Part shown: positions 1-64,000 of the stretch, one piece after another
Position numbering within the stretch: position 1 is the first letter of the stretch
How the letters are laid out: each line of letters begins with the position of its first letter
Virus record (IMG/VR): IMGVR_UViG_3300019458_000020
Span: 1-64,000 of that record
Direction: 5' to 3' (one strand)
Length of the DNA stretch: 64,000 nt
Translations under genes and position numbers: made by a program
The notes under the pieces: generated by a model
Database searches by the model: none
What the model saw: only the letters and a program-made list of their open reading frames with translations
What the model was told of the DNA's origin: nothing

Positions 1-165
1 ATTAATAAAGACACTAAAAAATCATTCGGAGAATTATACAGAGATACTATATTAAAACTTGAAAAATTAAAATCAATGGGTTACAATGTAAAATACATTT
101 GGGAAAATGATTGGAAAAAATTTCAGTGTGGAATAGATAAAAAGATTAAAATACAGAATATTTAA
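1..165 (+). CDS. 3' end of a truncated ORF, probably a Vsr/PD-(D/E)xK-type homing endonuclease
   Basis: Frame 1 is open from base 1 to TAA at 163-165: INKDTKKSFGELYRDTILKLEKLKSMGYNVKYIWENDWKK. The G-Y-x-V-x-x-I-W-E-x-D-W tail is typical of phage Vsr-like endonucleases. Not in the ORF track. Confidence 0.6.
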   Translation: MNKDTKKSFGELYRDTILKLEKLKSMGYNVKYIWENDWKKFQCGIDKKIKIQNI

Positions 166-166
166 A

Positions 167-901
167 ATGAAAATACTGGCATCTACGCTCAATCATAATT
201 TACCGGAGCTAACAGACAACTTGACAGAACAACTTAGACGTTCAAAATTTACTGATTATGAATTGATGATTGTAGATAATGGCTCTAAGGAACCGTTGGC
301 TAAATCCACGACTCATGTTTCTCCTGAGAATACTTTCTTCGGTGGAGGAGTAAATCTTATTCTGGATTACTTTCTTAATGATACCAACCATGAATATCTA
401 TACATTTTCAATAACGATTTGATATTTCATGGACATGGATTCCTAGAACAATCCGTTAGAGAAATGGAGGCTGCTGGTGCAGACGTTTATTCACCATCAG
501 TAATCAATATGTCTCTTGACCAATGTGCATGGAAACAAATGCATTGTTGGGGAACGGGAGGAACAAGAGAAGTGAAGTGGATAGATTTTCAATGTCCAAT
601 ATTAAGTAGAAGATTGTGTCAACACATAAAAAGTTACCCTGACCAACTTGTGTATGGATGGGGTGTGGATTTTTATACCGGAATGGTGTGTCAACAATTG
701 GGATTCAAAACCGTCGTGTCTGATGCCAATTCTATAGGTCATTTAAATTCCCAAACTTTAAAACTTAATAAGGTAAACATCGGATTAAATGATTTTTGTC
801 AACGTGCCGACGCAAATATGTTTGCATTTTTTAACAGTCAACCAGAACTTACCTCACTATTTCATCATTACAGAGAGTGGGCTAAAAATTATACATTATG
901 A
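167..901 (+). CDS. Glycosyltransferase, GT-A fold (GT2-like)
   Basis: IVDNGS, N-x-F-F-G-G-G-V-N, IFNND (DxD-like) and YGWGVD motifs; first gene of a translationally coupled run. Confidence 0.7.
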   Translation: MKILASTLNHNLPELTDNLTEQLRRSKFTDYELMIVDNGSKEPLAKSTTHVSPENTFFGGGVNLILDYFLNDTNHEYLYIFNNDLIFHGHGFLEQSVREMEAAGADVYSPSVINMSLDQCAWKQMHCWGTGGTREVKWIDFQCPILSRRLCQHIKSYPDQLVYGWGVDFYTGMVCQQLGFKTVVSDANSIGHLNSQTLKLNKVNIGLNDFCQRADANMFAFFNSQPELTSLFHHYREWAKNYTL

Positions 902-1530
902 AATTACTTACCGAAATAGCTAGAAATCACAAAACTGATAAAGGAGAAGAAGGACACGTTTATACCGAAGTCTATGATGATTATCTTTTACCAATAAGAT
1001 TAAAGGAGATGAATTTTCTTGAAATAGGTGTATTCGACGGAGAATCTATGAGAATGTGGAAAGAATATTTGCCTAATGCGAATATTATTGGTTTGGATAT
1101 TAATCCTGAATGTAAGAAACATGAAGGAGAGAAAAACAAAGTTTATATAGGTTCTCAAGTAGATGAAATGGTTTTATGGAAGATTTTTAATGAAAACAAA
1201 CCCATTTCAGTTGTAATTGATGATGGAAGTCATCGATGGGATCACGTTATTAGAACTTTTGATATGGTATTTCCTTTATTGGCACCAGGCGGCTTATACT
1301 TTGTTGAAGATTTACATACTTCTTACGCAGGCGACCCTTGGGCCGCAGGTTCAGAGACGGCTATCAATTATCTGAAGGGATTAATTGATGATGTTAATCT
1401 TCGTGGTAAATCTTTTATGGGATTGAAGGAAGTTGCCGGAAAACCATTATCATACAATGAACGTTGTATTGAGTGGGTTCATAATTACAAAAGCCTAATG
1501 GTTATTAAGAAGCGTCAAGAATCACTATGA
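898..1530 (+). CDS. Class I SAM-dependent methyltransferase, MycE/TylE-like sugar O-methyltransferase
   Basis: TDK..H.Y...Y, LEIGVFDGES.RMWKEY, GLDIN, IDDGSH, LAPGGLYFVEDL. Confidence 0.8.
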   Translation: MKLLTEIARNHKTDKGEEGHVYTEVYDDYLLPIRLKEMNFLEIGVFDGESMRMWKEYLPNANIIGLDINPECKKHEGEKNKVYIGSQVDEMVLWKIFNENKPISVVIDDGSHRWDHVIRTFDMVFPLLAPGGLYFVEDLHTSYAGDPWAAGSETAINYLKGLIDDVNLRGKSFMGLKEVAGKPLSYNERCIEWVHNYKSLMVIKKRQESL

Positions 1531-2351
1531 TAAGTTGTGAATTCCACGGAAGACTAGGAAACAATATGTTTCAAGTCGCTGCGGCCGCGGCTTTAGCAAA
1601 AAAAGTCAATGTGGAATTTTCTGTACCAAAATACATGTTAGCAGGTCATAGAGGATCACTTCCATCCGACCTTAATGGTTTTGATTATCCATATAATTAT
1701 CACAATGATTCTGATGTAGAACATCATGAAAAAATCGGAGAGAAGGATTCCAAATTTACTGATTTGCCTATAAGGGATAACATCAAACTTTGTGGATTTT
1801 TTCAATCCAGCAAGTATTTTGATGATATTCGTGAAGAGTTGATTCAAAAATATTTTAAACCAGCAGATTGGGTATTGAAACTCTCGGAGAAATATAAAGT
1901 AAGTGATAAAAGTCTCGGAGTATGTGTAAGACGAGGCGATTATTTGATGTTACAACACAATCATTGTGTATTATCTCCAGAATTTTACCAAAATACCTGT
2001 TCTGATGTTGTTTCTAATGAGAGTATTGATTCGGTATATGTATTTTCCGATGATTTTGATTGGTGTGCTGATGTATTTAGTGAAATATCGCCCATATTTG
2101 TCAAGGATGATAAGTTTGTTCAAATGTATTTAATGACACAAATGAAACATATCATACTGGCTAACTCGACCTTTTCTTGGTGGGGTGCCTATCTCAACAA
2201 TAAAGGAGGTCGAATTTATTTTCCCGACCCTTGGTATGGCCCGGCCAACGATAATATAGATGTCAGTGGTTTGATTCTTCCTAATTGGAGAGTAACTAAA
2301 CACGAAAGAACAATTCAATCATATCTGCAACACGAAGCATTGAAAGGATAA
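1527..2351 (+). CDS. Glycosyltransferase family 11 (alpha-1,2-fucosyltransferase-like)
   Basis: GRLGNNMFQ, GFFQS.KYF, VRRGDY, VFSDD and IILANSTFSWWGAYL are GT11 motifs. Confidence 0.9.
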   Translation: MISCEFHGRLGNNMFQVAAAAALAKKVNVEFSVPKYMLAGHRGSLPSDLNGFDYPYNYHNDSDVEHHEKIGEKDSKFTDLPIRDNIKLCGFFQSSKYFDDIREELIQKYFKPADWVLKLSEKYKVSDKSLGVCVRRGDYLMLQHNHCVLSPEFYQNTCSDVVSNESIDSVYVFSDDFDWCADVFSEISPIFVKDDKFVQMYLMTQMKHIILANSTFSWWGAYLNNKGGRIYFPDPWYGPANDNIDVSGLILPNWRVTKHERTIQSYLQHEALKG

Positions 2352-3062
2352 ATGAAATTAGCAATATGTCTATCCGGCCAACCAAGATTGTTTGATGTCG
2401 CCTACGAATCGTTAAAGCGATTTTACTTTCCAAAGTATGAGTGTGATGTATTCATTCACACATGGAAGGATTCGAACTATAATTCTCAGTTCTCAAATAA
2501 AGTCGTCTCGAATTCCGAAGACCTTCATGGAAATTATATCAAACTGTTCAAACCTAAAAAGGTTATGATAGAAGACCAGATTGTATTCGATAAGACCGGT
2601 ATCTCAGACCCTATATGGGGATGTAAGTTAAATTCGGTATTATCTATGTTTTACTCTGTTCAATTGTCCAACAAACTAAAATGTAAATTTGAACGAGAGA
2701 ATGATTTCAAATATGATTACGTAATGAGAATTAGAACGGATTTGTCATTACACCGACCAATTATTCCGGAAGAAATTCTTCCAAAACACATTGGTTTATT
2801 TAATTGGACTCAGGATTCCGAATATAATGAAAGAGGATTTTCGGATGTATTCTCTGTCGGACCATCAGATTTAATGGATGTATATTCTAATGCTTTTGAT
2901 TCCTTACATCACTATCTATATACGGATAATACATGGAATTTTCATGATTCCAGATTAAGAAACGAATATTTGTTACGAAGACATTTAGAAGTGAATCAAA
3001 TCTCCGTTCAACGATTTCATCATTTAGATGCACAAGACCCTAGTTTCGGAATAGTAAGATGA
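2352..3062 (+). CDS. Putative glycosyltransferase-like protein of viral glycan clusters
   Basis: MKLAICLSGQPR, DVFIHTW, SMFYS, YDYVMRIRTD and SDVF pattern; lies within the GT operon. Confidence 0.55.
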   Translation: MKLAICLSGQPRLFDVAYESLKRFYFPKYECDVFIHTWKDSNYNSQFSNKVVSNSEDLHGNYIKLFKPKKVMIEDQIVFDKTGISDPIWGCKLNSVLSMFYSVQLSNKLKCKFERENDFKYDYVMRIRTDLSLHRPIIPEEILPKHIGLFNWTQDSEYNERGFSDVFSVGPSDLMDVYSNAFDSLHHYLYTDNTWNFHDSRLRNEYLLRRHLEVNQISVQRFHHLDAQDPSFGIVR

Positions 3063-3979
3063 AAACAGACATTATAATTCACGTTTTGCCGTTTGAGATT
3101 GATAGATTTGAATATCAAATACTAGAACTAAAAAAGTGCAGTTCCTTATTGAATACTGACGACCAAATAATTATTGATGCAACATTGAATATCAATGATA
3201 TGTTAATCGATTGGAAAAATTCATCCATTCCTAAAGATTTCTTTATTGACCGATTTCTTCATCTCAAAAATCTATGTGATTACGCCGAATGTGTATTTGA
3301 TGTGGATGATAAGGAAAAATGTCTAGGTATAAACGCCAAGAGAAGAAACAGTATTAGGGAACGAGCAGACAAGTGTGACTCGTTTTTGTATCTGGATAAC
3401 GATATGGTCTATCCACATCATGCTTTAAGATATGCATTAGATGCAGCAAAATTGGTAAATACAGAATATTACCTTATCTCTCCACAATCCACCCAACTAT
3501 GGGATGATTCGTGGAAGGTATTGGTCAATGATTCATATTCGAATGTAGGATGTGATAAAATCACAGAACAGAATCCATTTGAAGTCTGTTCAAGAGTATA
3601 TGGAGATATTGAAGTTGTTCCTGTAGATGGATTCAAATTCGGTGGTGGATGGTTTAATTTATTTTCATCCAAACTATTATCTTATACCGATATTCCTGAT
3701 GAATTGGGAGGATATGGATTAGATGATATGTATGTTATGCAGGCGTGCCAAATTATGAAAAGCTTCGGTATGCCCGTTCAACAGTATATATTAAAAAATC
3801 TTGTGGTAACGCAAAATTACCGTTATGGTTATCACATGCAGGATGTGTATAAGAAGTTTATACCATTCATAAATAAGAAAGAAATGTTCATAACCAATGC
3901 AAAGAACCATTATCAAATGGTGATTCAAAGATTTTGGGAGAAATGTAAACATGATATCATTCATAATCCCTACTCGTAA
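3059..3979 (+). CDS. Putative GT-A fold glycosyltransferase
   Basis: FLYLDND (DxD), GGGWFNL and GGYGLDD acceptor-site-like motif; operon context. Confidence 0.55.
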   Translation: MKTDIIIHVLPFEIDRFEYQILELKKCSSLLNTDDQIIIDATLNINDMLIDWKNSSIPKDFFIDRFLHLKNLCDYAECVFDVDDKEKCLGINAKRRNSIRERADKCDSFLYLDNDMVYPHHALRYALDAAKLVNTEYYLISPQSTQLWDDSWKVLVNDSYSNVGCDKITEQNPFEVCSRVYGDIEVVPVDGFKFGGGWFNLFSSKLLSYTDIPDELGGYGLDDMYVMQACQIMKSFGMPVQQYILKNLVVTQNYRYGYHMQDVYKKFIPFINKKEMFITNAKNHYQMVIQRFWEKCKHDIIHNPYS

Positions 3980-5195
3980 TAATTTGCCTTACGTAAAGAC
4001 GGCAATTTCTAGCATTCGAAAATTTTATTTGGGTGCAGAAATCGTATTATTAGATGACAACTCTACCGATGGAACTGATAAATGGGTTAGCGAAACTTAC
4101 GACCCACATCTTACATATTATAAAAACGAAGGCAGACAAGTGGGACACACCGTTCTCTATGATATCGGTATTAAAATGTGTAAACATGAAATCTTCTCAA
4201 TATTTCATGCCGATATGATTTGTGGGCCTAATTATGTTGAAAATCTTCTTAAACATTTGAAGCCAGAAGGTGTAATTTCAGCAACAAGAATAGAACCACC
4301 GTTACATCCTCCCGGAAAAGAAAAAATTGTGATGGATTTCGGCATGTATCCCGGGGATTTTAAACAATCCGAGTTTATTACATTTTGTCGTGATTCCCAA
4401 GAGAATTCGTCTAATAAGGATGTAACGACAAGGGGTATATTCGCACCGTGGGCAATGTATAAAGAAGATTTCCTAAAAATCGGCGGGCATGATTCTTTGT
4501 TTTCTCCATTCCCATACGAAGATTCCGATATATTTCAACGTTTTATTTTAGCCGGATACAATATCAAACAAAGTCGTGATTCTTTTGTTTATCATTTTAC
4601 ATGTCGTGGACACAGATGGACAGAACAAGTTCAAAAAGATGATAACTTCTATAAGTTATGTTGTGCAAAAAACATGAATCACTTTATACGAAAGTGGGGA
4701 AGCTGGATAGAAAACGACGAGTTATGTTATCCAGTTATCAAACCATTCTACAACATCGGATTTGTGGTTACAAATTGCAATCTCCAATTACTCGGTGCAT
4801 TGGAACCTTGGTGTTCTACCATCTCATGTGATTGTCCAGAATGGGAATCTTACATCAAACAAGTTCAATCAGGAACTCCATTCGACTTAAAAAAGAGGGT
4901 GTTTTATAGGTCGGCTGAAATCAAGAATGACATAATTGTTCATTTTGATGCTTCGCAGTTGACACAAGAAAGATTCACATTCCTTACTCAATTACCAAAA
5001 ATACTTTTGGATAGTGGAGATTTGGGAGAAATGAAATTCGACATATTTACGTTCTTCATAAAGAGAATGCCAAGGTTGGAGTCATTGTTGATTCACAATA
5101 ACAATGAACTCTATCGTTCACGATTAATTGAAATTCCGGTGACCGACGAATATTACACCAACGAATTATTTAGAGTCTTTCAAAATACCAAGTAA
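3951..5195 (+). CDS. Glycosyltransferase family 2
   Basis: ISFIIPTRN, LLDDNSTDGT, HADM, IGGHD..F....EDSD...R, VYHF. Confidence 0.85.
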   Translation: MISFIIPTRNNLPYVKTAISSIRKFYLGAEIVLLDDNSTDGTDKWVSETYDPHLTYYKNEGRQVGHTVLYDIGIKMCKHEIFSIFHADMICGPNYVENLLKHLKPEGVISATRIEPPLHPPGKEKIVMDFGMYPGDFKQSEFITFCRDSQENSSNKDVTTRGIFAPWAMYKEDFLKIGGHDSLFSPFPYEDSDIFQRFILAGYNIKQSRDSFVYHFTCRGHRWTEQVQKDDNFYKLCCAKNMNHFIRKWGSWIENDELCYPVIKPFYNIGFVVTNCNLQLLGALEPWCSTISCDCPEWESYIKQVQSGTPFDLKKRVFYRSAEIKNDIIVHFDASQLTQERFTFLTQLPKILLDSGDLGEMKFDIFTFFIKRMPRLESLLIHNNNELYRSRLIEIPVTDEYYTNELFRVFQNTK

Positions 5196-6135
5196 CGGTG
5201 TCTTTTAAAGCTTTGTCGAATGGTGTGTGTTCAATCTTACCAAACGTGTGTTCAAAATCTGTGGTGTCGATTGCATATCTAAAATCGTGACCTTTTCTAT
5301 CTTCTACGAATTGTATTGATTTTTCTGGGTCTTTATTACACAATACACAGAGTTTTTTGACCAGGTCAAGATTTCGGATTTCATTATTTCCACCAATCAA
5401 ATACTGGCCTCCTGGCTGTCCACGTTTTACAACTTCCCAAACACACTTACAATGGTCATCGACGTAAATCCAATCTCGAATGTTTGTTCCTATTCCATAA
5501 ACAGGAACCGGTTCGTCGTTCTTCAGCTTCTTAATTGCTAGAGGAATAAGTTTTTCTGGATATTGTCTTGGACCAAAGTTATTTGAACAGTTGGTTATCA
5601 TGACAGGAAAATTGTGTGTTCTATAGAATGATTTACACAATAAATCCGATGACGCCTTCGAAGCGGCATACGGTGAATTTGGATGGTATGGAGAACGTTT
5701 TGTAAATGGCAAATCACCATCACCTAAATCACCAAACACTTCATCGGTGGAAATGTGAATGAATCTTACATCTGTTCTTCCTTTCCATAATTCCAAGAAA
5801 GTATTCAATAGAGTGAAGGTTCCGTTGATATTGGTTGTAATGAACGATTGGCCGGATTCTATCGACCTATCCACATGTGATTCAGCAGCAAAATGAACAA
5901 TTGTGTCGATGTTATATCGTTCGTATATTGTCTTCAGAAGAGATACGTCATTTATGTCTCCTTTGTAAAACTCATATCTATTACGAAGAACAAAATAGTC
6001 AGGTAAATTTTTGTGGCTTGCTGCGTAGGTGCATAAGTCAAGATTCACCACTAATTCCACTTCATCCTTTTTGGCCAAGAGATGAATAAAATTGCTACCG
6101 ATAAAACCAAGTCCCCCCGTGCAAAGTATTCTCAT
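5170..6135 (-). CDS. rmlB: dTDP-glucose 4,6-dehydratase
   Basis: TGGLGFIGSNF, HFAAESHVDRSI, HISTDEVFG, SPYAASKASSD, NNFGPRQYPEKLIP, DRKGHDFRYA. Confidence 0.95.
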   Translation of the reverse strand: MRILCTGGLGFIGSNFIHLLAKKDEVELVVNLDLCTYAASHKNLPDYFVLRNRYEFYKGDINDVSLLKTIYERYNIDTIVHFAAESHVDRSIESGQSFITTNINGTFTLLNTFLELWKGRTDVRFIHISTDEVFGDLGDGDLPFTKRSPYHPNSPYAASKASSDLLCKSFYRTHNFPVMITNCSNNFGPRQYPEKLIPLAIKKLKNDEPVPVYGIGTNIRDWIYVDDHCKCVWEVVKRGQPGGQYLIGGNNEIRNLDLVKKLCVLCNKDPEKSIQFVEDRKGHDFRYAIDTTDFEHTFGKIEHTPFDKALKDTVTWYFERL

Positions 6136-6335
6136 ATATTTTTAAATTCTTTTCTAAGTTGTTTAATAGATTTATTGAATTTTGCGTTGCACTTTTGTGA
6201 ACAAAATTTAGTTTTTATTATATTTTCTGTTCCTTCTTTTTTGAATAATTTTTCACAAAAATCACATCGAATCGAAAAAATAAACACATCAGTATTTATT
6301 TGACTCTTTCTTAGGAATATCTTATTCAGTATCAT
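6132..6335 (-). CDS. Small CxxC...FCSxxC zinc-finger protein, possibly a homing endonuclease remnant
   Basis: CDFC-x15-FCSQKC; its stop overlaps the rmlB start (ATGA). Confidence 0.5.
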   Translation of the reverse strand: MILNKIFLRKSQINTDVFIFSIRCDFCEKLFKKEGTENIIKTKFCSQKCNAKFNKSIKQLRKEFKNI

Positions 6336-6402
6336 CCATCATACATATCATTTTAAATTCCGACCCACCAATAATAAAAATACGCTTGTATCATACAATT
6401 TC

Positions 6403-6410
6403 TATTTATT
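6403..6410 (+). promoter_or_regulatory. TATTTATW putative late promoter
   Basis: TATTTATT 5 nt before ATG 6416; the motif recurs before many genes in this window. Confidence 0.55.
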
Positions 6411-6415
6411 GCAAT

Positions 6416-6763
6416 ATGACACTGTTATTAATTTTATCCTGTTTTATCGCAATATTTTTACTTGCTTGGTTCAAATCCGATTTCATTATTGAATACGGAA
6501 AGTTACTGGGATTATCCAAGTTATTAAAACTTCGTGAATATAAAATGAAAAAATTGGAACATGCTAATCCCGTTCCAACATATACTCAATTCTTGAGAAT
6601 GACTTATGATAACTTCTTCGTTAAATTGATTACTTGTCCTATTTGCTTAGCCATTTGGTTATCAATCATCGTAGGAATATTCTATCATCTATCTACTTTT
6701 ATTCCTGTCATTTGTATAATGTCTTTGATATTTTACGGAATTTGTAGAAAACTATTAACTTAA
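6416..6763 (+). CDS. DUF1360-like membrane protein
   Basis: Hydrophobic segments with LITCPICLAIWLS. Start moved from TTG 6386 to ATG 6416 because of the upstream TATTTATT. Confidence 0.6.
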   Translation: MTLLLILSCFIAIFLLAWFKSDFIIEYGKLLGLSKLLKLREYKMKKLEHANPVPTYTQFLRMTYDNFFVKLITCPICLAIWLSIIVGIFYHLSTFIPVICIMSLIFYGICRKLLT

Positions 6764-6764
6764 T

Positions 6765-7055
6765 ATGGATGTCCGTGGCGTTGGTGCGTTCTTTTATTTT
6801 TTAACCAGCAATGGATTAAATGGAGTGAGTCCAGATACGAACGCATTTATAGTATGTGTTGAAGAATATAGCCGTCTTTGTGCATGTGACAGTCCTGAAT
6901 TTAGAGAGTCTAAACAAAATAATTGTAGAGCACTCTACGAAACATGTATATCTCGGTCGGATGGATTAAAATCTATATTCTTATCCAAGACACAAGGAAA
7001 CAGGATTACTTTTTATTCCGACCACGGAAAAATACTAAAAACTTTTTCTCGTTAA
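6765..7055 (+). CDS. Hypothetical protein (Cys-containing)
   Basis: 96-aa ORF starting 1 nt after the previous stop. Confidence 0.55.
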   Translation: MDVRGVGAFFYFLTSNGLNGVSPDTNAFIVCVEEYSRLCACDSPEFRESKQNNCRALYETCISRSDGLKSIFLSKTQGNRITFYSDHGKILKTFSR

Positions 7056-7321
7056 TTTCCGTCTTCTGGTTTAACATCAAATATATCCGATGGAAGTTCG
7101 GAACCATCAGGTAGATGCAATTTTCCATTTTTCAATTGTTCCTTGCCAGCTTCAAGTGTTCCTAAAACTACAGCCGCACCTGGGTCATGAGTCATATAAG
7201 ATAAGAAAGTAAGAAGGTCATAATCTACCTTTTCTCCATTATGAAACATAACTAATACTTCACAATCATCCATATCTTCGGGATAACGTGTTAATGCTTT
7301 TTTAAGATAACCTAATTTCAT
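7052..7321 (-). CDS. Hypothetical protein
   Basis: 89-aa ORF tightly packed in the minus-strand operon. Confidence 0.6.
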   Translation of the reverse strand: MKLGYLKKALTRYPEDMDDCEVLVMFHNGEKVDYDLLTFLSYMTHDPGAAVVLGTLEAGKEQLKNGKLHLPDGSELPSDIFDVKPEDGN

Positions 7322-7322
7322 A

Positions 7323-7589
7323 TTATTCGTATTTCTTTGTTTCGCCTTGTTTGAAATTTTTGAACATGACTTTCCCTTCTGCGGCTAAAATCAACATTTC
7401 ATCCAGTTCTTGAATTAAATCATTCCTTTGTATATTCAAGATATTAGTTTTCCTCGTTGCATCAGCCACATCTTTGTCTGTCTTTGACTTATCTCTCTTC
7501 AATTCTTCGAGATGCCAAATTTTTAGGTTTACTATTCCGAGTTGGTCTATTAAATTCCCGAATGATACATTCATAGTTTTTCTTTCCAT
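7323..7589 (-). CDS. DUF4254-like helical protein
   Basis: GNLIDQL.I.NLKIWHLEE..R and N.QRNDLI.ELD pattern; this family is often found beside glycan genes. Confidence 0.6.
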   Translation of the reverse strand: MERKTMNVSFGNLIDQLGIVNLKIWHLEELKRDKSKTDKDVADATRKTNILNIQRNDLIQELDEMLILAAEGKVMFKNFKQGETKKYE

Positions 7590-7655
7590 ATACCGAAATA
7601 ATTTGTCTCGGAATATAATTTGTTATCTACTCTAAAAATCCCATATATTAATTTT

Positions 7656-8885
7656 TTAATCATTTCCAATGACTTTAAATTGTGGGCATGGAACAATAAA
7701 TTTACCACCAGCTTTTATGTAATCTGATTCTCTTTTTATAAATTCCGACAAAAAATGCCACGGGAGTATAAGTAAATAATCAGGTTTAGCTTTTCTCATT
7801 TCATCTTCCGAAAAAATTGGTATATTGGTTCCAACCGTCTTCAACCCCCACTTATACGGGCTTCTTTCGGCCATACCATCAATCAGTGTATGATCCAAAC
7901 CAAAATATTGTAACAACGTGTTTCCCTTGGTAGATGCACCATATCCCCACACCGTCTTTCCGTTAACTTTTTCAGTTTTAACAAAATCAACAACTTGTTT
8001 CTTTAGATTTTCTATTTTGTAATAGAAACTTTCCCAAACAACTAATTGTTTATCACCGACATGTCCATTGATCTTTTCATGAAACAACAGAGACTCCATT
8101 CTGAAAAGACAAACGTCTCTGTATGGTTGAGTTGAAAAGTTTTCTGTTTTAAACGTATCCTTTACAACGTATATTCTGAACGACCCACCATTTACATCGT
8201 TCAATTGACAATCTATAACTCTAAATCCATTTGACTCAAGAAGGTTTTTCATATTAGTCAATGTATAGTAGTAAATGTGTTCGTGACAAATGTTATCAAC
8301 TGCCACTTGATGAATCATAAGTGGTGTGTAACTCAATTGCAAAACAAACAGACCATCATCATCCATAACGTTATATACATCTTGTAAAAATGGATTTGGA
8401 TTATCCAAATCATAAAACATTGCTATACACGTCACTACTTTTGCTTTAAGATGGCCGAATTTTTGACTTCTATATGCTTTTTCACTAAAGTAATCTTGAA
8501 CAATAACATTTGCGTGGGTTTCGGATTCTTTCTTAAATGTATCATCGGCGGGGTCTATTCCGATTCGGATTATATTATCATCCAAAAAGCTTAAAAGAGT
8601 CCCATCGTTACAAGCAATATCCAACCATACATCATTTTCTTTTAGATTAACTAAACCACAAATCGAATGAACTATAGACTTTAGTTCATTTTTCATGGTG
8701 GCATTAATTCCGGAACGATACCAGTATCTTCCATACATAGTATCCAATGGTGCAGGCTTTTCTAGTCTGACCGCCCCTAAATTATTATCATAAACAAGTT
8801 TTATTTCTTGTTTAGGATGTGCTGTTTGACCTTCTTTAATAAAGTCAGACACATGTAATTCTCCGAGTGTAAATAATTCTTTCAT
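7656..8885 (-). CDS. NDP-hexose C3-methyltransferase (NovU/TcaB9-like)
   Basis: YWYRSG, LDIACNDGTLL, IGIDP, ICHEHIYYY, NGGSFR, WGYGASTKGNTLLQY, LILPWHF, GGKFIVP.P. Confidence 0.85.
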   Translation of the reverse strand: MKELFTLGELHVSDFIKEGQTAHPKQEIKLVYDNNLGAVRLEKPAPLDTMYGRYWYRSGINATMKNELKSIVHSICGLVNLKENDVWLDIACNDGTLLSFLDDNIIRIGIDPADDTFKKESETHANVIVQDYFSEKAYRSQKFGHLKAKVVTCIAMFYDLDNPNPFLQDVYNVMDDDGLFVLQLSYTPLMIHQVAVDNICHEHIYYYTLTNMKNLLESNGFRVIDCQLNDVNGGSFRIYVVKDTFKTENFSTQPYRDVCLFRMESLLFHEKINGHVGDKQLVVWESFYYKIENLKKQVVDFVKTEKVNGKTVWGYGASTKGNTLLQYFGLDHTLIDGMAERSPYKWGLKTVGTNIPIFSEDEMRKAKPDYLLILPWHFLSEFIKRESDYIKAGGKFIVPCPQFKVIGND

Positions 8886-8886
8886 A

Positions 8887-9738
8887 TTACCAAATCCAAT
8901 TCTTTAAACATTCTTCCAACGATTCATGAACTTCTTTCATTTCTAATCCAACACTTTTTAATTTATCGGTATTCAACACCGTATTTGACCTTGGTGCCCT
9001 CACCATCGAATTAAATTGTTCCAAACTTTCGAAATATTGAAATTCCTTTTCTACTTTTAGCGTTTTCTTTATCATTTCTACAACTTCAGTTGTTGTGATT
9101 TCGCCTTTATTGGTTACATTATATATTCCAAACGGAACCTTGTTTTGTAGGGAATCCAAACACACCTTTACGTATTCTTTTTTATTTGATAAGGAATTCT
9201 TAACATTTAAAAGTGTGTTGTATCTTAACAATTTAGAAATGTAGTTTCTTTCATTGTTTCTTTCTTCAAATGGAATTCTCAATCTCCAAATGTATTTATC
9301 AGGCAACTCACTCAACATTTCTTCTCCTAATGCTTTCGTTCCACTGTAAAAACTACATGGTTGATTTTTAAAGGAAAAATTCGGTTCATCTTCCTCGGTA
9401 AATCCTCCATCTTTATATCCATTGTATATACAGCCCGATGAAACATGTCCCAACACTATGTTTTTTCTTGCACATAAAGTGGCTAATATTCTAGGAAATA
9501 CTACATTACCTGATAATGTTTCTGATTTAGCATCCTCACACACATCTACATTTGGTTTTCCGGTGTATCCAGCACAATTGATAATAGTGTCTATTTTAAA
9601 TGTAGATATAAATCTATCAATCTCATCGATATTTGCATCTATTGCAGACATTGGATATGACCCTATTCCACGACCTGCTAATTGTCGTTGAAATTCATGT
9701 CCTATATATCCACTAGACCCAAATAATAAAACTTTCAT
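8887..9738 (-). CDS. NDP-4-keto-6-deoxyglucose 3,5-epimerase/4-reductase (UER1/NRS-ER type, RmlD superfamily)
   Basis: GSSGYIG Rossmann motif; AGYTGKPNVDVCE, SSGCIY, SFYSGTKA and LRIP match the bifunctional type rather than classic RmlD. Confidence 0.8.
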   Translation of the reverse strand: MKVLLFGSSGYIGHEFQRQLAGRGIGSYPMSAIDANIDEIDRFISTFKIDTIINCAGYTGKPNVDVCEDAKSETLSGNVVFPRILATLCARKNIVLGHVSSGCIYNGYKDGGFTEEDEPNFSFKNQPCSFYSGTKALGEEMLSELPDKYIWRLRIPFEERNNERNYISKLLRYNTLLNVKNSLSNKKEYVKVCLDSLQNKVPFGIYNVTNKGEITTTEVVEMIKKTLKVEKEFQYFESLEQFNSMVRAPRSNTVLNTDKLKSVGLEMKEVHESLEECLKNWIW

Positions 9739-10598
9739 ACCAATCTCTCTAAGTAACTTTTATAATCACTTTTTGGTAGGCTTCCTACCGATTCCTTAAA
9801 TTGTTCTTTAGAAATGAAACCATTTACTAAACATGATTCTTCATAACATCCAATCATTATTCCCTGTCTTTCTTGGACAGATTGAATGTATGCTGATGCT
9901 TGAAATAATGTGGCTGGGGTACCGGCATCCAACCATGCTGTTCCTCTTTCCATAATTTTGGCTGTTAGTGTTCCTTCTTGCATATACATTTTTAACAAAT
10001 CCACTATTTCTAACTCCCCTCGTGTGGATGGCCTTAATGTATTAGCAAAATTAGAAGCCATTCCATCAAAATAATACAGACCCGGTATAGCATATTTACT
10101 CTTTGGTTGTATTGGTTTTTCTTCTAAAGAAATAACGTTACCCATTTTATCGAACTCAACTACACCATAAGCTCTTGGATTATTAACTTCGTATCCAAAC
10201 ACCGACGCTCCTTTTGGTGGAGTTATAACATATTTGTATTTATCAGGAGGTTGAATATTTCCATGAAATATGTTATCTCCGAGAATCAAACAGGAGGGTT
10301 TTTCTTCCAAGTAATCCTCAGCAATAATTAATGCCTGAGCTAATCCTTTTGGTTGGTCTTGAATCGCATATTGTATGCACAATCCCCATTTGTTTCCGTT
10401 TCCTAATAAGTTTTTGTAAAAATCAATGTATTGAGGGCTTGTTATCAATAATATCTCTTTTATTCCGTTATTGATTAAAGTGGTCAACGAATAATAGACC
10501 ATCGGTTTATCATATACAGGCAATAGTTGTTTATTAACCATTGTTGTCAATGGATATAATCGAGTTCCTGACCCACCTGATAAGATTATGCCTTTCAT
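9735..10598 (-). CDS. rmlA: Glucose-1-phosphate thymidylyltransferase
   Basis: KGIILSGGSGTRLYPLT, KQLLPVYDKPM, LILGDNIF, EEKP, RGELEI, WLDAGT. Confidence 0.95.
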   Translation of the reverse strand: MKGIILSGGSGTRLYPLTTMVNKQLLPVYDKPMVYYSLTTLINNGIKEILLITSPQYIDFYKNLLGNGNKWGLCIQYAIQDQPKGLAQALIIAEDYLEEKPSCLILGDNIFHGNIQPPDKYKYVITPPKGASVFGYEVNNPRAYGVVEFDKMGNVISLEEKPIQPKSKYAIPGLYYFDGMASNFANTLRPSTRGELEIVDLLKMYMQEGTLTAKIMERGTAWLDAGTPATLFQASAYIQSVQERQGIMIGCYEESCLVNGFISKEQFKESVGSLPKSDYKSYLERLV

Positions 10599-10850
10599 TT
10601 ATTTACTTTGATGATTTTGATTTAAATAATTAACAATTTCATTTACCAATTGATTACATCCTTCTTCGGATTCTAATAAAGCCAGATCGCCGTCGGTGAG
10701 GCCAAATACAAACACCTTTCCGAGAGTCCACACAGCAAGTTCAACATCTGTATCCTTACATGTAATAGAATGACTTCCAGTAAATGATTCCCCCATTGCT
10801 TTCAGGGGAAACGTTTCATTAAGTAGTTTGAATAGATGTCTGGTTTTCAT
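10599..10850 (-). CDS. Hypothetical protein
   Basis: 83-aa ORF abutting the rmlA start. Confidence 0.55.
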   Translation of the reverse strand: MKTRHLFKLLNETFPLKAMGESFTGSHSITCKDTDVELAVWTLGKVFVFGLTDGDLALLESEEGCNQLVNEIVNYLNQNHQSK

Positions 10851-11589
10851 TTTTGTTTAATCTTTCTTTCCAATTCCACACAAGAGGTTTTACAAACATT
10901 ATCTTTTGTGGTGATTTAGTTATTATGTATTCTTTTCCTTCGTCGTATCCATACTTCTCAAGAGCAGCTTTTGGGTCTTTTCTTGCTAATTCTCCCCTAG
11001 CTCCTGTTTCCTTTTTCCATAAACCCAATGGGCCTTTTCTAATAGAATTTCCTGATGTCTTTCCTACTTCTATCCAATTAGATGCACGGTATATCGCACC
11101 GTTTCTTAATTTCTCTCCATTATATTGTTCTACTCGTTCCGGTTGAACATAGGTTTCTATCATCAGTAACGGTTGATTATACTTCTCTTTCCATCTTTTT
11201 GCACCTTGTATGGATAATTGTTTTAAAACCATACTTCCGGTATTTTTTATGGTTATATTCTTTTGAATGAAACAACAACGAGAATTGTTTGCTAACATTC
11301 CTAAATTCTTGATTCTAGTTTCTTTATCCCATCCGATATAGTCATCTCGACAGGATATAGCAATAGTTGCAGAAGATAAGCCGATGGCTCCTATGTGATT
11401 ACCGGATTGAGTTTCGTAGATTAACCATCGTATGTTTCTGGTAGGGGAATCAGTATATTTTACGTAAGAATGGTATTTATCAATAGTTTCTCTGAATAAT
11501 TTGTTCTGTTCCGGAGAGGAACATTCTACTAAAAATACCGGCGTTTTTACAGTATCAGAGTAATCAAATATGGACAAAGAAAAAGACAT
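10819..11589 (-). CDS. DUF4338/DruA-like protein (Mom-like GNAT superfamily)
   Basis: YHSY, RNIRWLI, GAIGLSSA, RDDYIGWD, NNSR, W...Y....LMIETYV, GAIYRASNW..VG.T.G. Confidence 0.75.
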   Translation of the reverse strand: MSFSLSIFDYSDTVKTPVFLVECSSPEQNKLFRETIDKYHSYVKYTDSPTRNIRWLIYETQSGNHIGAIGLSSATIAISCRDDYIGWDKETRIKNLGMLANNSRCCFIQKNITIKNTGSMVLKQLSIQGAKRWKEKYNQPLLMIETYVQPERVEQYNGEKLRNGAIYRASNWIEVGKTSGNSIRKGPLGLWKKETGARGELARKDPKAALEKYGYDEGKEYIITKSPQKIMFVKPLVWNWKERLNKNENQTSIQTT

Positions 11590-11645
11590 ACATATAACCG
11601 TTTCTACGTTAATATGTATGTCCGAAAAACTAAAAACGTTTTATT

Positions 11646-12326
11646 TTAAACCGTAACTATTCCGCTATTTACTCTTAACATTGGGCATTTTGATAAACAA
11701 AGACGGGTGGTATCTATCATATATTGGTCTTTAGATATAGCTGCCAATTCAATAGAAGGGTCGCTCATACGAACATCTTCCCATTCTAATCTATAATCTG
11801 ATTTATATCTTACCAATGGGTCGTTCTTTGCTTCTTCTGCATTAGGGGCGTCATCAAATACTTGTTCTCCCATAAAACCTCTATGGAATTTAGAAAGGTG
11901 GAGAACCCAACCCTCCCAATTTTTATGAAGCCAATCTGCTTCATTTGGAAATCTTACATCCGAAACGAAAAATACCTTTTGAGATTTGGGGGAATCGTTC
12001 TGATGTTTTTTATATTCGGCCCTTAACACATCATCAACTTTCTTAATCCATATATCCGGGTCAACATTTTCTCTCATTCCACATCCTATCCACACCAAAC
12101 CCGGTCGAATGACTTTTTTCTCGTCAGTATTATCGGTAAAAGCCGAGATACCAAACAATTGTTGACAAACGGGGTCTGCTAATTTTTTTAATTCATCGGC
12201 AAAAGCAAGTTTTCTAACTTCATAACCTTCTTCCTGTAAAATTGATGATGCAATTTTACAAAAAGTATCCTTACCACATCTAGCATATCCAGAAATCCCT
12301 ATAACTGTAAAATTTTTGTTACTCAT
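11646..12326 (-). CDS. Deoxynucleoside monophosphate kinase (T4 gp1-like)
   Basis: GISGYARCGKDT P-loop, AFADELK, DIWIK, SDVRFPNEA. Confidence 0.85.
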   Translation of the reverse strand: MSNKNFTVIGISGYARCGKDTFCKIASSILQEEGYEVRKLAFADELKKLADPVCQQLFGISAFTDNTDEKKVIRPGLVWIGCGMRENVDPDIWIKKVDDVLRAEYKKHQNDSPKSQKVFFVSDVRFPNEADWLHKNWEGWVLHLSKFHRGFMGEQVFDDAPNAEEAKNDPLVRYKSDYRLEWEDVRMSDPSIELAAISKDQYMIDTTRLCLSKCPMLRVNSGIVTV

Positions 12327-12338
12327 AATAATTTCCTT

Positions 12339-12866
12339 TCAACTTTCTCCATTTAATAAAACATTTTCTATTTCTTTGTCGTTTAATCCATATCCTTGGC
12401 AAATATTAACCAATTCTTCCATTCCGCCTTCAAGATTTATTAACATAAATACATATTCATTCGCACGATCGACAGAAATATCAAATTTTTTAGAAACTAA
12501 ATTCAATAATTCTTTGTTAAACTTGTCTTTTTTCGATTTTACCCACGGATAAAATTTTCTATCAGGTTGAACCAATGTAATTAACAGTGTATAGAATTGT
12601 TCCGATGGAATAATATCGAAATATTTGAATAACCATGCCATATCTTCGATGTAATTTGGATTCATGGATATTGCTCTCAGAAGCATGAAGTGAGAAAAAT
12701 TCTTCTTATCGAATTCTGATAAATTTTTATAATAGTTCGGGTCTTGGATTTCCTTAATTTGTTTGACGTGTTCAAACAAACTCACGGGCTTAATCTTTTC
12801 CATCGACTGGTCTTCCGAATCTTGACAATCTTTCGATTTTTTGGGCTCTTTGAGCTTTCTTTTCAT
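12339..12866 (-). CDS. Clamp loader small subunit (T4 gp62-like), putative
   Basis: SLFEH...I, F..FML.R.ISM, QFY..L.......KFYPWVK.KK pattern. Alternative start at ATG 12803. Confidence 0.6.
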   Translation of the reverse strand: MKRKLKEPKKSKDCQDSEDQSMEKIKPVSLFEHVKQIKEIQDPNYYKNLSEFDKKNFSHFMLLRAISMNPNYIEDMAWLFKYFDIIPSEQFYTLLITLVQPDRKFYPWVKSKKDKFNKELLNLVSKKFDISVDRANEYVFMLINLEGGMEELVNICQGYGLNDKEIENVLLNGES

Positions 12867-13059
12867 ACAATGTTAATTTTGATAACAATCCTGCTTGTGT
12901 AGATTGTAATGTATTTTGGTTTTTTGATAGTATAACGACATTCTCTTCCGATTTAGTTACTCTATTTTTTAACCAACGATATCTTTTTTCACAAAAAACT
13001 ATATATCCTGATACCAAAGAAACCACCAACAGTATAATTAGATATGTTATTATAGACAT
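12790..13059 (-). CDS. Hypothetical membrane-anchored coiled-coil protein
   Basis: N-terminal hydrophobic helix followed by a heptad-like segment. Confidence 0.55.
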   Translation of the reverse strand: MSIITYLIILLVVSLVSGYIVFCEKRYRWLKNRVTKSEENVVILSKNQNTLQSTQAGLLSKLTLYEKKAQRAQKIERLSRFGRPVDGKD

Positions 13060-13103
13060 GATTATGATTATAATAGTTTATCGACAAACAATCTCAATAT
13101 TTT

Positions 13104-14312
13104 TTAACGTCCCACATCGTTAAAATATATCTGTCTAGCTTTTTCATAGGACATTCCACTCATATCTCCATAAAAGAGTTTCGTAGAGTTGAGCGGACCT
13201 GATGATTTTAATTTCTTATATCGTTCTATGGCTTTTGGTCGCCACCAATCCAATATGGCTTTTGTATCATACTGAAACAGTGGTTTCAAAATCAAATCCT
13301 TTTCTTCGATTTTATTTGATAGAAATTCTTTTGTGTTTTCGTAAAAACAAGAATAATATACACCCCGCTCAAATCCATGAACATAGTTAGATGATTTGAT
13401 TTGAGCAGAATCGAATATCATATTTATGACTCTTAATTTAGCTCCTGTAACAGGACCAGAAACATCTTCCTTCTGTGTCATCTTTTTCTCATATTCAGAT
13501 GATTTGTTTATCTTAATCCAATCATGCCACTTCTTATAAATTTTTTCTTCAGGTTGAATGGCAATCTTGCCGGCCGACGTTCCGCATTTATGCCACCATT
13601 TTAAACTATTATACATGGAGAATGAACCATAAAGGCTTGTCGTCGTCATTCCTACTAAAACAGAATCATACGTCCGTTTCCAAGCATCTCTGACTACTTT
13701 GGAAACTACCATTGCAGCGGATAACTTTCCTCCTAAGAATGGATAACCAAATGGTTGAGTAGAAACAATCGTTGTTCCAATTGCTGAATTAACTAATTTT
13801 CCTTCCTTGAGTTTATTATCCATTGACCATCCAATATAATTGTCTCTATCTCCAATGGAAATTACATCACTGGCAATTGAACATATTCCTAAGATTCTTG
13901 GATTATCAAGATTTCCATCATGGATCCAAAACTTCATAAATCTACCAGGTGCCTGATTAAATTCGGCAGAACTACAAAAATAACGAAGTGTGGTCCACAT
14001 TTTGTCATCTTCTTCGTTATCTATCAATTGAATTGTTGGAACCATGTTTTCAATTTCTTTTATGGTTCGTTCTTCATCCATGATATCTTCTGGTGCCCAT
14101 ATTTTTGCCTTGGCTACGCCAGCACGATTAAGGTGAGAATTCATAGCCTTTCTATCAGATATTTCTTCCCATTTTTTTCGAAAAGTAAATTCCTCAACAC
14201 TCAATGATTTAAGATAATCCATATTTTCTATCAACTTCCTTGTTTCTACATTAAGGTTAAATGAAGCTTGGGATGGTGCTGACTCAAAAAATATATCCGA
14301 TGTATCTGCCAT
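13104..14312 (-). CDS. DUF4338/DruA-like protein (long form)
   Basis: PGRFMKF, LGICSIASD, RDNYIGW, IVSTQPFG..FLGGKL, W...Y...LVGMTTTSLYG, W...G.SAG. Confidence 0.8.
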   Translation of the reverse strand: MADTSDIFFESAPSQASFNLNVETRKLIENMDYLKSLSVEEFTFRKKWEEISDRKAMNSHLNRAGVAKAKIWAPEDIMDEERTIKEIENMVPTIQLIDNEEDDKMWTTLRYFCSSAEFNQAPGRFMKFWIHDGNLDNPRILGICSIASDVISIGDRDNYIGWSMDNKLKEGKLVNSAIGTTIVSTQPFGYPFLGGKLSAAMVVSKVVRDAWKRTYDSVLVGMTTTSLYGSFSMYNSLKWWHKCGTSAGKIAIQPEEKIYKKWHDWIKINKSSEYEKKMTQKEDVSGPVTGAKLRVINMIFDSAQIKSSNYVHGFERGVYYSCFYENTKEFLSNKIEEKDLILKPLFQYDTKAILDWWRPKAIERYKKLKSSGPLNSTKLFYGDMSGMSYEKARQIYFNDVGR

Positions 14313-14317
14313 AAGGA

Positions 14318-14346
14318 ATTTTATCTCTATAAAAAGAGAAAGTCAA
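14318..14346 (-). promoter_or_regulatory. Sigma70-type promoter, probably giving a leaderless transcript
   Basis: TTGACT-17 nt-TAAAAT, then 5 nt to ATG 14312. Confidence 0.8.
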
Positions 14347-14356
14347 CATATCATAC

Positions 14357-14364
14357 TATTTATT
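14357..14364 (+). promoter_or_regulatory. TATTTATW putative late promoter
   Basis: TATTTATT 4 nt before ATG 14369. Confidence 0.55.
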
Positions 14365-14368
14365 ATAT

Positions 14369-14659
14369 ATGCAATTCAAAAAAATAAATCCGGCGATGTT
14401 GGTGTATCATTACTTTCAAAGATCGCCCAGTGAATTTGTTTTATTTGATGATGAAATGGATTTACCTATTATTTACGGTAGTCGAAATCTCGTCGATTCT
14501 ACCGTTAGGAAACTTTCCTCTTCTGTAACGATTATTTATTACAAAAGAGATAATTCTGAGAAGGCCGCATTTAAGAGAAACGTTATATACAAAGGTAAAA
14601 AACCAGAACCTTCACTGAAGCCAACCATTGAAGTTGAAAGGGTAAAACCTAGCCCTTAA
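14369..14659 (+). CDS. Hypothetical protein
   Basis: 96-aa ORF with an upstream TATTTATT motif. Confidence 0.6.
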   Translation: MQFKKINPAMLVYHYFQRSPSEFVLFDDEMDLPIIYGSRNLVDSTVRKLSSSVTIIYYKRDNSEKAAFKRNVIYKGKKPEPSLKPTIEVERVKPSP

Positions 14660-14823
14660 AGTTCTAACAAAATATCGAATTCACACTTACTGAATCGTTC
14701 TTCATCCATGAAAGCTATTTCCGTATCGATTTCATCTTCATCAAGACTTACTTTGACGACCTTCTTGGTTTTTAGATCGAAAACCCCACATATATGAACC
14801 GGTATTTTTTTTGATTTCGGCAT
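14656..14823 (-). CDS. Small hypothetical protein (55 aa, below the ORF-track cutoff)
   Basis: MPKSKKIPVHICGVFDLKTKKVVKVSLDEDEIDTEIAFMDEERFSKCEFDILLEL; fills the gap and shares a TTAA stop overlap with the convergent gene. Confidence 0.6.
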   Translation of the reverse strand: MPKSKKIPVHICGVFDLKTKKVVKVSLDEDEIDTEIAFMDEERFSKCEFDILLEL

Positions 14824-14855
14824 ATATGTGGGGAATTTTCGTTCACCGATGATTA

Positions 14856-15290
14856 TTACACGGTGACAGGCTTTGTGACGGAAACAACCGGCGTAGGAGT
14901 TGTTGGAGCCGGAGCCGGAGTCGAAACGGGGGCCACGGTCATAACATTGACGAGCTTCGTTTGGTCATCTAATTGAATTCCGGCAGACTTGGCAGAATCC
15001 AAAACCGATTGAAGAACGGGACGCATAGCGAACACCAAACAAGGACGGCCTTTGCCTGGATTGGTTGTGCCAATGACGCCGACCGTCTTTTCACTGTCGA
15101 TTGCCTTCTTTAGTCGAACACGAAGAGTAATCGGTACGAAATCAGGGTTTAAATTAAAAAGGTCTTTTATCGTAAAATAAACCGAAGCCGAAGGCCAGAC
15201 GACCGTGAGGTTCGTGTTATTTTTTCTTTGTGTCTTCTTCGTCGCGGGAGAAGACGTTACTGTGTTTGTTGTGTTTGTTGTATCATTCAT
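14856..15290 (-). CDS. Putative winged-helix DNA-binding protein with a Pro/Thr-rich tail
   Basis: FTIKDL...ITLRVRL.. helices followed by a GKGRP wing-like motif; has its own promoter. Confidence 0.5.
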   Translation of the reverse strand: MNDTTNTTNTVTSSPATKKTQRKNNTNLTVVWPSASVYFTIKDLFNLNPDFVPITLRVRLKKAIDSEKTVGVIGTTNPGKGRPCLVFAMRPVLQSVLDSAKSAGIQLDDQTKLVNVMTVAPVSTPAPAPTTPTPVVSVTKPVTV

Positions 15291-15339
15291 AATGTGTTTT
15301 TATACTTTTTCTGTATTCCTCCTGTGGAATTACAGGTTT

Positions 15340-15368
15340 ACTTTAACGTAAACAAATAAAATTGTCAA
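15340..15368 (-). promoter_or_regulatory. Sigma70-type promoter
   Basis: TTGACA-17 nt-TAAAGT upstream of 15290. Confidence 0.75.
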
Positions 15369-15378
15369 CCCATTTTTT

Positions 15379-17649
15379 TCATACCTTCTTTAAAAAAAGT
15401 CCGTTCATCGTTTTTGCAATCTGCCCAACCTGCGTAACATCAATCATACTAGCGTCTTTTCCATACATTGAACGGAATTGTTTTTCCGTTGTTTGGGTCG
15501 CCATTCCTAAAAATCCACCGAAAGCATTTACACTTTTATAATCCGATTCTATAAAATAACTCAGTATTTTAATACCATGTGACCGCATAATATTAACCTG
15601 ACGTTTGGTGTGTTTCACAGCTTCTTCACCACCATAAGAAAATCCTTTTCCACCGCCGCGGTCATAAAAACAATAACACGGTTCACCGTCTGAAATGTTT
15701 ACGAAGTAATGGTCTTCTCCATTGGATCGTTTATTTATTACACAATCCGTCATGATTGCTTCAAAGGCCAATCCTTCAGGAGTTGCACCACCAGCTTTCA
15801 AAAATGGAAAAATCTGGCGTATCTTACTTGGTTTATCAACTTCTGAATCATATATGATAACAATATATGGAAGACTTGCCTTATCCATATCATGTGTTGT
15901 ACGAAGAGAAACCGACACATGTAAATTTTGAATCATCGAACATGCTTGACACAATGCTGCCAACAGTGTCATCGTAGGCAACCATTTTGTACTACAATCC
16001 ATCGAACCACTGGCATCCACCGAAATATGAAGTTTGGCTGTATTAAACTGGTCCATCTGAATCTTATAAAAGAGATTTTCTACTCCTGCACCAAACTCCG
16101 CTATAATTCTTTTTTCTAATTTACCGGAAGAGCGTCTAATATATTTAATGATGTTGGTTTCATTTCTGATTTGAAGTTTTCTTCCCAATCTTTTACCCAT
16201 AGCAATACCCTTCATTATTGCTTCCAAATTTTCTTTATTAGGTTCAATTCCACCTAATGCTATTCCGGGAGATTCTTCATGTGTAGAAAGAGGAAAGATT
16301 TCCTTTCCAGAAAACAATAACGATTTTGTCAGATTTTTTACAACGATACAATCGACTTTTCTTATGACTCCTTCAGAATTTTCTGGACTAAAATGAGCAT
16401 GAGAAATATGAATTCCTGATTGTTCAACGATTTCTAAAATCTTAGCTCTTTCGGCCGTCAAGGTTTCCTTTACCGAATCAAAATCATTCATTAACATTTC
16501 TTTCGTCTGTTCAAAATGTTTTTGAATTTTATCTCGTTGTGATGGGGTGAATTCACTTAAATCACCACGAGGGTCATCTTCCGTAGTCTTACCATCTTCA
16601 ATTTTTTCGGCTTGAGTAGGCATGCCTCCCAATACGTCCTCAATTGATTCAGATTCCGACTCTGCCAACTTTTCTTTTTCAGATGATGGTTCACCGGTTT
16701 TTTCTTCTTTATTTTCGGAATGTTCTCCGGATTTGCTTATTTGTGTCGCGGACGGATCATCTTTATTCCCATCAGGTTCATTAGATGGTTCATTAGAATT
16801 ACCACTCAACACATTTTTTATCTGCTTAATTGTAGAATTGGCTCCACCACCGTTATTGGCTTCTTTTTTCTTTTTATCGATTGCATCTAATATCATTTCG
16901 ACAATTTTGAATGAGAGAGTCATTCTATCCGATGTAGTCTTTTCTCTTAAAATGGTTGATATATCGAATAAAGCATTTATCTTTCTTAATTCCGGCAAGG
17001 CATCTAAATCAGTCGCGGGATTGGTCAAATATATGATTCTATATTCGTAGGATTCCAAATTATTGAGACGATATCCCTTCGATTTAAGCGTTGCACTTAT
17101 TGCTTTGGAATTCCAAAGCTTATCATACAATGCTTTATAATATCCTCGGTATCCGGGACATGTTTTGAAGGCATAGGCATCAATATATCTGTCTTCGACA
17201 ACATTGAACATCATTTTACAAAAGTGAGCTACTTCTTCTTTTGTGACTCGCTTTTCTTTGCCCTTCTTATACAGTTCCGATGGAATCTTATTCCAAATAG
17301 ACCTAAATATATTAAAATCCGTTTTAACGATGTGCATTGATTCGTGTAATGCTAATCCGACACACCAATCAAAGTCGGATTTTTTTCTAACGGAAGCTGA
17401 CAAAAAAACAGTTTTTCCATCGGTTGCTCCGGTACTTCCGGCAGGTAAATATTTAACAGGTATGGATGGGTTTGTAGCAATGGATACAAAGTTAGAAATG
17501 ACTTTTCGATACGATGCCAATAAAATTAAATCCATTGTAAATAACTTACCCTCAGTTGTGGTTTCTTTATCATGATTTATATAATCATCGATAGACGTGC
17601 CGTCCAACCAGAAATCGGAATAACACGTATCTTTATCTACAACATCCAT
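15379..17649 (-). CDS. VWA-domain protein with N-terminal HExxH metallopeptidase-like domain (CobT-like MoxR partner)
   Basis: ATDGK, GLALHESMH, NVVEDRYID; acidic linker; MIDAS VDASGSM, GATPEG, ISDGEP. Confidence 0.85.
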   Translation of the reverse strand: MDVVDKDTCYSDFWLDGTSIDDYINHDKETTTEGKLFTMDLILLASYRKVISNFVSIATNPSIPVKYLPAGSTGATDGKTVFLSASVRKKSDFDWCVGLALHESMHIVKTDFNIFRSIWNKIPSELYKKGKEKRVTKEEVAHFCKMMFNVVEDRYIDAYAFKTCPGYRGYYKALYDKLWNSKAISATLKSKGYRLNNLESYEYRIIYLTNPATDLDALPELRKINALFDISTILREKTTSDRMTLSFKIVEMILDAIDKKKKEANNGGGANSTIKQIKNVLSGNSNEPSNEPDGNKDDPSATQISKSGEHSENKEEKTGEPSSEKEKLAESESESIEDVLGGMPTQAEKIEDGKTTEDDPRGDLSEFTPSQRDKIQKHFEQTKEMLMNDFDSVKETLTAERAKILEIVEQSGIHISHAHFSPENSEGVIRKVDCIVVKNLTKSLLFSGKEIFPLSTHEESPGIALGGIEPNKENLEAIMKGIAMGKRLGRKLQIRNETNIIKYIRRSSGKLEKRIIAEFGAGVENLFYKIQMDQFNTAKLHISVDASGSMDCSTKWLPTMTLLAALCQACSMIQNLHVSVSLRTTHDMDKASLPYIVIIYDSEVDKPSKIRQIFPFLKAGGATPEGLAFEAIMTDCVINKRSNGEDHYFVNISDGEPCYCFYDRGGGKGFSYGGEEAVKHTKRQVNIMRSHGIKILSYFIESDYKSVNAFGGFLGMATQTTEKQFRSMYGKDASMIDVTQVGQIAKTMNGLFLKKV

Positions 17650-17652
17650 AAT

Positions 17653-18627
17653 TTAGAATTTATGGGTTTTTAACCCTCCCTTTTTTCCCTTGATAGGATT
17701 AGGTGCGGCAGAAGCATTGGTATCAATATATTTCTGAACCAATTGTTTGATATAAAGTCTTTCGGATTCCGTTCCGCCATCTTTATCAAACATTGGATAG
17801 ATGGATAATTCTGCTAACTCTTTAAGAGAAAATCCGTCAATAACCATCTGAGCCATTTCAATAACAATACCGGTGGGAATGAATCGGGAAATAGGAGCGT
17901 CGTCTAATTTAGCCTGTTTCTTTGTATCATGTGAAATATTACAAATATCATTGAAGTAGTCCTTGTTTTCTTCAAAATCATTTTCAAATAAAATTTTCAA
18001 TAACTTCATCTCTCCGTCAAAATCCAACGGTTCCATTTCAACGATGACCGGAAATCGACGAGACGTGGCTTCATCGATGACTTTCGTTGCGGTATATTGT
18101 AATCCTATGTTTGTAGTAGAAACAAACGTAATACTGGTAGGAATCTTGATGATTGAGGATTCTACTGATTCATCCAACCGTAAATATCTTTGTGTAGAAT
18201 CCAAGACCGGCATCAATATATTCCAAGCATCATGATGTCCACGAGAAAGTTCATCTAGTAGAATTACTGCATTCTCAGTTTGTATTGCTCTAACAAATTC
18301 CGATGGATTAAATATCGTTCCTTGCTCTTTTTTGAATGTGGTATTTCCAATAAGTGTTGCCCGGGCATCTTGTGTAGAACCAAGATTGAAATAGAAGAAG
18401 GGTCTATTCAATGCTTTTGCGACGGATTGAGCGGCTTTGGTTTTTCCGCATCTTGTCGGTCCTACTATTAAAACGTTTCGACCTCGTAACACTGCCCATA
18501 CCAAACCCTTCCATTGTGTTTCGTCTATAATCAAATCCTTTGGAATTAAAGACTTGGAATCAGTAAGCATTTGCGTAACATCTACGTTTGACATATCGTT
18601 GAGAATGGAGTTTTTCATTACCTCCAT
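17653..18627 (-). CDS. MoxR/CobS-like AAA+ ATPase
   Basis: GPTRCGKT Walker A, ILLDELSR Walker B, TTN sensor, DEATSRRF arginine finger. The true start may be ATG 18618. Confidence 0.9.
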   Translation of the reverse strand: MEVMKNSILNDMSNVDVTQMLTDSKSLIPKDLIIDETQWKGLVWAVLRGRNVLIVGPTRCGKTKAAQSVAKALNRPFFYFNLGSTQDARATLIGNTTFKKEQGTIFNPSEFVRAIQTENAVILLDELSRGHHDAWNILMPVLDSTQRYLRLDESVESSIIKIPTSITFVSTTNIGLQYTATKVIDEATSRRFPVIVEMEPLDFDGEMKLLKILFENDFEENKDYFNDICNISHDTKKQAKLDDAPISRFIPTGIVIEMAQMVIDGFSLKELAELSIYPMFDKDGGTESERLYIKQLVQKYIDTNASAAPNPIKGKKGGLKTHKF

Positions 18628-18656
18628 ACTATTCCATACTTTTTATACAATGTCAA
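18628..18656 (-). promoter_or_regulatory. Sigma70-type promoter (weaker -10)
   Basis: TTGACA-17 nt-AATAGT directly after a terminator. Confidence 0.5.
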
Positions 18657-18688
18657 GAAAGAAAAAACGTGTTGTGAACCAACACGTT
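18657..18688 (-). terminator. Rho-independent terminator
   Basis: AACGTGTTG/CAACACGTT stem with a 5-nt loop, followed by a U-rich tract on the minus strand. Confidence 0.7.
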
Positions 18689-18705
18689 CTATATTAGAAA
18701 GCGAA

Positions 18706-19209
18706 TTAAGCTACCGGTGCAGTAGGGGCCGGTGGTGTTGCGGCTGCCGGTGCTGGTGTAGGTTCACCCGTAGGAATGGTATCGGATTCGTAACGAGCCA
18801 TTCTCTCAAGAATATTTTCAAGTTTTTCATATTCAGGAAACTCTGAAAATCTCGATTGAATTCCTTCTCCATTGTTTGCATTTTTTACTGTTCTAACAAA
18901 AATAACAGGCATCGTATGAGACGGAGAAAAATAAACACTTTCTACTACATCAATATCATTATCCGTAATATAATGTCTCGTGTATGCATGATGATTGGCA
19001 TCCCATTTGAATCCGAATAATTCCAATGAATCTAAGTGGAGTTGTTCTGTAGCCTGCTGACCATCGACGATTTGGGGGACAGGGAATTTCATTTTCATAA
19101 ATCCCAATTCCTTCAACGTCTCAATTTGGTCTTCGGTAAAAGCATCCATTCCTTTCAATACTTCACGAATGGTTTCTTTTATTAATGCTTTAATCTCATG
19201 TTTTTTCAT
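18706..19209 (-). CDS. Hypothetical protein with shared helical leader (putative internal head protein)
   Basis: N-terminus MKKHEIKALIKETIREVL. Confidence 0.65.
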   Translation of the reverse strand: MKKHEIKALIKETIREVLKGMDAFTEDQIETLKELGFMKMKFPVPQIVDGQQATEQLHLDSLELFGFKWDANHHAYTRHYITDNDIDVVESVYFSPSHTMPVIFVRTVKNANNGEGIQSRFSEFPEYEKLENILERMARYESDTIPTGEPTPAPAAATPPAPTAPVA

Positions 19210-19210
19210 A

Positions 19211-19477
19211 TTATTTCTTGAATCCTAATCCGGCCACGTCACCTATTCCAGCTATGAATTTTCCGATCTTATCACTCCAATTAGCATTTCGTGCAGACCT
19301 CCATCCGTGTTTAAATCCAGCTTTAAATTCTTCAGACATGTGTGAATAGTCTCCGGCTTCTCCCTTTAGATGGTCGTTCATTCCTTGTCTAAATCCTTTT
19401 TTGTATTCGTTGGATTTTCCAGATAAATCAGTAGTAATTATCTCTTTAATGACTTGTTTAAGTTCATCCCTCTTCAT
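19211..19477 (-). CDS. Hypothetical protein with shared helical leader
   Basis: N-terminus MKRDELKQVIKEII; two Y/F-x-x-G-F-x-x-G repeats. Confidence 0.65.
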   Translation of the reverse strand: MKRDELKQVIKEIITTDLSGKSNEYKKGFRQGMNDHLKGEAGDYSHMSEEFKAGFKHGWRSARNANWSDKIGKFIAGIGDVAGLGFKK

Positions 19478-19481
19478 ATCA

Positions 19482-20270
19482 TTATTTTAATTTAGGTGTT
19501 TTCTTAGGATTTACTACCAATTTTTTATCAACCTTATGTTTCAGAGGCTTGACTTTGTTCTCAGTTTCCTTGAAATCTCTTTGGTGCTTGATATCCTTTT
19601 CATCTACCGTTTTCATTGGTTGATTTGGCTGGTCTTCATCCTTTTTGACTGCCTTCTCATTGTAATCTTTTTCATCGTTTTTGGTGTCGCCGACTTCTTT
19701 TCTTTTTGGCTTATTATGTTGTGGCAAATCACTCTTGTCTGATTTATCTTCCAAATGGTTCATCGCCTTTTCTCTTGCTTGGTCCACCTTCGTATCCTCT
19801 ACATCTTGGAAATTAGCTTTTACAAAATTCTTTACTTGTTCCCACGTCAAGGCTATGGCACGAACTCGGTCATCGAGATTTACCATTGCTTCAATGTTGA
19901 ACATGTCTTCGGCAGTTTGAGAAATACGAACACGGAGTAGCGGCTTTGCATCTACATTTAAATCGTTATGGTCATCCCAATAAACCAAAAAATCTTTATC
20001 AATTTCTTTTACAATTTTACTAAGTTGATCCATCATTTCGGCTCTAGTTGCATCCAATCGTTCGTTACCCGTTTTCTTATATCCCTTATCGATGGTTTCT
20101 TTTTCTTCTTTGGTTGGTTCGGGTTTTGTTACGTTGGTTATTTCAGATAAAACCTTCTTGACAATTTTTCGTAACGACTCCTTGACAACTTGTTTTTTAG
20201 ACGTGGCTCTCTCGGTTAGGACTTCATCCCAAGATTCTCTTACAAGTTTTTTTAATTGGTCTTTATTCAT
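19482..20270 (-). CDS. Hypothetical charged protein with two leader-like helices
   Basis: MNKDQLKKLVRESWDEVLTE and VKESLRKIVKKVLSE; K/D/E-rich tail. Confidence 0.7.
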   Translation of the reverse strand: MNKDQLKKLVRESWDEVLTERATSKKQVVKESLRKIVKKVLSEITNVTKPEPTKEEKETIDKGYKKTGNERLDATRAEMMDQLSKIVKEIDKDFLVYWDDHNDLNVDAKPLLRVRISQTAEDMFNIEAMVNLDDRVRAIALTWEQVKNFVKANFQDVEDTKVDQAREKAMNHLEDKSDKSDLPQHNKPKRKEVGDTKNDEKDYNEKAVKKDEDQPNQPMKTVDEKDIKHQRDFKETENKVKPLKHKVDKKLVVNPKKTPKLK

Positions 20271-20288
20271 ATTTATCTCCGATATGAG

Positions 20289-20296
20289 TATAAATA
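20289..20296 (-). promoter_or_regulatory. TATTTATA putative late promoter
   Basis: 18 nt upstream of ATG 20270. Confidence 0.6.
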
Positions 20297-20304
20297 TTAC
20301 AAAG

Positions 20305-21078
20305 TCAACTAAAAAACGGATTTTCGGTCTTATTATCGACTTTGATTTCCTCTATTTGTTCCTTATAGATAGTATCTTTTGGATAGGGTAAAAATGGGTG
20401 TTTTAGATTGGCTAATATTTTCTTCTTTTCGACCTTATTTCCCAATAAATACACATATCGATGTTTGGTGGATTCTTTTTTCCTCCAGAACGTTTTACCG
20501 ATGGTCTTTTTCAAATGTTCTACGTTATGAGAACCATAAGTGGAAAAGGCGGTTCTTGAATGCATCCATTTATACGGTGGCCCGATTTCTGAAATAGAAT
20601 AATTAGGCATTAAAGCTAATGAAGAATTCCCTTGATAGTAAAATCCTGAAGCCTGATAGATGGTTCCTCTGTGACCTTGTTCATTATCAGCATAACTTAT
20701 TACGGCTTTAACGTTAGGAAGATGCTTTGTCAACATCGATAAAGTCTTTGATATACAATAACTTTCTATATTTTTGCCGTATCCATCATAAATGACTAAT
20801 CGGGTTAATTCCGTAACTTGTTCCAAGGTTATGAGTGGAGATATAGATTCGGCTGCACTTCTTCCAACCGGGCCGCCGTAGATGACTGTTCCGATTAATT
20901 TTTCCTCATTGCCTTCAATGAATTGGGAGGGAGTTTTTGTATTAATGAAGATACCAAAAGCCACATCACATAGGGTCCATTTGTGACTATAATGATTTTT
21001 TTCGACAAATGATTTACCTATATCTTTAGGAATTACCCGTATTGACACGAGTGATGTATCGACATAACCTTCTTCCAT
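20305..21078 (-). CDS. Mom-family adenine-modification-like GNAT protein
   Basis: FVEKNHYSH, LIG..IYG.P, ELTRL, ESYCISK, VISYAD..QGHRGTIYQASGF.Y.G, KHRYVY. Confidence 0.85.
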   Translation of the reverse strand: MEEGYVDTSLVSIRVIPKDIGKSFVEKNHYSHKWTLCDVAFGIFINTKTPSQFIEGNEEKLIGTVIYGGPVGRSAAESISPLITLEQVTELTRLVIYDGYGKNIESYCISKTLSMLTKHLPNVKAVISYADNEQGHRGTIYQASGFYYQGNSSLALMPNYSISEIGPPYKWMHSRTAFSTYGSHNVEHLKKTIGKTFWRKKESTKHRYVYLLGNKVEKKKILANLKHPFLPYPKDTIYKEQIEEIKVDNKTENPFFS

Positions 21079-21092
21079 AACTTCTTTTAAAG

Positions 21093-21389
21093 TTACACCA
21101 GTTTGGATTCCAACAAAAGATTTTTTAATTCGGTTTCGTTTTTATATATTACCAGCTTAATGTGAGGGTGGACGCTTTGGATATAATTCTTTAAAAACGT
21201 TGTTAGTGAAACCGACCCGTTCTGATGAATGAATCCTATACTACATGCATCTACTTTACCCATATTTACATCCAACAAAAAACTTTTATAGTCGTTATAT
21301 GCATTTGTTACACATTTAACAGAGGATATTGTTGATTTTACATTGTTTTTTTCGTCGAAGATGAAAGCTTTTAATTTTGGAGTATTCAT
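21093..21389 (-). CDS. Hypothetical protein
   Basis: 98-aa ORF in the operon. Confidence 0.55.
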   Translation of the reverse strand: MNTPKLKAFIFDEKNNVKSTISSVKCVTNAYNDYKSFLLDVNMGKVDACSIGFIHQNGSVSLTTFLKNYIQSVHPHIKLVIYKNETELKNLLLESKLV

Positions 21390-21394
21390 TGTTG

Positions 21395-21763
21395 TTACTT
21401 GTTTTCCAACTCGGAAATCCGGGTTTTTTGACGAAGAATTTCTTCTTCATTGATAGAGTTTTGTTTGTTAAGGAGAGTGATTTCTCCCTCACAACGTTCC
21501 AATAACTCTTTAGTATGAGTGAGTTCAATAGTCATCGACTCAATTTTTTTCTTATACTCCGAAACTTCTTCTTGAGACTTTTCTAGTTCTTCCCAAATTT
21601 CCTTCCTCATTTGAGCTTCCGCATTAGTCACCGACTCTATTGCTCTTACCTGCATATCCGTCATTAGTTTCATCTGTTGTAATCTAACTCGTTTATTAGC
21701 AATAAAATACGTAACAATCATTGTTATTAGAGCCGGTATAATCGTTGCTAATAATTCCATCAT
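21395..21763 (-). CDS. Membrane-anchored coiled-coil protein
   Basis: N-terminal TM helix and long E/K coiled coil; late motif upstream. Confidence 0.6.
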   Translation of the reverse strand: MMELLATIIPALITMIVTYFIANKRVRLQQMKLMTDMQVRAIESVTNAEAQMRKEIWEELEKSQEEVSEYKKKIESMTIELTHTKELLERCEGEITLLNKQNSINEEEILRQKTRISELENK

Positions 21764-21796
21764 ATAAGAAATCGCCCACCTTATGTGGACTCATAT

Positions 21797-21804
21797 TATA
21801 AATA
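21797..21804 (-). promoter_or_regulatory. TATTTATA putative late promoter
   Basis: 33 nt upstream of ATG 21763. Confidence 0.55.
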
Positions 21805-21833
21805 TGATTGGGTTTTTCTAAAACTATAAAGAA

Positions 21834-24800
21834 TTAAGATTTTGGTTTGATTTCGCAAACATCATTGCTGCAAAACCTTTCTACGTCCGCTTCTTCGTGT
21901 TTTATTCCTTTAAACCTCACAGGTTTTAATTTAGAGGATAGTTCATCGTAAGTTTCAATAGAAATGGTTTCGTAGGGCATCTGTTCGTATGCACCCTTTT
22001 CTGTAATAGGCAAAAATGAAATACCTTTTAGTTGATATTGATAGAAATTTAAAAGATGTTTGATTTGGTTCGCTTCATCCTTTCTAAAAGAAATGGTACA
22101 TGAAACTTGATTGTCTGCCCAATATCTTTGTAAGAACGCTGCCAGTGCAGCTTGTTCCCATATACTTACATCTTTAACTGGTCTTAGATTATCACCAATC
22201 TTGACAGGAATTTCTACAACAACAGTGGTATCTTCCGACCCCTTACAATCTTCGATGTGATATCCGGCTTCTTTTAATGGTCCAACTAAATCACTATATT
22301 TTGAAAGTCGCATTCTCCTTATGTAACAAACATTTTCTGGAAAATGAACGCCGGGGGTCGCACCGGCGACCAAACTCACCGTTCCACTTGGTTTGATAGA
22401 AGTCTTCTTTATACTTTTTGGTATGGCTAACCAATCGGAATATACTTCATCATAATACTCAATTTTTTTGTATCCCTTTTCGCACCATGTTTTAAATTCG
22501 TCTATTCCACGGTTAGCTAAAAATTGAACTATACCACTCATACTACAACCTATTCTTCTATTTCTTAACATTACTCTATTAGTTTCCGGCCAATGAGTTT
22601 GACCCAACGTCACTGTCTTGGCATACAAATATGCATATTTAAGTGTAACGAGAAAATCATCAAGATTTTCATGATTATTTGGGAATGTTTCAACTAAGCA
22701 GCATAATTCATAGCTTTCCAATGATTGTTCGAGACAATTGATTATTATAATCCCATCTACTTGATTATCAGAAACTTGTGTAATAATTGAATAATTATAA
22801 TTATCATCTACTGTAATGTTATATACATCTTCTTTTTCTGATAAAAATGTCACCGATTTAACTCGATGATTGTATCCTTTTTCTTTTTCAATTAATTCTT
22901 TGTAGCTTTTTAGAACGTAAGGATTTTCGGTTTTAAGAGATTCTGGATTTCTTATTCTAAAAGAAATTTTTCTATTTCGGCATTCTCTTTCCCATTCTTT
23001 CTTTAAAGGATTCCTATCCAAAGATTGTTTCAAGTCTTTGAATATCATAATTTGTTGATGTAATGTGTCTCTTTGTTTATTCTCAAAGTGGATCTTCTGC
23101 CCCTCTTTTCTAAATTTGATTTGTCCTTCGTGTTTATTTTGACATGAATGTGAACAAAATACAACATGGCGACTTCCCCAAGATACTATCATTTCATCAT
23201 TACATGTAATACATTTCTTCTTTGCAAACATTCGTTCGTTTACCCAAACTGTTTCTAAATCTGTCTTTTTTGATTGTTCTATATAGTATTCTTTATCCCA
23301 TTCTTTTTTATTTTTTTTCATTTTTGATGAATATAGTTCTCTACATTCGTCAGTATGAGAATTGGACAATCTTTTTAAATACTCTACATCTTTGCATCTT
23401 TCTTTCGTTTTTTCTCCAATTAATTTTTTCGATTCTTCCGTATGTTGTCTTCCAAACATAGGATTGTTTTCTCCTTGATTATCGTGGTCAGCATGAAATT
23501 TACAATGATCCTTAAATGTCATTAATTCTAGGTTATCTATAGAATTATTTAATCCATTATAATCTTTGTGATGAACAACTATTCCACCTTTACACCACCC
23601 ATTTGATTTCGATTCATTATATAGTTCGTTCCATTTTTCTGGATTGTGAAATTTAACAATTAAACGATGTTCCATTTCTCTTTTCCTTTTTACATCATTT
23701 GTATCCATGCTTACAATATAATATTTATTAGGATTATCCTTAAACATCTTTTCTTTTCTTTTTTGAAATCTTGGAAGAGAGTCTCCAATTTTTAAATCTT
23801 TAGCACGACACGTTTCTCCATTTAATAAAATCATTTTGTGGTCTGGAGTGACTCTTAATTTTCCTCCTTCTTCAAATTCTATTTCTACCAATTCTGCATT
23901 TTCTCTAGTCTTTCTTGGATTTCTTCCCCACTTTATTTCTACCATTCCACTTTTATTCATAGAATATACTGCAACATCATTTCCTTCTTCTGCTAATTCT
24001 TTTATAGAAACTGCATTTCTTCCGTCTGCAACTGCAATGAGAGTGTCTCCGGTTAAACAAGGATTACCCCCTTCAACCCGATGGTCTTTGTGGTCCATTC
24101 CATTATTCATCCTTGAATATCCTTTCATATTTTCCAACCAAGCATATCCCGGCTCACCATTTACTTTAGTTCTCTCGGCAGCATTGGAATAATCCATTCC
24201 CAAATCACAAAAGATAGAATTGTTTGATGTCCATCCATATTCAGACCGATGTGGATTCTTTTTATAATTTTTTAAATCCAAATATTCTTCTGAGTTGTAG
24301 TCACCAAATACAATTTCAGCCGTTCTTCTTACATTTCCAGCAACAACACACTTTCCAATAAGATTCATAACATCAACAATAGTAGTTGTTGTTATTAGGT
24401 GTCCTACATTTTTATCAAAAATTACACGAAGGGTTTTATGAAGTTCAATCAAGGGTTGAGAACCGGATGAAACACCACCGAACCCTTTAATTGGTTCGCC
24501 CGCGGCTCTTATTAATGAATAATCGAAATGAACTTCCTTGGTTTCAAGTAGATAGGATTCGATTAAAAGTTTTGTTGATTCGACCCAACCCTCTCTCGTA
24601 TCAGCAATTTTATAAATATTGTCGGGTGATGGGCTTGGTTTCCCTACTTTAATTTTCCCTGACCCTTTACAATCAAATCCAACACCAACACCCAACATTG
24701 ACATATCCATCAAAAAACAGAATGATTTTGACACATCCTCTTTTATGGTTGAGGTCGAAACGAATGCACAGTTATTTAGTGCGGCATATAAATGTCTTTC

Positions 24801-25133
24801 TTCGGTTATGGGGCTTCCCATCGACCACAATCCTCTTCCGGGAGGAAGAAATTTCATATTGAACATTCTATCATACATCTCTTGGGCAGATTTTTGAGCC
24901 TTTATTGAATTCCATCCAAGTTTATGTTGTTCAATCCATACCTTTTGCATGTTGAACGTTCCTTCTACTACTCGTTGAATTGTTTCCCACCATCTTTCAT
25001 TATCTCCATTGGCTTTCAAACGGGAGTATGTTCTTAAATAAACTAATGCACCTAGTCCATTGAATCCGAACGGTGGTTTTTGTCTTTTATATTTATCGAG
25101 GAAGCTATCAGTCAGCCGAAATTTACCATTCAT
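21834..25133 (-). CDS. nrdJ: Class II (adenosylcobalamin-dependent, RTPR-type) ribonucleotide reductase, intein-containing
   Basis: RTYSR, PPGRGLW, LNNCAF, GVGVGF, VVAGNVRRTA, GEPG, NP[intein]CLEQSL, TSIKPSGTVS, DNQVSCT, C-terminal CSNDVC. Confidence 0.95.
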   Translation of the reverse strand: MNGKFRLTDSFLDKYKRQKPPFGFNGLGALVYLRTYSRLKANGDNERWWETIQRVVEGTFNMQKVWIEQHKLGWNSIKAQKSAQEMYDRMFNMKFLPPGRGLWSMGSPITEERHLYAALNNCAFVSTSTIKEDVSKSFCFLMDMSMLGVGVGFDCKGSGKIKVGKPSPSPDNIYKIADTREGWVESTKLLIESYLLETKEVHFDYSLIRAAGEPIKGFGGVSSGSQPLIELHKTLRVIFDKNVGHLITTTTIVDVMNLIGKCVVAGNVRRTAEIVFGDYNSEEYLDLKNYKKNPHRSEYGWTSNNSIFCDLGMDYSNAAERTKVNGEPGYAWLENMKGYSRMNNGMDHKDHRVEGGNPCLTGDTLIAVADGRNAVSIKELAEEGNDVAVYSMNKSGMVEIKWGRNPRKTRENAELVEIEFEEGGKLRVTPDHKMILLNGETCRAKDLKIGDSLPRFQKRKEKMFKDNPNKYYIVSMDTNDVKRKREMEHRLIVKFHNPEKWNELYNESKSNGWCKGGIVVHHKDYNGLNNSIDNLELMTFKDHCKFHADHDNQGENNPMFGRQHTEESKKLIGEKTKERCKDVEYLKRLSNSHTDECRELYSSKMKKNKKEWDKEYYIEQSKKTDLETVWVNERMFAKKKCITCNDEMIVSWGSRHVVFCSHSCQNKHEGQIKFRKEGQKIHFENKQRDTLHQQIMIFKDLKQSLDRNPLKKEWERECRNRKISFRIRNPESLKTENPYVLKSYKELIEKEKGYNHRVKSVTFLSEKEDVYNITVDDNYNYSIITQVSDNQVDGIIIINCLEQSLESYELCCLVETFPNNHENLDDFLVTLKYAYLYAKTVTLGQTHWPETNRVMLRNRRIGCSMSGIVQFLANRGIDEFKTWCEKGYKKIEYYDEVYSDWLAIPKSIKKTSIKPSGTVSLVAGATPGVHFPENVCYIRRMRLSKYSDLVGPLKEAGYHIEDCKGSEDTTVVVEIPVKIGDNLRPVKDVSIWEQAALAAFLQRYWADNQVSCTISFRKDEANQIKHLLNFYQYQLKGISFLPITEKGAYEQMPYETISIETYDELSSKLKPVRFKGIKHEEADVERFCSNDVCEIKPKS
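22737..24059 (-). mobile_element. Intein (441 aa) with HNH endonuclease, NUMOD3 and zinc finger
   Basis: Starts CLTGDTLI after GGNP; block B VTPDH; HNH EHRL..VHHKDYNGLNNSIDNL; GENNPMFGRQHTEESK; block F DVYNITV; ends IIIIN before +1 Cys. Confidence 0.93.
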
Positions 25134-25260
25134 AATTATTCATCTTTTCAATTTTTAATTCAGTATTGACTAATAATTATTTTGCTAAATACAATTAGTT
25201 CAAGAAATTATTTATTACCAAAAAATATTTATTGGCGTTTACTTTTTCTGAAAAGTACTA

Positions 25261-26673
25261 TCAGTTGAAATCATCATCGCTAGGAATTTCTGCTTCGTCT
25301 AACGACTTATTTTTCTTAATTTTATTCCACTGGTCCCTAAGAACATTTTTAACTGTATCTTCGGCACTGCTCATCTTTTGTTGAACTTCGATTCCTTCTC
25401 TCGTAGCGGGGTCAAACACTTGAATGTTTCCGTTAGATGAATCAAATATTGTTGGGAATGTCAAACCATCGGCACCGAAACGATTCTTCATTATATGAAT
25501 TCTTGCCGTCCCGGAGGCTTTGTCTTCCATTTTTCTTGATAAAGATAAAATTAAATCTCCGGTCATAATTTTTCTATAAGAATCGGCTACATTATGAGCT
25601 TGGATGACATCTTCTTCATGTGAAGAACGATTAGATTGAGATGCCGTCCAAATAGGAATCTGAAGTTCACCGGCAACGGCACGGAGTTCTTCATAGACAC
25701 TACCGGCTTCAGAATATGAGTTAGAATTCCTTTCAGCTGTCATTGGTCTTAATAAGTCCGCATAATCTACAACAGCCATATCAATTTTTTCTCCGGTTAA
25801 CATTTGAATCCTCTCAATGTGAGTCTTTAAATTATGAGGAGCAATGGTTTTCATTGGAAAATACTTAATAAAAAGTTTTCCAGTAACCTCGGCAATCTTT
25901 TTCTTAACTACATCAACATTCTTTCTTATACTTTGAAAGTCAATTCCTGTGAAGCAGGCATCATATCTTAATCCGACATAATTTTCATTTAATTCCAAGG
26001 TAAAGTGAACAACGTTTTTACCTTTCTTCATTGCCTCGGCACCTAATCTAGCCAATACCCATGATTTACCCGAACCAGCAGGAGCCACTATAAATGCTAA
26101 TTCACCCTTAGCCAAACCACCATCACAAACTTGGTCTATAATATCCCATCCAGTTGGAACTGTGTCTCTAGCCATTTCACTCATACGCTTTTCAACGTCT
26201 TCAAAATAAACGTGGCCCAGATTTCTTTCGGTTCCAGCCTTCAAGGCTTCATCAACGACGACTTTTATGTTTTCGTATTGTCCCTGTTTTAAATAATCCA
26301 CCGAATTAAGAATAGCGTTTTTCAATTTTTGATTTTTGCAAAATTCCAAAAAGGTTTCTTTTACAAACTTTAAATCAGTATCGTTTATCTTACTATAAAC
26401 CAACTTCAACTGGTCTATTGCTGACCGTTTTAATACTTCATTCTCTATTGAATCGGATTTTATTTTGAATACGTTAAGTGTAGGAATGTCTTTGTATTGC
26501 ACAAAATATTCCTTCGTGGTTTCAACTATCCATTTATTTGCATCGGTTTCCCAATATTCTACATTGAGAATGTCGAAAATTCGTTCCAAAAATAATCGGT
26601 CTGAAGTCAATGCTGTTACGCATTTGGTTTGAAATTCCTGTCCAAATTTCTTGAGATTATCTATTTCTGCCAT
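25261..26673 (-). CDS. Replicative DNA helicase (DnaB/T4 gp41-like)
   Basis: PTGW..ID....GGL..GEL, APAGSGKS, FTLE, VVDYADLL, WTASQSNR, KNRFG. Confidence 0.93.
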   Translation of the reverse strand: MAEIDNLKKFGQEFQTKCVTALTSDRLFLERIFDILNVEYWETDANKWIVETTKEYFVQYKDIPTLNVFKIKSDSIENEVLKRSAIDQLKLVYSKINDTDLKFVKETFLEFCKNQKLKNAILNSVDYLKQGQYENIKVVVDEALKAGTERNLGHVYFEDVEKRMSEMARDTVPTGWDIIDQVCDGGLAKGELAFIVAPAGSGKSWVLARLGAEAMKKGKNVVHFTLELNENYVGLRYDACFTGIDFQSIRKNVDVVKKKIAEVTGKLFIKYFPMKTIAPHNLKTHIERIQMLTGEKIDMAVVDYADLLRPMTAERNSNSYSEAGSVYEELRAVAGELQIPIWTASQSNRSSHEEDVIQAHNVADSYRKIMTGDLILSLSRKMEDKASGTARIHIMKNRFGADGLTFPTIFDSSNGNIQVFDPATREGIEVQQKMSSAEDTVKNVLRDQWNKIKKNKSLDEAEIPSDDDFN

Positions 26674-26892
26674 ACTTTATTCTTTCTATGTTATTGATGT
26701 ACTGTATCATCCGTACCTTTGGTGTAAACTTAAAATAACCTCGGATGATGAGGATATTGATTTGTATTATGTAGAAGTACTTTTTACATAAATGTCCCTG
26801 TAATTTTATTTTGACTTTTTTGTTTTTGATGATACTTATATTATGAAATCGCCTGTAGAGGCGCTCAACAATTAAAAGAAAGAGATAAGATT

Positions 26893-27771
26893 ATGAACTA
26901 TCCAGATATTAACATTCTAGTCAACGGCAACCGTTGCAAATTCTATTACCACGAAGGAAAAACATACATTGAGGCTAAACATGGCTCTGAGTATGAAATT
27001 GAAATTAAAAATACCGGCTGGGGTCGTATAGAAGCTGTGTGTTCCGTTGATGGACTTTCCGTAATGACCGGAAAAAGTGCGGACGAAAAAGAAAATGGAT
27101 ACGTAATTGACGCGTATCATCCTCTAAGAATCAAGGGATTTAGATATTCTAATGACCATGTAGGTTCTTTTAAATTCGAGTTAAAGGAAAATTCCTACGC
27201 AGCTTCTAAAGGAAAGAAAGCCAAAAGAAATTGTGGTGTAATTGGAATTCGTTTGTTTGAAGAAGAACAGGAGCCTGTTCTTCTTCCGACTGTATGGATA
27301 AATCACATTTATCATCATGATGATTTTAATCCAAAACCATATACAAAACCTTATAAACCATATTGGGATGACAATATTACATGGTGTGGAACGAATTCTT
27401 TGGGTGGAAATTTTAGTACAACTCATGAAATAAACCTATCAGGATTAAATTCATCGGTATCTACAAAAGGTTTGTCAGTACAGCCTATGAAATCTTGTTA
27501 TGATGCTAATGTTCTTCGTTCGGTTGAACAAAAAGCAAAAAAACAACCAAAGGGATTTGATATGGGTACAGCATGGGGGTCTAAAAAGGAAAGCAAGGTT
27601 GTCACGGTATCATTCAACCGTGGCTCTATGGGATTCTCTACGGATATCTATTATGCAAGTCGAGACTCATTGATTGAAATGGGGGTGCCTATTGAAAATC
27701 ATACAAAAGTCGTGGCACCAAAAAGTTTTCCTGGTGGATATGCCCAACCGCCTAAAGGATGGAACGGATAA
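26893..27771 (+). CDS. Conserved hypothetical protein
   Basis: 292-aa ORF (SVDGLSV..G, GVIG.RLFEE, MGTAWG) with its own terminator. Confidence 0.75.
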   Translation: MNYPDINILVNGNRCKFYYHEGKTYIEAKHGSEYEIEIKNTGWGRIEAVCSVDGLSVMTGKSADEKENGYVIDAYHPLRIKGFRYSNDHVGSFKFELKENSYAASKGKKAKRNCGVIGIRLFEEEQEPVLLPTVWINHIYHHDDFNPKPYTKPYKPYWDDNITWCGTNSLGGNFSTTHEINLSGLNSSVSTKGLSVQPMKSCYDANVLRSVEQKAKKQPKGFDMGTAWGSKKESKVVTVSFNRGSMGFSTDIYYASRDSLIEMGVPIENHTKVVAPKSFPGGYAQPPKGWNG

Positions 27772-27787
27772 CTAAGTTACAAAATAC

Positions 27788-27817
27788 AAAAGCCTCCGGA
27801 TTTCTCCGGAGGCTTTT
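27788..27817. terminator. Bidirectional Rho-independent terminator
   Basis: AAAAGCCTCCGGA-TTTC-TCCGGAGGCTTTT between convergent genes. Confidence 0.9.
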
Positions 27818-28003
27818 TTAGTCTTCATAAAGTGGTCCCCATTCACCTGGCTCTATTTTTTGATAGGCAATTATTCTTTTTACGACTTTTGGTTTTAGAG
27901 AGTCTTCTTTTTTTGCTTCCTGCATCTCTCCGAATTTTTCCATCCTTTGTTGACCTTTTTTATCGGCTTCTTTTTCTTTGTCGGTCTTTTTTCTTCTGGG
28001 CAT
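27818..28003 (-). CDS. Small basic hypothetical protein
   Basis: 61 aa; ends exactly at the terminator. Confidence 0.5.
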   Translation of the reverse strand: MPRRKKTDKEKEADKKGQQRMEKFGEMQEAKKEDSLKPKVVKRIIAYQKIEPGEWGPLYED

Positions 28004-28191
28004 GATATCACCACCGTTTCATACAGTTCTTTGTTCAACTCCGTTTCGAGGTATCTCTTCAATAATTTTTCAGTTTTTGGATTGACTTCAACGTGAAGTT
28101 TTTGTTCTAATTCACACGTCCATTTACCCTTTAGTTTTTTTCCCCGTTTGGTTATAGGAGCAGAAACAAATTGAAAAGTAATAGTTTTCAT
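27895..28191 (-). CDS. Hypothetical protein
   Basis: ATG 28191 overlaps the exonuclease stop (ATGA); overlaps the next ORF by 109 nt. Confidence 0.45.
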   Translation of the reverse strand: MKTITFQFVSAPITKRGKKLKGKWTCELEQKLHVEVNPKTEKLLKRYLETELNKELYETVVISCPEEKRPTKKKKPIKKVNKGWKNSERCRKQKKKTL

Positions 28192-29264
28192 TCTCTGACA
28201 TAACCATCTAACTTCATGAAGCAATCATTTGCCCATGTTTGATAGTTTGGAATATTATTCCACAACTTGTCTTCGGTTATTAACTTTGAAAACTCGAATC
28301 GATTCAACTTTGTGATGGGTTGGTCTAATGTATCCTTGACATGTAATTGAGCAAAAGTTTGTAATTGAGTATCATGCAATTGCATCAACTCATAGTTTCT
28401 ACTAAGAATAGATTCGGCGGTCTTGATATTTTCATATATCTTCCAGTCATGTTCAGGATTTTGACACAATTGTAACAAGTCTTGTGTGGTAAGTTTCTTT
28501 TCATCCTTCAACTGAGGAAACGCTTTCAACAACGTTTTTAGACCACACCCTCTGACGCCAGGAATATTATCTGACACATCTCCATCCAAGGCTCTATATA
28601 AGGCGAAATTAATCGGATGAATACCGTATTCATTTACTACTTCGGCCGGGCCGTAAAGCTTCTTCTTTGTTGGACTCCACACCGTAACACGTTCGTTGAT
28701 TAATTGTAAAAAGTCTTTGTCTGAGGACATAATACAAACATCCCAATCTTTGAAATGTTCCACCGAACAATATGCAATTGTATCGTCGGCTTCTACATTA
28801 TCAAGGGATAAAATATTTACAGGCAAAATTTGCAAATAGGAAACGGTTCTTTGAAGTTGTTTCTTTAGATTCTTTTCTTCTTCGTTCAATCCTTCTTCGG
28901 TATTTTCATACGCCCGATTTAAACGAATTTTTGTTTTTCTTTTATCTTTGTATTCAGGATAAATTTTACGTCTTTTAAGTGATCCACCGGGACCGTCAAA
29001 GATGATAACACATCGGTCCGGTTGTGTTAATTTTAATGCATAACCTACACTTTTTAAAAATCCGGATATTCCTCCTGTGTGGACACCATCTTCATTCATA
29101 GCAGGAATTGCAGCAAAACACCGTAAGAAAGTATTGTATCCATCTACAAGTAGTACCTTCTTACGAATAGAGTTAGTTAAACCATTTGATTGTGCTTGAG
29201 TTTTGGAATCCTTAATGTTTTCCCAGATGGAAAATAGCTTACCCTTTTGTGTCCCATCCATCAT
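28188..29264 (-). CDS. 5'-3' exonuclease / flap endonuclease (T4 RNase H, PolI N-terminal-like)
   Basis: LLVDGYN, IFDG, YK.KR, EADD, SSDKDFLQL, GDVSDNIPGVRGCGLKT. Confidence 0.92.
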   Translation of the reverse strand: MMDGTQKGKLFSIWENIKDSKTQAQSNGLTNSIRKKVLLVDGYNTFLRCFAAIPAMNEDGVHTGGISGFLKSVGYALKLTQPDRCVIIFDGPGGSLKRRKIYPEYKDKRKTKIRLNRAYENTEEGLNEEEKNLKKQLQRTVSYLQILPVNILSLDNVEADDTIAYCSVEHFKDWDVCIMSSDKDFLQLINERVTVWSPTKKKLYGPAEVVNEYGIHPINFALYRALDGDVSDNIPGVRGCGLKTLLKAFPQLKDEKKLTTQDLLQLCQNPEHDWKIYENIKTAESILSRNYELMQLHDTQLQTFAQLHVKDTLDQPITKLNRFEFSKLITEDKLWNNIPNYQTWANDCFMKLDGYVRE

Positions 29265-29267
29265 AAC

Positions 29268-30437
29268 TTATTCGTCAGATACTTCCTTTCCTGCAATTTC
29301 TGAATCCTCGTCGTTGGTTACAGTAATGTCTTCGTCGATTTTACTGTTTGGGTCCCTGTATTTCATTATATAGGAATTACAGATTACTCCGTAAACCTTC
29401 TGTTTGAAGTCAGCGTCTGTGTTAACCTTTTCAACGAATTCTCTGGTAGTAAGTCTGAATGACTCTTCTCCTATATCAATGGTATATGCGCCACTTGCGG
29501 CCTTTGCATGTCCATTTTCCTTCAACCAATCAAGCCAGCTGGCAAGGTCTTGAATACCAGAATCAAAGAAGATACTGAAATCAGCAGTTCTTTGCGGCGG
29601 TCCCATACGATTCTTTACCACTTGGGCTTTACACTTATTTCCTATAACATCATCGCCCTTCTTGATTTTACCAAGGTTGCTCAAACGAACACGAACCGAA
29701 CAGTGATATGCAAGTGATTTTCCACCACTTACTACATATTTATCACCAAATGCCATGGCAGCCATGTTCATACGAAGTTGGTTTGTAAATACAATCAATA
29801 CTCTCTGTTTTCCAATGAGATTAGTAATCTTTCTCATGGCCTTGGAAATAATGATTGACTTGGATGTATTGTATCCGTCCTTGCCGTGTTCCGATTCCAT
29901 TTCGGTTTCACAACTAGCAGCGGCCACGGAATCAACCACGATGGTTAATATACGGTCGCTATTAGATTTACGGATAGTACCAATAATGTGTTCCATATAA
30001 GCAAAAATCTCTTCAACCGTTGTAAGATTGACGTATGGACACGCACCAAGATTAACGCCGATTGCCTTCCAAAAATCAGGAGCAGCGGCGGTTTCGGTAT
30101 CAATCATTACACCAATGCCGCCTTTCTTTTGGGTGTTAGCGATAATGTGAGCAGCAATAAGGGATTTTCCTGACCCCTCCAAACCATTTAATTCAACCAT
30201 TCTTCCAACCGGCAAGCCGCCGTCGGCACGATTAGAAATAGCTAAATCAAGTAATGTGGAACCAGTAGATATCCAATCGGTAATAACCGATGGGTCTTCT
30301 TGGTCGTCTAAGAAGAAGGCGACCTTACCACCTTCTTTGTTTAATTTATTCAACGAATCAACTAACAAATCGGCTAATTCATCACGTCCGACTTTATCAG
30401 TAGTGGACACGACTGATCCTTTTTCTCTTTTCTTCAT
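29268..30437 (-). CDS. recA: RecA/UvsX recombinase
   Basis: ISTGS..LD.A, GGLPVGRMVE, GLEGSGKS, IDTE, VVDSVAA, FTNQLR, GGKSL....SVR, KNRMGPP. Confidence 0.93.
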   Translation of the reverse strand: MKKREKGSVVSTTDKVGRDELADLLVDSLNKLNKEGGKVAFFLDDQEDPSVITDWISTGSTLLDLAISNRADGGLPVGRMVELNGLEGSGKSLIAAHIIANTQKKGGIGVMIDTETAAAPDFWKAIGVNLGACPYVNLTTVEEIFAYMEHIIGTIRKSNSDRILTIVVDSVAAASCETEMESEHGKDGYNTSKSIIISKAMRKITNLIGKQRVLIVFTNQLRMNMAAMAFGDKYVVSGGKSLAYHCSVRVRLSNLGKIKKGDDVIGNKCKAQVVKNRMGPPQRTADFSIFFDSGIQDLASWLDWLKENGHAKAASGAYTIDIGEESFRLTTREFVEKVNTDADFKQKVYGVICNSYIMKYRDPNSKIDEDITVTNDEDSEIAGKEVSDE

Positions 30438-30458
30438 AATGATATCTTTCTAATAATT

Positions 30459-30493
30459 CTGAAAGGGAAGTCTTTTCAGACTCCCCGTTTCAG
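30459..30493 (-). terminator. Stem-loop between the SSB and recA genes (terminator or processing site)
   Basis: CTGAAACGGGGAGTCT-GAAA-AGACTTCCCTTTCAG, a GNRA-capped hairpin with a weak U tract. Confidence 0.55.
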
Positions 30494-30504
30494 TTTATTT
30501 ATGA

Positions 30505-31434
30505 TTAACTGTTGAATAACTTGTCAAACGCTGAATTAAACTCAGTAACACTGGCTTTTGCGGCCGCTACAGCGGTAGGCGACTTTGGAGTGGTTACAGG
30601 AGACTTTGTTTGGCTGGGAGTGGAAACCGTTGGTGCGGGTTCTTCCACTTGAGCTTCTACAGACGTTGATTCGATTTCTGGTGTAGCCTCGACAGCCGTT
30701 TCATCGGTTGAGTCCGTTGTTTCGGTTTCAGTAGAACCATCAGTTCCGTCTTCACGCTTCTTTAGATACTCTTCGAGATTGTTTTTCAAATCGTCGTAGG
30801 TAGCTACTTCATAGACTTCAAGAAGGTTTGGTTGTTTCTTGAGAATGTTTTCAACAAGTGATTTTGCGTTAGGCAACTTCGTATCAATGACCGGACAAGG
30901 ACGAGGCTTTGGGAGAATTGAAGTGTCAGGATATTGTTTTCCTGCAACCGACTTACATTCTACAACCATATCAAATCCATTTGAAACGTCTGTGATATCA
31001 CCGTAATCTGGTTCCGACATAAATCCAAGCAATTGCTTGTAAACCGTCTGTCCAAAACCCCAGAAACGAACACCCTTATCTTCTTCTCCACGAACGATTA
31101 CGGGAACATAGGTTCGAAGTTTAGGTTCAAGGTTTCTTCCCAATCTCCATTGGTCTTTATCTCCACTCTTCTTTAAGTGGTCGGATAATTCTACAACCGG
31201 GTCAGGTTGATTAAACGTAGCTGGACTCAAAAACGTCTTGTTGTTTAGTCCGTAATGGAACTTTAATTCCACGAAAGGATTTTCTGGTTGGTGTTGGTAA
31301 GGAACAATACGTACAACATACTTTCCTTTATCCTTTTCAGGCTTCCAGATAAATTGTTTGGTTTTGGAGGATTTCTCGTTTTTCTTGTCCAGTTGTTGGA
31401 GACGAGCTTTAATTGCGGCTAAGTCAATAGGCAT
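30505..31434 (-). CDS. Single-stranded DNA-binding protein (T4 gp32-like)
   Basis: WKP, VRIVP, PF.E..FHY, DPV.E, Y.PVIVRGEE, WGFG..VY..L, YGDITD..G.D; low-complexity tail ending AFDKLF. Confidence 0.85.
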   Translation of the reverse strand: MPIDLAAIKARLQQLDKKNEKSSKTKQFIWKPEKDKGKYVVRIVPYQHQPENPFVELKFHYGLNNKTFLSPATFNQPDPVVELSDHLKKSGDKDQWRLGRNLEPKLRTYVPVIVRGEEDKGVRFWGFGQTVYKQLLGFMSEPDYGDITDVSNGFDMVVECKSVAGKQYPDTSILPKPRPCPVIDTKLPNAKSLVENILKKQPNLLEVYEVATYDDLKNNLEEYLKKREDGTDGSTETETTDSTDETAVEATPEIESTSVEAQVEEPAPTVSTPSQTKSPVTTPKSPTAVAAAKASVTEFNSAFDKLFNS

Positions 31435-31492
31435 AATTTTTTAATTGTTTAAATGTTTAATTAGTAATTCAATCGTTAACTCAATAAGTTAA
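31435..31492 (-). promoter_or_regulatory. A/U-rich SSB leader, candidate translational operator
   Basis: Hairpin UUAACU-UAUUG-AGUUAA, then AAUUAAAC AUUUAAAC AAUUAAAA AAUU AUG. Confidence 0.45.
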
Positions 31493-31540
31493 TTCTTGGT
31501 TACTAATACATATAAACCTTACCGCCTAAAGATTCAATTC

Positions 31541-31945
31541 TCAACTTATAATATCAAAAATTTTTATCGGAATAATTTTAACGGAAATTTCGTTTGTTAT
31601 AATCAGAGAATTTTGATACAACGACCAATTCACGGAAAACTTTTTATCAAACACACCATTATTTTCGTCTTCAATCAATCGATTCATTGCGTTCAATGTG
31701 TAAAGAGTGTTCGTTAATTTTTTTCTATGAATAGAAATTGTGTCGTGTAATTTATTTTTAGATTGATTTTCTTGGATGCCTATCACGTTGTAGGTAATGA
31801 ATATCTCTTTTGGAGAAATAGTATTCAAGAACACAAAAAATTTTCCATCATCGGATATTCTATAAAACCGTTTTATTTCTTCAATGGTTTTTTCGAATGT
31901 AGTGTCTGTGGAAAACGTACATAATAACTGTCGTTTTTCATTCAT
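31541..31945 (-). CDS. Conserved hypothetical phage protein
   Basis: QLLCTF, ITYNV, IHRKK.TNTLYTLNAMN. Confidence 0.7.
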   Translation of the reverse strand: MNEKRQLLCTFSTDTTFEKTIEEIKRFYRISDDGKFFVFLNTISPKEIFITYNVIGIQENQSKNKLHDTISIHRKKLTNTLYTLNAMNRLIEDENNGVFDKKFSVNWSLYQNSLIITNEISVKIIPIKIFDIIS

Positions 31946-31949
31946 AGAA

Positions 31950-32636
31950 TTAACTCTTTGGATGATTTTTTAATGCATCCAAGATATATTGTGGGCCATT
32001 ATTTTCAATCCACGTTGATACCTCTTGTAACAATGAATCATCGGATTGTAAAATCTTTTTTATTACCGTCGAGTCCGCTTTTTTCTCTGCCGAACTTTTT
32101 GGTTCGGGTGGAGGGAGTTTAGTTGGTTCTGGTTCAGGTTCTGCGGCCGGTGCATCAACCGATACAACATTAGTAGGAGCAGGTGCTTCTGGAGTTGCAG
32201 GCACTTCTGCTGGTTTTTCTGAAGCCACAGAAGAAATAGGTAACGATGTTGTTGGTGGTTTTTGTTCTGCACCGGGAGAATCTTTTGGAGGTTCTTCTTT
32301 TGTTGGTGTTCCGCCCTCTGGTGGTTGTCCGAATAAATTAGTTTGCGGTGCCGGCTTCTTTTCAAAATGAGTTCCACGCTGAATGGCACGTTGTTTATAT
32401 TCTGGTGTAGGAAAGGTTACTAAAAGACCGTCTTTGTTGTATGCTTGACGTTCTGGATATTTTCCCTCAAGAACCTTATTGGAAAACTCTACAACTTCTT
32501 TGGTAGGTATTCCTTTTTTGGTTAAATAATCACGTAATGCCTCCATGTGTTCATTACAAGAAATTTCAAAAACACCATCTTTAACACGGGGGTCAACACT
32601 TACTTGGTTAAGAATCTTTTCTATAATCGTTGTCAT
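31950..32636 (-). CDS. Hypothetical protein with Pro/Glu-rich linker (possibly virion-associated)
   Basis: 228 aa; late motif upstream; VLE and LQE candidate cleavage sites. Confidence 0.7.
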   Translation of the reverse strand: MTTIIEKILNQVSVDPRVKDGVFEISCNEHMEALRDYLTKKGIPTKEVVEFSNKVLEGKYPERQAYNKDGLLVTFPTPEYKQRAIQRGTHFEKKPAPQTNLFGQPPEGGTPTKEEPPKDSPGAEQKPPTTSLPISSVASEKPAEVPATPEAPAPTNVVSVDAPAAEPEPEPTKLPPPEPKSSAEKKADSTVIKKILQSDDSLLQEVSTWIENNGPQYILDALKNHPKS

Positions 32637-32652
32637 AACTTGTCGCTATGAC

Positions 32653-32660
32653 TATAAATA
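32653..32660 (-). promoter_or_regulatory. TATTTATA putative late promoter
   Basis: 16 nt upstream of ATG 32636. Confidence 0.6.
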
Positions 32661-32681
32661 TTCAAATAAATTCGAAAACCC

Positions 32682-34028
32682 TTATAATTGTATCTGTTTT
32701 ACTTCGTTGTAAGAATCTCCGACATATATCTTTAATGGGAATCTATCTCCCATTTTCATAATTGATATAATGTCATTAAGTGTGTTGGCTCCATCGTCCT
32801 TACAAAAATCAAATAATATAGAATCATACGTATATAATACCGTTTTTGTTTGCTTATCTCTCAAATACTGATTGATTTGTTTTAACGATGTCATCGCAAT
32901 TTCAGTTTCCGTCGCTTGAAGAATATAATTAAACAACTTACTCGGATTTGGGTCGAGAACGTGTTGATTCGTAATTCTCCGTTTAAAAATTGGTGTCAAT
33001 ACAAATCCATTCGATAAGAAAAATTCCCAATTAGTTTTTATAAAATTATCTAAGTTTTTCAAATATTTTATGGTTCTATATTCATCTTCTACTCCACCAT
33101 AAAGTTGTCTAAAAGTTAATGTTTTTGATTCATCCATTTCATATTCAGATAATTCTTTTTTCTTAAAATACAACTCTCCCAAATATCGATAGATATCTAC
33201 ATCGATGGATAAATTGAATTTTGTTAAGTGACAAATAATTCGAGGATGGAATGCGGAATAGTCAATTAACACCATTTTTCCATCTTTTCCAAATCTTGAT
33301 TTAAAACACGACCTTACACCATTTTCTTTATTCAGAGCAGCATAGTTAACATTTTGAAATCTGTTGCTAGGTCTTCCTGTAGAAGTGTAGATGTTGTATT
33401 GACTATAAACCATATCTCCTTTATACACGTCTGCATTTTCATGAAATTTGTTAAAACATGTTTTGTTTACATAGATTCCATTTTCTTCTAATTCTGATAA
33501 CGTTTCGATAATGATTTCATTCTCTTTATCATAACCATCATCCTTTTTACAGTTTGGAATCGATTCAAAAAACACTGTACACATTTTATCAAATAATTCC
33601 TTATGTTTCAAAATTGGTATTGATTGATTTGCATCTTTCTTTGTTAAAGATTTTATCAATTTATGTGCAGCAGTTTCGTATTGAGATTCTTCGACCATTT
33701 TATTTTCCGACAAAAATATTAATAAATTTATATCATTTATAGATGGAAGTCTTATTTGTTGTATCGTTGACTTTTTATCAAATGCCCATCTTGATTTAGT
33801 GACTCGATTCAAATCAAAAATCAGTTTGTCTTTGTCTGTAAGTATTTTTCCATCGGGATGAGAAATAGATACGTTATAAGTTTTTTTGGTCGAGACATCT
33901 TTTACTAATACAACTGATGTGGGAGATTGTGTCGGATGGACATGAGGATTTCTCGGAATGGCTTGAATGATTACACCATGACCTTCAATCTCCGATAAAA
34001 ATCGATTATACTCTTCCACCGAATTCAT
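32682..34028 (-). CDS. Family A DNA polymerase, minimal/divergent
   Basis: TSTGRPS, motif A LIDYSAFHPRI, motif B K...F...YG, NYILQATE, motif C YTYDSILFD. Start corrected to ATG 34028 because the track's TTG start is the -35 box. Confidence 0.85.
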   Translation of the reverse strand: MNSVEEYNRFLSEIEGHGVIIQAIPRNPHVHPTQSPTSVVLVKDVSTKKTYNVSISHPDGKILTDKDKLIFDLNRVTKSRWAFDKKSTIQQIRLPSINDINLLIFLSENKMVEESQYETAAHKLIKSLTKKDANQSIPILKHKELFDKMCTVFFESIPNCKKDDGYDKENEIIIETLSELEENGIYVNKTCFNKFHENADVYKGDMVYSQYNIYTSTGRPSNRFQNVNYAALNKENGVRSCFKSRFGKDGKMVLIDYSAFHPRIICHLTKFNLSIDVDIYRYLGELYFKKKELSEYEMDESKTLTFRQLYGGVEDEYRTIKYLKNLDNFIKTNWEFFLSNGFVLTPIFKRRITNQHVLDPNPSKLFNYILQATETEIAMTSLKQINQYLRDKQTKTVLYTYDSILFDFCKDDGANTLNDIISIMKMGDRFPLKIYVGDSYNEVKQIQL

Positions 34029-34035
34029 TATCAGT

Positions 34036-34064
34036 ACACTACTTAAAGGGTGAGGTAGTGTCAA
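34036..34064 (-). promoter_or_regulatory. Sigma70-type promoter, probably giving a leaderless transcript
   Basis: TTGACA-17 nt-TAGTGT, then 7 nt to ATG 34028. Confidence 0.7.
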
Positions 34065-34076
34065 TTTTTATTATAC

Positions 34077-36683
34077 TTACAAGAGTCTGGTCTTTATGTA
34101 TTTGGTCAACGGAAGAAGCCCGGCTTGAATGGTCGTTTTCCATTCTCCACTCTGTAATCCATGAGTTACATTTACAACTCGAAAGATAATATTTTCTTCA
34201 CTGTATGGTTGTGGTAGGTTTCTAACTAAAAAGTATTGAAATGTTCTTATTCCGCCAATTCCCGAAATAGTCAGTTCTAAAGTTATGCCGGGTTGTATTC
34301 CGCAGTATCGTTGATTCTTTTCTTCATTACCATCATCAAATGTTGACCGAAGAAGTTTTTGTTGACCTGATGGAAGAACGAGTTTTATAATTTCTCCATT
34401 ATCGAGAGTCATTTGTAGGGTGTCAATACTGTTGTCATTGATAGTGTGTAGTCCCTTTATTATATCTCTCATTTGTTCTTTGGCATATTTTTCTTGTTCT
34501 GCATCTGTTCCAGCGCCGTTTCTTGGTTTTAGGTCTTGTGCAAACACCAAATCTTTGAATTGATAGTTTAGTAAATCCTCTTTATCAGTCAATGAAGCCT
34601 TGGAGCCTGAATTATTAGAACCACCGTATATCGCTCTCGTGGCTTGGGCATCGGATAATTGTGGTCTAAATTTCAAAGACTCAATAAAGCTGTCGGCATC
34701 ATAATAATCAAACGTATAAACCTTGTTCTCAATAGTCTTATTATTTAAGTTAATATAATTCTTATCTACAATGGTCATCTGACCTTCGGCTTCTATCAAG
34801 GATAAATCCCAAAATCCATCAACCGACTTCATCAACAAATCAAGTATTTTTGTATAAATGTCTTGATAGGTTTTTACCGATTCATCATCTATTATATTTT
34901 TAAACGATTGAAAACTTATATAAACGTTTGTTAGCAGTCCGGAATAATCCTTTTCCACAATTTGATTATTATACAAACGTCTTTCCGTTTTTGCTGGAAA
35001 ACTAAATGACCTATTTCTGTCTTCTTCATTAGCTGATGTTCCACCCAAAATGTATCTATTTACATTTATTACGTCATCCAAATTTATTCGGAAACATTTA
35101 TTTTCAGGTGTTTGATAATAAACTTGTCGAATTTTTTCGTCGGCCGGAGATAAGTTAGTTATAGCTTTTCTTTTTGCTAATTGATACTGTTTGTAATATT
35201 CGTTATTTTGTTGTGGATTTTTGATTGCATCATTACCACTGTATTTTGTTAACCCCTGTGTTCCCATGTGGTATTTTGGTGCCTGATAGTTAGGAATCAA
35301 AACATTTGGGTCACAGGAAATCATGTTTGGATGACCACCTATAATTGATGTGGTTATATCCACTTTAAATGGAGGGATGTCTCCTGTTCCAGGAAGATAG
35401 GAAAAATAGTTCAATATATCAACTATCAATCCCATGTTTATCCATAACTTACTTAGGTCTTTTGTTTCTGTGGCGTCAAAATCATATTTCTGTGGGTCGC
35501 CTAAACTTTGTGCTTGTGGAGTCAAGAAATTTGCATACTCACCCTTTTCCCTACCAGTGAATATCCCTCGAATATAAGACATCTTAGCATCCTTTAAGAA
35601 ATTAACCTTCTCTCTTAATCTTTCTTTCTTTTGGGTGTCAGTTTCGCCTGGTAAATTTGAAAACTGTGATAAATCTCCCTTTTCCAAAGCAAATAAATCA
35701 GCCAATATAGAAGCAAATGGTCTTTTTGATGTTCCTGAATAATTAGCAAAGAAATTCGTTATAGAATTTCGGTCGTTAATATTAATATTCTTTAACAGTT
35801 TGAAATTAGTGAACATACTTGATTGTTTCTCTTCAAGGTTCACAAATGTCTTTATTCCTTGTAATATTCCTGGTCCCTCTTTATCTCCCGGTGTTGTGGA
35901 ATTGATTATTAATGCACTATTCTTTGTGAGGCCGGAATAGAGTTTGTCTTTGGATGTTATTTCCGTGGAACAGATAATCTTACTTCCTTCGACCGTCCAA
36001 TTAAAATTAGTAACAATTCCATATACAACTTCATAATTACCTTTTGATAAGATAGAACTATTATATAGGTCTGTTGTATCCTGAAATAATCGTTTCATGT
36101 TGGAAAGATCTTTTATATCCACCAATGAAATTGGATTAAAATGATTCCATCCAAACTCTAATAGAATTGTTATTCCAGGCACCAAAAAATATGGAGTAAG
36201 ATACTCTAGTTGTTTAGGGGAAAAACAAACCCACTCCACTGTTGCACGTCTGAATAGTTCTTTTTGAACAGTTACGTCTATTTTGGAAATTTCGGGGGTT
36301 CCGGTGTGAATAGGGTAATCACTGTTTCTAATATCTTGGTCTAGGGTATGTGGAGAACCGTCTGGTTGATACCCTATTATTTGTCTGTATTTACTATTTC
36401 CTCCATTTGGAATAAAGCCGTACGTTTGGTCATATCCTTTTCCACCAAACAATACAAAACGAGGTTTGTTCTTACTTAAAGACCCTTCACTATTTGAACA
36501 CATTCTGGCCCAAGAAACCATTGGCCCTTTATATTTTGACCAGTCTCCGGTTGCTAAATCCCATCCGCCTGCAGTATCATTTTTTACATAATTCAGTCCC
36601 CTACTCAATTTTCGTCGATTGAGTTCTTGTTGGATTTCAGTTGGTAAATTATGAGGAATCCAAGGAATGAATGGTATAGGCAT
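34077..36683 (-). CDS. Putative baseplate hub protein (gp27/gpD-like)
   Basis: Tail module position; C-terminal LTISGIGG...FRV..V.H.L..GEW.T.I signature. Confidence 0.6.
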   Translation of the reverse strand: MPIPFIPWIPHNLPTEIQQELNRRKLSRGLNYVKNDTAGGWDLATGDWSKYKGPMVSWARMCSNSEGSLSKNKPRFVLFGGKGYDQTYGFIPNGGNSKYRQIIGYQPDGSPHTLDQDIRNSDYPIHTGTPEISKIDVTVQKELFRRATVEWVCFSPKQLEYLTPYFLVPGITILLEFGWNHFNPISLVDIKDLSNMKRLFQDTTDLYNSSILSKGNYEVVYGIVTNFNWTVEGSKIICSTEITSKDKLYSGLTKNSALIINSTTPGDKEGPGILQGIKTFVNLEEKQSSMFTNFKLLKNININDRNSITNFFANYSGTSKRPFASILADLFALEKGDLSQFSNLPGETDTQKKERLREKVNFLKDAKMSYIRGIFTGREKGEYANFLTPQAQSLGDPQKYDFDATETKDLSKLWINMGLIVDILNYFSYLPGTGDIPPFKVDITTSIIGGHPNMISCDPNVLIPNYQAPKYHMGTQGLTKYSGNDAIKNPQQNNEYYKQYQLAKRKAITNLSPADEKIRQVYYQTPENKCFRINLDDVINVNRYILGGTSANEEDRNRSFSFPAKTERRLYNNQIVEKDYSGLLTNVYISFQSFKNIIDDESVKTYQDIYTKILDLLMKSVDGFWDLSLIEAEGQMTIVDKNYINLNNKTIENKVYTFDYYDADSFIESLKFRPQLSDAQATRAIYGGSNNSGSKASLTDKEDLLNYQFKDLVFAQDLKPRNGAGTDAEQEKYAKEQMRDIIKGLHTINDNSIDTLQMTLDNGEIIKLVLPSGQQKLLRSTFDDGNEEKNQRYCGIQPGITLELTISGIGGIRTFQYFLVRNLPQPYSEENIIFRVVNVTHGLQSGEWKTTIQAGLLPLTKYIKTRLL

Positions 36684-36684
36684 A

Positions 36685-37437
36685 TTACACCCACTCCTTT
36701 CCAGAAATGACTTCTACAAATTTACCGAATTTTTCTTTGTATCTTATAAACATCATAGGCTTAATTTTTTCAATAATTCTTTGTTGTCTCACTTCGTCTC
36801 GTTTTTTAATCGACAAGACTTCGTGTTTTGGTTCGTCATACTCAAATATAATGTTTCTTTCTTTATCATAACCATCTACAAAATATCCATATATTTCTAT
36901 TTCTCCACCGTTCATTGCGTGTTGAAGATTCCATCCTTTTTCTTTATTTATATTATCTATGAATCCACAAGCAATTGGATTATAATTTTTTTGTGATGGT
37001 AATAATCTTTTATTTTGTAAATCTTTAATTGTGGCAAGTCTGAGTTTATATTTTGTTTCTTCTGTGTGATGTTTTCCCCTCATAAATGATACTTTTCCAA
37101 ACATCGGATTGTTTTTTCCCATTTTTTGTAATGATAATTTTCTTTTTACTTCATCATTTCTTTTCGTTCCTTTTTTTGCACAAGAATTACACCTTACATC
37201 TCTATATTTCATGGCACTATTCCTCGATACGTATGTCATTATATCGTTACAAGAAGGACATCTTTTACACCAATTTTCATTTAAAAAGAAAATGAAATCC
37301 ACCATTTTTCTTTGTTTTTTACCTCTACATTTATAACATAAAGAATTCTCGATAATAGCTTTATTTAAAGATAATTTACAAGAATAAATTTGTTCTTTAT
37401 CACACACAGGACATAACTTTTTATATATTAAATTCAT
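36685..37437 (-). CDS. Free-standing homing endonuclease (Zn ribbons + NUMOD3 + PD-(D/E)xK)
   Basis: CxxC pairs; GKNNPMFGK and GKHHTEETK NUMOD3 motifs; YFVDGYD....IFEYDE. Confidence 0.8.
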   Translation of the reverse strand: MNLIYKKLCPVCDKEQIYSCKLSLNKAIIENSLCYKCRGKKQRKMVDFIFFLNENWCKRCPSCNDIMTYVSRNSAMKYRDVRCNSCAKKGTKRNDEVKRKLSLQKMGKNNPMFGKVSFMRGKHHTEETKYKLRLATIKDLQNKRLLPSQKNYNPIACGFIDNINKEKGWNLQHAMNGGEIEIYGYFVDGYDKERNIIFEYDEPKHEVLSIKKRDEVRQQRIIEKIKPMMFIRYKEKFGKFVEVISGKEWV

Positions 37438-37733
37438 GATTTATTTAAATTATGAAATTCTGTTATTATAGATGAAATATTAGTAGGCACACGAAGTTGA
37501 AGACCCGGCTCGATACTCATTCTTCCTTTTCCGATGTTGTTAGCTAAAGCAATTACCCACCACAAAGTAGGGTCATTATAAAATTTAAAAGCCAATGTAT
37601 CAAGATAATCTGCTTCTCCCGATATCAATATAATATCCGACTCTTGTGGAGTTATGACAGGGTATTCTGTGGTTTTATATACCCTTTTCCCATCAAATCG
37701 TTTTTCTACTTGAGTTGATTCGTAACGTTTCAT
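37434..37733 (-). CDS. Baseplate wedge LysM-like protein (gp53/tail X-like)
   Basis: D.LDTLAFKFYNDPTLWWVIALAN, PGLQLRVP. Confidence 0.8.
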   Translation of the reverse strand: MKRYESTQVEKRFDGKRVYKTTEYPVITPQESDIILISGEADYLDTLAFKFYNDPTLWWVIALANNIGKGRMSIEPGLQLRVPTNISSIITEFHNLNKS

Positions 37734-37735
37734 GA

Positions 37736-40090
37736 TTATATTATTGACTTACCGGCCTTTGCTCCGGATGTAGTTGGAAGTTTAGTTGGGTCTTGTGAAT
37801 CTTGAGCAGGAAGTCCTGGTTCTTCTCCTGCCGGACTACGATTAACATCTACATCAGAACTAGGATTTGATTCTTCGACGTTAATTCTCTTGGATACATC
37901 CAATGTGGTTCCTGTGTCTCCATTATACTCCACCATATTTTTATGAAATTCCGTTGGCTCTGGTAAGAAAGGAGTATTTTTATCTGATGGAATAAACACA
38001 TTGTTTATATAATCATCCGTGAATGGAGCGTGACCAAAGTTTGCATTACCCACTATTGCACGATCTTTTTCTAAGACATCACATGTTACAGCAATTTCCA
38101 CTTCCCTAGGAAGTTGTGCGTAGTTTTTTCCAACCATCTTCGACCTTATAGATTTATTTAAATAATTCCATTCCTCTAATGGATTATTGATTTCATTCAT
38201 CGTTTCCCACGAAGCATCGTCTGGTATGTTTATGTTTACACTCTTTAATACAATCGGTTGAAATTTGTATAAATCACCAATCGTTACCATGAACATTGGA
38301 GGAACAATAAATCTATTGAATGCGTCCGGTCCTCCTTTTTTAGTGTAATTGGATGGTTTTACTGCACCAGCCATATAATTGATTTTTCTCCAAGTAGGAA
38401 GAAGTTCCTTAATACTATTAACAACCACATTAAATGTAAATGATAGGGTTCTGCTATATCCACTGTATGTATAAACTTGATCGGCACGGCCAATAAATCT
38501 TAATTCATCCCAAAATGCTGTACCACCTTCCGATATACCCTTGACGGTTGCTCTAAACGGAATGTATTTTTCATTAACAATATCATAAAAATAAAATGCA
38601 ATAATGTCATCGTGATATGGTTTCCACTCAGTCCACCCAGCGAAATCATCCAAAGGTATTTTTTCTTTGGATTGCCCATTGTTGGAAAGTATTCTGTCTT
38701 TTCCTATTACGGATATTCTATTTAATCCATCCGATTTATTTGTTGTTGAAAACTTTTGATTAAACGCTGTTAAATTATTTTCCAAAGTCCTAGTATGAGA
38801 AAAATACTCTCGTTGATATCCTTGGTTCGAACCAATTTTGTTATATCCCATACTTGTAGGGTCAGTATTAGGTAATGATATTGCCCTACTTCCTTGATTA
38901 ATTACTGTTTCGTATCTGGCATACTTTAATCCATCTATAACGTCTTTTAATGTTTGATTAATCTTCTTGACTGCATCTATTTTTGGATTATCCATCTTGG
39001 TTTCCCAAAATCGATTATTTGGTCCTGGCCTTTCAGAAGAATATCTGGAATAATTAACTAGAATGTCAGAATTTGTAAATTCTCCATCATCTACCCTCTT
39101 TACATACTGTGCATATTTTGTTAGTTCACTCGTAAGGTCGTATCCTGTATTTGAACCCTTTACGGTGACTCCGGTGAATCCTATATTTATAGGAATAACG
39201 GCCCATACTCCACCGGCCATAGGTATAAGTTTGGAACGATTAGTCACGTTTTGATTGTTTGATGCGAACCAAGATTGAATCAATGGTATTCTATTAGATT
39301 GAACCATTAATTCATAGGCTTTTTCATCGGCTCTAAATTGATTTGATGGTGGAATTAAATTGGTTGTAGCAAATAAGGATTTCATTGCATTCTTCATTGA
39401 CTCGAATAGGTTTTGAATTCCTCTACCTGATACTGTTTTTGGCCAACTGGTTTGTAATTTATAATATGCCTGTCCTGCATTTGGCGATCTAATTAATCCT
39501 CTTCCACCCGTGACGGCCTCTCTTGATAAAGCATTCACACCAACCGTAGATAATGGTGTTCCGGTTGTTCCGGTTAATAAACCAACAACATCTATGTGTC
39601 TAGTAACTCTTGGTGCCAACCCTAAAGTAGCCGGTTGGCCGACGGATAACATTACAGACAATGGATTGTAAATTCTCGTTTCTGGATAAGGTTGTAATAA
39701 TTGTAATGCTCCTTGTTTAACATAAAACATTACACCATCCGGAGATATGGAAAACTTACCTATACGAACTAAGTCGTTTAGTGTTGATTGAATTGGGGCC
39801 GCACGAGATTCAATAAATTTAAATGGTCTTGGTAAATCTCCAACGAATGTCCTATTTCCTTCTCCGGGATATTTGTAAATAAATGGTTGTTTATTTGGTA
39901 GAAAATTCAACAAAGAATCATGATCTGTATATGGAGAAAATTTACGATATAGATTTTCTGAATTTGCATTAAATAATAAACTAATTTTTCCCGGTTGTGG
40001 CCCTAATGGATAATTAGGGGGTACATTTTGTACAAGCGGAGGGAATCCCTGTAATGGGGCTATCGCATCTATTCTGTTATTATCTGCCAT
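37736..40090 (-). CDS. Putative tail tube initiator/baseplate protein
   Basis: C-terminal FRA...ISE....W.....GRAD..Y.Y.GY.R.LSF.F...P....TIGD tube-fold pattern; directly after the tape measure gene. Confidence 0.6.
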   Translation of the reverse strand: MADNNRIDAIAPLQGFPPLVQNVPPNYPLGPQPGKISLLFNANSENLYRKFSPYTDHDSLLNFLPNKQPFIYKYPGEGNRTFVGDLPRPFKFIESRAAPIQSTLNDLVRIGKFSISPDGVMFYVKQGALQLLQPYPETRIYNPLSVMLSVGQPATLGLAPRVTRHIDVVGLLTGTTGTPLSTVGVNALSREAVTGGRGLIRSPNAGQAYYKLQTSWPKTVSGRGIQNLFESMKNAMKSLFATTNLIPPSNQFRADEKAYELMVQSNRIPLIQSWFASNNQNVTNRSKLIPMAGGVWAVIPINIGFTGVTVKGSNTGYDLTSELTKYAQYVKRVDDGEFTNSDILVNYSRYSSERPGPNNRFWETKMDNPKIDAVKKINQTLKDVIDGLKYARYETVINQGSRAISLPNTDPTSMGYNKIGSNQGYQREYFSHTRTLENNLTAFNQKFSTTNKSDGLNRISVIGKDRILSNNGQSKEKIPLDDFAGWTEWKPYHDDIIAFYFYDIVNEKYIPFRATVKGISEGGTAFWDELRFIGRADQVYTYSGYSRTLSFTFNVVVNSIKELLPTWRKINYMAGAVKPSNYTKKGGPDAFNRFIVPPMFMVTIGDLYKFQPIVLKSVNINIPDDASWETMNEINNPLEEWNYLNKSIRSKMVGKNYAQLPREVEIAVTCDVLEKDRAIVGNANFGHAPFTDDYINNVFIPSDKNTPFLPEPTEFHKNMVEYNGDTGTTLDVSKRINVEESNPSSDVDVNRSPAGEEPGLPAQDSQDPTKLPTTSGAKAGKSII

Positions 40091-40099
40091 ATTCTATAA

Positions 40100-42481
40100 T
40101 TACGTTATACGAGGATTATTGACCCCATATCCATTCTTAAATTTAGTAGTTCGGTCTGTCTGAGAAGATAACAATTGACTATCCAAGTAAACAACGGAAG
40201 AAATTCCTCCATTCAACATATCTTTTCTCAAAGCACAGATTTCATCGTATATTAATTTAAATGTATCTGGCTGTTCGGATTTGTTGTTTCTTACACCTTC
40301 TGTAGAAGCATTGTTGAATCCTACTGATATATCCCTTAGTTTATCAAATTTTACATCAGGAATAGAATTTATAGCAATAGCCAAATCCTTTAACGCACTT
40401 GTTAAACTGACTACTTGAATTATTGTTCCTGCCAAACTTAAAGATTGAAGGTCTTTGAAACCGTTGACTACAATTTGAAATCCGTTAGCAAAATTTTGTA
40501 TTGCCTTAGATGCAATCCACATTGCTGCTGAAAATGGAATTAATGATGCACCTAATGCTGCAATAGCCAATGCTCCCAATCCTATTAATGGAAGAATTGG
40601 TCCAAGAACTGCGGCACCAATAGCCAATGCAGTTATACCGGCCGCGGCTATAAAGAATGTCTTCCATTCTACTCCATTCATCAATTTCATAGCAAAAGCA
40701 AATGGAATCAATGCAGCACTAAGAGCTAATACACTAAACACACCACGTAATACCGATGGATTCCCCATTGCTTTTAATCCACTAGCAGTTCCTTGTAGGA
40801 ATCCTCCCAATCCTTTACCTATACCGGCACCTATACCAGCAAAGAATTTTCCTAATCCAAAAAATATTGCTGCAAGTCCTCCCACTAAAACTATACCAGC
40901 GGCAATTCCAGCTACCCATTTATTCGTATTTAAGTTTATCCAATTTAGGGTATTAGCTATCCCTCCCAATACAGTATCAATAATAGGAAGAAATATTTCT
41001 GCAACTCTTTGAGTTAGTGCTTTCCATGATTGTTGAATCGATTCAATTCTAGCACTATTGTTTTTTATCATTAACGTATGTTTTTCACTCTTAGCTTCAA
41101 GTTCTGCACGCTTTGCTGTAGCTCGTGTTAGGTCTTCGTAAATTTTAAGTTGTTTTCTTATCTCCGGGTCTGAAGACTGACGTATTTTTTGCATTTCTCT
41201 ATCAGCTTGAAGTATTCTACCAACTTCATCGGCTGATTTACCCAATGCTTCAGCAACGGCACGTTGTTGGAATGGATCTAATTGTTCAAAACTTGTTTCT
41301 TTTGCAATTCGAAGTATTTCAGAATTCAATCCTTTTATATCTTTTCTGTATGCTAACTCTCTCGCAGTTTGTAAATTAATACTTTGTCCAAGTAATACAC
41401 TGGCTTCCATTTCACTTCTTACAGAAGATGTAAAATCAATTAATTTTTCTGCTGAGCTTGCCGCCGAACTTAAACTCGTTCCCAATCTTTTTGCTTCTAC
41501 AGCAGCTTTAGCTATCTCAATTGGGGAACGAGACATGAATGCAAAATGTGATTTCGTTGCACTTGAAATGTCTTTCATTACATCGTCAAGATTGGTTCCA
41601 GCTGCTCTTGATAATCTAGCAGTGAATAACAACATGTTCTCTTGCATCTTGGATGTACTTCCAGCAACGGAAGACATGTTCTTTAAAAATTCGGCAGAAG
41701 ATGCCGATGTGATACCCAATTGTTGACTCATCAACGACATGGTTTCACTTACACTCTTACTGGATACAAGGGTTGTTCCGAACGCATCGGCCATAGCCTG
41801 AACAGATTCATAAACATTTCTAGCAGTCACTCCTACAGCACCGAGGGTAAAGTGTATATCTCTTGTATCCTTATCTATGATTCCAGTAAACTCTCTGGTT
41901 ATACCCATACTTTTTCTGAAATCAGCTGCAGCTTTATCTATTTCATTAAATACATCCAGAATAAATTTAAACAATGAAACCGCTAGGGTTATACCAACTA
42001 AAATTGGTCCACCCTTACTCCACAACCTAGAATACTCAGAGAAAGATTCTTTTAACTTAGAAAACCCTAAAGCATCAGCGACATATCCCCTTGAACGTTC
42101 AGCGGAAAGTTTGGCGTATTCTTGTGACATCGATTTAATCGTGTCTCGATGATCCATTAACGCATTAAGTTGTCTCGTTAATTCATTAGATTCTGCGGCA
42201 GTTAGTGCCCTACCCATTGTTCTTAATTGATGAATTCTTTGGTGGGCTTCCATCGATGCCCTCAATCGTTCCTGAATATTGATTTCAATAGCTGATAATT
42301 TTTGTTGTGTGGTGAGTTGTTCTTCTTGGATGGATTTAATGATACCTTGTTCTACACCATGCATCTTTAAGAACCTACTTTGAATTTCTAAGGAACGTTC
42401 GATATTCTTGAAATTCTGTAATACATTGAGACTGGCATCTTGATAAGCCTCTAATGTTTTTTTGTCTAGGTTTTCCGGCAT
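40100..42481 (-). CDS. Tape measure protein
   Basis: Long Ala/Ser-rich helical protein with Gly/Ala hydrophobic repeats; downstream of the chaperone pair. Confidence 0.8.
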   Translation of the reverse strand: MPENLDKKTLEAYQDASLNVLQNFKNIERSLEIQSRFLKMHGVEQGIIKSIQEEQLTTQQKLSAIEINIQERLRASMEAHQRIHQLRTMGRALTAAESNELTRQLNALMDHRDTIKSMSQEYAKLSAERSRGYVADALGFSKLKESFSEYSRLWSKGGPILVGITLAVSLFKFILDVFNEIDKAAADFRKSMGITREFTGIIDKDTRDIHFTLGAVGVTARNVYESVQAMADAFGTTLVSSKSVSETMSLMSQQLGITSASSAEFLKNMSSVAGSTSKMQENMLLFTARLSRAAGTNLDDVMKDISSATKSHFAFMSRSPIEIAKAAVEAKRLGTSLSSAASSAEKLIDFTSSVRSEMEASVLLGQSINLQTARELAYRKDIKGLNSEILRIAKETSFEQLDPFQQRAVAEALGKSADEVGRILQADREMQKIRQSSDPEIRKQLKIYEDLTRATAKRAELEAKSEKHTLMIKNNSARIESIQQSWKALTQRVAEIFLPIIDTVLGGIANTLNWINLNTNKWVAGIAAGIVLVGGLAAIFFGLGKFFAGIGAGIGKGLGGFLQGTASGLKAMGNPSVLRGVFSVLALSAALIPFAFAMKLMNGVEWKTFFIAAAGITALAIGAAVLGPILPLIGLGALAIAALGASLIPFSAAMWIASKAIQNFANGFQIVVNGFKDLQSLSLAGTIIQVVSLTSALKDLAIAINSIPDVKFDKLRDISVGFNNASTEGVRNNKSEQPDTFKLIYDEICALRKDMLNGGISSVVYLDSQLLSSQTDRTTKFKNGYGVNNPRIT

Positions 42482-42499
42482 AAATCACTATATTACTAT

Positions 42500-42507
42500 T
42501 ATAAATA
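42500..42507 (-). promoter_or_regulatory. TATTTATA putative late promoter
   Basis: 18 nt upstream of ATG 42481. Confidence 0.6.
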
Positions 42508-42524
42508 GTGTCTATGTCTGTCTT

Positions 42525-42734
42525 TTAGAACGGTTTTGCGATAACTTTTTTTGGCTTTTTATCATCGGGTTGTGCTTCTTTTTCTTTTTTCATTTGTTCT
42601 AACAACCATTTTGTATAAAAAAATCTTAATGGGACAGGTAGTGCATATACTTCATCATGAGTAAATGCACCATTTGAATGATATGCTAAAGAAATAATGT
42701 CCGAATGAATTCGGACTTTATCTTCAGGTTTCAA
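42525..42734 (-). CDS. Tail assembly chaperone C-terminal ORF (gp51/T-like), probably expressed by frameshift
   Basis: No ATG start; VY.LP..LR.FY...L pattern; overlaps the upstream gene in the +1 frame. Confidence 0.65.
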   Translation of the reverse strand: MKPEDKVRIHSDIISLAYHSNGAFTHDEVYALPVPLRFFYTKWLLEQMKKEKEAQPDDKKPKKVIAKPF

Positions 42735-43557
42735 TGTCAGGCCATAGAAAGGAAGCTCCCAATGGGATATCTATCCTCCTTTCATGGTCGCATCGTTCAC
42801 ATGTAAAATCAAAGGTCAAATCGATATTTGGAATAACTTCTTTCATGTGTTTTCTTAATGCTAAACTATCTTTTGATAAGAAATCTTGTTCAATAAACTT
42901 TCTAATGATTGCCTTGTCGGCATTTCCATCTACCGAAGTTATAACATATTTTAAACGAGTAGTTAAATCGTTATTAGATTCTTTGTTTATTTTCTTTAGA
43001 TTTTTTAATTCTTGTTCTATGGAAAGTTCATCAACTTGATTCAATAACTTGAATGTAAGCTTTTTCTTAGAATGAGGCAATTCATACGAGAATTCATTCA
43101 CTCCTTCTACCACGTTATCAAGGTTTACTTCTTTATTGCCGATTTCACTTAGGTTTATTTTTACTTTGTTTTCCTCTAAGCAATTTGGACATTTTATAGA
43201 AACAGGGTATTCATCTCCATAAGCTAAACGTCTTACTGCAATTAGTATTGCATTTTTATCTTGTGCAAATATTTCAGCAACTTGAACTGCTTTGTCAACC
43301 AATAGAGATTCAATAAGTTTATCTAATACTGTTCCCTTCCTAATTAACTCTTGGTTGGCTAATATATCTTCTTCCTTTGCGGTCATCTGTTTTAATTCAA
43401 TTACACCTGACGATAGTGGATGACCTTTAGGGTATAGTTTTCCCTTTGTAGGAAGTGGAACCATTTCAGTTGGATACTTTGTAACTTCTTTTGTTGGTGT
43501 TGAAACTGGTGGATTCATACCACCTGGCCTTCGTAACGGAATTACTTCATCACTCAT
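42724..43557 (-). CDS. Baseplate hub assembly/tail chaperone (T4 gp26-like)
   Basis: LPTKG..Y, MTAKEEDIL, R.LAYG..Y, CPNC and CERC, ends FLWP. Confidence 0.8.
   Translation of the reverse strand: MSDEVIPLRRPGGMNPPVSTPTKEVTKYPTEMVPLPTKGKLYPKGHPLSSGVIELKQMTAKEEDILANQELIRKGTVLDKLIESLLVDKAVQVAEIFAQDKNAILIAVRRLAYGDEYPVSIKCPNCLEENKVKINLSEIGNKEVNLDNVVEGVNEFSYELPHSKKKLTFKLLNQVDELSIEQELKNLKKINKESNNDLTTRLKYVITSVDGNADKAIIRKFIEQDFLSKDSLALRKHMKEVIPNIDLTFDFTCERCDHERRIDIPLGASFLWPDIET
42745..42753 (-). other. Candidate programmed +1 ribosomal frameshift site UCC-UUU-CUA
   Basis: A UUU-to-UUC slip joins 42724..43557 to the ATG-less ORF ending at 42525. The +1 frame is open only from the TAG at 42771-42773. 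Confidence 0.55.
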
Positions 43558-43611
43558 AATATTAACCTATCATTCAATTAATATATAGGGGAATGTCCAA
43601 ATTTTTCGTTA

Positions 43612-44559
43612 TTATATTTGACCCGAAATCCGTTTGTTTAATTCCTGTCTTTGCTTTTCAAGATCAGGTATAACATCTCTTCTCATTCTCTCTACATCCC
43701 TTTTCTTGTAGTCAAGTTCTTTTTTCTTTGTAGCTAAATCTCTTTCAGTGGCTTGTTTTTCTTTTTGTGCATTAATTTTAGCTTGTGCAGTATCTTTAGC
43801 TCTTTGTTCCGAACTGTAATCAGGTTCATCCAATCCAATCTCTATCCCACTAGGCGTTGCAGATAGCGGAGGATCACCCATTAATTCCAAAATACATTCT
43901 CTTACTAAATTAGTAATGTATTCTTTCATATCAGGTTTAGAGGGCTTAAAATTTACATCTTGTGAAGAAAATTTATCTACCAAGAGTCTAAAAAGGCTTG
44001 GGTCGAACCAACCGAATACCCATTGAAAGAATTTTCTTTTATTGTCTTCGGATTGTGTTTTTGCTCCTAATGCGTTTCTTATATCGGTAGAGTTTACTTC
44101 CTTCCCATCTACCTTAGCATCTTCTACAAAGATGACATATCCATGTTTTCTTCCTACTTCCATGTTGTTTTTATTTGATTCGTAAGGTTGAAAATATGAC
44201 TCTGTTCCCTTGCCTGTTAACCACACTTCTTTTCCGTTTTTTTGTCCAACGGAAATTATAAATCTAGGTTTATCTTTGTTGCTGACAGCAAATACAATTG
44301 CAGCATCAGGATATTTTTGAACAACTTCAACCGGAGAATATCCATTTTTTACTTTGATAACATGACTTGAAGGGATTCCATGTTTTACCCATATTGCTTC
44401 TTTTTCTGCAAAGGATAAAGGAAAATGAGTCGGCTCTACTTTATCCGAAGAAACAATAAATGTATCAGGACCAACCACACTTTTTAATTTGTTATAAATA
44501 GACAAATGTCCTTTATGTGGTGGTTGAAATCGTCCGTTGTATATTCCTATTGTTTTCAT
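43612..44559 (-). CDS. Cytidylyltransferase-like (HxGH) nucleotidyltransferase with C-terminal coiled coil
   Basis: IGIYNGRFQPPHKGH, PLSF.EK, NSTDIR; internal KEYITNLVRECILE helix. Confidence 0.8.
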   Translation of the reverse strand: MKTIGIYNGRFQPPHKGHLSIYNKLKSVVGPDTFIVSSDKVEPTHFPLSFAEKEAIWVKHGIPSSHVIKVKNGYSPVEVVQKYPDAAIVFAVSNKDKPRFIISVGQKNGKEVWLTGKGTESYFQPYESNKNNMEVGRKHGYVIFVEDAKVDGKEVNSTDIRNALGAKTQSEDNKRKFFQWVFGWFDPSLFRLLVDKFSSQDVNFKPSKPDMKEYITNLVRECILELMGDPPLSATPSGIEIGLDEPDYSSEQRAKDTAQAKINAQKEKQATERDLATKKKELDYKKRDVERMRRDVIPDLEKQRQELNKRISGQI

Positions 44560-45341
44560 TATGACACGTAATTCGTGAGTTCATATCTTCCAGTAGGCAT
44601 TCTGTAAATGCTTATATGGAGATATTTCTTGGTCGGCTTGCCCTTATATTGTAAAAGTTTGTAATGGGTATCCTTATGTTGTTCATATCCAATGCCACCA
44701 TACATATATGGTTGACGAATACCGTATTTGTCGGCTTCGCTTTGTTTATGTTCACTTGGGTCAATAACAATCTTGTTACTTTCAATGAACTGTTCAACCG
44801 CTGCTAGTGTTTCAGAAAGATTTTCGTAGAAGGGTTTATTTGTTTCAGTGACCGGGTCTTTCTCAGGTTGTGGTTTAATTATTGCATGACTATAACCCAA
44901 ATTTTCTCTAATTAAAGACTTGATGATTTCTTTCAATTCTTCTACGGATATTTTTGATTCTCGGATATCAGCCCAAGTGAGTCTATCAGGACCATTCGTT
45001 TCATAGTCGCCGATTCCTTGATCATCATCGTAGTGATATCGAGATGCTTTAACATATCCTTGTATGTTTCCCACTTCGTAAAAATTGTAATTGGCTTGGG
45101 CCACATCTTTTGCTACTTGATCTACATCTTCCTCAGTTTCTAAATCCATTCTTCCTTCACCATATTCGTAACGAATAAATAAAACTTCATCGCCTTGAAC
45201 TCTTTTTTCCACGGCAATCCATTGATAGTTGTTTCCTTGAGTTGGGTAAAACGCAATGAATTCGCCTTCTTTAATTTTATAAATAAGACCTAAAATGTCA
45301 TCTGGCGATTTTGACGGAAGTGGCTTAATTTCTCTATTCAT
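44559..45341 (-). CDS. Hypothetical two-domain protein with internal leader-like helix
   Basis: IRESKISVEELKEIIKSLIRE; C-terminal IYRMPTGRYELTNY. Confidence 0.7.
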   Translation of the reverse strand: MNREIKPLPSKSPDDILGLIYKIKEGEFIAFYPTQGNNYQWIAVEKRVQGDEVLFIRYEYGEGRMDLETEEDVDQVAKDVAQANYNFYEVGNIQGYVKASRYHYDDDQGIGDYETNGPDRLTWADIRESKISVEELKEIIKSLIRENLGYSHAIIKPQPEKDPVTETNKPFYENLSETLAAVEQFIESNKIVIDPSEHKQSEADKYGIRQPYMYGGIGYEQHKDTHYKLLQYKGKPTKKYLHISIYRMPTGRYELTNYVS

Positions 45342-45348
45342 ATCACCA

Positions 45349-45356
45349 TATAAATA
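45349..45356 (-). promoter_or_regulatory. TATTTATA putative late promoter
   Basis: 7 nt upstream of ATG 45341. Confidence 0.6.
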
Positions 45357-45371
45357 TGTTACATATCTTCT

Positions 45372-45404
45372 AAAAACAAAAAAGCCGTCCGTCAGGACGG
45401 CTTT
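45372..45404 (-). terminator. Rho-independent terminator after hsp20
   Basis: AAAGCCGTCC-4 nt-GGACGGCTTT followed by a U tract. Confidence 0.85.
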
Positions 45405-45419
45405 GTTATATTTTGTTAA

Positions 45420-45902
45420 TTACCTCACTTCTATTTGTTTAACTGTATCCGTCTTTGGAGTCGGCTTTACCTTGTTGAGAGTAATTTCTAATATTCCATT
45501 TTCAAATTTAGCAGATACGTTGTTTTTATCAACATTCTCACCTAGGGAGAATGAACGACAAAAAGACGACCGTTTCAATTCCTTATGGATATATTTGTGT
45601 TCTTTTGTCTCAATGGATTGTTTTTCCCCTTTAATTCTAAGGACATTATCTTCTACTTCAACTAATACTTGTTCCTTTTTAAGACCTGGAACCTCTGCTT
45701 CAATAACCACTTTATCCAATTCATCTCTTATATCAACTTTTGGATAAGACCCTTTTCCAAAAAAATCCACTCCGAAATTTGAATGTAATTCCGGAAAGTT
45801 ATCGTTGAAGAATGTTTCAAATAGTGAAGAGAATGGAGTTAAAAACTCATCTCTATTTAAGGATGGAACCGATGTATTGTATCTAACTAATGAATTTTTC
45901 AT
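45420..45902 (-). CDS. Small heat shock protein (Hsp20/alpha-crystallin)
   Basis: PKVDI.D, EAEVPGL.KE, L.IKGEK, SF.RSF.L, A.FENGILEI. Confidence 0.95.
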   Translation of the reverse strand: MKNSLVRYNTSVPSLNRDEFLTPFSSLFETFFNDNFPELHSNFGVDFFGKGSYPKVDIRDELDKVVIEAEVPGLKKEQVLVEVEDNVLRIKGEKQSIETKEHKYIHKELKRSSFCRSFSLGENVDKNNVSAKFENGILEITLNKVKPTPKTDTVKQIEVR

Positions 45903-46091
45903 AATTGACCTTTCTTTTAATAACGTTTTAGTCTATTAAACGATTTACCCTCACAAGAAGCGTAAACCTTATCAGAATATATATAGAGTAAAAATAAGGT
46001 TTCAAGTTATTTTATTCAGATAAAATTCAATGATGGATGTTGTTTTTAACTCCATTCTTAAACTCTTTATTGTCTATTGAACATGTGATTA

Positions 46092-46134
46092 TAAAAACGA
46101 AAACTCTCTACTACTAAAACAAGCAGTAGAGAGT
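46092..46134 (-). terminator. Rho-independent terminator after the tail tube gene
   Basis: ACTCTCTACTGCT-6 nt-AGTAGTAGAGAGT followed by TTTCGTTTTT. Confidence 0.75.
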
Positions 46135-46166
46135 GTCCCTTAATAGGATTATTAGGCAGTATATAA

Positions 46167-46658
46167 TTAAAACTGTAGTATGGCGTAGTCGTACGACAAA
46201 GTAAGTGTAATTCCGAGTGGGTCGCCATTGTTCGTCCAGTCTAGGGTCTGGAAATCGGCATTAGTGATGAATGCACCTTTCAATGTCCATTCCTCAACCT
46301 TATCACCGACTGGTCCAAGGACATTTATGGTTATGTCCTTTTTATAGAAATCTTGATATCCATCACGGCCAGTAACCGATTCGTGAGAAAGACGAATCCA
46401 TTCCATTACAGCTTGGGCACCGGATGGAACAACTGGGTCATAAAGTTCAGCAGTAATTTCGTTCCAAATCGTCTTTCCTTTGTAGTATCTTTGAAGGTTG
46501 ATGTGGTCGAGGGCCTTGCGTTCGCTAGTTGGCTTTGGTCGGTCACATTTCTTCAAAATGAACGATGGGATACCATCGACATACATGATGAAACGATTTT
46601 GTGTTTTTGTTTCGAAGGCCGTCCAGAATATCTCATTGGAATTTAGTAAATCTGCCAT
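46167..46658 (-). CDS. Tail tube protein (T4 gp19-like)
   Basis: NRF, RP, GK..W..IT..LYD, VMEW, YKKDI....L...G..VE.W.LKGAF, TL.YDY. Confidence 0.9.
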   Translation of the reverse strand: MADLLNSNEIFWTAFETKTQNRFIMYVDGIPSFILKKCDRPKPTSERKALDHINLQRYYKGKTIWNEITAELYDPVVPSGAQAVMEWIRLSHESVTGRDGYQDFYKKDITINVLGPVGDKVEEWTLKGAFITNADFQTLDWTNNGDPLGITLTLSYDYAILQF

Positions 46659-46698
46659 AAAATTATCTTTCTTTTAATGTTTTATAATCCAACACTAA

Positions 46699-46706
46699 TA
46701 TAAATA
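46699..46706 (-). promoter_or_regulatory. TATTTATA putative late promoter
   Basis: 40 nt upstream of tube ATG 46658. Confidence 0.6.
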
Positions 46707-46782
46707 TACATCAAATAATAATTTGATTTTTTTTGTATTCGATTCTTAATTATTGTTACTGCGTTTGAACCAATGGATCAAT

Positions 46783-48339
46783 ATGAATAAAGAACCGATT
46801 ATTAAAAAATGTGAAGTCTGTGATAAGGATTATGAAATTCCACATCGAAAAAGGAGCAAAGCGTCTCAACGGAGATTTTGTTCTAAGTCATGTTCTAATA
46901 GAAGTCCCGATGTTTTAGAAAAAATACAACGTAACAAGTTACTTACATATAGGAAAAAATATGGCGTGGATCACCCAATGAAAACCAAAGAAGTTGTTTC
47001 TAATTTTAAGTCATCTATGAAGGAAAAATATGGGATAGAACATGCTTTACAGTCGTCGATTTTTTTACAAAAATCCAAAGATACTAAATTAGAAAAATAT
47101 AGTGATGAAAATTTTAATAATGTAGAAAAGATGAAAAAAACATGTTTGGATAAGTATGGTGTAGAAAATTATGTTTTAACAGATGAGTATAAGGAAAAAA
47201 CAAAACAGACTTGTTTAGAAAAATACAACGTAGAATTTCCTTCACAAGCAAATTCATATAAGGAAAAATACAAAAATACAATTTTTGATAGATTTTTATC
47301 ATCTGGAAGATTCGATAATTTTACTCCATTATTTGATATAAAAGAATACAACGGTGTTCTTAAAAATAAAAAATATGAATTTAAATGTGATAGATGTGAT
47401 CAGACAGTTTTGTGTAATTTAAATGATGGCAGGTTTCCATTTTGTTTCAAATGTGACAAAGATGACACTTCATACGGTCAAAAGGAAATATACGATTTCT
47501 TAAAAGAAGAATTGGGAAACGATGTAACAATTTTAACAAACGAACGAACTATTTTATATCCTAAAGAAATAGATATTTATATACCTTCATTAAAACTAGC
47601 CATCGAATTCAATGGAACATATTGGCATTGTGAATTAACAGGAAATAAAAATAAAACGTATCATCTTAATAAATCAAATAAATGTATATCTAAAGAAATT
47701 CGTTTACTTCATATTTTTGAATACCACTGGATAAAAAATAAAGAAATAGTGAAATCTATATTAAGAAATAAAATAAATGTTACAAAAAATAAAATATATG
47801 CTAGAAATTGTTTTATTAAATCCGTAGATATGCATGATTGTATCGAGTTTCTTGACAACAATCACATTCAGGGACGTGATAAAAGTAGTTTTAAATACGG
47901 ATTATACTATGATGATGAGTTAATATCCATTATGACTTTTTGTAAATCCAGATTTGATAAAAAATATGAATATGAAATGTCACGTTTTTGTAATAAATTA
48001 AATCTATCTGTGATTGGTGGATCATCCAAACTTTTTAGTTATTTTATTAACAACCAAAATCCAAAATCTATAGTGACATACTGTGATAGAAAATATTTTG
48101 ATGGTTCTGTTTATAGTAATTTAGGGTTCACCTTTGTAGGCCATACACCACCAAATTATTATTATGTTAATCAAGAACACACTGAATTATTTAATAGAAT
48201 GTCTTTTCAAAAACACAGACTCCAGAAAAAATTATTTTCCTTCGATAAAAATCTATCTGAGTGGCAAAATATGAAAAATAACGGATTTGATAGAATATGG
48301 GATTGTGGAAACTCTAAGTGGGTATGGAAGATAAATTAA
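46783..48339 (+). CDS. Hef-like homing endonuclease: Zn finger + KYG repeats + PD-(D/E)xK + GNAT-like C-terminal domain
   Basis: CEVC..FCSKSC; five KY(G/S/N) repeats; EIDIYIP...AIEFNGTYWH; FL..NHIQG, EMSRFC, TYCDR, IWDCG. Start moved to ATG 46783. Confidence 0.8.
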   Translation: MNKEPIIKKCEVCDKDYEIPHRKRSKASQRRFCSKSCSNRSPDVLEKIQRNKLLTYRKKYGVDHPMKTKEVVSNFKSSMKEKYGIEHALQSSIFLQKSKDTKLEKYSDENFNNVEKMKKTCLDKYGVENYVLTDEYKEKTKQTCLEKYNVEFPSQANSYKEKYKNTIFDRFLSSGRFDNFTPLFDIKEYNGVLKNKKYEFKCDRCDQTVLCNLNDGRFPFCFKCDKDDTSYGQKEIYDFLKEELGNDVTILTNERTILYPKEIDIYIPSLKLAIEFNGTYWHCELTGNKNKTYHLNKSNKCISKEIRLLHIFEYHWIKNKEIVKSILRNKINVTKNKIYARNCFIKSVDMHDCIEFLDNNHIQGRDKSSFKYGLYYDDELISIMTFCKSRFDKKYEYEMSRFCNKLNLSVIGGSSKLFSYFINNQNPKSIVTYCDRKYFDGSVYSNLGFTFVGHTPPNYYYVNQEHTELFNRMSFQKHRLQKKLFSFDKNLSEWQNMKNNGFDRIWDCGNSKWVWKIN

Positions 48340-50357
48340 ATCTTTTGGTCAATAAAGACCTCCAAGTGGTCAAGGGCATATCCTTTTGATAATCGGTTTG
48401 GATTCATTCCTTGAGATTTTGCATCCGTGGCCATCTTATGTAATTCCTTCTTGAACGCTTCCCTAAAGGTTGCCATATCGGTTTTAACCCACTCATTTTT
48501 TCTATCTAACACGTTTTCTTCCTTAACGTGACTTCCGAGATGATGCCAAATCGGTCCACTATAAGAGAATTTCTTTCGATAGTCGTTATTGTATAAGAAT
48601 GATGTATATTTTTCATCATAATCTATATCATCGTCATCATTGAATCCTTTATTTTTCCTTGAAAATGACCACGCACCGTTTGGTTTGTCTGTCATCGATA
48701 GATAGTCAGGGTGTTTGTTTGTTATTACATTTCCATTCTTGTCTCTGATGTAAGTAATTCTTTGTCTCTGACCCTTTCCTCGTTTCTTTGGGTCAACAAA
48801 TTCACTACCACCTAACAACAATTTTTCAATATACGGCCAGACAAAAGCGTAAATTCCCCTCTTCGATGGAGGTCCATGAAATGTGGTAGGCGGTCCTTTG
48901 TATCCTTTTTGTTTTGTTAAACTAAGACCACCAAAAGTAACAAACTCCATTTTTTTATCTTTAAATGGATTATGTTTTCCTTCAGCAACTTTTCTACCCC
49001 ACGTTATGTATGGGTCATGCATTCTAAATTTATCCATATCTGACATGTGCATTGACGAACGGTGTTTTACTATATTTTTACCTGTTTTTGTTTTAATCCA
49101 ATCTGACACTGAATCTTTTACATCGGAACTTGGATTTCCCCACCAAAAAATAAAATCAGAGTCTTCTCTCCATCTATCATCATTCCTATTATATCCTGGA
49201 ACCTGCTGATGCGTCATAGTTTCACTATCTGATGATATAGCTTTTACATGTAAATCATCATCAACTAGACCAATCCATATACGTGTTCCTTTTGATTCTT
49301 TGTAAAATGATTTTTTGTATTCTGGATGTTTTAAATCAAATGCAGCATCTTTTGGATGTGGAATTAAATACTCTTCCGGAGTATATTTTTTCTTTATGGT
49401 TTTTGAATATTTAGGGTTTTCTTCTCCTGATAAATTAAACTGAACGATGGTAGGGTCAAGGACTGTTCCATCTTTTAATTCTATCCAAGTATGTTGATGT
49501 CTTCCTTGTCTAATAATATAACCTTCTACAACCCAAAAATCTTTCATACCCCTTTTTATTGCCTCTTCTGAAAATACTTTAGTAAATTCCATACAAACAC
49601 CAGATTTATCACAGTGTAATTTATCAGAGACTTCTTTAGCTAAATCGGTGTAATTTTTTTTTAAATCTACTGATTCTTTTAATGTAACTTCTTTATCATA
49701 TAACTGATTAGTTGCATCTTTTAATCTCTTTAAGTCACCAAAATTACGAAGAGCTTTAAACACAATGTTTTCGTTACTAAATTCCCCCTCTTTATTAAGT
49801 CCAGATTCACGATAAGCGGTTATTGATTTCATTAATGATTTCAATTTATCAACATCTTCCGTCTCGATAAATTTTGTTATTTGATCTTTTAACTGATGAT
49901 ACTTCTTTTTAATTTTTTCTTTATCTAATTCTATGTTTTCTCTTTTTGGTTCCTGTATCCATTCATCATGTAAAATAGAATAGATTCCTATGGATCTATT
50001 TGTGTCAGCAATATCTTGAAGATACACTTCAACTTTATGACCTTTAATGTCAATATTTTGGTGTTGAGTATTCCACTTAAAACCAAAATTATCCATTATC
50101 TTTCTTAGGTATTCTGGATTTATTTTCTCCTTGGAAGCATCAACTAATATATGAAGGTCTATATCACTTGTTGGGGTCCAGTTATAATTTGCTGCCGAAC
50201 CTAAAAAGTAAATATCTTGAATACCACCTTTAAGGTCCGTGGAATCATAAAAGTCCTTGGAGATTTTTAATAATCGTTTGCGAATCTCCGGTTTGAGTTT
50301 CATATCCTCATTCCAAAGATTCGGGTCTAACGTTTTATTGTAAACCCTAAGTTTCAT
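48336..50357 (-). CDS. Multidomain protein: Pol-beta-type nucleotidyltransferase + papain/transglutaminase-like domain + two unknown domains
   Basis: GSAANYNW...SDIDLH...EVY.QD; GVC..F...VEG...HTWIE..DG...DPT..QF; junctions at LKE, YKE and VAE. Confidence 0.75.
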   Translation of the reverse strand: MKLRVYNKTLDPNLWNEDMKLKPEIRKRLLKISKDFYDSTDLKGGIQDIYFLGSAANYNWTPTSDIDLHILVDASKEKINPEYLRKIMDNFGFKWNTQHQNIDIKGHKVEVYLQDIADTNRSIGIYSILHDEWIQEPKRENIELDKEKIKKKYHQLKDQITKFIETEDVDKLKSLMKSITAYRESGLNKEGEFSNENIVFKALRNFGDLKRLKDATNQLYDKEVTLKESVDLKKNYTDLAKEVSDKLHCDKSGVCMEFTKVFSEEAIKRGMKDFWVVEGYIIRQGRHQHTWIELKDGTVLDPTIVQFNLSGEENPKYSKTIKKKYTPEEYLIPHPKDAAFDLKHPEYKKSFYKESKGTRIWIGLVDDDLHVKAISSDSETMTHQQVPGYNRNDDRWREDSDFIFWWGNPSSDVKDSVSDWIKTKTGKNIVKHRSSMHMSDMDKFRMHDPYITWGRKVAEGKHNPFKDKKMEFVTFGGLSLTKQKGYKGPPTTFHGPPSKRGIYAFVWPYIEKLLLGGSEFVDPKKRGKGQRQRITYIRDKNGNVITNKHPDYLSMTDKPNGAWSFSRKNKGFNDDDDIDYDEKYTSFLYNNDYRKKFSYSGPIWHHLGSHVKEENVLDRKNEWVKTDMATFREAFKKELHKMATDAKSQGMNPNRLSKGYALDHLEVFIDQKI

Positions 50358-50365
50358 TAACTTTA

Positions 50366-51310
50366 TTATTGAACACCTAAATAGCGTTCTGCATTAGCTA
50401 ATGACTCTTCATGACACGATGGGCAAAGAGTAGAAGATGTACCTGGATTTATTTTCTTTCCACATTTCATACATTTTCCGGTTTTTATAGCCAGTTTAAC
50501 CTTTTCTTGATGGTCATCTTTTTTATCTTCCTGAAGTTCATTATGCATTTTCAGTAATTCATCTGATAGTTTCTTAATCAATTCTAAATCTTGAATCACT
50601 GCTTGTTTACGATGAATACCTACCTGAGCAACACGATTTATATCTTTTATCAAATTAATTTCATGTTTTTCACTGTAACCATGTTCTTGTTCATGATCTT
50701 CGTTAATTATTTCACATAAAATACTAAGAATGTTTTCTTTTAATTTTGATGTAATTTCATCAGGCTTGCTACTAATACCATATTCTTTTCCCTTTGGCTG
50801 GGCACCCCAATAATGTAATTTTCCATGTTCTTCATTAACCGGAATGATATTAAGTTGTGGGTGTTTGGATTGAATTGCATCCATTTTTGTAGGATGTTGT
50901 GTAAATATCATTGCATCCTCTACTGATGGTTCATAACCTTTTTTAGTCAAATATTTACCATCTAATTTTCTTTGAACAATGTAATTCTCTCCACTTATTT
51001 CATTTTCCATTAAACCTAATTCTTTTTTACCATACATGGATGCGTATGCCGATTTTAGATCAACAGGAGAAGGTTTACCATCTATACGAAAATTTTTATT
51101 ATCTAATGGAACGTTATTTCTGACTTCAGGTTTCCCATCAGGCATTTGAACCGTAACGGTTGCTGTCTTTCCATCTTTACTGGGTTCGATGGTTAAAACC
51201 TTAAATGTTTTTGGTTGAAGACCTGTGGTCACGAGGGTTATCTTTGAATAGGTTTGTACACCCTTTGTATCCTTATCACCGCCACTTGTTATTTGAGATG
51301 TAGATATCAT
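50366..51310 (-). CDS. Hypothetical multidomain protein with C-terminal Zn ribbon
   Basis: LME, VNE, LKENILSILCEIINE and LQE sites; CMKC..CPSC. Confidence 0.65.
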   Translation of the reverse strand: MISTSQITSGGDKDTKGVQTYSKITLVTTGLQPKTFKVLTIEPSKDGKTATVTVQMPDGKPEVRNNVPLDNKNFRIDGKPSPVDLKSAYASMYGKKELGLMENEISGENYIVQRKLDGKYLTKKGYEPSVEDAMIFTQHPTKMDAIQSKHPQLNIIPVNEEHGKLHYWGAQPKGKEYGISSKPDEITSKLKENILSILCEIINEDHEQEHGYSEKHEINLIKDINRVAQVGIHRKQAVIQDLELIKKLSDELLKMHNELQEDKKDDHQEKVKLAIKTGKCMKCGKKINPGTSSTLCPSCHEESLANAERYLGVQ

Positions 51311-51810
51311 ACGTATTGACTTAAAATTTTTATTGTTTCTCGGGCAGACTTATGCAATATGCCGGTGCCACCCTTGTTATTCCATTCAGTAATAACGACC
51401 TCTGTATCATCTATAATTATATCTCCAGGCCTCGAATACTCTTGTTTTTTATGTTTGTTTGCAACTAAAATGATGTCCGATTCTCTGAGATTAGGTATAT
51501 TTTTTCTTAACCAACTATGTTTACCTCTATAAACCCCATTATTCCTTTCATTCTCCTTCCCCATAGCACTTAATATTTTAACAATCATGAAGTTAGAATA
51601 AATATAATTCCACATATCCTTGGAATAAGGCAACCATTCTAATTCCGAAAAAAACCTTTCTACCCCATGTTTTCGTATTTGAACCCATATAGGGTCATCA
51701 TCGTTAAAATAATAATTCATTCTTTTTCCGGTAGTTTTTTCTACACCGGAGTCGAAGTCTGCTAAGACTCCATCCATATCGACATAAATAATTTTATTAA
51801 CATCACTCAT
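51307..51810 (-). CDS. HAD-family 5'(3')-deoxyribonucleotidase-like protein
   Basis: YVDMDGVLADF, FF..L, ILSA, K..W, IIIDD, W...GG.GILH. Confidence 0.88.
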   Translation of the reverse strand: MSDVNKIIYVDMDGVLADFDSGVEKTTGKRMNYYFNDDDPIWVQIRKHGVERFFSELEWLPYSKDMWNYIYSNFMIVKILSAMGKENERNNGVYRGKHSWLRKNIPNLRESDIILVANKHKKQEYSRPGDIIIDDTEVVITEWNNKGGTGILHKSARETIKILSQYV

Positions 51811-51813
51811 GAG

Positions 51814-51821
51814 TATAAATA
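51814..51821 (-). promoter_or_regulatory. TATTTATA putative late promoter
   Basis: 3 nt upstream of ATG 51810. Confidence 0.5.
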
Positions 51822-51842
51822 TAAAGAAAGATATATAAGAAA

Positions 51843-51871
51843 TTGACGGAAGTTTTTTTGTTCTGTACTTT
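51843..51871 (+). promoter_or_regulatory. Sigma70-type promoter with no downstream sense ORF
   Basis: TTGACG-17 nt-TACTTT pointing into a GC-rich non-coding element. Confidence 0.5.
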
Positions 51872-51994
51872 AGAGCGTCGAGCGAAACAATGAGCGATAG
51901 CGAAGTGAAGCGACGGGCTCGATAGATACAATAAAGAAATAATTAGTACTGATCTTAAAAGATCAAGAATAAAGTACTTTAAAAGTACAGTACT
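51872..51994. other. Non-coding AGCG-repeat and palindrome element (candidate origin/primosome site or small RNA)
   Basis: Five AGCG in 39 nt; TCGAGC/GCTCGA and CGTCG/CGACG inverted pairs; TGATCTT-AA-AAGATCA; GTACTTT-A-AAAGTAC; three AGTACT. Confidence 0.45.
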
Positions 51995-52197
51995 CAGTAA
52001 GGATGTATCCTCACAGGATTTTTTAAAATCTTACTTCCGATTTGTCGAACAAATGATGGATACTCTTTAGAGTCAATTTCTGTCCATGCGTGGGATGCAC
52101 TCCAGGGTTGTCCGTAGTCATGCCCACTAGAAACATGCGACAGATTTTCGTCATCATATTCTACAAAAACCGGCGTTATATCAGATGATTTTTTCAT
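51994..52197 (-). CDS. Small hypothetical protein
   Basis: 67 aa; late motif upstream. Confidence 0.55.
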   Translation of the reverse strand: MKKSSDITPVFVEYDDENLSHVSSGHDYGQPWSASHAWTEIDSKEYPSFVRQIGSKILKNPVRIHPY

Positions 52198-52211
52198 AAA
52201 CTCTCATCTAA

Positions 52212-52219
52212 TATAAATA
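52212..52219 (-). promoter_or_regulatory. TATTTATA putative late promoter
   Basis: 14 nt upstream of ATG 52197. Confidence 0.55.
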
Positions 52220-52245
52220 TCAGGAAATAAAACCAATCGAAGAAC

Positions 52246-52869
52246 TTAATAGGTAAATTTCTTAAAAACAGAATACGGTTTATTCAAAGCTTTTAAGGCA
52301 ATTTCTACTTCTTTAAGACATTCATTTATTCCTCCACCTGTCAAAACAATATTGTTATATTGTTTCAAAAAATCCATCAAATCAGGAATATGAACACAGT
52401 CGGCCGCTGCCTGTAATAATGTATAAACTTCTTTCTTATCTATACGTCTATACTGTCTTAAATATTTTGCCCACATTTCTCTATCCATATCTCGTGAATC
52501 ACGAATGTTATTTTCATACATGAATCTTACAAAGTTAGCGACAGAATCTTCATCAATACTGTTATCCATACAATACCTAAAGAAAGCATAACCCTTATCG
52601 TAGAAAATTGAGGTATCTAAAACACTTTCGTCTAAAGCGTTGTCTAATAACCACGTCTTATAGTCTTGTTCGGACACCATTCCCATTGTGTCTTCTCCAT
52701 TATACAAGAAAATAATTTTGTAAGCTTCGTTATCTATACTGTTTAACCACTCACACCATTCGTGAGGTTTAAAAAATATTCCACCTTCATATTCTGGTTG
52801 AATATCAACATTCATTATAACTTTTCCCGAAAAAGATTCTTCTATTATAATGGATTTAAGAGAAGTCAT
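52246..52869 (-). CDS. Isochorismatase/nicotinamidase-like cysteine hydrolase fold protein with short leader
   Basis: IMNVDIQPEY and VLTGGGINECL; probable start MTSLKSIIIEE at 52869 (track start 52887). Confidence 0.55.
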   Translation of the reverse strand: MTSLKSIIIEESFSGKVIMNVDIQPEYEGGIFFKPHEWCEWLNSIDNEAYKIIFLYNGEDTMGMVSEQDYKTWLLDNALDESVLDTSIFYDKGYAFFRYCMDNSIDEDSVANFVRFMYENNIRDSRDMDREMWAKYLRQYRRIDKKEVYTLLQAAADCVHIPDLMDFLKQYNNIVLTGGGINECLKEVEIALKALNKPYSVFKKFTY

Positions 52870-53350
52870 TATAATTTTTTCCCTCATTATTTAAATCAAT
52901 GATTCTTTTTATTTCATTACCAGAATGTTGAATCAATGCTTTTAATCCAAAATGTAATGGATGTGGCCATTGTCCATATTCTACCCATTTATATTTGTCC
53001 GTTTCCCAATTTAAACGGGGGTCAAATTCGTCATCAACAATGGCCAAAAAATTATGATATTTAAATCCAGATTGTTTATCTTCATAAACATAAAGAGGAA
53101 TAAGTTTTTCAATGATTCCTCTATATCCTACTTCTTCAGTGGCTTCTCTTTTTACAGCCTTAGCAGGATTTTCACCTGAATCTATAGCGCCGCCCCACAC
53201 TCCCCAAGTCCCTGGTTGTAACACCATCATAGAACGGAGTGGTAACAATAACCTACCAGTGGTTTTCGCCATAAAAATACATCCAGCACCCTGTTTTCCC
53301 CAGAATCCGGTTCTTGATAAGGCACCACCATGTAGTTCGTCGTTACTCAT
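52856..53350 (-). CDS. Nudix hydrolase
   Basis: Nudix box GGAIDSGENPAKAVKREATEEVG. Confidence 0.92.
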   Translation of the reverse strand: MSNDELHGGALSRTGFWGKQGAGCIFMAKTTGRLLLPLRSMMVLQPGTWGVWGGAIDSGENPAKAVKREATEEVGYRGIIEKLIPLYVYEDKQSGFKYHNFLAIVDDEFDPRLNWETDKYKWVEYGQWPHPLHFGLKALIQHSGNEIKRIIDLNNEGKNYNDFS

Positions 53351-53352
53351 AA

Positions 53353-54732
53353 TTAAACATCTTCTATTTTTGTAACCCTATTCCAAGGTATTATATCACA
53401 GGAATAAATTTCATATCCTACACCAGAAGAATATAATTCCAATCCTTCGGTATTTATAGTTAAAATAACAAGAGGTTCATCCTCGTCAAATTTATCAGAA
53501 AGCCAGTTCATCAAGGCATCTTCAAGTGAAGCTCTATCATCAAAGAGATACACAGCTTTTGAACAAAATTTGGCAGGTCTATCGGGTTTAGGCAATATAC
53601 CATTAATTTTCATATTTGGTATATTCTTTTTTGGGGTTACATGATATACCACTTTAGGTTGAACAGTGATATTTTCTGCCACTAAATCTTTCCAACTACC
53701 AACCACATCTTGATCCCAATATAACACTTCAATTATATTTTTGTGTTTAAAAAATGGATGATTATAAATAAACTCTTCTGTCTTGGGATTATGATGTAGG
53801 GTGGATTCTTTTGTATCGTCTGTAACAAGAAGAGAAACATTATCACCCTCCACATACACCAACAAACAAACATAATTGTTATCTACCTTGTTTTTTAAGA
53901 ATTTCCTGACTTGATAATGATATGCTTTATCTCTATCCCAACCATAAGCATTGTTACCACTTAAAATTAATCCATATTGGTCATATTTAGTTATTTCTTT
54001 TATTTCTCTTGGTGTAGGATTTATAAAAACTTCTACATAATCCGACTTACCTGCTAAATTACTTTCAAATGAATCAAGAAATTTTTCTGATATGGTTCCA
54101 GTATTTACTATTCCCTTAGCCTGATAATCTCTTATGTCATCTAACGTAGATTCACCACCCTCAACGAACCAATGAGCCATAGAACCTAATCCATGAATAA
54201 AATTTAAAAGTTGGTCTATTTTTAAGAGTTGGCCTTCCGGAGTGTGTTCCAATTCCACAGATTTAGCCATTTTATATAATGTTCTACTTCTATCGCTGTA
54301 TCTTCCGTTCCCACCGGAACCAATTTCACCAAAATTTCTAACTAACTTAGAACCAGATTTATCTGAAATAAAAGTGAACCATCTTTCCCATTCTTCCTCG
54401 GTAATATCTTTATAATTCTCCTTTTCAAAGAAGCTATCTGCTAATACACCATCTTTTATATCACTGTTTATAAATAACTTAGATATCAAAACTCTTAAAA
54501 TATCCCATATCTTTTTTAAGGAAGATTCATCTACACGTCCATATTTTGCAAACTTCGCCCATATTAATTTTAAGTCTCTAGCAGGTACAAGTTTCCAAGA
54601 CTGATGTTTTTGACCAGAATGAAATTCAGACTTAACATCTTCTAAGATATCAATCCAATCATCATCGATAGTAGCATGTATTGATTCAACAATACATTTA
54701 TCTATTATCTTTTGAAGTTTTGATACTTTCAT
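53353..54732 (-). CDS. Multidomain protein with leader and C-terminal ADP-ribosyltransferase-fold (Tpt1/KptA-like) domain
   Basis: MKVSKLQKIIDKCIVE; junctions ISE and VAE; VYHVT...N.....NGILP...VYL...E...IP. Confidence 0.65.
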   Translation of the reverse strand: MKVSKLQKIIDKCIVESIHATIDDDWIDILEDVKSEFHSGQKHQSWKLVPARDLKLIWAKFAKYGRVDESSLKKIWDILRVLISKLFINSDIKDGVLADSFFEKENYKDITEEEWERWFTFISDKSGSKLVRNFGEIGSGGNGRYSDRSRTLYKMAKSVELEHTPEGQLLKIDQLLNFIHGLGSMAHWFVEGGESTLDDIRDYQAKGIVNTGTISEKFLDSFESNLAGKSDYVEVFINPTPREIKEITKYDQYGLILSGNNAYGWDRDKAYHYQVRKFLKNKVDNNYVCLLVYVEGDNVSLLVTDDTKESTLHHNPKTEEFIYNHPFFKHKNIIEVLYWDQDVVGSWKDLVAENITVQPKVVYHVTPKKNIPNMKINGILPKPDRPAKFCSKAVYLFDDRASLEDALMNWLSDKFDEDEPLVILTINTEGLELYSSGVGYEIYSCDIIPWNRVTKIEDV

Positions 54733-54737
54733 ACCTA

Positions 54738-54745
54738 AATAAATA
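54738..54745 (-). promoter_or_regulatory. TATTTATT putative late promoter
   Basis: 5 nt upstream of ATG 54732. Confidence 0.55.
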
Positions 54746-54780
54746 TCAATTTCTAAAACGTTTATTTACGAGAATTTGCC

Positions 54781-54816
54781 AGAAAGCCGCGGTCCTTTAG
54801 GGAGTGGAGTAAATCA
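54781..54816 (+). mobile_element. IS200/IS605-family end-like hairpin relic
   Basis: AGAAAGCCGCGGTCCTTTAGGGAGTGGAGTAAATCA resembles the GAAGCC-stem-CTTTAG-stem-GGAG..TCA subterminal palindrome; no tnpA/tnpB nearby. Confidence 0.4.
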
Positions 54817-54898
54817 GAATGCCAATAATCTCCGTGACATTCTATGATTTTATTTAATGAAGGTAAAATCCTCTTTTCTTTTGTGTCTAATTTAACTG

Positions 54899-57800
54899 TT
54901 ATGCATTCGGGAAAGACGCACCGCTTGGAAGTACATTAAAATCAAGAACAATGAATTCTGCGGTTCTCGTTGGCTTAATGAAAATCTGACCATAGAGAAT
55001 GTTTCTATCAACAATGTCGGCTGTGTTGTTTTCTTCATCCATTTTAACGAAGAAAGCAAACAAACCAGAACGTTGTTGAACCGATTCCATGTAAGGGTTA
55101 ACAATGCTCAAGAATTTGTTTCTAGTAGCAGCTGTATTTTGTTCAAATACCAAGAATTTCGATGTAGAAGCGATAAACTTCTTCAAGTTAATCAACAATC
55201 TACGAACGTTAATTCTATCCAAAGCAGATGCATCGTTTTGTAGAGTCTTTTGACCCCAAACAACAACACCTTGACCTGGGAAGGCAGCAATTGGATTAAC
55301 CTTACCATCATACAGAGTGTCACGTTCTTCGTGAGTAGTTCTATCAGTTACCTGAATTGCCGTTGGGATACCACCACGGTTCAAACCAGCAGGAGCGAAC
55401 CATTCAGCAGCAACCTTGTCGTTAGCAGCATAAACTGCTGGAAGAACAACAGATGGAGGAACCGTTACAACTTTGTTAGTGTTTGTATCAAGGATTTTAA
55501 CCCAAGGATAATAAGCACCGGCGTAGTTGGTATCGTAAGCGGCAGCGTCAGACACAACTTCATCAATCTGACCGGCTGTTGGATTTCCATCATCAACATA
55601 CAAATCCATGATGAAGAAACAATCTCCACGAGCTTCACACATATCAACAACACGTCCGGTGACGTATGGGTGATGTTGGTGAACAATACCTGGAACCACA
55701 ATTAAGTTAATATCGAATTCATCGGAATTTCCTAAAGCGGTGATTGCTTGGTTATAAGCAACCGAACCAGCAGATGAAACCGTAGTACAATCTAATCCTT
55801 GGGTGTTACCAGGTATAATATCTCCACCCACATTAATTGCTGTGGCTGGTGATTGACCATCGAAACCACCTTGGAAACCAACAATGAATTTACGCATCTT
55901 GACGTAAGTGGATTCGTTAGCAGCATCGAATTCGGATGGTACAACGTTACTTCCACTTAGGAAAGAACCAATACCAACACCACCGATTCTGTAATCGTCA
56001 TCCAAAGCGAACGGAATGTTTCTTCCGATAGAACCGTAAGAACCAAACTCAGGCAATGGAGCAAAATATTCCTTATTATCGTCAGATGAACCAATTCCGG
56101 TTGAAGAAGTTGGATACAATCCAGCGAGTTCTACGTCCGCTCCGGTAGGAGCATCATCAAACGTCACGCCGGACGGATATTTGCCAGGATTTAGACCATA
56201 GACTGAAGCTTTGGTGTACTTCATAGCAGGAATCCAATGTCCAGCGCTAGAATTCATAGGAACTGTTAGAGCTTCGAATCCGTAAGGAATTGCTGTTTCA
56301 GGAAGAACCGAATCAGACATTTCGATACGAATATGTTTGCTGTTGTTGGAATACGTTCCAAATTCAATAATCTTACCCTTGAAATCAATGTAATCATATC
56401 TATCACCAATTCTACGAGCAATAAAGTTTGAAGAATTTGGGTCAAGATTTAAGTTATTGAATTGTTCAAGAACAACCGGACGTTTATCGGTATCACTCCA
56501 CCTTCTCAAAGTAAGAGTGAATGAACCCCAATCACTTCCAGGAACAGTTCCAGCCAATTTTACGTTACTAATTTCAATCTTGAACTGTTTGTTCATGATT
56601 GTTCCATCAGCTAACGTATGAACACGGAACAAACGGAATCTCGTTGGGTCTTGACCGGACTGCCAAGGAGCAATCTTTTGTGATAAGAACCAAGGAGTGA
56701 TAGCGTTAGTAATAGAAAATTCACTGTCTCCATTTGTCAAATCATCACTGAATTCATCGGTGAAGTTGAGTGGATCACCGGTGAATTGAGAAGCGTCTGG
56801 AAGAGCACTTCCAGAAACAAACCACTCGGTTCTATTACCATAAATTTCTGCAATAGCATTATTGAACACTTTATACAAGTAAGCAGCCTCAATTTTTTGA
56901 CCAGTCACTTGTAAGTCAGGGTCACCGACAGCAGCATTTAATCCGAATACATTCGTGATATATTTATTACTGGATGGGTTCAATGAGAATTGATATGTTC
57001 CAATAGTAGTCGAACTGTTACTGTTTTTCAACGTTAAGTTGAAATCGGAAGTGATATCCGAAGCATTAGTGTTTGCACTAGCGGTGATTAGTGAAGAATT
57101 CAAGAATCCCGGAGCAATTAAATCATTTATTCCACCAAACAAGGTATCATTCAATACTGCTAAGACTCTCAAATCCACAGTTGAACCGGATGACCACAAG
57201 TTTGTGCAAGGATCGAATGTTGGTTGACCATTTGGTGTGAAGTTACCATTGTATCTACCAAACGAACCGGATAGAACACCAGCCAATTGAATTGTTGGAG
57301 TTCCACAAGAACCAGTCGAAGTATAGAACGAACCACTGATTAGGTGAATAGATAAGAACGGAGCCGCACCACCGTTGTTGAAATTCAACGTCACATCATT
57401 AGCGAAAGAACCTGAAAATGTTCCGGCTGCAATTGAAGCAGAAATACTTGAACCAGTGTACCATGAGGCCGAAGGAGACGTTAATGTAGTAAAGCCCAAA
57501 CTAATGGTTTGTCCAGAATACAATACAGAACCACTTTGAGACGTTTTTGATAATAATGCGTTGTCCGCTGCTTGAGATTGGAACGTTACTGTTACCGATG
57601 CTGAATTCATCGTTAATATATTTGATGAGATGGAAACGCTTTGACTAAATTGTGCTCCGATAGAACCAGATAGAGTAATAAATGAACTACCTGATATTAA
57701 AGCACCAGCAGAACCGTGACGATTCCAAGTTCCTTTTACTGCCCAAAGAACAAATGGGTAATTTTGTTTATATCCAGTCAAACCACCTACACGACACACC

Positions 57801-58069
57801 GTTACAAGACCACGTTCTTTAAGGTATTCAGCGGCAGTATAAGGACCGTAATATACACCATCCGGAACACCGAATTGAGCTTGAAGTTCATTAATATCGG
57901 TAATTAGCTTAGGTGAAAATGCCGGACCTTTTGCGAATGGTGCCACAACAACGGCACCAATGTCAGCAACACCTTGTGCAATACCTGATTGGTCATTCTC
58001 ACGGGTAAATACACCAGGACTCACTATTCTGTCAACTGGACTAAATCTTCCACCTTCTTGGATCGGCAT
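54899..58069 (-). CDS. Contractile tail sheath protein (T4 gp18-like)
   Basis: SPGVFTREND, YYPWV, WFAPAGLNRG, LY...VNPI..FPG.G..VWGQKTL, RINVRRLL, FEQN, I.IKP.RTAEFI. Confidence 0.96.
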   Translation of the reverse strand: MPIQEGGRFSPVDRIVSPGVFTRENDQSGIAQGVADIGAVVVAPFAKGPAFSPKLITDINELQAQFGVPDGVYYGPYTAAEYLKERGLVTVCRVGGLTGYKQNYPFVLWAVKGTWNRHGSAGALISGSSFITLSGSIGAQFSQSVSISSNILTMNSASVTVTFQSQAADNALLSKTSQSGSVLYSGQTISLGFTTLTSPSASWYTGSSISASIAAGTFSGSFANDVTLNFNNGGAAPFLSIHLISGSFYTSTGSCGTPTIQLAGVLSGSFGRYNGNFTPNGQPTFDPCTNLWSSGSTVDLRVLAVLNDTLFGGINDLIAPGFLNSSLITASANTNASDITSDFNLTLKNSNSSTTIGTYQFSLNPSSNKYITNVFGLNAAVGDPDLQVTGQKIEAAYLYKVFNNAIAEIYGNRTEWFVSGSALPDASQFTGDPLNFTDEFSDDLTNGDSEFSITNAITPWFLSQKIAPWQSGQDPTRFRLFRVHTLADGTIMNKQFKIEISNVKLAGTVPGSDWGSFTLTLRRWSDTDKRPVVLEQFNNLNLDPNSSNFIARRIGDRYDYIDFKGKIIEFGTYSNNSKHIRIEMSDSVLPETAIPYGFEALTVPMNSSAGHWIPAMKYTKASVYGLNPGKYPSGVTFDDAPTGADVELAGLYPTSSTGIGSSDDNKEYFAPLPEFGSYGSIGRNIPFALDDDYRIGGVGIGSFLSGSNVVPSEFDAANESTYVKMRKFIVGFQGGFDGQSPATAINVGGDIIPGNTQGLDCTTVSSAGSVAYNQAITALGNSDEFDINLIVVPGIVHQHHPYVTGRVVDMCEARGDCFFIMDLYVDDGNPTAGQIDEVVSDAAAYDTNYAGAYYPWVKILDTNTNKVVTVPPSVVLPAVYAANDKVAAEWFAPAGLNRGGIPTAIQVTDRTTHEERDTLYDGKVNPIAAFPGQGVVVWGQKTLQNDASALDRINVRRLLINLKKFIASTSKFLVFEQNTAATRNKFLSIVNPYMESVQQRSGLFAFFVKMDEENNTADIVDRNILYGQIFIKPTRTAEFIVLDFNVLPSGASFPNA

Positions 58070-58118
58070 ATAAGTTTCCTCTCTTTAGTTCTTTAAACGT
58101 CACGTTTATTTAACTAAA

Positions 58119-58126
58119 TATAAATA
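58119..58126 (-). promoter_or_regulatory. TATTTATA putative late promoter
   Basis: 49 nt upstream of sheath ATG 58069. Confidence 0.6.
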
Positions 58127-58162
58127 TGTCATATTTTTTCAAAAGATAATTCAATTTATTTT

Positions 58163-58747
58163 TTAATTTATATATTTTCTCCACCCTTTATATTGACGAT
58201 ATCTACCCTTATTCACTCCATACATTCCACCCTCATTTAACTTATTTTCCCTACAAAATGATTTTAAATTACGAATTGAAACGACTTCACCAGAAGTAGA
58301 TATAAATCTATGGATTTTTGATTTGGAGTCGGACATTTTCTTCTTGGTTTCCGACGAAAGTTTTTTACCATAACTGGGATTTTTATTTCCCGTTCTTAAC
58401 CTCGATAACAATTTTTTGGTTTTTTTCGACAACCTACGACCCCTAGGGGAAGGTGGTTTGGATGATAAAAAATTAAAATTATAGTATTTCTGTGGTTCCA
58501 CCGAAGCATTAGTTAGATAGAACTGTTCGATTAAAAGCAGAAATGGTTCAAAACACGTTTCTATTACCTTAAATTCAAAATTCTCTTCACCGTGTTTATT
58601 CCATGCGTTTTGAAGATAGGGGTTTTCGTGTATCCCCTTTTTTAACTTCCACCTATGTTTGTAAAACCTTACATCCGTGTTATTCGAAGACCCAACATAT
58701 ATCTTACCGTCAATTCGGTTTACTATATAATAAATCCCACACATCAT
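58163..58747 (-). CDS. GIY-YIG homing endonuclease with NUMOD3
   Basis: CGIYYI.N....KIYVGSS....R...H, H.N..LQNAW.K.G..NF, EQ.Y, YN; GNKNPSYGKKLS.ETKKKMS. Confidence 0.9.
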   Translation of the reverse strand: MMCGIYYIVNRIDGKIYVGSSNNTDVRFYKHRWKLKKGIHENPYLQNAWNKHGEENFEFKVIETCFEPFLLLIEQFYLTNASVEPQKYYNFNFLSSKPPSPRGRRLSKKTKKLLSRLRTGNKNPSYGKKLSSETKKKMSDSKSKIHRFISTSGEVVSIRNLKSFCRENKLNEGGMYGVNKGRYRQYKGWRKYIN

Positions 58748-59022
58748 CTCTTATCTGGAACGAAAACCCCTTCATTTAGGTCGAGAGAACCCTCACCATA
58801 TTTTTTAATTAATTTATCAATTAACTCGTTTTCAGATTTTTTAAGACCCTCCCAATCATCTCTTAATGTCTGTTCCTTGTTTGTAACATTTTTTATAAAT
58901 TCATCCACTTGCATCTTTTCAAGATATAAAAGACCCATTTCAAAGGTTTTACTCTGAAACTTGTCTCTCAAAAGCTTGACTTCAACAAGCTCACTATCGG
59001 TCATTTTCATTGGCTCTGGCAT
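58744..59022 (-). CDS. Small coiled-coil protein (possible fibre chaperone)
   Basis: Helical; ends L.KKYG.G.LDL..G.F.P; lies next to the fibre genes. Confidence 0.55.
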   Translation of the reverse strand: MPEPMKMTDSELVEVKLLRDKFQSKTFEMGLLYLEKMQVDEFIKNVTNKEQTLRDDWEGLKKSENELIDKLIKKYGEGSLDLNEGVFVPDKR

Positions 59023-59060
59023 AACTTTTACTTTCTACGTTTTTACATATATCTTTCAAA

Positions 59061-62000
59061 TTATCTCAATCGAATATATTTAATCGAAGTTAAACTACTT
59101 GATACGACACCACGAGCAGCTGTTACATTTCTCGCAAAAATAGAAGCACTCACGGAACCCGTAACTGTCGTAACATTAGATAAATAGAAATAAACCTTAG
59201 CATTGGTAGCAGGTACATTAGCCATAGGTTCGACGGTTATATCTATATTATTTGTTGTATTTCTTAATTTGGCCCTTACTTCATCTCCTGACGTAGTACC
59301 AACAATTTGAACCATAGCTGTTACCTCGTATGTTCCGGCACCAGGTAATAGAACATCTGTATCACCTTGACCAAAATCCACACGAGCAGAAGTTTGCGTC
59401 AAAGAATAATTCGTTCCAGACCCAGTTACACTACTACATGTAATCAAAGAACAATAAGATGCCGAACCAACAATAGGCCCTTCAAAATAATTTGTATTAT
59501 CTGTTCCTAATTGATATACACCAAACTGCCCCGCGGCGTTAGAAGCAGAAGTTCTATTGATATAAACACCGTATGAAGCAGAATGTGCAACATTTGTTTC
59601 TACAAAAAATCCTGAAGCACTTACGATTGTACCCCTAGAACCAACATTTCTAATTATTGAATTAAACCCTTTTGCATTTATTATTGTACTACTAAATGGA
59701 TTGTTAGTAATAAATCCCTGCATGTTTGTTTGATAACCTACTGAACTTGTTACTGAACAAGACTGATTCAACGTCATTACGGAATTTGCTCCATACACTA
59801 TTGGGAATACTCTTGTTGTTCCTGTTAATGTAGTAAATAAACTTAATGCAGTAATATCACTAGTGATATCTACTGTGTTTTGCAATCCTACCGTGCAACC
59901 TATTTGTGCTCCTATTGCATCTGTATAACTTCCCGTTGTTCCGTTTGTTGATGTATCAGTTTCTACAAGAATGGTTCTAGGAAACGAGGATTGGGAATTC
60001 CTCATAGTAACCTGAAAGAATGTGCTTGGATTTAAAGTACCTAGAGAAATTCTTCCCGTTGATGAAATAGACATCCATCTGTTTTGATTAGCCACAAATG
60101 TTAACAAATTATTGTCTAAAGTTCCCATTGTAGCAGCCGCACCAAAAGAATTCCCGCCTTGTAAAAACGCATTGGAATCTGGTGTCAACTTACTAGCACT
60201 AATAGAATAAGATGATGTAACAGAATTATTTGACCAACTAGATGTTCCGAATAATGTTCCGGTGATTGGACCACGGAAAAAATTATGATCTGAGGTACCC
60301 TCTTGCCATATTCCATACGTGGAAGAAGCGGTTGCTGGATTTAAAAATATCCCGTATGCAGTATCATTTGCTTCATTAAATTGAACAAATAAACCTACAC
60401 TATTACTTACGTAGTTAGCAAATTTTCTACCATCAACATAATAATGATAAAGATTTCCCAGGCTTCCGCTGCCTATAAAATTAGTTTGAGCTGAAAATCC
60501 ATGAGCCGTAGTTGCACTACCAGTGTTTTGAATTTGTGTTATACCCTGTACACCTATCATTAAACTGGCACTCTGATTCCCCTGTATATTAGACCTAGCA
60601 TCTATAGCCGTAGCATACTGTGACGGAGCTGCATTATTTGAAATAGTAGAAACAATAGCGGCACCAACAAATCGTGTACCGTGAGAGTTGGGAGCAACGG
60701 TTATACTCATTCCTTGAGAAAATCCTGAACTTCCCGTTCTAGCATTAGATATACTAACGGCATCAATAGATGCGGTATCTACTTTAGAAACATAAAGGTT
60801 GGCAACAGGATTTGCACCTATACCTACCCATCCAGAACCAGTAGGTTGTATCGTAACCGCTGTGGTATTATTTACCTCTAATTGAAGTGCATTATTATCA
60901 TTCGTTCCTAAAATACCGGCGGCACCAAAAGAATTACCATCCTGAATAAAGGCATTGGAATCTGATGTTAATTTACTAGAGGATACTGCGTATGATGCAC
61001 TAACTGCATTACTAGATGTTCCAAATAAGGATGCTGTAGCATTACCGTTTAAAAAGCTAGAACTTATTGAATTATTTGACCACGAAGATGTAATTTGATA
61101 TGTCGAACCTGTAAACAGTGTAGTTCCCCCCTCACTACTAGGAGAAGATAAGGCAAACGATGCAGTTAAAGCATAAGAAGAACTCACTGCATTACTAGCA
61201 GTACCAAACAATGAAGCAGTGGCATTACCATTCAAGAAGCTGGAGCTTATTGAATTATTAGCCCATGAGGATGTAATTTGATAAGTCGAACCAGTAAATA
61301 ACGTGGTTCCGCCGCCGGCACTCGGTGATGTCAAAGCAAATGAAGCTGTAAGAGAATATGATGAACTAACTGCATTACTTGACGTACCAAATATTGACGC
61401 AGTGGCATTACCATTCAAGAAGCTGGAGCTTATTGAATTTCTCGAATTATTTGCCCAAGAAGCCGTTCCCTCCAAACTTCCACTTTGTCTTACAAATACA
61501 CCCGTTCCTACTCCTGTATATTCTGCTGATGTTAAATGATAATACTCATTAACCTGTCCACCCTGTAGATTAGATAATGCATTGTGATCCGATGCTGGGG
61601 ACGGAGTAAATAAAGTAACAAATGTAGAATCTATTTCTGTTGCTGATGATGCTCCATTTGCTACTATTATTCTTCCTATTAATATAGACAGTCCGGTTTG
61701 TGGAGATAATACATTAGGTAGATTAGCTGGCGGCTGCGACGCCACAGCCTGAAACAAAAGGTAATTACCTGTACCTAATACAACGTAGGTATCCCCACTA
61801 GAAACAGACCTATAAACGAAATTCACCGCATACCTAGTGCCGAAACCGGACAAACTAACTAAATTTGTTCCATCATCATATTGAGTATTGTTGTATTGTG
61901 TAGTTAAAGAACTTGTCCACTCTCCCCCAACATGAAAAAAGAATCGATATGGTGTAGTAAATGTATTTGTAGAAGCGATATCAATCGATGTCGCTCCATA

Positions 62001-62759
62001 CCACACTGTTCCTGATGTGGCTGTTATATATCGGGAACCACTTTCCCCGAGTGCTAATCCAGTTTCCCAAGCAAATCTCCATGTTCGGATGAATCGTTTA
62101 TTGAGCTTATTTCCCATTCCGAATGCCAAATCATCAATGGTAATATATTCAAAAGAATTATAAATAGTTCTATTTATAGTTGCAACGGTAATGATATTTG
62201 TTCCTGTAATTCCTGCTCGATTATCCAGTATATCAAATCGGGGATTGCCGCTATTATAGTCCGCAACTATAAAATAGGTACTTCCTGTCATTGATGCGCT
62301 TAGGGATGCACTCTGAAGGAAATAATTCTTTAGAGTTCCATTCGCTGTAGGTGTGTCAAACAACTGAGCGGAAGCAGAAGATACTAAAATGATGTTACCT
62401 GTTAATTCAAGAGTTGGTTGGTTAGTTAATCCTGCATTAATCAATAATACCGGTCCAGGAATAATGTGAGAAGATGATAATGCATACGATGCCGACAACG
62501 ACGTAGGTGAAAACGTAGAGTATGATGATGAAATAGATAAACTTGATGTCGTGGAGAAACTAGATGATACAGAAATTAAAGTATTACTTGAAGTACCAAA
62601 AAGAGACGATGTTATAGATGTAGCATAAATATTTCTCCAATTTAGAGAAGAAGAACCAAAGTCAAAAGCATTATTAACCGTTGGTATCAAAGATCCCGAA
62701 CGGTTTAATACGTTCCTTTGTAAATTATCTCTATAAGATGCTGTATTTACATTCGACAT
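59061..62759 (-). CDS. Tail fibre/spike-like Ser/Thr-rich repeat protein
   Basis: SSSY/ASFA/SSWA repeats, HN.L.NLQGG...YYHLT motif, duplicated GNSFGAA modules. Confidence 0.75.
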   Translation of the reverse strand: MSNVNTASYRDNLQRNVLNRSGSLIPTVNNAFDFGSSSLNWRNIYATSITSSLFGTSSNTLISVSSSFSTTSSLSISSSYSTFSPTSLSASYALSSSHIIPGPVLLINAGLTNQPTLELTGNIILVSSASAQLFDTPTANGTLKNYFLQSASLSASMTGSTYFIVADYNSGNPRFDILDNRAGITGTNIITVATINRTIYNSFEYITIDDLAFGMGNKLNKRFIRTWRFAWETGLALGESGSRYITATSGTVWYGATSIDIASTNTFTTPYRFFFHVGGEWTSSLTTQYNNTQYDDGTNLVSLSGFGTRYAVNFVYRSVSSGDTYVVLGTGNYLLFQAVASQPPANLPNVLSPQTGLSILIGRIIVANGASSATEIDSTFVTLFTPSPASDHNALSNLQGGQVNEYYHLTSAEYTGVGTGVFVRQSGSLEGTASWANNSRNSISSSFLNGNATASIFGTSSNAVSSSYSLTASFALTSPSAGGGTTLFTGSTYQITSSWANNSISSSFLNGNATASLFGTASNAVSSSYALTASFALSSPSSEGGTTLFTGSTYQITSSWSNNSISSSFLNGNATASLFGTSSNAVSASYAVSSSKLTSDSNAFIQDGNSFGAAGILGTNDNNALQLEVNNTTAVTIQPTGSGWVGIGANPVANLYVSKVDTASIDAVSISNARTGSSGFSQGMSITVAPNSHGTRFVGAAIVSTISNNAAPSQYATAIDARSNIQGNQSASLMIGVQGITQIQNTGSATTAHGFSAQTNFIGSGSLGNLYHYYVDGRKFANYVSNSVGLFVQFNEANDTAYGIFLNPATASSTYGIWQEGTSDHNFFRGPITGTLFGTSSWSNNSVTSSYSISASKLTPDSNAFLQGGNSFGAAATMGTLDNNLLTFVANQNRWMSISSTGRISLGTLNPSTFFQVTMRNSQSSFPRTILVETDTSTNGTTGSYTDAIGAQIGCTVGLQNTVDITSDITALSLFTTLTGTTRVFPIVYGANSVMTLNQSCSVTSSVGYQTNMQGFITNNPFSSTIINAKGFNSIIRNVGSRGTIVSASGFFVETNVAHSASYGVYINRTSASNAAGQFGVYQLGTDNTNYFEGPIVGSASYCSLITCSSVTGSGTNYSLTQTSARVDFGQGDTDVLLPGAGTYEVTAMVQIVGTTSGDEVRAKLRNTTNNIDITVEPMANVPATNAKVYFYLSNVTTVTGSVSASIFARNVTAARGVVSSSLTSIKYIRLR
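60990..61440 (-). repeat. 183-nt (61-aa) tandem repeat, about 2.5 copies
   Basis: 41 nt identical at 61216-61256 and 61399-61439; a synonymously diverged copy at 61033-61073. Confidence 0.9.
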
Positions 62760-62807
62760 AGATGTTATAAAATGATATTAATATATAGGTAATTCCTAAA
62801 ACATTTA

Positions 62808-63737
62808 TTATGCTATTGAACAAGATCCCATAATATCATATACCAATATGGCACTAGGAATATCATAATTTCCAGAAAGAATAAATTGTAAACCAAAATT
62901 AGCACTTCCTGTAGCAACACCAGGGTCAAATATCTGTGATGAAATTGTCCGTCCACCAGCGTTATTATTAGTTTCATTTATAATAACGCCCGGTTGAGTA
63001 GAGGCAGTATCAAACGTTCCTTTCTGTAAAAGGAAATCAGCAACATATCCAATAGGTCCAACTCCCGGCCAAGCATTACCACAGATAGATAATTTTATAT
63101 AAGCACTTTGATTTGCTGCTAAACTAATCGTCAAAGCATTTGTATAAGATGATGTCGTTAAAGAAATTGTCTTAAATCCTCTTTGTGTATATTGATTGAA
63201 TAATACCGATGCTGTATTTGATAAATTAGAACTGCCAGCTGATGTAGCAAATAAAGCAAAACTTGAAGATAATGCATTTACTGAATGACTTGATGTTAGA
63301 GAATTAATTGCGTGACTTGCAGTTAAAGCATTTACCGCATGGCTAGAGGATAGAGACCCGATGGCATGAGACGCTGTGATTGCCCAACTTGCGGTAACTT
63401 GATAAGTTCCTGGAATAAGATAGGAAGCCGTATAAGCACTTGTTGCAAAGGATGACGATGTTGCGGTTTGGGAATGAACGGCATTACTTGCGGATTGTGC
63501 CCAACTTGAAGTAATAGCATACGTTCCTGGTATTAAATAAGATGCCGTGGCAGAAGTTGCAACACTTCCACTAATCTGTCCTGTTACAAAGACACTTTGA
63601 ACAAAAATATTTCTCCACTGCAAACTCGAAGTACCTAAATCATAAACTTGGTCTTGGGCCGGATTTAACGAACTCGAAAATCTCGACGAAGAAAGTGGTA
63701 TGTTATTTGAAAAAATTGGTCGATTTACATTTGCCAT
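62808..63737 (-). CDS. Tail fibre-like protein with 9-residue xASxA repeats
   Basis: YDLGTSSLQWRNIF motif; TASYLIPGTY twice; TASHA/SSSHA repeats. Confidence 0.7.
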   Translation of the reverse strand: MANVNRPIFSNNIPLSSSRFSSSLNPAQDQVYDLGTSSLQWRNIFVQSVFVTGQISGSVATSATASYLIPGTYAITSSWAQSASNAVHSQTATSSSFATSAYTASYLIPGTYQVTASWAITASHAIGSLSSSHAVNALTASHAINSLTSSHSVNALSSSFALFATSAGSSNLSNTASVLFNQYTQRGFKTISLTTSSYTNALTISLAANQSAYIKLSICGNAWPGVGPIGYVADFLLQKGTFDTASTQPGVIINETNNNAGGRTISSQIFDPGVATGSANFGLQFILSGNYDIPSAILVYDIMGSCSIA

Positions 63738-63751
63738 ATTTAACCTTTATT

Positions 63752-64000
63752 TTATAAAATTGAATTAATTTCCCCTCTTATCTCATACGCTATTATAGCA
63801 TTATTGAAATTAAAATTACCCTCTACAATGTATTGAATAATAATATCCGCTGCACCAGCTACAGGTCCAGGGTCAACAATCTGTGATAAAATTCTTCTTG
63901 CACCTTTATTATTGTTATCTTCTCTAATAATTACGCCGGGTTGAGTTTCGGTATCTGTCAACGTTCCTTTCTGAAGGAAATATTCCGATACATAACCAAC
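63752..64000 (-). CDS. 3' end of a truncated paralog of the 62808..63737 fibre protein
   Basis: Frame is open to the window edge: VGYVSEYFLQKGTLTDTETQPGVII aligns with IGYVADFLLQKGTFDTASTQPGVII. Confidence 0.8.
   Translation of the reverse strand, partial: VGYVSEYFLQKGTLTDTETQPGVIIREDNNNKGARRILSQIVDPGPVAGAADIIIQYIVEGNFNFNNAIIAYEIRGEINSIL

What the first reader, a model, noticed from the sequence alone, without database searches (positions are those of the whole stretch)
48336..54732. Polyprotein-like genes whose domains are joined at x-x-E protease-type sites
Seen: in the 673-aa ORF, apparent domain changes fall at TLKE/S (nucleotidyltransferase to Cys-His-Asp papain/transglutaminase-like), FYKE/S and KVAE/G. 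In the 459-aa ORF they fall at CIVE/S, TISE/K and LVAE/N (to the ART-like domain). The 314-aa ORF has LME, VNE, INE and LQE at similar breaks. Established: polyvalent proteins of phages concatenate such enzymatic domains, and prohead proteases cut after Glu. Inference: beads-on-a-string cargo is packaged as one chain and released as separate effectors during head maturation. Boundaries were judged by eye.
Basis: partly seen in the sequence, partly recalled or inferred. Interest (0 to 1): 0.7.

Follow-up and report, generated by a model that had tools for sequence, protein, structure and literature searches.

The report
Phage enzyme cassettes joined by protease sites
Between the tail sheath and tail tube genes of a T4-like jumbo phage lie modular multi-enzyme genes whose modules are joined by short hydrophobic-x-Glu linkers; these match the cutting motif of the phage's own head-maturation protease, so the proteins are probably head-packaged cargo cut into separate enzymes, though no protein data exist yet.

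Summary
The ORFs and all listed x-x-E sites exist. For the 673-aa and 459-aa ORFs, the six sites lie exactly at module ends, as shown by module shuffling in homologues and by low-confidence linkers in AlphaFold models.

Inside the window alone the enrichment is weak (p 0.04 and 0.12). Across homologues it is strong:
- 103 of 122 fused homologues have Glu at the last position of the nucleotidyltransferase (NTase) module. Proteins that end at that point often stop just before it.
- An orthologue in a related phage lacks the 126-aa module 2 exactly between the two "KE|S" joints.
- The domain of the 213-aa ORF is free-standing here behind a 10-aa leader, but fused behind "LTE" elsewhere.

The genome encodes a T4 gp21-type prohead protease, whose published motif is L/I-x-E. 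A 10-aa leader, MIKLKxIIxE, sits on at least 11 unrelated ORFs and mirrors the T4 capsid targeting sequence.

Best reading (confidence 0.55): these are head-packaged polyvalent cargo proteins cut at leader and junction sites. Cleavage and packaging are inferred. The 673-aa and 314-aa ORFs lack a leader, and the 314-aa sites are poorly tested. I rate this a new variant of a known kind.

The parts
53353..54732 (-). 459-aa modular protein: leader (residues 1-16), module A (17-216), module B (217-353), ART-like module C (354-459)
54685..54732 (-). 16-aa N-terminal leader MKVSKLQKIIDKCIVE, ending I-V-E. It resembles the T4 capsid targeting sequence, and homologues carry 9-17-aa leaders ending IFE/ILE/LFE/VLE/IGE.
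   Evidence: T4 CTS literature
54085..54087 (-). Glu216 codon (TISE|K), the joint between modules A and B. This Glu is invariant in 10 homologues whose downstream modules differ.
53674..53676 (-). Glu353 codon (LVAE|N), the joint before the ART-like module. Homologues that lack module C end 2-3 residues before this Glu.
53356..53673 (-). Module C, ART-like (YHVT ... VYLF ... YEI). It also occurs as ~110-aa stand-alone proteins and behind a leader in the genome's own 705-aa ORF.
   Evidence: no Pfam hit
52856..53350 (-). NUDIX hydrolase, 164 aa. Its orthologue in a related phage carries a 90-aa N-terminal extension joined by VVGE|S.
52246..52887 (-). 213-aa ORF. From its second Met it has the 10-aa leader MTSLKSIIIE. 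Residues 14-213 are 58% identical to the C-terminal half of P0009, where the domain is fused behind module A.
51307..51810 (-). NT5C-type 5' nucleotidase, 167 aa, with no leader. It is the first gene of the apparent operon NT5C-314-673.
50366..51310 (-). 314-aa ORF of unknown function with a C-terminal CxxC...CxxC zinc ribbon. Its x-x-E sites are at 102, 160, 204 and 261; only E160 and E261 sit at edges of conserved blocks.
49674..50357 (-). 673-aa ORF module 1 (residues 1-228): Pol-beta-fold nucleotidyltransferase plus helical domain, ending TLKE228
49296..49673 (-). 673-aa ORF module 2 (residues 229-354): an orphan 126-aa cassette with a Cys...His...Asp order, ending FYKE354. It is absent from the 547-aa orthologue, which reads TLKE|S straight into module 3.
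48981..49295 (-). 673-aa ORF module 3 (residues 355-459): a small alpha/beta module that recurs in homologues, often in tandem, and always lies a few residues after a hydrophobic-x-E. It ends KVAE459.
48339..48980 (-). 673-aa ORF module 4 (residues 460-673): unknown fold. It is stand-alone in P0052, behind the short leader MKVMIE.
46753..48339 (+). Homing endonuclease (phrog_3339/559, DUF7487) on the opposite strand. It is absent from the syntenic locus of the related phage.
54739..54746 (-). ATATTTAT motif 6 nt upstream of the 459-aa ORF. The same ATATTTATA motif precedes the sheath, tube, portal and NT5C genes, so it may be a late promoter element.
54899..58069 (-). Tail sheath gene, upstream border of the island
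46167..46658 (-). Tail tube (gp19-like) gene, downstream border of the island. In T4 the sheath and tube genes (18 and 19) are adjacent.

Best explanation
The ~8-kb insert between the tail sheath and tail tube genes is an island of enzyme cassettes. The 459-aa and 673-aa ORFs are polyvalent-type proteins built from independently mobile modules:
- 459-aa ORF: module A, module B and an ART-like module.
- 673-aa ORF: nucleotidyltransferase, a Cys-His-Asp cassette, a small adaptor-like module and a C-terminal module of unknown fold.

Each module is separated from the next by a short unstructured linker ending in hydrophobic-x-Glu. That is the recognition motif of T4 gp21-type prohead proteases, and this phage encodes one (genome 103364-103990). 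The 459-aa and 213-aa proteins also begin with short leaders ending I-x-E, built like the T4 capsid targeting sequence.

Most likely mechanism, all inferred:
1. The genes are expressed late, together with the structural genes.
2. The proteins are loaded into the prohead core through the leader; for the 673-aa protein the route is unknown.
3. The prohead protease removes the leader and cuts the inter-module joints during head maturation.
4. The freed enzymes stay with the DNA and enter the host at infection, where they act in host takeover or counter-defence.

Shown here: the module boundaries, conservation of the joint motif across homologues, recurrence of the leader, and the protease gene. 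Inferred: targeting, cleavage, retention in the head, injection and the enzyme targets.
For: (2) C-terminal joint of the NTase module. P1 is Glu in 103 and Asp in 10 of 122 fused homologues, and conservation stops abruptly after P1. In proteins that end there, Glu is present in only 4 of 11, and several stop 1-2 residues earlier (Fisher p=0.001). One example is S-CRM01 g125, which ends ...SLSL.

(3) N-terminal flank of internal NTase modules. A hydrophobic-x-E lies within 7 aa in 25 of 41 cases, against 9.6% of random windows.

(4) All 9 homologues have [VLMI]-x-E two residues before module 4, including the stand-alone form.

(5) The 547-aa orthologue in a syntenic locus lacks module 2 exactly between the two KE|S joints. 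Homologues of the 459-aa ORF that lack the ART module end just before the Glu.

(6) The domain of the 213-aa ORF is either free behind the leader ...IIIE|ES or fused behind ...LTE...IRE|ES. The genome's own 726-aa ORF uses LIKLKEIIYE|S as an internal joint.

(7) A Peptidase_S77 protease is present, 30% identical to T4 gp21, with the GELDHP and SSRGLG motifs. The T4 motif is L/I-X-E, the capsid targeting sequence is 10-19 aa, and its processing determinants are at residues 8 and 10 (PMC9026906). The T4 sequence is MKTYQEFIAE (PMC8442874).

(8) The leader core I[KR]L[KSN]x[IL][ILV]xE occurs 8 times in the proteome, 7 of them directly after a start Met, against 0.026 expected. It varies at synonymous sites. 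It is conserved in Microcystis phage Mel-JY01 (4 copies) and Flavobacterium phage immuto (1 copy), with 0 in reversed-pattern controls.

(9) Leader-bearing ORFs include a PARP-like ART and a GNAT-lysozyme fusion. Others sit at the gp67/gp68 position between the portal and protease genes.

(10) S77 is found in 11 of 18 IMG/VR records that carry NTase homologues, including both complete ones.

(11) An ATATTTATA motif is shared with the sheath, tube and portal genes.
Against: - There is no protein-level evidence of cleavage or of presence in virions.
- The 673-aa and 314-aa ORFs lack any leader, and most N-terminal NTase homologues start directly at the domain.
- The motif is only three residues long and also occurs inside folded parts: 673-aa ORF E136, E278, E613; 459-aa ORF E31, E69, E112, E246, E335.
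- FYKE has Tyr at P3, and two sites have Val rather than Leu or Ile.
- In a more distant NTase subfamily the Glu sits one residue earlier (LS[IL]E[SN]), and some stand-alone forms keep the Glu.
- The neighbouring NUDIX and NT5C genes look like ordinary nucleotide-metabolism genes, and stand-alone NTase homologues in cyanophage S-CRM01 sit among replication genes.
- P4 and P3 in the joint logo were constrained by my search pattern.
Confidence: 0.55

Rival explanations
1. The proteins are ordinary uncleaved multidomain enzymes. On this view the hydrophobic-x-Glu at the joints is a structural end-cap of the modules, or a linker preference that survives domain shuffling, and has nothing to do with proteolysis or packaging.
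For: - The Glu is kept in some stand-alone NTase proteins.
- The S/T-hydrophobic residues before it belong to the conserved end of the domain.
- There is no leader on the 673-aa and 314-aa ORFs.
- Enrichment within the window alone is weak.
- NUDIX and NT5C neighbours and the non-structural context in S-CRM01.
Against: - The Glu is markedly more frequent when a further module follows, and proteins that end there often stop just before it.
- The same motif flanks unrelated modules on both sides: NTase, module 3, module 4, the ART-like module, the 213-aa ORF domain and NUDIX.
- The N-terminal leader and the internal joint are interchangeable.
Confidence: 0.25
2. The joints are cut by the prohead protease, but in the cytoplasm late in infection. 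The products then act in the producing cell rather than being packaged and injected.
For: T4 gp21 cuts I/LxE, and more weakly xxE, in disordered loops of a cytosolic host CD-NTase in vivo and when expressed alone (PMC12991175). The 673-aa and 314-aa ORFs lack a targeting leader.
Against: The 459-aa and 213-aa ORFs carry leaders built like the T4 capsid targeting sequence, and the same leader heads ORFs at the prohead-core position. The island sits among virion genes and shares their upstream motif. No benefit of late cytoplasmic processing is apparent.
Confidence: 0.12
3. The 673-aa protein processes itself through its Cys-His-Asp module 2, a papain/transglutaminase-like peptidase, as proposed for the embedded peptidases of polyvalent proteins.
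For: Module 2 has Cys255 at the start of a predicted helix, then His289 and Asp301 on or after strands. Iyer et al. propose autoproteolysis for polyvalent proteins (PMC5512222).
Against: Module 2 is an orphan with no homologues and no Pfam support, and it is absent from the orthologue, which keeps the joints. The joint motif is present in more than 100 homologues that lack any such module.
Confidence: 0.04
4. The x-x-E sites are chance matches in Glu-, Ile- and Leu-rich proteins, picked by eye.
For: [LIVM]xE occurs once per ~60 residues in this proteome. Fisher tests within the window proteins give p=0.04 and 0.12.
Against: Position-specific conservation across hundreds of homologues with different architectures, and the exact cassette insertion between two KE|S joints.
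Confidence: 0.03

Closest known systems
T4 internal proteins IPI-III and Alt, with their capsid targeting sequence and gp21 processing
   Same: Short N-terminal leader of 10-19 aa with a hydrophobic residue at position 8 and Glu at position 10. The leader is shared by unrelated proteins of one phage. A gp21-family protease is present. The cargo includes an ADP-ribosyltransferase-type enzyme. Cleavage after L/I-x-E is the proposed processing step.
   Different: The leader sequence is different (MIKLKxIIxE against MKTYQEFIAE). The cargo here is multi-module, with the same motif at every internal joint, so several enzymes would be released from one chain. T4 internal proteins are cut once and Alt at its two ends. 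Nothing has been shown experimentally here.
Polyvalent proteins of phages and conjugative elements (Iyer et al. 2017, PMC5512222)
   Same: Several unrelated enzymatic domains (NTase, ART, GNAT, ParB-like, lysozyme in this genome) in one polypeptide, encoded among virion genes. One NTase homologue (P0138, 1822 aa) carries the Pfam ART-PolyVal domain.
   Different: That paper proposes processing by embedded metallopeptidases and describes no joint motif. Here no embedded metallopeptidase, MuF or DarA-N anchor was seen. The NTase family is not the minimal Pol-beta NTase that the paper found in conjugative elements.
Ejection and inner-body proteins of phiKZ, 201phi2-1 and SPN3US, cut by their prohead proteases
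   Same: Giant-phage head cargo cut after Glu at a three-residue motif by a gp21-related protease. Some of these proteins are cut at several sites (PMC5694885).
   Different: The motif there is A/S/G-x-E, with long propeptides that are discarded. Those proteins are not described as strings of independently mobile enzyme modules, and the phage lineage is different.
Viral polyproteins of eukaryotic RNA viruses
   Same: One translation product is cut at short conserved sites between functional units by a virus-encoded protease.
   Different: The protease is unrelated. The proposed cutting here takes place inside an assembling capsid, and the products are accessory effectors rather than replication or structural proteins.

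Membership tests
T4-type capsid-targeted internal proteins (CTS cargo) | N-terminal propeptide of about 10-19 residues ending in L/I-x-E | tested here: met
   459-aa ORF: 16 aa ending I-V-E. 213-aa ORF from Met7: 10 aa ending I-I-E. Not met for the 673-aa and 314-aa ORFs, which have no leader.
T4-type capsid-targeted internal proteins (CTS cargo) | The same leader is shared by otherwise unrelated proteins of the phage | tested here: met
   At least 11 ORFs carry MI[KR]L[KSN]x[IL][ILV]xE-type leaders, against 0.026 expected. A second leader type, K..IIKECIxE, sits on 4 more ORFs.
T4-type capsid-targeted internal proteins (CTS cargo) | The phage encodes a gp21-family (Peptidase_S77) prohead protease | tested here: met
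   Genome 103364-103990: 80 bits against a cut-off of 27, and 30% identity to T4 gp21 with the His and Ser motifs.
T4-type capsid-targeted internal proteins (CTS cargo) | The protein is found in the head, with the leader removed at the Glu | not testable with these tools
   Needs virion N-terminomics. No proteome exists for this uncultured phage.
Polyvalent proteins (Iyer et al. 2017) | Two to fifteen distinct, independently occurring domains in one polypeptide of a phage or conjugative element | tested here: met
   Four modules in the 673-aa ORF and three in the 459-aa ORF. Each is found with other partners or alone.
Polyvalent proteins (Iyer et al. 2017) | [quoted passage not shown] | tested here: met
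   The island lies between the sheath and tube genes, and the locus is syntenic in a related phage.
Polyvalent proteins (Iyer et al. 2017) | Typical anchor or processing domains (MuF, portal fusion, DarA-N, zincin metallopeptidase) | tested here: not met
   No such Pfam or PHROG hits in the three ORFs. The only link is that the NUDIX neighbour matches a portal-NUDIX PHROG profile.
Pol-beta superfamily nucleotidyltransferase (NTP_transf_2) | Pfam match above the cut-off and a G[SG]...DxD catalytic motif | tested here: met
   PF01909 at 24.1 bits against 21. G53, S54, D65 and D67 are invariant or nearly so. Foldseek best hits are AAD(9)/AadA adenylyltransferases.
ADP-ribosyltransferase superfamily (module C of the 459-aa ORF) | ART fold with an H-Y-E-type triad | tested here: inconclusive
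   The YHVT, VYLF and YEI motifs were found by eye. Atlas look-alikes are Arr-ms, PARP, DUF952 and PTS_2-RNA with TM 0.68-0.85. There is no Pfam hit, and model pLDDT is about 60.
Papain/transglutaminase-like cysteine peptidase fold (module 2 of the 673-aa ORF) | Cys at a helix N-terminus followed by His and Asp on a beta-sheet, or an HMM match | tested here: inconclusive
   The order Cys255 (before helix 256-268), His289, Asp301 fits. However, pLDDT is below 50-65, there is no Pfam hit and there are no homologues.

The most novel reading that the evidence does not exclude
A general cassette grammar may exist in T4-like and jumbo phages. On this reading, thousands of effector domains are flanked on both sides by the cutting motif of the prohead protease; the NTase family alone has 4203 relatives. 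An N-terminal targeting leader and an internal joint would then be the same interchangeable element. The head-maturation protease would double as a polyprotein-processing enzyme, and new injected enzymes could be added simply by inserting a cassette at a Glu|Ser joint, as module 2 was here.
Probability: 0.4. Interest if true: 0.8.

Novelty: new variant of a known kind. Interest (0 to 1): 0.68.

Why it matters
If true, three things follow:
- The content of injected protein arsenals could be predicted from sequence alone (leader plus joints) in uncultured jumbo phages.
- It would explain how such arsenals evolve by cassette insertion.
- It would link polyvalent proteins to the prohead protease rather than to embedded peptidases.

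It would also give a second, unrelated capsid targeting leader that could be used for protein packaging in phages of Bacteroidota or cyanobacteria. The idea is directly testable, because cultured relatives (Microcystis phage Mel-JY01, Flavobacterium phage immuto) carry the same leader.

Tried and rejected
- A megablast search of the locus against cultured phages found nothing. A tblastn search with the 459-aa ORF against cultured phages also found nothing.
- A Foldseek search of the 459-aa model against the PDB gave no meaningful match; the model is multi-domain with mean pLDDT 61.
- A word-based homologue search for module 2 (residues 229-354) found only the protein itself.
- Pfam scans of each module on its own at E up to 10 gave nothing credible.
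- An Atlas search for module 4 gave no usable hit. For module A it gave only a weak PcfJ-like lead, score 0.84.
- I suspected that S-CRM01 g124 was a free-standing relative of module 2. BLASTP found no alignment.
- The T4 late promoter TATAAATA was sought on the coding strand. Matches lie mostly on the opposite strand, which led to the ATATTTATA motif instead.
- I considered a DNA-level origin of the leaders, such as a repeated promoter or recombination cassette. I rejected it because the leaders differ at synonymous sites and the upstream DNA is not conserved.
- No complex prediction of protease with substrate was sent. A transient enzyme-peptide contact is outside what that test can judge.
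- No alternative genetic code was needed or used.
Full report
**Setting.** The window is the first 64 kb of a 250.8-kb IMG/VR virus record, estimated 74% complete, with about 34% GC. The same proteins also occur on a 340.9-kb contig. The genome has T4-type head genes:
- a major capsid protein 28% identical to T4 gp23;
- a portal with the Portal_T4 domain;
- a Peptidase_S77 prohead protease 30% identical to T4 gp21, with the GELDHP and SSRGLG motifs.

The nearest cultured relatives by capsid protein (about 54% identity) are Microcystis phage Mel-JY01 and Flavobacterium phage immuto.

The finding lies between the tail sheath gene (54899-58069) and the tail tube gene (46167-46658). These two genes are adjacent in T4. 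Here about 8 kb lies between them. On the minus strand it holds the 459-aa ORF, a NUDIX hydrolase, a 213-aa ORF, a 67-aa ORF, an NT5C nucleotidase, the 314-aa ORF and the 673-aa ORF. On the plus strand it holds a homing endonuclease. A related phage contig has the same island without the endonuclease and without the 213-aa ORF.

*673-aa ORF.* A profile-free search of 1.84 billion representative proteins gave 4203 relatives. Their local match boundaries cut the query into four modules:
- module 1, residues 1-228 (nucleotidyltransferase, NTase);
- module 2, residues 229-354;
- module 3, residues 355 to about 450;
- module 4, residues 460-673.

The NTase is found at the start, middle or end of proteins 216-1822 aa long. 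Module 3 is often in tandem copies. Module 4 also occurs alone, in P0052. AlphaFold2 models the NTase at pLDDT above 90, with its last helix at 208-224 and coil at 225-232. Confidence drops below 50 at 282-356 and 447-462, so E228, E354 and E459 all sit between folded units.

*459-aa ORF.* Ten homologues share module A (residues 17-216), and Glu216 is invariant. Different modules follow it in different homologues. The model has pLDDT below 50 at 1-20, 202-240 and 340-389, which covers E16, E216 and E353.

*314-aa ORF.* Only two homologues exist. E160 and E261 lie at edges of conserved blocks; after E261 one homologue has an insertion of about 75 aa and the other a deletion. E102 is ambiguous. 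E204 lies inside a conserved stretch.

**Is it more than chance?** Within the window proteins alone, hardly. [LIVM]xE occurs once per about 60 residues in this proteome. The enrichment in linkers gives p=0.04 and 0.12, and similar motifs sit inside folded parts. The weight of evidence comes from relatives.

- *C-terminal end of the NTase module.* Among 122 fused homologues, the position two residues after the conserved S/T-hydrophobic pair is Glu in 103 and Asp in 10. Nothing is conserved after it. Note that P4 and P3 were fixed by my search pattern; P2, P1 and the primed positions were not.
- *Proteins that end at this point.* Only 4 of 11 have the Glu, and several stop one or two residues before it (Fisher p=0.001). 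The stand-alone NTase of cyanophage S-CRM01 ends ...SLSL. An independent IMG/VR sample shows the same trend less crisply. It also contains a distant subfamily in which the Glu sits one residue earlier.
- *N-terminal side of internal NTase modules.* In 25 of 41 cases a hydrophobic-x-E precedes the module within 7 residues, typically ...SIAE|E before KIRIYN. Only 9.6% of random windows have this.
- *Module 4.* All nine homologues have [VLMI]-x-E two residues before K[HFY][DN]PF. This includes the stand-alone form, which starts MKVMIE.
- *The ART-like module.* Hydrophobic-x-E precedes it in four contexts: twice after module B, once after a GIY-YIG domain, and once after a leader in the genome's own 705-aa ORF.

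**Three natural experiments.**

1. The orthologue of the 673-aa ORF in the syntenic locus is 547 aa long and 60-68% identical. It reads ...TLKE|STGGSKIW..., running straight from the NTase into module 3. The window protein has the 126-aa module 2 inserted exactly at that joint, and both new joints read KE|S.

2. Homologues of the 459-aa ORF that lack the ART module end two or three residues before the Glu. The three that have a downstream module all keep hydrophobic-x-E.

3. The domain of the 213-aa ORF is free-standing here, behind MTSLKSIIIE|ES. It is 58% identical to the C-terminal half of P0009, where it is fused behind module A through ...KLTE...IRE|ES.

Two further cases point the same way. 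The NUDIX orthologue in the related phage has a 90-aa N-terminal extension joined by VVGE|S, at the point where the window's NUDIX begins. The genome's own 726-aa ORF (GNAT, module-3-like, CCA-type NTase/HD) uses LIKLKEIIYE|S as an internal joint. So leaders and internal joints appear to be the same element.

**The leader.**
- The 459-aa ORF starts MKVSKLQKIIDKCIVE|S. Its homologues have leaders of 9-17 aa ending IFE, ILE, LFE, VLE or IGE.
- Genome-wide, a 10-aa leader MI[KR]L[KSN]x[IL][ILV]xE heads at least 11 otherwise unrelated ORFs. Its core occurs 8 times in 78,316 residues against 0.026 expected, and 7 of the 8 follow a start Met.
- The leaders differ at synonymous sites and have unrelated upstream DNA, so the constraint is on the peptide.
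- The DNA pattern for the leader finds 4 gene starts in Mel-JY01 and 1 match in immuto, none in T4, and none with the reversed pattern. Three of the Mel-JY01 matches coincide with annotated CDS starts.
- The leader has the geometry of the T4 capsid targeting sequence MKTYQEFIAE (PMC8442874): ten residues, hydrophobic at position 8, Glu at position 10. Those two positions are the ones shown to govern processing in T4 (PMC9026906).
- Leader-bearing ORFs include a PARP-like ADP-ribosyltransferase and a GNAT-lysozyme fusion. Two others lie between the portal and protease genes, where T4 has the prohead-core genes 67 and 68.

**Link to the protease.** T4 gp21 cuts after Glu in L/I-X-E (PMC9026906) and cuts xxE more weakly (PMC12991175). 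The related proteases of phiKZ and SPN3US cut after A/S/G-X-E (PMC5694885). Of 18 IMG/VR records that carry NTase relatives, 11 have an S77 protease, including both complete ones; the rest are fragments. The capsid protein of this phage has LLE52 and IDE61 close to the position equivalent to the T4 cut at Glu65. This is consistent with the model but does not discriminate.

An ATATTTATA motif lies 4-50 nt upstream of the sheath, tube, portal and NT5C genes, and with one mismatch upstream of the 459-aa ORF. That suggests co-expression with virion genes. It is only a motif match in AT-rich DNA.

**What the modules are.**
- Module 1 is a Pol-beta-fold nucleotidyltransferase with a helical domain, closest in fold to aminoglycoside adenylyltransferases. 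Its GS...DxD motif is conserved.
- Module C of the 459-aa ORF resembles ART-clan proteins, at the level of a lead only.
- Module 2 has a Cys-His-Asp order compatible with a papain-like fold, but nothing else supports this.
- Modules 3, 4, A and B are of unknown function.
- One NTase relative carries the Pfam ART-PolyVal domain, which ties the family to the polyvalent proteins of Iyer et al. (PMC5512222).

**Explanation and limits.** The best reading is that these are head-packaged polyvalent cargo proteins cut by the prohead protease at the leader and at the inter-module joints. Cleavage, packaging and injection are all inferred. The main weaknesses are:
- the missing leader on the 673-aa and 314-aa ORFs;
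- the shortness of the motif;
- the partial retention of the Glu in stand-alone forms.

Because gp21 can cut cytosolic proteins, processing without packaging remains possible. I found no paper describing a joint motif in polyvalent proteins or this leader. That literature search was limited.

**Verdict.** I rate it a new variant of a known kind: T4-type capsid-targeted cargo combined with polyvalent proteins.

Noticed in passing
G000:C1 72646-76512 (+), 83933-87123 (-), 103987-105473 (-), 111204-112160 (-), 176251-177015 (-), all outside the window: At least 11 ORFs start with the 10-aa leader MI[KR]L[KSN]x[IL][ILV]xE. A second leader type (K..IIKECIxE) heads ORFs at 65907, 66265, 105000 and 157279. 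The first type is conserved in Microcystis phage Mel-JY01 (60276, 60923, 62056, 62733) and Flavobacterium phage immuto (24569).
   Followed up: yes
window 46753-48339 (+): A 528-aa homing endonuclease (phrog_3339/559, DUF7487) sits on the opposite strand between the tube gene and the 673-aa ORF, overlapping the 673-aa ORF's stop by 4 nt. It is absent from the syntenic locus L097, so it is probably a recent insertion.
   Followed up: partly
window 58119-58126, 51814-51821, 46699-46706, 42500-42507, 32653-32660, 20289-20296 (plus-strand TATAAATA, which reads TATTTATA on the coding minus strand): An ATATTTATA motif lies 4-50 nt upstream of many minus-strand structural genes. It is a candidate late promoter element that differs from the T4 TATAAATA in orientation. 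TATAAATA has 20 matches in the window against 9.5 expected.
   Followed up: partly
G000:C1 70469-72649 (+): A 726-aa polyvalent ORF: GNAT, a module-3-like domain, and a CCA-adding-type nucleotidyltransferase with an HD domain. A leader-like decapeptide (LIKLKEIIYE) serves as an internal joint, and KLNE|G precedes the last module.
   Followed up: partly
G000:C1 85006-87123 (-): A 705-aa ORF: leader MIKLSSILNE, an ART-like module related to module C, a ParB-like motif (...IIDGGHRLAAA...) followed by SLTE|D, and a C-terminal SWIM-like CxC...CxH zinc finger.
   Followed up: partly
homologues P0031, P0035, P0038, P0043, P0044, P0048, P0050, P0059, P0062, P0075: In about 10 NTase relatives, P1 of the C-terminal joint is Asp rather than Glu. 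In these it is always followed by a conserved [GAC]FDP[TC]SxGPN motif. This is a distinct kind of joint of unknown meaning; in T4, Asp at the equivalent position of the targeting sequence blocks processing.
   Followed up: no
G000:C1 106420-109539 (-): The portal protein is 1039 aa, but the Portal_T4 domain covers only about residues 445-830. It therefore carries large N- and C-terminal extensions of unknown content.
   Followed up: no
G000:C1 88047-88634 (+), next to the capsid gene 88680-90395 (-): A GIY-YIG-type ORF (...GVYKITNIVNGMFYIGSS...) lies directly beside the major capsid gene. This recalls segD next to gene 23 in T4.
   Followed up: no
L060 / G010:C1 18327-18686 and G014:C1 43555-44004: In two IMG/VR jumbo-phage records the S77 protease domain lies in open frames of 678 and 663 aa. 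In G010 it is within 3 kb of the NTase gene. These may be protease fusion proteins.
   Followed up: no
window 54899-58069 (-): The tail sheath is 1056 aa, against 659 aa in T4. Only the last ~310 residues match sheath profiles, and the rest is Ser/Thr/Gly-rich.
   Followed up: no

What the first reader, a model, noticed from the sequence alone, without database searches (positions are those of the whole stretch)
51843..51994. Promoter + AGCG-repeat hairpin + stacked palindromes: candidate origin or small RNA
Seen: a TTGACG-17-TACTTT promoter on the strand opposite the flanking genes. It leads into a GC-rich purine-biased 50-mer with five AGCG (51874, 51881, 51893, 51899, 51909) and two alternative pairings. 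Then come an A-rich spacer, two 7-bp inverted repeats and three AGTACT. Two GATC occur here although the genome avoids GATC. Established: GAGCG/GAAGCG-rich hairpins typify primosome assembly and single-strand initiation sites, and T4 origins are promoter-primed R-loops. Inference: a transcription-primed origin or packaging site; alternatively a structured sRNA.
Basis: partly seen in the sequence, partly recalled or inferred. Interest (0 to 1): 0.65.

Follow-up and report, generated by a model that had tools for sequence, protein, structure and literature searches.

The report
Orphan early promoter with GTAC array
Between two late genes of an uncultivated T4-related giant phage lies a conserved host-type early promoter that points backwards into about 120 bases of non-coding DNA packed with GTAC palindromes; its job is unknown, and a transcription-started replication origin is the best guess, held with low confidence.

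Summary
The window is the first 64 kb of a 250.8-kb contig of a T4-related jumbo phage. The finding fills the 183-bp spacer between a 67-aa gene and a 5'-deoxynucleotidase (NT5C) gene, both on the minus strand.

- **Promoter:** TTGACG-17-TACTTT belongs to the phage's own early promoter class (37 intergenic sites). It is the only intergenic match on the plus strand in the first 200 kb, it points against its neighbours, and no conserved ORF follows it. All 21 distinct related phage sequences show a matching -35 in the same place. About 16 also have a clear -10, and weaker -35 boxes go with better -10 boxes.
- **GTAC cluster:** this is the other family-wide feature, at 20-48 per kb in the nine spacers measured against 0-2.4 per kb in the flanking DNA.
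- **AGCGA core:** it is conserved only in the four closest sequences, at the level of the best-conserved coding DNA.
- **RNA structure:** no Rfam match, no covariation and no folding signal.
- **GATC pair:** incidental.
- **AT-rich palindromes:** they also read as weak minus-strand terminators.

Function is open. My estimates are a T4-like transcription-activated origin at about 0.3, an unstructured early RNA at about 0.25, and an operator array at about 0.18. No expression data could be obtained.

The parts
51307..51810 (-). NT5C-type 5'(3')-deoxyribonucleotidase gene (167 aa). The element always lies directly upstream of this gene.
   Evidence: Pfam PF06941 at 3.4e-9; PHROG 2643. In L032 an HNH-like gene separates the 67-aa gene from the element, but the element stays next to NT5C.
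51813..51822 (-). Late-type promoter motif atATTTATAc for the NT5C gene, ending 3 nt before its ATG.
   Evidence: The motif is 7.5- to 9-fold enriched upstream of genes. It precedes the sheath, tube-like and 793-aa genes and the 67-aa gene. It is present before NT5C in all relatives. Other late promoters do not carry GTCAA upstream (3 of 30, at other positions).
51843..51871 (+). Early promoter of the host sigma-70 type, TTGACG-17-TACTTT, pointing against the flanking genes. The predicted start is near 51877-51879.
   Evidence: It fits the class of 37 intergenic TTGAC[AG]-N16-18-TAnnn[TG] sites, which are 4.5-fold enriched over coding DNA. The same -10, TACTTT, occurs at the early promoter at 215902. 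All 21 distinct related sequences show a matching -35 30-53 nt from the NT5C ATG, with a variable spacer sequence and a fixed 16-17 nt spacer length. TTGCCA pairs with TATAAT or TATACT.
51872..51921 (+). GC-rich, purine-rich core with five (R)AGCGA units, closed by a GAGC/GCTC clamp. It is the first transcribed segment.
   Evidence: Three-way identity with L006 and L021 is 0.75-0.88. Typical coding windows score 0.3-0.6 and the best reach 0.92. It is near-identical in L014. Differences fall in the linkers and the units are kept. L021 has an inserted block with extra RACGA units. There is no conserved ORF: 11 aa here, 6 aa in L006, and a 2-nt indel in L014.
51922..51993 (.). AT-rich (78%) segment carrying four of the five GTAC sites (51946, 51974, 51985, 51990) and the palindromes. 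The fifth GTAC (51865) overlaps the -10.
   Evidence: It is among the 0.65% least stable 72-bp windows of the genome. GTAC density is 20-48 per kb in the nine spacers measured, against 0-2.4 per kb in the flanking DNA. The further loci mostly hold 2-7 GTAC (L048 only 1). The flanks are symmetric, WGTACW.
51950..51965 (-). Palindrome TGATCTTAAAAGATCA. On the minus strand it forms a -5.6 kcal/mol hairpin followed by a U-rich tail, a weak intrinsic terminator for the upstream late gene.
   Evidence: Relatives have a hairpin with a T-rich tail of different sequence at this place: AGTTAT/ATAACT in L006 and GGATAT/ATATC in L021.
51970..51993 (-). Perfect 12-bp palindrome TAAAGTACTTTA and the GTACTTT/AAAGTAC hairpin (-4.1 kcal/mol, then UUUAUUCUU), directly after the stop codon of the 67-aa gene.
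   Evidence: Four of the genome's 18 GTACTTT/AAAGTAC heptamers lie in this spacer.
51860..51871 (.). Left arm of the 12-nt inverted repeat, whose right arm is 51982-51993. It overlaps the -10 hexamer.
   Evidence: I2, 92% complementary. WIN has CTGTACTTT/AAAGTACAG and L006 has TTGTACTTT/AAAGTACAA, one compensatory change. L021 keeps only 8 bp.
51994..52197 (-). 67-aa acidic protein of unknown function, conserved upstream neighbour.
   Evidence: No Pfam or PHROG hit. Alignment A2 has 21 invariant columns. It has its own late-type motif.

Best explanation
**Shown.** The spacer holds three things.
1. Weak AT-rich hairpin terminators that end the upstream late gene on the minus strand.
2. The late-type promoter (atATTTATA) of the NT5C gene.
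3. Back-to-back with that promoter, an orphan early promoter of the host sigma-70 type. It fires on the plus strand into about 120 bp of noncoding DNA.

That transcribed stretch begins with a purine-rich AGCGA-repeat core, which is specific to the closest relatives. It then runs into a very AT-rich segment carrying an array of GTAC-centred palindromes, which is present across the family.

**Inferred.** The unit acts in cis on DNA as a transcription-activated replication origin of the T4 ori(34)/ori(uvsY) kind. Before replication starts, host RNA polymerase would fire here. The purine-rich transcript would stay hybridised to its pyrimidine-rich template. The adjoining AT-rich palindromic segment would melt like a DNA unwinding element, and the RNA would prime the leading strand. 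The palindromic WGTACW repeats would serve as iteron-like sites for a dimeric DNA-binding protein. One of them overlaps the -10 and start site, so the same protein could also shut the promoter off later.

The stated confidence refers to the origin reading. That this is a real, conserved, noncoding early-promoter unit I put at about 0.75.
For: **Promoter class and conservation.**
- Class membership and uniqueness.
- Conservation in the 21 distinct related sequences, with a fixed spacer length, a variable spacer sequence and -35/-10 compensation.
- The TTGAC box is not part of the late-promoter architecture.

**Noncoding.** No conserved ORF.

**Timing logic.** Late promoters are off when an early promoter fires, so interference with its late neighbours is an unlikely purpose. 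What then matters is the act of transcription or the RNA itself.

**T4 precedent.** The phage is T4-related, with a gp19-like tube protein and a DnaB-like helicase. According to PMC3016281, the minimal T4 oriF/oriG is about 100 bp holding a pre-replicative promoter plus an A+T-rich unwinding element. The same review says T4 oriE carries direct repeats.

**Composition.** The core is 70% purine and 58% GC. The next 72 bp are among the 0.65% least stable windows in the genome.

**GTAC array points to double-stranded DNA recognition.**
- The motif is palindromic with symmetric flanks.
- Repeat units are lineage-specific and copy number varies from 1 to 13.
- GTAC overlaps or abuts the -10 or start site in most relatives.
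- The cluster persists even though GTAC is selected against in the rest of the genome.

**Other points.**
- The element is unique in the 250 kb held.
- No classical iteron array was found elsewhere in that 250 kb.
- Skew at four-fold sites in co-oriented genes changes sign across the element.
Against:
- Whole-strand GC skew simply follows gene orientation, with no inflection at 51.9 kb.
- The shift in four-fold-site skew is about two standard errors, and shifts of similar size occur elsewhere.
- In T4 the unwinding element follows the promoter directly and needs no specific sequence. Here the first 50 nt are GC-rich and strongly conserved in sequence.
- The G-rich, purine-rich character is not shared by the more distant subfamilies.
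- MotA, AsiA, gp59 and the T4 RNase H C-domain were not detected in the 74% of the genome held.
- The repeats are short (7-12 bp), irregularly spaced, and share only a 4-bp core, unlike classical iterons.
- The element lies in a variable insert between the sheath and tube genes. Microcystis phage Mel-JY01, the cultured phage (listed with a named host) whose sheath matched best, lacks that insert.
Confidence: 0.3

Rival explanations
1. An unstructured early small RNA acting in trans. The promoter would make an RNA of roughly 110-150 nt whose repeated motifs (AGCGA, GUAC) bind and titrate a host or phage protein, or pair with a host mRNA, during takeover.
For: - The promoter is conserved and no ORF follows it.
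- Other early promoters of this phage drive RNA genes, for example tRNA-Ser at 160.3 kb and tRNA-Gln at 207.3 kb.
- Repeat motifs with variable copy number and fast-changing flanks are what protein-sponge RNAs such as CsrB look like (from general knowledge).
- The plus strand of the spacer has the purine excess typical of transcribed strands here.
- The core is conserved in sequence without any structure.
Against: - There is no plus-strand terminator. The hairpins carry their U-tails on the minus strand.
- No Rfam family matches.
- There is no covariation and no consistent folding signal.
- No target in the phage genome scores better than shuffled controls do.
- The only motif shared across the family is a palindromic tetramer with symmetric flanks. 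That is expected for double-stranded DNA recognition, not for a single-stranded RNA motif.
- No seed-like conserved stretch spans the three subfamilies.
Confidence: 0.25
2. A regulatory protein-binding array. The GTAC palindromes would be operators for a phage or host dimeric regulator that controls the back-to-back promoter pair. Such a regulator could shut off the early promoter, or set the timing and level of the NT5C late promoter. The antisense transcript would be a by-product.
For: - A GTAC half-site (GTACTTTA) overlaps the -10. A perfect 12-bp palindrome, TAAAGTACTTTA, lies about 100 bp downstream, a geometry that would allow looping.
- GTAC lies at or next to the -10 or start site in most relatives.
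- The unit stays with the NT5C upstream region when a gene is inserted.
- A similar AAGTACTT palindrome sits in the divergent spacer next to the helicase gene, at 26776.
Against: - No candidate regulator was identified.
- This reading does not explain why an orphan promoter should be kept at all, nor the conserved AGCGA core.
- Thirty other late promoters manage without such an array.
- Site spacing is irregular, from 4 to 101 bp.
Confidence: 0.18
3. A packaging (pac) or other DNA-processing site. The cluster of WGTACW hexamers would be recognised and cut, perhaps depending on methylation state, as at the phage P1 pac site.
For: - A cluster of short palindromic sites sits in about 150 bp of a genome that otherwise avoids them.
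- P1 needs Dam methylation of GATC at its pac site (PMC12707154).
- Several metagenome contigs break at or next to the array: L014, L033, L042.
Against: - The large terminase gene is at about 110 kb, 58 kb away.
- T4-type terminases package by headful without a defined pac site (general knowledge).
- No DNA methyltransferase domain was found in the 250 kb held.
- A pac site does not need a conserved promoter.
- Repeat-number variation, as in L006, explains contig breaks equally well.
Confidence: 0.05
4. An ordinary spacer. It would consist of terminators for the upstream gene and the NT5C promoter, with a chance or relic promoter left over from a lost early-gene cassette (like the PeSL elements of T4-type phages) and no function of its own.
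For: - The palindromes do behave as weak minus-strand terminators.
- The locus lies in a variable insert between the sheath and tube genes that contains a homing endonuclease. That is the setting in which PeSL promoter-terminator composites are found (PMC4122927).
- A single promoter match has about a 5% chance of occurring.
Against: - A matching -35 and the GTAC cluster are kept across the 21 distinct related sequences, whose flanking proteins are only 48-72% identical. The -35 and -10 changes compensate for each other.
- The core is as conserved as the best coding segments.
- The spacer keeps a length of 127-201 nt (272 with the L006 microsatellite) in genomes that are otherwise tightly packed.
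Confidence: 0.1

Closest known systems
Phage T4 origins oriF/ori(uvsY) and oriG/ori(34), which are R-loop origins (PMC3016281)
   Same: A pre-replicative promoter recognised by host RNA polymerase, a transcript with no coding role needed for origin function, an A+T-rich and easily melted segment downstream, a total size of about 100-150 bp, and a T4-type phage.
   Different: - The promoter here is of the early sigma-70 class with a -35 box, not MotA-dependent middle-mode. No MotA or AsiA was found.
- Fifty GC-rich, sequence-conserved nucleotides lie between the promoter and the AT-rich part.
- There is a GTAC palindrome array, which has no T4 counterpart.
- The element is conserved across a deep family, whereas T4 origins share no motifs.
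- Origin activity is untested.
Clusters of a methylatable palindromic tetramer at E. coli oriC, P1 oriR and P1 pac (GATC clusters). oriC and oriR are recalled from memory; P1 pac is stated in PMC12707154.
   Same: A local pile-up of one 4-bp palindrome, tens per kb, inside an AT-rich control region of 150-250 bp. In one relative (L006) it takes the form of heptamer repeats.
   Different: The tetramer is GTAC, not GATC. No DNA methyltransferase was found in the phage DNA held. No SeqA-like or pacase-like partner is known. This is a resemblance only.
PeSL (promoter-early stem-loop) composites of T4-type phages (PMC2839356, PMC4122927)
   Same: A sigma-70-like early promoter combined with stem-loops in a spacer of a variable region of a T4-type genome.
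   Different: PeSLs occur in many copies, point the same way as the genes they flank, and have the stem-loop upstream of the promoter. This element is single-copy and antisense, has its stem-loops downstream, and is conserved by position across the family.
Lambda OOP-type convergent antisense RNA (from memory)
   Same: A short noncoding transcript from a constitutive host-type promoter, running towards the 3' end of a convergent gene.
   Different: There is no terminator hairpin on the RNA strand. In L032 and L033 a different gene lies in the path, so the antisense partner is not conserved.

Membership tests
T4 oriF/oriG-type R-loop origin | A promoter that is active before replication | tested here: met
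   It fits the phage's early sigma-70-like class and is conserved. It is not the MotA type; MotA and AsiA were not found.
T4 oriF/oriG-type R-loop origin | An A+T-rich DNA unwinding element just downstream of the promoter | tested here: inconclusive
   51922-51993 is 78% AT and among the 0.65% least stable windows. However, it starts about 50 nt after the -10, behind a segment of 58% GC.
T4 oriF/oriG-type R-loop origin | A persistent RNA:DNA hybrid used as primer, and autonomous replication of a plasmid carrying the element | not testable with these tools
   This needs an infected host.
T4 oriF/oriG-type R-loop origin | A shift in strand composition or transcription direction at the site (seen at some T4 origins, not all) | tested here: inconclusive
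   Bulk GC skew shows no inflection. GC skew at four-fold sites goes from -0.10 on the left to +0.05 on the right, but comparable shifts occur elsewhere.
Iteron-type origin (lambda, P1, plasmids, T4 oriE) | Several evenly spaced direct repeats of 12-22 bp that bind an initiator | tested here: not met
   The repeat units are 7-12 bp, spacings run from 4 to 101 bp, and only the GTAC core is shared across the family. No initiator gene was identified.
Primosome assembly site / single-strand initiation site | Conserved stable hairpins with the recalled AAGCGG-type hexamer | tested here: not met
   GAAGCGA becomes GTAGCGA in L006 and L021. Only a 4-bp GAGC/GCUC clamp is invariant and there is no covariation. 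The consensus itself is recalled from memory.
Structured small RNA (any Rfam family) | A match to a covariance model, or a conserved structure supported by covariation | tested here: not met
   No match at gathering thresholds. The best E-values were 2.2 and 8.4. RNAalifold gives 10 pairs, 9 of them invariant. Folding z-scores centre near zero on both strands; only L026 stands out.
tRNA or tRNA-like gene | A cloverleaf detected by ARAGORN or the Rfam tRNA model | tested here: not met
   None in the window. The phage's 41 tRNA genes lie at 160-225 kb.
PeSL promoter-terminator cassette | Many copies, co-oriented with the flanked genes, stem-loop upstream of the promoter | tested here: not met
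   Single copy, antisense, with the stem-loops downstream. The definition is taken from PMC4122927.
P1-type pac site | A site cluster in or next to the terminase genes, with a cognate methyltransferase | tested here: not met
   The large terminase gene is at 110.4-111.0 kb. There are no hits to PF01555, PF00145 or PF02086 in the 250 kb held. Absence is not conclusive, because 26% of the genome is not held.
Intrinsic terminator of the upstream late gene | A hairpin followed by a U-run on the gene's strand | tested here: met
   Minus-strand hairpins of -4.1 and -5.6 kcal/mol are followed by UUUAUUCUU and by a U-rich tail. They are too weak and too GC-poor for the standard scan. Relatives have hairpins of different sequence at the same place.
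RNA anti-CRISPR / solitary CRISPR repeat | Sequence identity to a CRISPR repeat present in arrays elsewhere | tested here: not met
   Scans with the core pattern found only phage relatives and chance hits in metagenome, viral and genome collections. No spaced arrays were found.

The most novel reading that the evidence does not exclude
A family of T4-related jumbo phages marks one replication start site with a cluster of GTAC palindromes placed behind an orphan early promoter. This would be a GTAC counterpart of the GATC logic of oriC, P1 oriR and P1 pac. Host or phage GTAC methylation, or a GTAC-binding protein, together with early transcription or an R-loop, would decide when the site fires. 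The cluster would be kept even though GTAC is purged from the rest of the genome.
Probability: 0.1. Interest if true: 0.75.

Novelty: new variant of a known kind. Interest (0 to 1): 0.45.

Why it matters
Replication origins and early noncoding transcripts are essentially unmapped in uncultivated jumbo phages. Even among T4 relatives, origins share no motifs that allow prediction (PMC3016281).

This module has a compact signature that can be searched for:
- a late promoter;
- a back-to-back antisense early promoter;
- a GTAC array.

The signature is conserved across a whole family known only from metagenomes. If the module is an origin, it gives a first handle on how these 340-kb genomes start replication, and a small fragment to test in plasmid assays. 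If it is an RNA, it is an early takeover RNA of a new type.

Either way, the local concentration of a tetramer that is purged from the rest of the genome shows a functional constraint strong enough to override the selection that purges it, presumably restriction avoidance.

Tried and rejected
**RNA gene tests**
- Rfam at gathering and at permissive thresholds, and ARAGORN: nothing.
- RNAalifold on the four close sequences: no covariation.
- Folding z-scores for ten relatives on both strands: no consistent signal.
- RNA-RNA duplex scan of the core against all gene starts of the phage: shuffled cores score as well or better.

**Coding test**
- The small ORF starting at ATG 51890 is 11 aa here and 6 aa in L006. 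The frame is broken in L014, and L021 has a long unrelated frame. Rejected.

**Copies elsewhere**
- Other copies in the same genome: none. The other GTAC and AGCG clusters are unrelated.
- The core in viral, metagenome and prokaryote collections: only phage relatives plus chance hits (L015, L016, L019, L020, L030). There are therefore no CRISPR-like arrays and no host copy.

**Specific motif leads**
- MotA-box lead (TGCTTTC/TGCTTTA in one subfamily): no MotA or AsiA found.
- NtcA (GTA-N8-TAC) and cyanobacterial LexA-box leads, both consensus sequences recalled from memory: the GTAC spacings (4-101 bp, often 5, 7, 9 or 11) do not fit. Only one LexA-like match was seen, in L029.
- TGTCAA as part of the late promoter: rejected, since 27 of 30 other late promoters lack it.
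- Directional (RNA-like) asymmetry of the GTAC flanks: not significant (31 against 19, p = 0.12).

**Mechanism leads**
- Methylation control: no DNA methyltransferase domains found.
- OOP-like antisense control of the 67-aa gene: rejected, because L032 and L033 have another gene in that position.
- Rho-utilisation reading of the C-rich minus strand: considered, but composition alone would not hold 24 nt identical.
- Distant NT5C-carrying phages (29% identity; L008, L010, L011): no such element.
- Classical tandem iterons elsewhere in the 250 kb: none.

**Not possible**
I did not pursue reads by any other route.
Full report
**1. Setting**

The window is the first 64 kb of a 250,813-bp IMG/VR phage contig. 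The contig is 35.8% GC and is estimated to be 74% complete. The same phage occurs as a 340,880-bp metagenome contig.

The phage is a distant member of the T4 type.
- Its 1056-aa tail sheath matches Microcystis phage Mel-JY01 best (43%), then Flavobacterium phage immuto (48% over the C-terminal part), then classical T4-like phages.
- It has a gp19-like tail tube protein and a DnaB-like helicase.

The finding fills the 183-bp spacer 51811-51993. On one side is a 67-aa ORF of unknown function (51994-52197). On the other is an NT5C-type 5'(3')-deoxyribonucleotidase gene (51307-51810). Both are on the minus strand.

The locus lies in a block of accessory genes inserted between the sheath and tube genes. 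These include a 459-aa protein, a NUDIX hydrolase, a 213-aa protein, the 67-aa protein, NT5C and a nucleotidyltransferase. Mel-JY01 lacks this block.

**2.

All motifs are at the stated coordinates.
- AGTACT occurs 14 times in the genome, and three of those are here.
- GTAC is strongly depleted genome-wide: 207 seen against 570 expected (Markov) or 821 (base composition). This stretch holds five in 150 bp, the densest in the genome.
- The 50-mer 51872-51921 is 70% purine and 58% GC. Only 0.02% of windows reach both values.
- The following 72 bp are 78% AT and among the 0.65% least stable windows.
- GATC avoidance is real. However, the two GATC here are the arms of one palindrome and are absent from most relatives.

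**3. Two promoter classes, and where this promoter fits**

Upstream of genes, two motifs are enriched 7- to 10-fold: CTTGACA and (AT)ATTTATA.

*The early class.*
- The full pattern TTGAC[AG]-N16-18-TAnnn[TG] occurs 37 times in 28.6 kb of intergenic DNA and 64 times in 222 kb of coding DNA.
- Most sites lie at 200-232 kb, in front of small genes.
- The ATG often sits exactly 6 nt after the -10, which implies leaderless mRNAs. Some sites drive tRNA genes.
- I take this to be the early class, read by host RNA polymerase.

*The late class.* ATATTTATA precedes the sheath, tube-like and 793-aa genes, the 67-aa gene and NT5C, so I take it to be late.

*The promoter at 51843.*
- It fits the early class. 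The same -10, TACTTT, occurs at the early promoter at 215902, and it has the A-rich stretch upstream of the -35.
- It is the only intergenic match to this class on the plus strand in the first 200 kb, and it points against its neighbours.
- No ORF of 30 aa or more follows it.
- Its TTGAC box is not part of the late-promoter design. Only 3 of 30 other late promoters have GTCAA nearby, and at other positions.

**4. Relatives**

Protein-guided and pattern-guided searches gave 21 further distinct sequences of the homologous spacer, 22 with the window. The flanking proteins are 48-72% identical to those of the window.

*Features found across the relatives.*
- The late motif lies 2-19 nt before the NT5C ATG.
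- All show a matching -35 box on the opposite strand, 30-53 nt from that ATG.
- The spacer between the boxes is 16-17 nt and variable in sequence.
- About 16 have a clear TAnnnT -10. Four have an imperfect one (L035, L046, L048 and the L045/L047 pair).

*Promoter variants.*
- TTGAC(A/G)-16/17-TACTTT
- TTGACA-16-TACTCT
- TTGACA-17-TACTTG
- TTGACA-16-TATGAT
- TTGACA-16-TACTAT
- TTGCCA-16-TATAAT
- TTGCCA-16-TATACT

The weaker -35 boxes go with better -10 boxes. This is the pattern of a working sigma-70-type promoter, not of a relic.

*The GTAC cluster.* Density is 20-48 per kb in the nine spacers measured against 0-2.4 per kb in the flanking DNA. The further loci mostly hold 2-7 GTAC, and L048 only one. 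One GTAC usually overlaps or abuts the -10 or the start site.

*Lineage-specific repeat units around GTAC.*
- AAAGTAC(T/A) in the window
- (AGTACTC) about 11 times in L006
- GCTTAGTACA four times in L025
- GTACAAAG four times in L035
- AGTATAAGTAC-like in L044
- (T/A)GTACCT in L028

The flanks are symmetric overall, WGTACW. AGTAC/GTACT occur 33 and 39 times, and TGTAC/GTACA 37 and 28 times. There is no significant strand bias (p = 0.12).

*What the element travels with.* In L032 and L033 an HNH-like gene has been inserted between the 67-aa gene and the element, and the element stays with NT5C. Phages with only distant NT5C homologues lack the element.

**5. The AGCGA core**

The core is shared only by the window, L006, L014 and L021.
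- Three-way identity is 0.75-0.88. Typical coding windows score 0.3-0.6 and the best reach 0.92.
- Substitutions and indels fall between the (R)AGCGA units.
- L021 carries an inserted block (12 alignment columns) that adds RACGA units.
- The ORF from ATG 51890 is not conserved.
- RNAalifold finds only an invariant GAGC/GCUC clamp.

Two other subfamilies have different sequences after the start site:
- GGWAATACC...GTGAAGCTAAG
- GTACTGCTTTC...

**6. What the palindromes do on the gene strand**

On the minus strand there are two hairpins, each followed by U-rich tails:
- GUACUUUUAAAGUAC, at -4.1 kcal/mol;
- UGAUCUUUUAAGAUCA, at -5.6 kcal/mol.

Relatives have hairpins with T-rich tails of different sequence at the same place. 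They are plausibly weak terminators of the upstream late gene.

That cannot be the whole story. GTAC is not generally found behind genes: most of the 18 GTACTTT/AAAGTAC heptamers in the genome lie inside genes, and four are in this spacer. The array also persists when the upstream gene is replaced.

**7. Tests of function**

*RNA-gene tests were negative.*
- No Rfam or tRNA match.
- No covariation.
- Folding z-scores centre near zero on both strands, and only L026 stands out.
- No plus-strand terminator.
- No target in the phage genome better than shuffled controls.

*Origin tests were inconclusive.*
- Bulk skew follows gene orientation.
- GC skew at four-fold sites of co-oriented genes changes from -0.10 on the left to +0.05 on the right of the element, but similar changes occur elsewhere.
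- MotA, AsiA, gp59 and the T4 RNase H C-domain were not found in the 74% of the genome held.

*Packaging looks unlikely.*
- The terminase gene is 58 kb away.
- No DNA methyltransferase was found.

**8. Interpretation**

*Shown.* This is a conserved, single-copy, noncoding unit. An orphan early promoter sits back-to-back with a late promoter. It transcribes or opens a short stretch that is rich in palindromic GTAC repeats. In the closest relatives the stretch begins with a sequence-conserved purine-rich core.

*Inferred.*
- The family-wide motif is a palindrome with symmetric flanks. It sits on the promoter itself, and it is kept against genome-wide selection. Recognition is therefore more likely at the level of double-stranded DNA than of RNA.
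- An early promoter cannot interfere with late neighbours that are silent when it fires. What matters is then the early act of transcription or its product.

The known system that best fits this set of features is the T4 oriF/oriG design: a pre-replicative promoter plus an A+T-rich unwinding element, with the transcript forming an R-loop that primes synthesis (PMC3016281). Here that design is combined with iteron-like repeats.

| Reading | Estimate |
|---|---|
| Transcription-activated origin | about 0.3 |
| Unstructured early RNA or protein sponge | about 0.25 |
| Operator array for the promoter pair | about 0.18 |
| Functionless relic | about 0.1 |
| Pac or processing site | about 0.05 |

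The remainder is left for something not considered here.

**9. Known families**

The element passes the composition-level features of a T4 R-loop origin only in part. It fails the tests for each of the following (see the membership table):
- iteron origins;
- primosome assembly sites;
- Rfam RNAs;
- PeSL cassettes (PMC4122927);
- a P1-type pac site (PMC12707154);
- an OOP-like antisense RNA.

It is best described as a new variant of a promoter-led noncoding control element in T4-type phages, with its function unproven.

Noticed in passing
G000 200-232 kb (outside the window); in the window, the minus-strand promoters at 34064 and 15368: Early sigma-70-like promoters often place the ATG exactly 6 nt after the -10 hexamer (11 of 37 sites; a further 11 lie within 10 nt). 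This implies leaderless early mRNAs. No Shine-Dalgarno-like k-mer is enriched upstream of genes.
   Followed up: partly
window 54899-58069, 46167-46658, 40100-42481 and about 30 other genes: A late-type promoter motif, atATTTATA, lies 2-45 nt before the ATG. It is the reverse complement of the T4 late box TATAAATA (T4 box recalled from memory), yet here it lies on the sense strand.
   Followed up: partly
G000 160,230-224,528: There are 41 tRNA genes, including a tRNA with anticodon CUA (amber-suppressor-like), and a tmRNA gene at 197,242-197,649.
   Followed up: no
window 21834-25133 (-): A class II ribonucleotide reductase alpha chain is interrupted by an intein carrying HNH and NUMOD3 endonuclease domains.
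   Followed up: no
window 58163-58747 (-): A GIY-YIG/NUMOD3 homing endonuclease gene lies directly upstream of the tail sheath gene.
   Followed up: no
G000 232,122-232,690: Two early promoters stand back-to-back (232161 minus, 232167 plus). The plus one is followed by about 480 nt with no convincing ORF (the best frame is a 36-aa GTG frame starting 66 nt after the -10), and by a canonical terminator (CCAGGG-N7-CCCTGG plus a T-run) that itself carries three GTACTTT. There is no Rfam match.
   Followed up: partly
G000 200,572-201,037: A 466-bp gene-free gap lies behind the early promoter at 201028 (minus strand). It contains GC-rich, apparently structured sequence and is a candidate unknown RNA. 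There is no Rfam match.
   Followed up: partly
window 60991-61439, inside gene 59061-62759: A 183-bp tandem repeat of 2.5 copies at 79% match lies within a 1232-aa ORF.
   Followed up: no
L006 2735-2812; L032 1433-1849: The homologous spacer of one relative carries an (AGTACTC) microsatellite of about 11 copies. Another relative has an HNH-like 138-aa gene inserted between the 67-aa gene and the element.
   Followed up: yes
L014 start, L042 end, L033 end: Three metagenome contigs break inside or within a few tens of bases of the GTAC array. This could reflect strain-level variation in repeat number or physical DNA ends.
   Followed up: no
window 26700-26781 and 25254: A second small group of three GTAC sites includes an AAGTACTT palindrome. 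It lies in the divergent spacer next to the DnaB-like helicase gene. A further AGTACT lies 2 nt past that gene's stop codon.
   Followed up: partly
whole genome G000: Several 4-bp palindromes are under-represented. Observed over Markov-expected ratios are GATC 0.20, GTAC 0.36, CTAG 0.65 and GCGC 0.68, while TCGA and CCGG are not depleted. GTAC depletion differs among the relatives, from 0 to 2.4 per kb.
   Followed up: partly

What the first reader, a model, noticed from the sequence alone, without database searches (positions are those of the whole stretch)
54899..63737. Dense [S/T]-G-S and [S/T]-A-S tripeptides in virion proteins: candidate glycosylation sequons
Seen: by my count the sheath has 11 [S/T]GS. 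Nine lie within about residues 125-300 of the variable insertion and none in the conserved C-terminal core. The 1232-aa fibre has about 13, plus more than 20 [S/T]AS. Similar-sized RNR and hub proteins have about one each. In the sheath the flanking residues differ, so this is not tandem duplication. Established: sheath insertion domains face outward, and virion glycosylation by phage-encoded GTs is known in some actinophages. Inference: convergently accumulated acceptor sites for the glycan island, giving a sugar-coated tail.
Basis: partly seen in the sequence, partly recalled or inferred. Interest (0 to 1): 0.75.

Follow-up and report, generated by a model that had tools for sequence, protein, structure and literature searches.

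The report
Ser-Gly-Ser motif on phage virion surfaces
A large aquatic phage carries far more copies of the tripeptide [Ser/Thr]-[Gly/Ala]-Ser than chance allows on the outward-facing parts of its tail sheath, capsid and fibres. This fits, but does not prove, the idea that these are attachment sites for sugars made by the phage's own glycan genes.

Summary
The sheath (54899..58069, minus strand, 1056 aa) has 11 [ST]GS against 1.6-2.4 expected, nine of them at residues 126-294. The 1232-aa fibre has 13 [ST]GS and 22 [ST]AS.

- TAS, TGS, SGS and SAS are the four most over-represented of all 8000 tripeptides in the 250-kb proteome.
- The pattern is strict. Position 1 is S or T, position 2 is G or A, and position 3 is Ser only. 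[ST]GT is depleted.
- Codons vary, and the sheath has no internal repeat.
- In 48 sheath homologues the motif occupies 62 different alignment columns.
- In the sheath and the capsid protein it lies almost only in the outward insertion domains.

Five related genomes with GT2 genes share the enrichment. Four without a GT2 gene above the curated cut-off, including an equally related 484-kb phage, do not. One GT2 gene (3951..5195) is conserved across the family.

No tool can show glycosylation. In the fibres, [ST]AS is also the core of a six-residue structural repeat.

Verdict: a real, selected surface motif. A Ser-directed glycosylation sequon is the leading reading (about 0.4), and a purely structural code is the main rival (about 0.3).

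The parts
54899..58069 (-). Tail sheath gene, 1056 aa
   Evidence: Pfam Phage_sheath_1 (residues 771-943) and Phage_sheath_1C (948-1046). Residues 758-1054 align to T4 gp18 residues 343-652. More than 900 homologues.
56630..57757 (-). Sheath insertion region (residues 105-480), variable and beta-rich, carrying 14 of the sheath's 15 [ST][GA]S
   Evidence: The AlphaFold2 model has pLDDT 65-87 here and 41% strand. No solved homologue.
57182..57694 (-). Densest cluster: nine [ST]GS and three [ST]AS at residues 126-296
   Evidence: 9 [ST]GS against 1.3 expected in residues 110-310.
54932..55759 (-). Conserved sheath core (residues 771-1046) with no [ST]GS
58163..58747 (-). GIY-YIG/NUMOD3 homing endonuclease between sheath and fibre. 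It lies inside the reported range but is not part of the motif signal (0 motifs).
59061..62759 (-). Fibre protein, 1232 aa: 13 [ST]GS and 22 [ST]AS
   Evidence: Residues 105-415 resemble annotated tail fibre proteins. Member of a nine-gene paralogous family.
60894..61442 (-). Three tandem 61-aa repeats in the fibre (residues about 440-622), each carrying several [ST]AS and one TGS
   Evidence: Read from the sequence. Effect on the counts measured.
62808..63737 (-). Fibre paralogue, 309 aa: 8 [ST]AS inside six- and nine-residue repeats of the form [ST][AS]S[HWFY][AS][IVL](N[AS]L)
3951..5195 (+). GT2b: family-2 glycosyltransferase, 414 aa. It is the only glycosyltransferase of the island found conserved across the phage family and is the candidate initiating enzyme (inference).
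   Evidence: Pfam. Orthologues at 57-90% identity lie on the same long contigs as sheath homologues. 44% identity in Flavobacterium phage immuto. Conserved synteny.
167..3979 (+). Variable part of the glycan island: GT2, methyltransferase, GT11, DUF7796 and an unknown 306-aa ORF
   Evidence: Content differs between relatives.
5170..10598 (-). dTDP-sugar genes: RmlB (5170..6135), sugar C-methyltransferase (7656..8885), RmlD-like (8887..9738), RmlA (9735..10598)
   Evidence: Pfam. NCBIfam scores RmlA and RmlB above the equivalog cut-offs.

Best explanation
[Ser/Thr]-[Gly/Ala]-Ser is a selected recognition motif on the outward-facing, beta-rich parts of this phage family's virion. Those parts are the sheath insertion, the capsid-protein insertion domain, the fibres and other tail proteins. 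The most likely use is as an acceptor site for Ser-directed O-glycosylation in the host cytoplasm.

Proposed mechanism: the glycan would come from the phage's own island, which encodes dTDP-6-deoxyhexose synthesis, a C-methyltransferase, GT2 and GT11 enzymes and methyltransferases. The family-conserved GT2b would be the candidate first transferase, and the variable enzymes would build lineage-specific glycans. The result would be a low-charge, sugar-coated capsid and tail.

Shown:
- The motif is real, strict, encoded at protein level and confined to the insertion domains.
- It turns over between positions while its density is kept.
- It is shared by the relatives that carry GT2 genes.
- GT2b and the Rml genes are conserved and syntenic.

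Inferred:
- That any glycan is attached to protein.
- Which Ser is the acceptor.
- That GT2b is the enzyme.
- That the Ser side chains are exposed.
For: Strength and specificity:
- The four top-ranked of all 8000 tripeptides in the proteome are TAS, TGS, SGS and SAS, with z scores of 10-12.6.
- Only [ST]-G-S and [ST]-A-S are enriched, at 2.8-3.6 times expectation. Thr at position 3 gives about 1.0. Asn, Asp, Ala or Gly at position 1 give about 1. Ala or Gly at position 3 give 0.4-0.8 after Gly and 0.7-1.1 after Ala.
- In 48 sheath homologues [ST]GS is 5.0 times expectation and [ST]GT is 0.56 times. General strand or turn propensity does not predict that asymmetry.

Independence from fold and descent:
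- The motif occurs in proteins with no detectable similarity to each other.
- In the sheath model it sits in strands, at strand ends and at a helix start.
- It occupies 62 alignment columns, with 5-14 copies per homologue.

Location:
- 14 of the sheath's 15 motifs lie in the insertion.
- All 22 capsid-protein motifs in five genomes lie in the insertion domain, and none in the rest of the protein.

Link to glycan genes:
- Enrichment is present in five GT2-positive genomes and absent in four without a GT2 gene above cut-off. The four include LR756508, whose capsid protein is as close to ours (54% identity) as those of immuto and Mel-JY01.
- The Ser/Thr-rich, low-charge insertions of RM378 and S-T4 carry no excess, so Ser/Thr richness alone is not enough.
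- GT2b is as conserved as the sheath and lies on the same contigs in a fixed gene order.
- No ThyA-family hydroxymethylase or Tet/JBP enzyme was found in the held 74% of the genome, so there is no sign of the usual substrate for DNA glycosylation.
Against: - There is no direct evidence of any modification.
- No known O-glycosylation system uses this motif.
- GT2b's nearest solved relatives are polysaccharide synthases such as chondroitin synthase, and nothing marks it as acting on protein.
- Mel-JY01 shows the SGS/TGS excess but has only a distant GT2 (24% identity to GT2b).
- RM378 shows a proteome-level SGS/TGS excess with no GT2 gene above cut-off.
- LR756508 is not free of glycosyltransferases.
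- The nine genomes are related, and the capsid-protein tree does not resolve whether the traits changed together more than once.
- Motif Ser/Thr are no better conserved than other Ser/Thr in the insertion (0.66 against 0.61, P = 0.19).
- At the deeply conserved site 267 it is the Gly that never varies.
- In the fibres and in the 700-aa ORF the motif sits in periodic beta structure that needs no modification to explain it.
Confidence: 0.4

Rival explanations
1. Purely structural and physico-chemical code. Hydrophobic-[ST]-[GA]-S-hydrophobic would be this lineage's way of building uncharged, hydrophilic beta surfaces and fibre shafts. The small Gly or Ala packs inward or on a trimer axis and the two hydroxyls face water. 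Nothing is attached.
For: - [ST]AS has a strong periodic context: an aromatic residue at +3 (42%), Ala at +4 (6.7 times expectation), Ala at -2 (5.1 times) and a period of six residues.
- Nine paralogous fibres share this repeat.
- In the 700-aa ORF, ten motifs lie in long strands modelled at pLDDT about 90.
- Residues flanking [ST]GS are enriched for hydrophobic ones.
- Site 267 (SGSFGxYNG) is conserved as far out as Mel-JY01, with an invariant Gly.
- Substitutions to SAS, SGA and SQS occur.
- Other phages have their own over-represented fibre tripeptides, such as SGI in S-T4.
Against: - It does not explain why Thr, which suits strands better than Ser, is excluded at position 3 (5.0 against 0.56 times expectation).
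- It does not explain why Asn, Asp, Ala or Gly at position 1 show no excess.
- The same tripeptide recurs in unrelated folds and in different secondary-structure settings.
- The Ser/Thr-rich insertions of RM378 and S-T4 lack it.
- T4 structural proteins show no excess: 8 against 11.2 expected.
Confidence: 0.3
2. The motif is recognised by something other than a glycosyltransferase. Candidates are another Ser-directed modification such as phosphorylation or acylation, a fibre or tail assembly chaperone, or a binding surface made of Ser pairs for host polysaccharide. The glycan island would then serve another target, such as the host envelope or the DNA.
For: The same specificity and surface restriction as above. 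Nothing ties the island to protein. The window also carries DNA-modification-type genes, namely a Mom-like protein and two DruA-like proteins.
Against: No kinase or acyltransferase candidate was identified, but no systematic search for one was made. No hydroxymethyl-pyrimidine pathway was found for DNA glycosylation. The co-occurrence with GT2 genes would be coincidental.
Confidence: 0.15
3. Artefact of low complexity, of DNA-level repeats, or of descent from duplicated units.
For: The fibre has three 61-aa tandem copies and short periodic repeats. The regions are rich in Ser, Thr and Gly.
Against: - Shuffles within 25-residue blocks still give 11 against 2.4.
- Permuted orders (SSG, GSS and similar) are not enriched.
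- Codons are diverse.
- The sheath has no internal repeat.
- The collapsed fibre is still enriched.
Confidence: 0.03

Closest known systems
Virion O-glycosylation of mycobacteriophages by phage-encoded glycosyltransferases (Freeman et al. 2023, as summarised in PMC12619734)
   Same: Phage-encoded glycosyltransferases act in the cytoplasm, and the targets are abundant surface virion proteins.
   Different: There the glycans sit on the C-termini of the capsid and tail-tube subunits of siphoviruses and are shown by mass spectrometry. Here the candidate sites are internal tripeptides in insertion domains of a myovirus sheath, capsid protein and fibres, and nothing is shown experimentally.
Serine-rich repeat glycoproteins of Gram-positive bacteria (Fap1, GspB) glycosylated by GtfA/GtfB (from my own knowledge)
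   Same: Cytoplasmic, Ser-directed O-glycosylation of repeated S-[A/V/E]-S-type motifs. The fibres' [ST]AS repeats look superficially similar.
   Different: Those are long, disordered, low-complexity tracts modified by GT4-type enzymes and exported by an accessory Sec system. Here the motifs are scattered in folded beta domains, and no search specific for GtfA/GtfB was made. GalT1 of that pathway appears only among generic GT2 matches.
Heptosylation of autotransporter beta-helix repeats (AIDA-I/Aah, TibA/TibC) (from my own knowledge)
   Same: Cytoplasmic O-glycosylation of many Ser residues within repeated beta structure of a surface fibre-like protein.
   Different: That system uses a different enzyme family and ADP-heptose as donor. 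I did not search for a homologue here.
Virus-encoded glycosylation of chlorovirus and mimivirus virions (PMC9614988)
   Same: A large virus carries its own nucleotide-sugar pathways and glycosyltransferases and decorates capsid proteins or fibrils with unusual, lineage-specific glycans at non-canonical sites.
   Different: Those are eukaryotic viruses. In chloroviruses the linkage is N-linked at atypical sequons.
Structural shaft repeats of phage and adenovirus fibres
   Same: Short periodic repeats with small residues at fixed phase, as in the hexapeptide [ST][AS]S[YFWH]A[LIV] of the nine fibre paralogues.
   Different: This does not apply to the non-repetitive sheath and capsid insertions. 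No sequence match to solved fibres was found.

Membership tests
Contractile-tail sheath (T4 gp18 type) | Sheath subtilisin-like and C-terminal domains | tested here: met
   PF04984 (E 1e-12) and PF17482 (E 2e-8). hhalign to gp18 gives probability 99.7. The top PDB hits are gp18 chains.
Contractile-tail sheath (T4 gp18 type) | The extra domains are inserted upstream of the inner core, where gp18 carries its outer domains | tested here: inconclusive
   Only residues 758-1054 align to gp18 residues 343-652. The position of the insertion (105-480) matches the gp18 outer-domain region by order along the chain. There is no assembled model.
Phage glycan-biosynthesis island | Nucleotide-sugar synthesis enzymes together with glycosyltransferases | tested here: met
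   RmlA and RmlB score above the NCBIfam equivalog cut-offs. GT2 (two copies), GT11, a C-methyltransferase and an RmlD-like protein are found by Pfam.
Protein O-glycosylation sequon | Motif over-represented beyond composition and specific in residue order | tested here: met
Protein O-glycosylation sequon | Acceptor residues accessible on the surface of the target | tested here: inconclusive
   The motifs are confined to the outward insertion domains. The hydrophobic-S-G-S-hydrophobic phasing implies that the Ser residues face away from the core.
Protein O-glycosylation sequon | Co-occurrence of the motif excess with the transferase across genomes | tested here: inconclusive
   Five of five genomes with a GT2 gene above cut-off show the excess, and none of four without one. 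Only nine related genomes were compared, the tree is unresolved, the GT family was chosen after the fact, and Mel-JY01 lacks a close GT2b.
Protein O-glycosylation sequon | Glycan demonstrably attached to the motif Ser | not testable with these tools
   Needs glycoproteomics.
Protein O-glycosylation sequon | A transferase with demonstrated or family-typical protein acceptor | tested here: not met
   GT2b's best solved matches are polysaccharide or lipid-linked GT2 enzymes. No polypeptide GalNAc-transferase appears in the list.
Known bacterial sequons (Bacteroidota D-[ST]-[AILVMT]; N-x-[ST]) | Enrichment of those motifs in the same proteins | tested here: not met
   Sheath: 3 against 4.2 and 13 against 11.6. 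Fibre: 3 against 4.1 and 22 against 29.7.
Tandem or internal repeat protein | Detectable self-similarity | tested here: not met
   This verdict is for the sheath: the hhalign self-comparison finds no significant off-diagonal match. For the fibres the feature is met: 61-aa tandem copies and a six-residue period.

The most novel reading that the evidence does not exclude
[Ser/Thr]-[Gly/Ala]-Ser is a true O-glycosylation sequon read by a conserved phage GT2 enzyme. A widespread family of aquatic jumbo myoviruses and their cultured relatives, immuto and possibly Mel-JY01, would then coat the capsid, contractile sheath and fibres with variable, phage-made deoxy-sugar glycans. This would be the first sequence-defined sequon for phage virion glycosylation and the first glycosylated tail sheath.
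Probability: 0.3. Interest if true: 0.8.

Novelty: new variant of a known kind. Interest (0 to 1): 0.62.

Why it matters
Virion glycosylation by phage-encoded enzymes is established only for mycobacteriophages, where no short sequence rule is known. Large glycan-gene islands are common in jumbo phages and their purpose is mostly unknown. A strict three-residue motif confined to outward virion domains would give a sequence-based way to predict which phage proteins are glycosylated. It would also give a concrete role to a conserved glycosyltransferase.

The idea can be tested directly in cultured phages: Flavobacterium phage immuto, which has a GT2b orthologue, a glycan island and the motif excess, and Microcystis phage Mel-JY01.

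If the motif proves to be purely structural, it is still an unusually sharp lineage-specific sequence rule for building uncharged beta surfaces.

Tried and rejected
- DNA-level motif or slippage: rejected. The nine-base stretches encoding the motif are diverse.
- Cryptic internal repeat in the sheath insertion: rejected by hhalign self-comparison.
- Generic property of T4-type virion proteins: rejected. T4 structural proteins give 8 against 11.2 expected, and the whole T4 proteome 44 against 56.6.
- Simple Ser/Thr richness of exposed domains: rejected. RM378 and S-T4 have Ser/Thr-rich insertions without the motif.
- Known sequons: not enriched.
- PHROGs and Pfam searches on the other motif-rich ORFs returned almost nothing.
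- The ESM Atlas search on the sheath insertion was uninformative.
- The PDB sequence search with the fibre found nothing meaningful.
- Foldseek with the sheath model found only sheaths, and with the 700-aa ORF model nothing significant.
- Site-level conservation of motif Ser/Thr against other Ser/Thr showed no difference.
- A scan of 39 IMG/VR records for GT2 was uninformative about absence, because nearly all are small fragments.
- The Freeman 2023 paper was not held. I cite it only through PMC12619734.
Model coordinates are not exposed to scripts, so solvent accessibility was not computed.


Full report
**Context.** The window is the first 64 kb of a 250,813-bp IMG/VR virus record, estimated 74% complete, with about 35% G+C. 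The reported range holds five genes:
- a tail sheath gene (54899..58069, minus strand, 1056 aa; Pfam Phage_sheath_1 and Phage_sheath_1C at residues 771-1046);
- a GIY-YIG/NUMOD3 homing endonuclease (58163..58747);
- a small ORF;
- a 1232-aa fibre gene (59061..62759);
- a 309-aa fibre paralogue (62808..63737).

By capsid-protein identity the nearest cultured relatives are Microcystis phage Mel-JY01 and Flavobacterium phage immuto, both about 54-55%. The uncultured 484-kb phage LR756508 is equally close.

- The sheath has 11 [ST]GS. Nine lie at residues 126-294, the others at 419 and 705, and none in the Pfam C-terminal core.
- The fibre has 13 [ST]GS and 22 [ST]AS. The 309-aa fibre has 2 and 8.
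- The RNR (1099 aa) has one, and three other large proteins have 0-1.

Shuffles that keep composition give 1.6 for the sheath. Shuffles within 50- or 25-residue blocks give 2.1 and 2.4. None of 2000 shuffles reached 11. Within residues 110-310 the count is 9 against 1.3.

Other orders of the same residues are not enriched: S[ST]G 3, G[ST]S 3, [ST]SG 1. The fibre contains three nearly identical 61-aa tandem copies. After dropping two of them it still has 12 against 4.1 and 17 against 3.7. The sheath insertion shows no internal repeat by profile self-comparison. The motif is encoded by many different codon combinations, so this is a protein-level signal.

**The signal is wider and sharper than reported.**
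- A scan of all 8000 tripeptides over the 324 ORFs of the record ranks TAS, TGS, SGS and SAS first to fourth.
- The excess is 350 observed against 114 expected for [ST][GA]S. It is concentrated in about twenty proteins, while large neighbouring ORFs have none.
- Those proteins are the sheath, the gp23-type capsid protein (88680..90395), nine paralogous fibre genes, and several unrelated ORFs at 113-140 kb.
- In the capsid protein all seven motifs lie in residues 126-275, the insertion domain.

The residue rule is strict. [ST]-G-S and [ST]-A-S are 2.8-3.6 times expectation. Thr at position 3 gives about 1.0, and Asn, Asp, Ala or Gly at position 1 give about 1. Ala or Gly at position 3 give 0.4-0.8 after Gly and 0.7-1.1 after Ala.

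**Evolution in the sheath family.** I aligned 48 homologues at 60-87% identity.
- Each carries 5-14 [ST]GS, with mean 9.1 and variance 3.8. Nearly all lie in the insertion.
- The total is 436 against 87 expected (5.0 times), spread over 62 alignment columns. Of these, 27 are singletons and 5 are held by a majority of sequences.
- [ST]GT is depleted at 0.56 times, and control orders occupy 23-31 columns.
- A few sites are old. Site 179 is kept in 40 of 48 sequences and site 267 in 35 of 48. Site 267 has an invariant Gly and is recognisable in Mel-JY01 and in a short-sheath clade.
- Motif Ser/Thr are not better conserved than other Ser/Thr of the insertion (0.66 against 0.61, P = 0.19).

So the density is kept mainly by turnover, with a conserved minority of sites.

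**Structure.** The AlphaFold2 model of the sheath is usable in the insertion (pLDDT 65-87 over residues 101-380) and poor elsewhere. The region is 41% strand.
- Motif sites lie inside strands (156, 219, 245, 419), at strand ends or turns (126, 134, 252, 267, 294, 329) and at a helix start (205, 210). There is no single structural setting.
- Eight of the 11 [ST]GS sites have a hydrophobic residue just before the motif and five have one just after. Genome-wide, flanks are enriched for hydrophobic residues.
- In a strand, that phasing puts the Gly on the core face and both Ser on the other face. This is an inference.
- Only residues 758-1054 align with T4 gp18 (343-652), which forms the inner core. 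The insertion therefore occupies the place of gp18's outer domains. This too is inferred from order along the chain and from what is established about gp18.

The 700-aa ORF at 137868..139970 has 26 [ST]GS. Its residues 30-194 are modelled as very long strands at pLDDT about 90, carrying ten motifs. There the motif is part of an extended beta structure.

In the fibres, [ST]AS has a strong periodic context: an aromatic residue at +3, Ala at +4 and at -2, and a period of six residues. It is the core of a hexapeptide shaft repeat, [ST][AS]S[YFWH]A[LIV].

**The glycan island.** It is real.
- Plus strand, 167..5195: GT2, a methyltransferase, GT11, DUF7796, an unknown ORF and GT2b.
- Minus strand: RmlB, a sugar C-methyltransferase, an RmlD-like protein and RmlA.

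The island's content varies between relatives. GT2b is the exception. Orthologues at 57-90% identity lie on the same long contigs as the sheath homologues, recognised by matching contig lengths of 97,858, 214,804, 351,839, 284,403, 363,798, 192,368, 107,742 and 121,024 bp. The gene order GT2b, RmlB, RmlD, RmlA, kinase-like, clamp loader, DruA is conserved. Immuto has a 44% orthologue at the end of its own glycan island.

GT2b's closest solved relatives are generic GT2 polysaccharide synthases, so nothing marks it as acting on protein. No ThyA-family hydroxymethylase or Tet/JBP enzyme was found in the held part of the genome, so there is no sign of a substrate for DNA glycosylation.

**Comparison across nine genomes.** I called ORFs in each and compared orthologous proteins.

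| Genome | GT2 above cut-off | Motifs in sheath insertion | Motifs in capsid insertion |
|---|---|---|---|
| Own record | yes | 14 | 7 |
| G001 | yes | 12 | 2 |
| G003 | yes | 14 | 6 |
| immuto | yes | 5 | 3 |
| Mel-JY01 | yes | 6 | 4 |
| LR756508 | no | 0 | 0 |
| RM378 | no (one sub-threshold match) | 1 | 1 |
| S-T4 | no | 1 | 0 |
| T4 | no | 0 | 0 |

- In the five GT2-positive genomes no capsid motif lies outside the insertion.
- The exposed domains of LR756508 are charged (21-23% D, E, K, R) rather than Ser/Thr-rich.
- The sheath insertions of RM378 and S-T4 are Ser/Thr-rich yet lack the motif.

The caveats are serious.
- Nine genomes are few, and they are related.
- The capsid-protein tree leaves LR756508, immuto, Mel-JY01 and RM378 in a polytomy.
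- GT2 was picked after the fact, and LR756508 has a GT4 gene and two epimerases.
- Mel-JY01 lacks a close GT2b.
- RM378 has a proteome-level SGS/TGS excess in two ORFs.
- IMG/VR fragments could not extend the test.

**Weighing.** Several features fit a recognition motif better than a fold-bound structural element:
- the exclusion of Thr at position 3;
- the exclusion of non-hydroxyl residues at position 1;
- recurrence in unrelated proteins and in different structural settings;
- restriction to the outward insertions;
- turnover at constant density.

With a conserved glycan island present, Ser-directed O-glycosylation is the most economical reading, at about 0.4. A purely structural code is well supported for the fibres and the 700-aa ORF but explains the sheath and capsid insertions poorly. 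I give it about 0.3 overall. Another ligand or modification gets about 0.15, an artefact about 0.03, and the rest is unassigned. Neither the Bacteroidota sequon D-[ST]-[AILVMT] nor N-x-[ST] is enriched, so if this is a sequon it is a new one.

**Novelty.** Virion glycosylation by phage enzymes is known for mycobacteriophage capsid and tail-tube C-termini (cited in PMC12619734). Giant eukaryotic viruses also glycosylate their virions (PMC9614988). My literature searches turned up no report of a defined short sequon, a glycosylated sheath, or this motif. I rate it a new variant of a known kind, not yet verified.

Noticed in passing
window 21834..25133 (-): The class II (B12-type) ribonucleotide reductase carries an intein with an HNH/NUMOD3 homing endonuclease (Intein_splicing, residues 367-782).
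   Followed up: no
window 58163..58747 (-): A free-standing GIY-YIG/NUMOD3 homing endonuclease sits between the sheath and fibre genes, much like the seg genes of T4.
   Followed up: no
window 10819..11589 (-), 13104..14312 (-), 20305..21078 (-): Two DruA-like proteins (DruA is a Druantia defence component) and a Mom-family protein are encoded by the phage. One DruA-like gene is syntenic in relatives. They may have a DNA-modification or counter-defence role.
   Followed up: partly
window 7656..8885 (-): A sugar C-methyltransferase (Methyltransf_14 C-terminal domain) lies next to the RmlA, RmlB and RmlD-like genes. This suggests a branched-chain C-methyl 6-deoxyhexose, which is unusual for a phage.
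   Followed up: no
window 62808..63737 (-); genome 63752..64672, 79381..80823, 148281..154537: Nine paralogous fibre genes share a hexapeptide shaft repeat. In the 309-aa protein the units are nonads with one His each (TASHAINSL / TSSHSVNAL). This is reminiscent of metal-binding His layers in fibre needles, but it is untested.
   Followed up: partly
genome 137868..139970 (-) (L085:13868-15970): A 700-aa ORF with 26 [ST]GS is modelled with 25-37-residue strands at pLDDT about 90. It has no PDB fold match and no Pfam or PHROG family. It is probably a new fibre or baseplate beta structure.
   Followed up: partly
LR756508 capsid protein (171904..173538) and sheath (205952..208426): This equally related 484-kb phage has charged (D, E, K, R 21-23%) exposed insertions instead of Ser/Thr-rich ones. 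That is a switch in surface chemistry within the clade.
   Followed up: partly
L196 (ENA contig of 22 kb, protein named 'Candidatus Pelagibacter sp.' by a source): The contig carrying this GT2b homologue looks like a phage glycan island, with many small ORFs and the same GT2/DUF6492/epimerase set. It may be a phage fragment binned into a bacterial MAG.
   Followed up: no
window 52856..53350 (-): A NUDIX hydrolase gene lies two genes downstream of the sheath gene.
   Followed up: no
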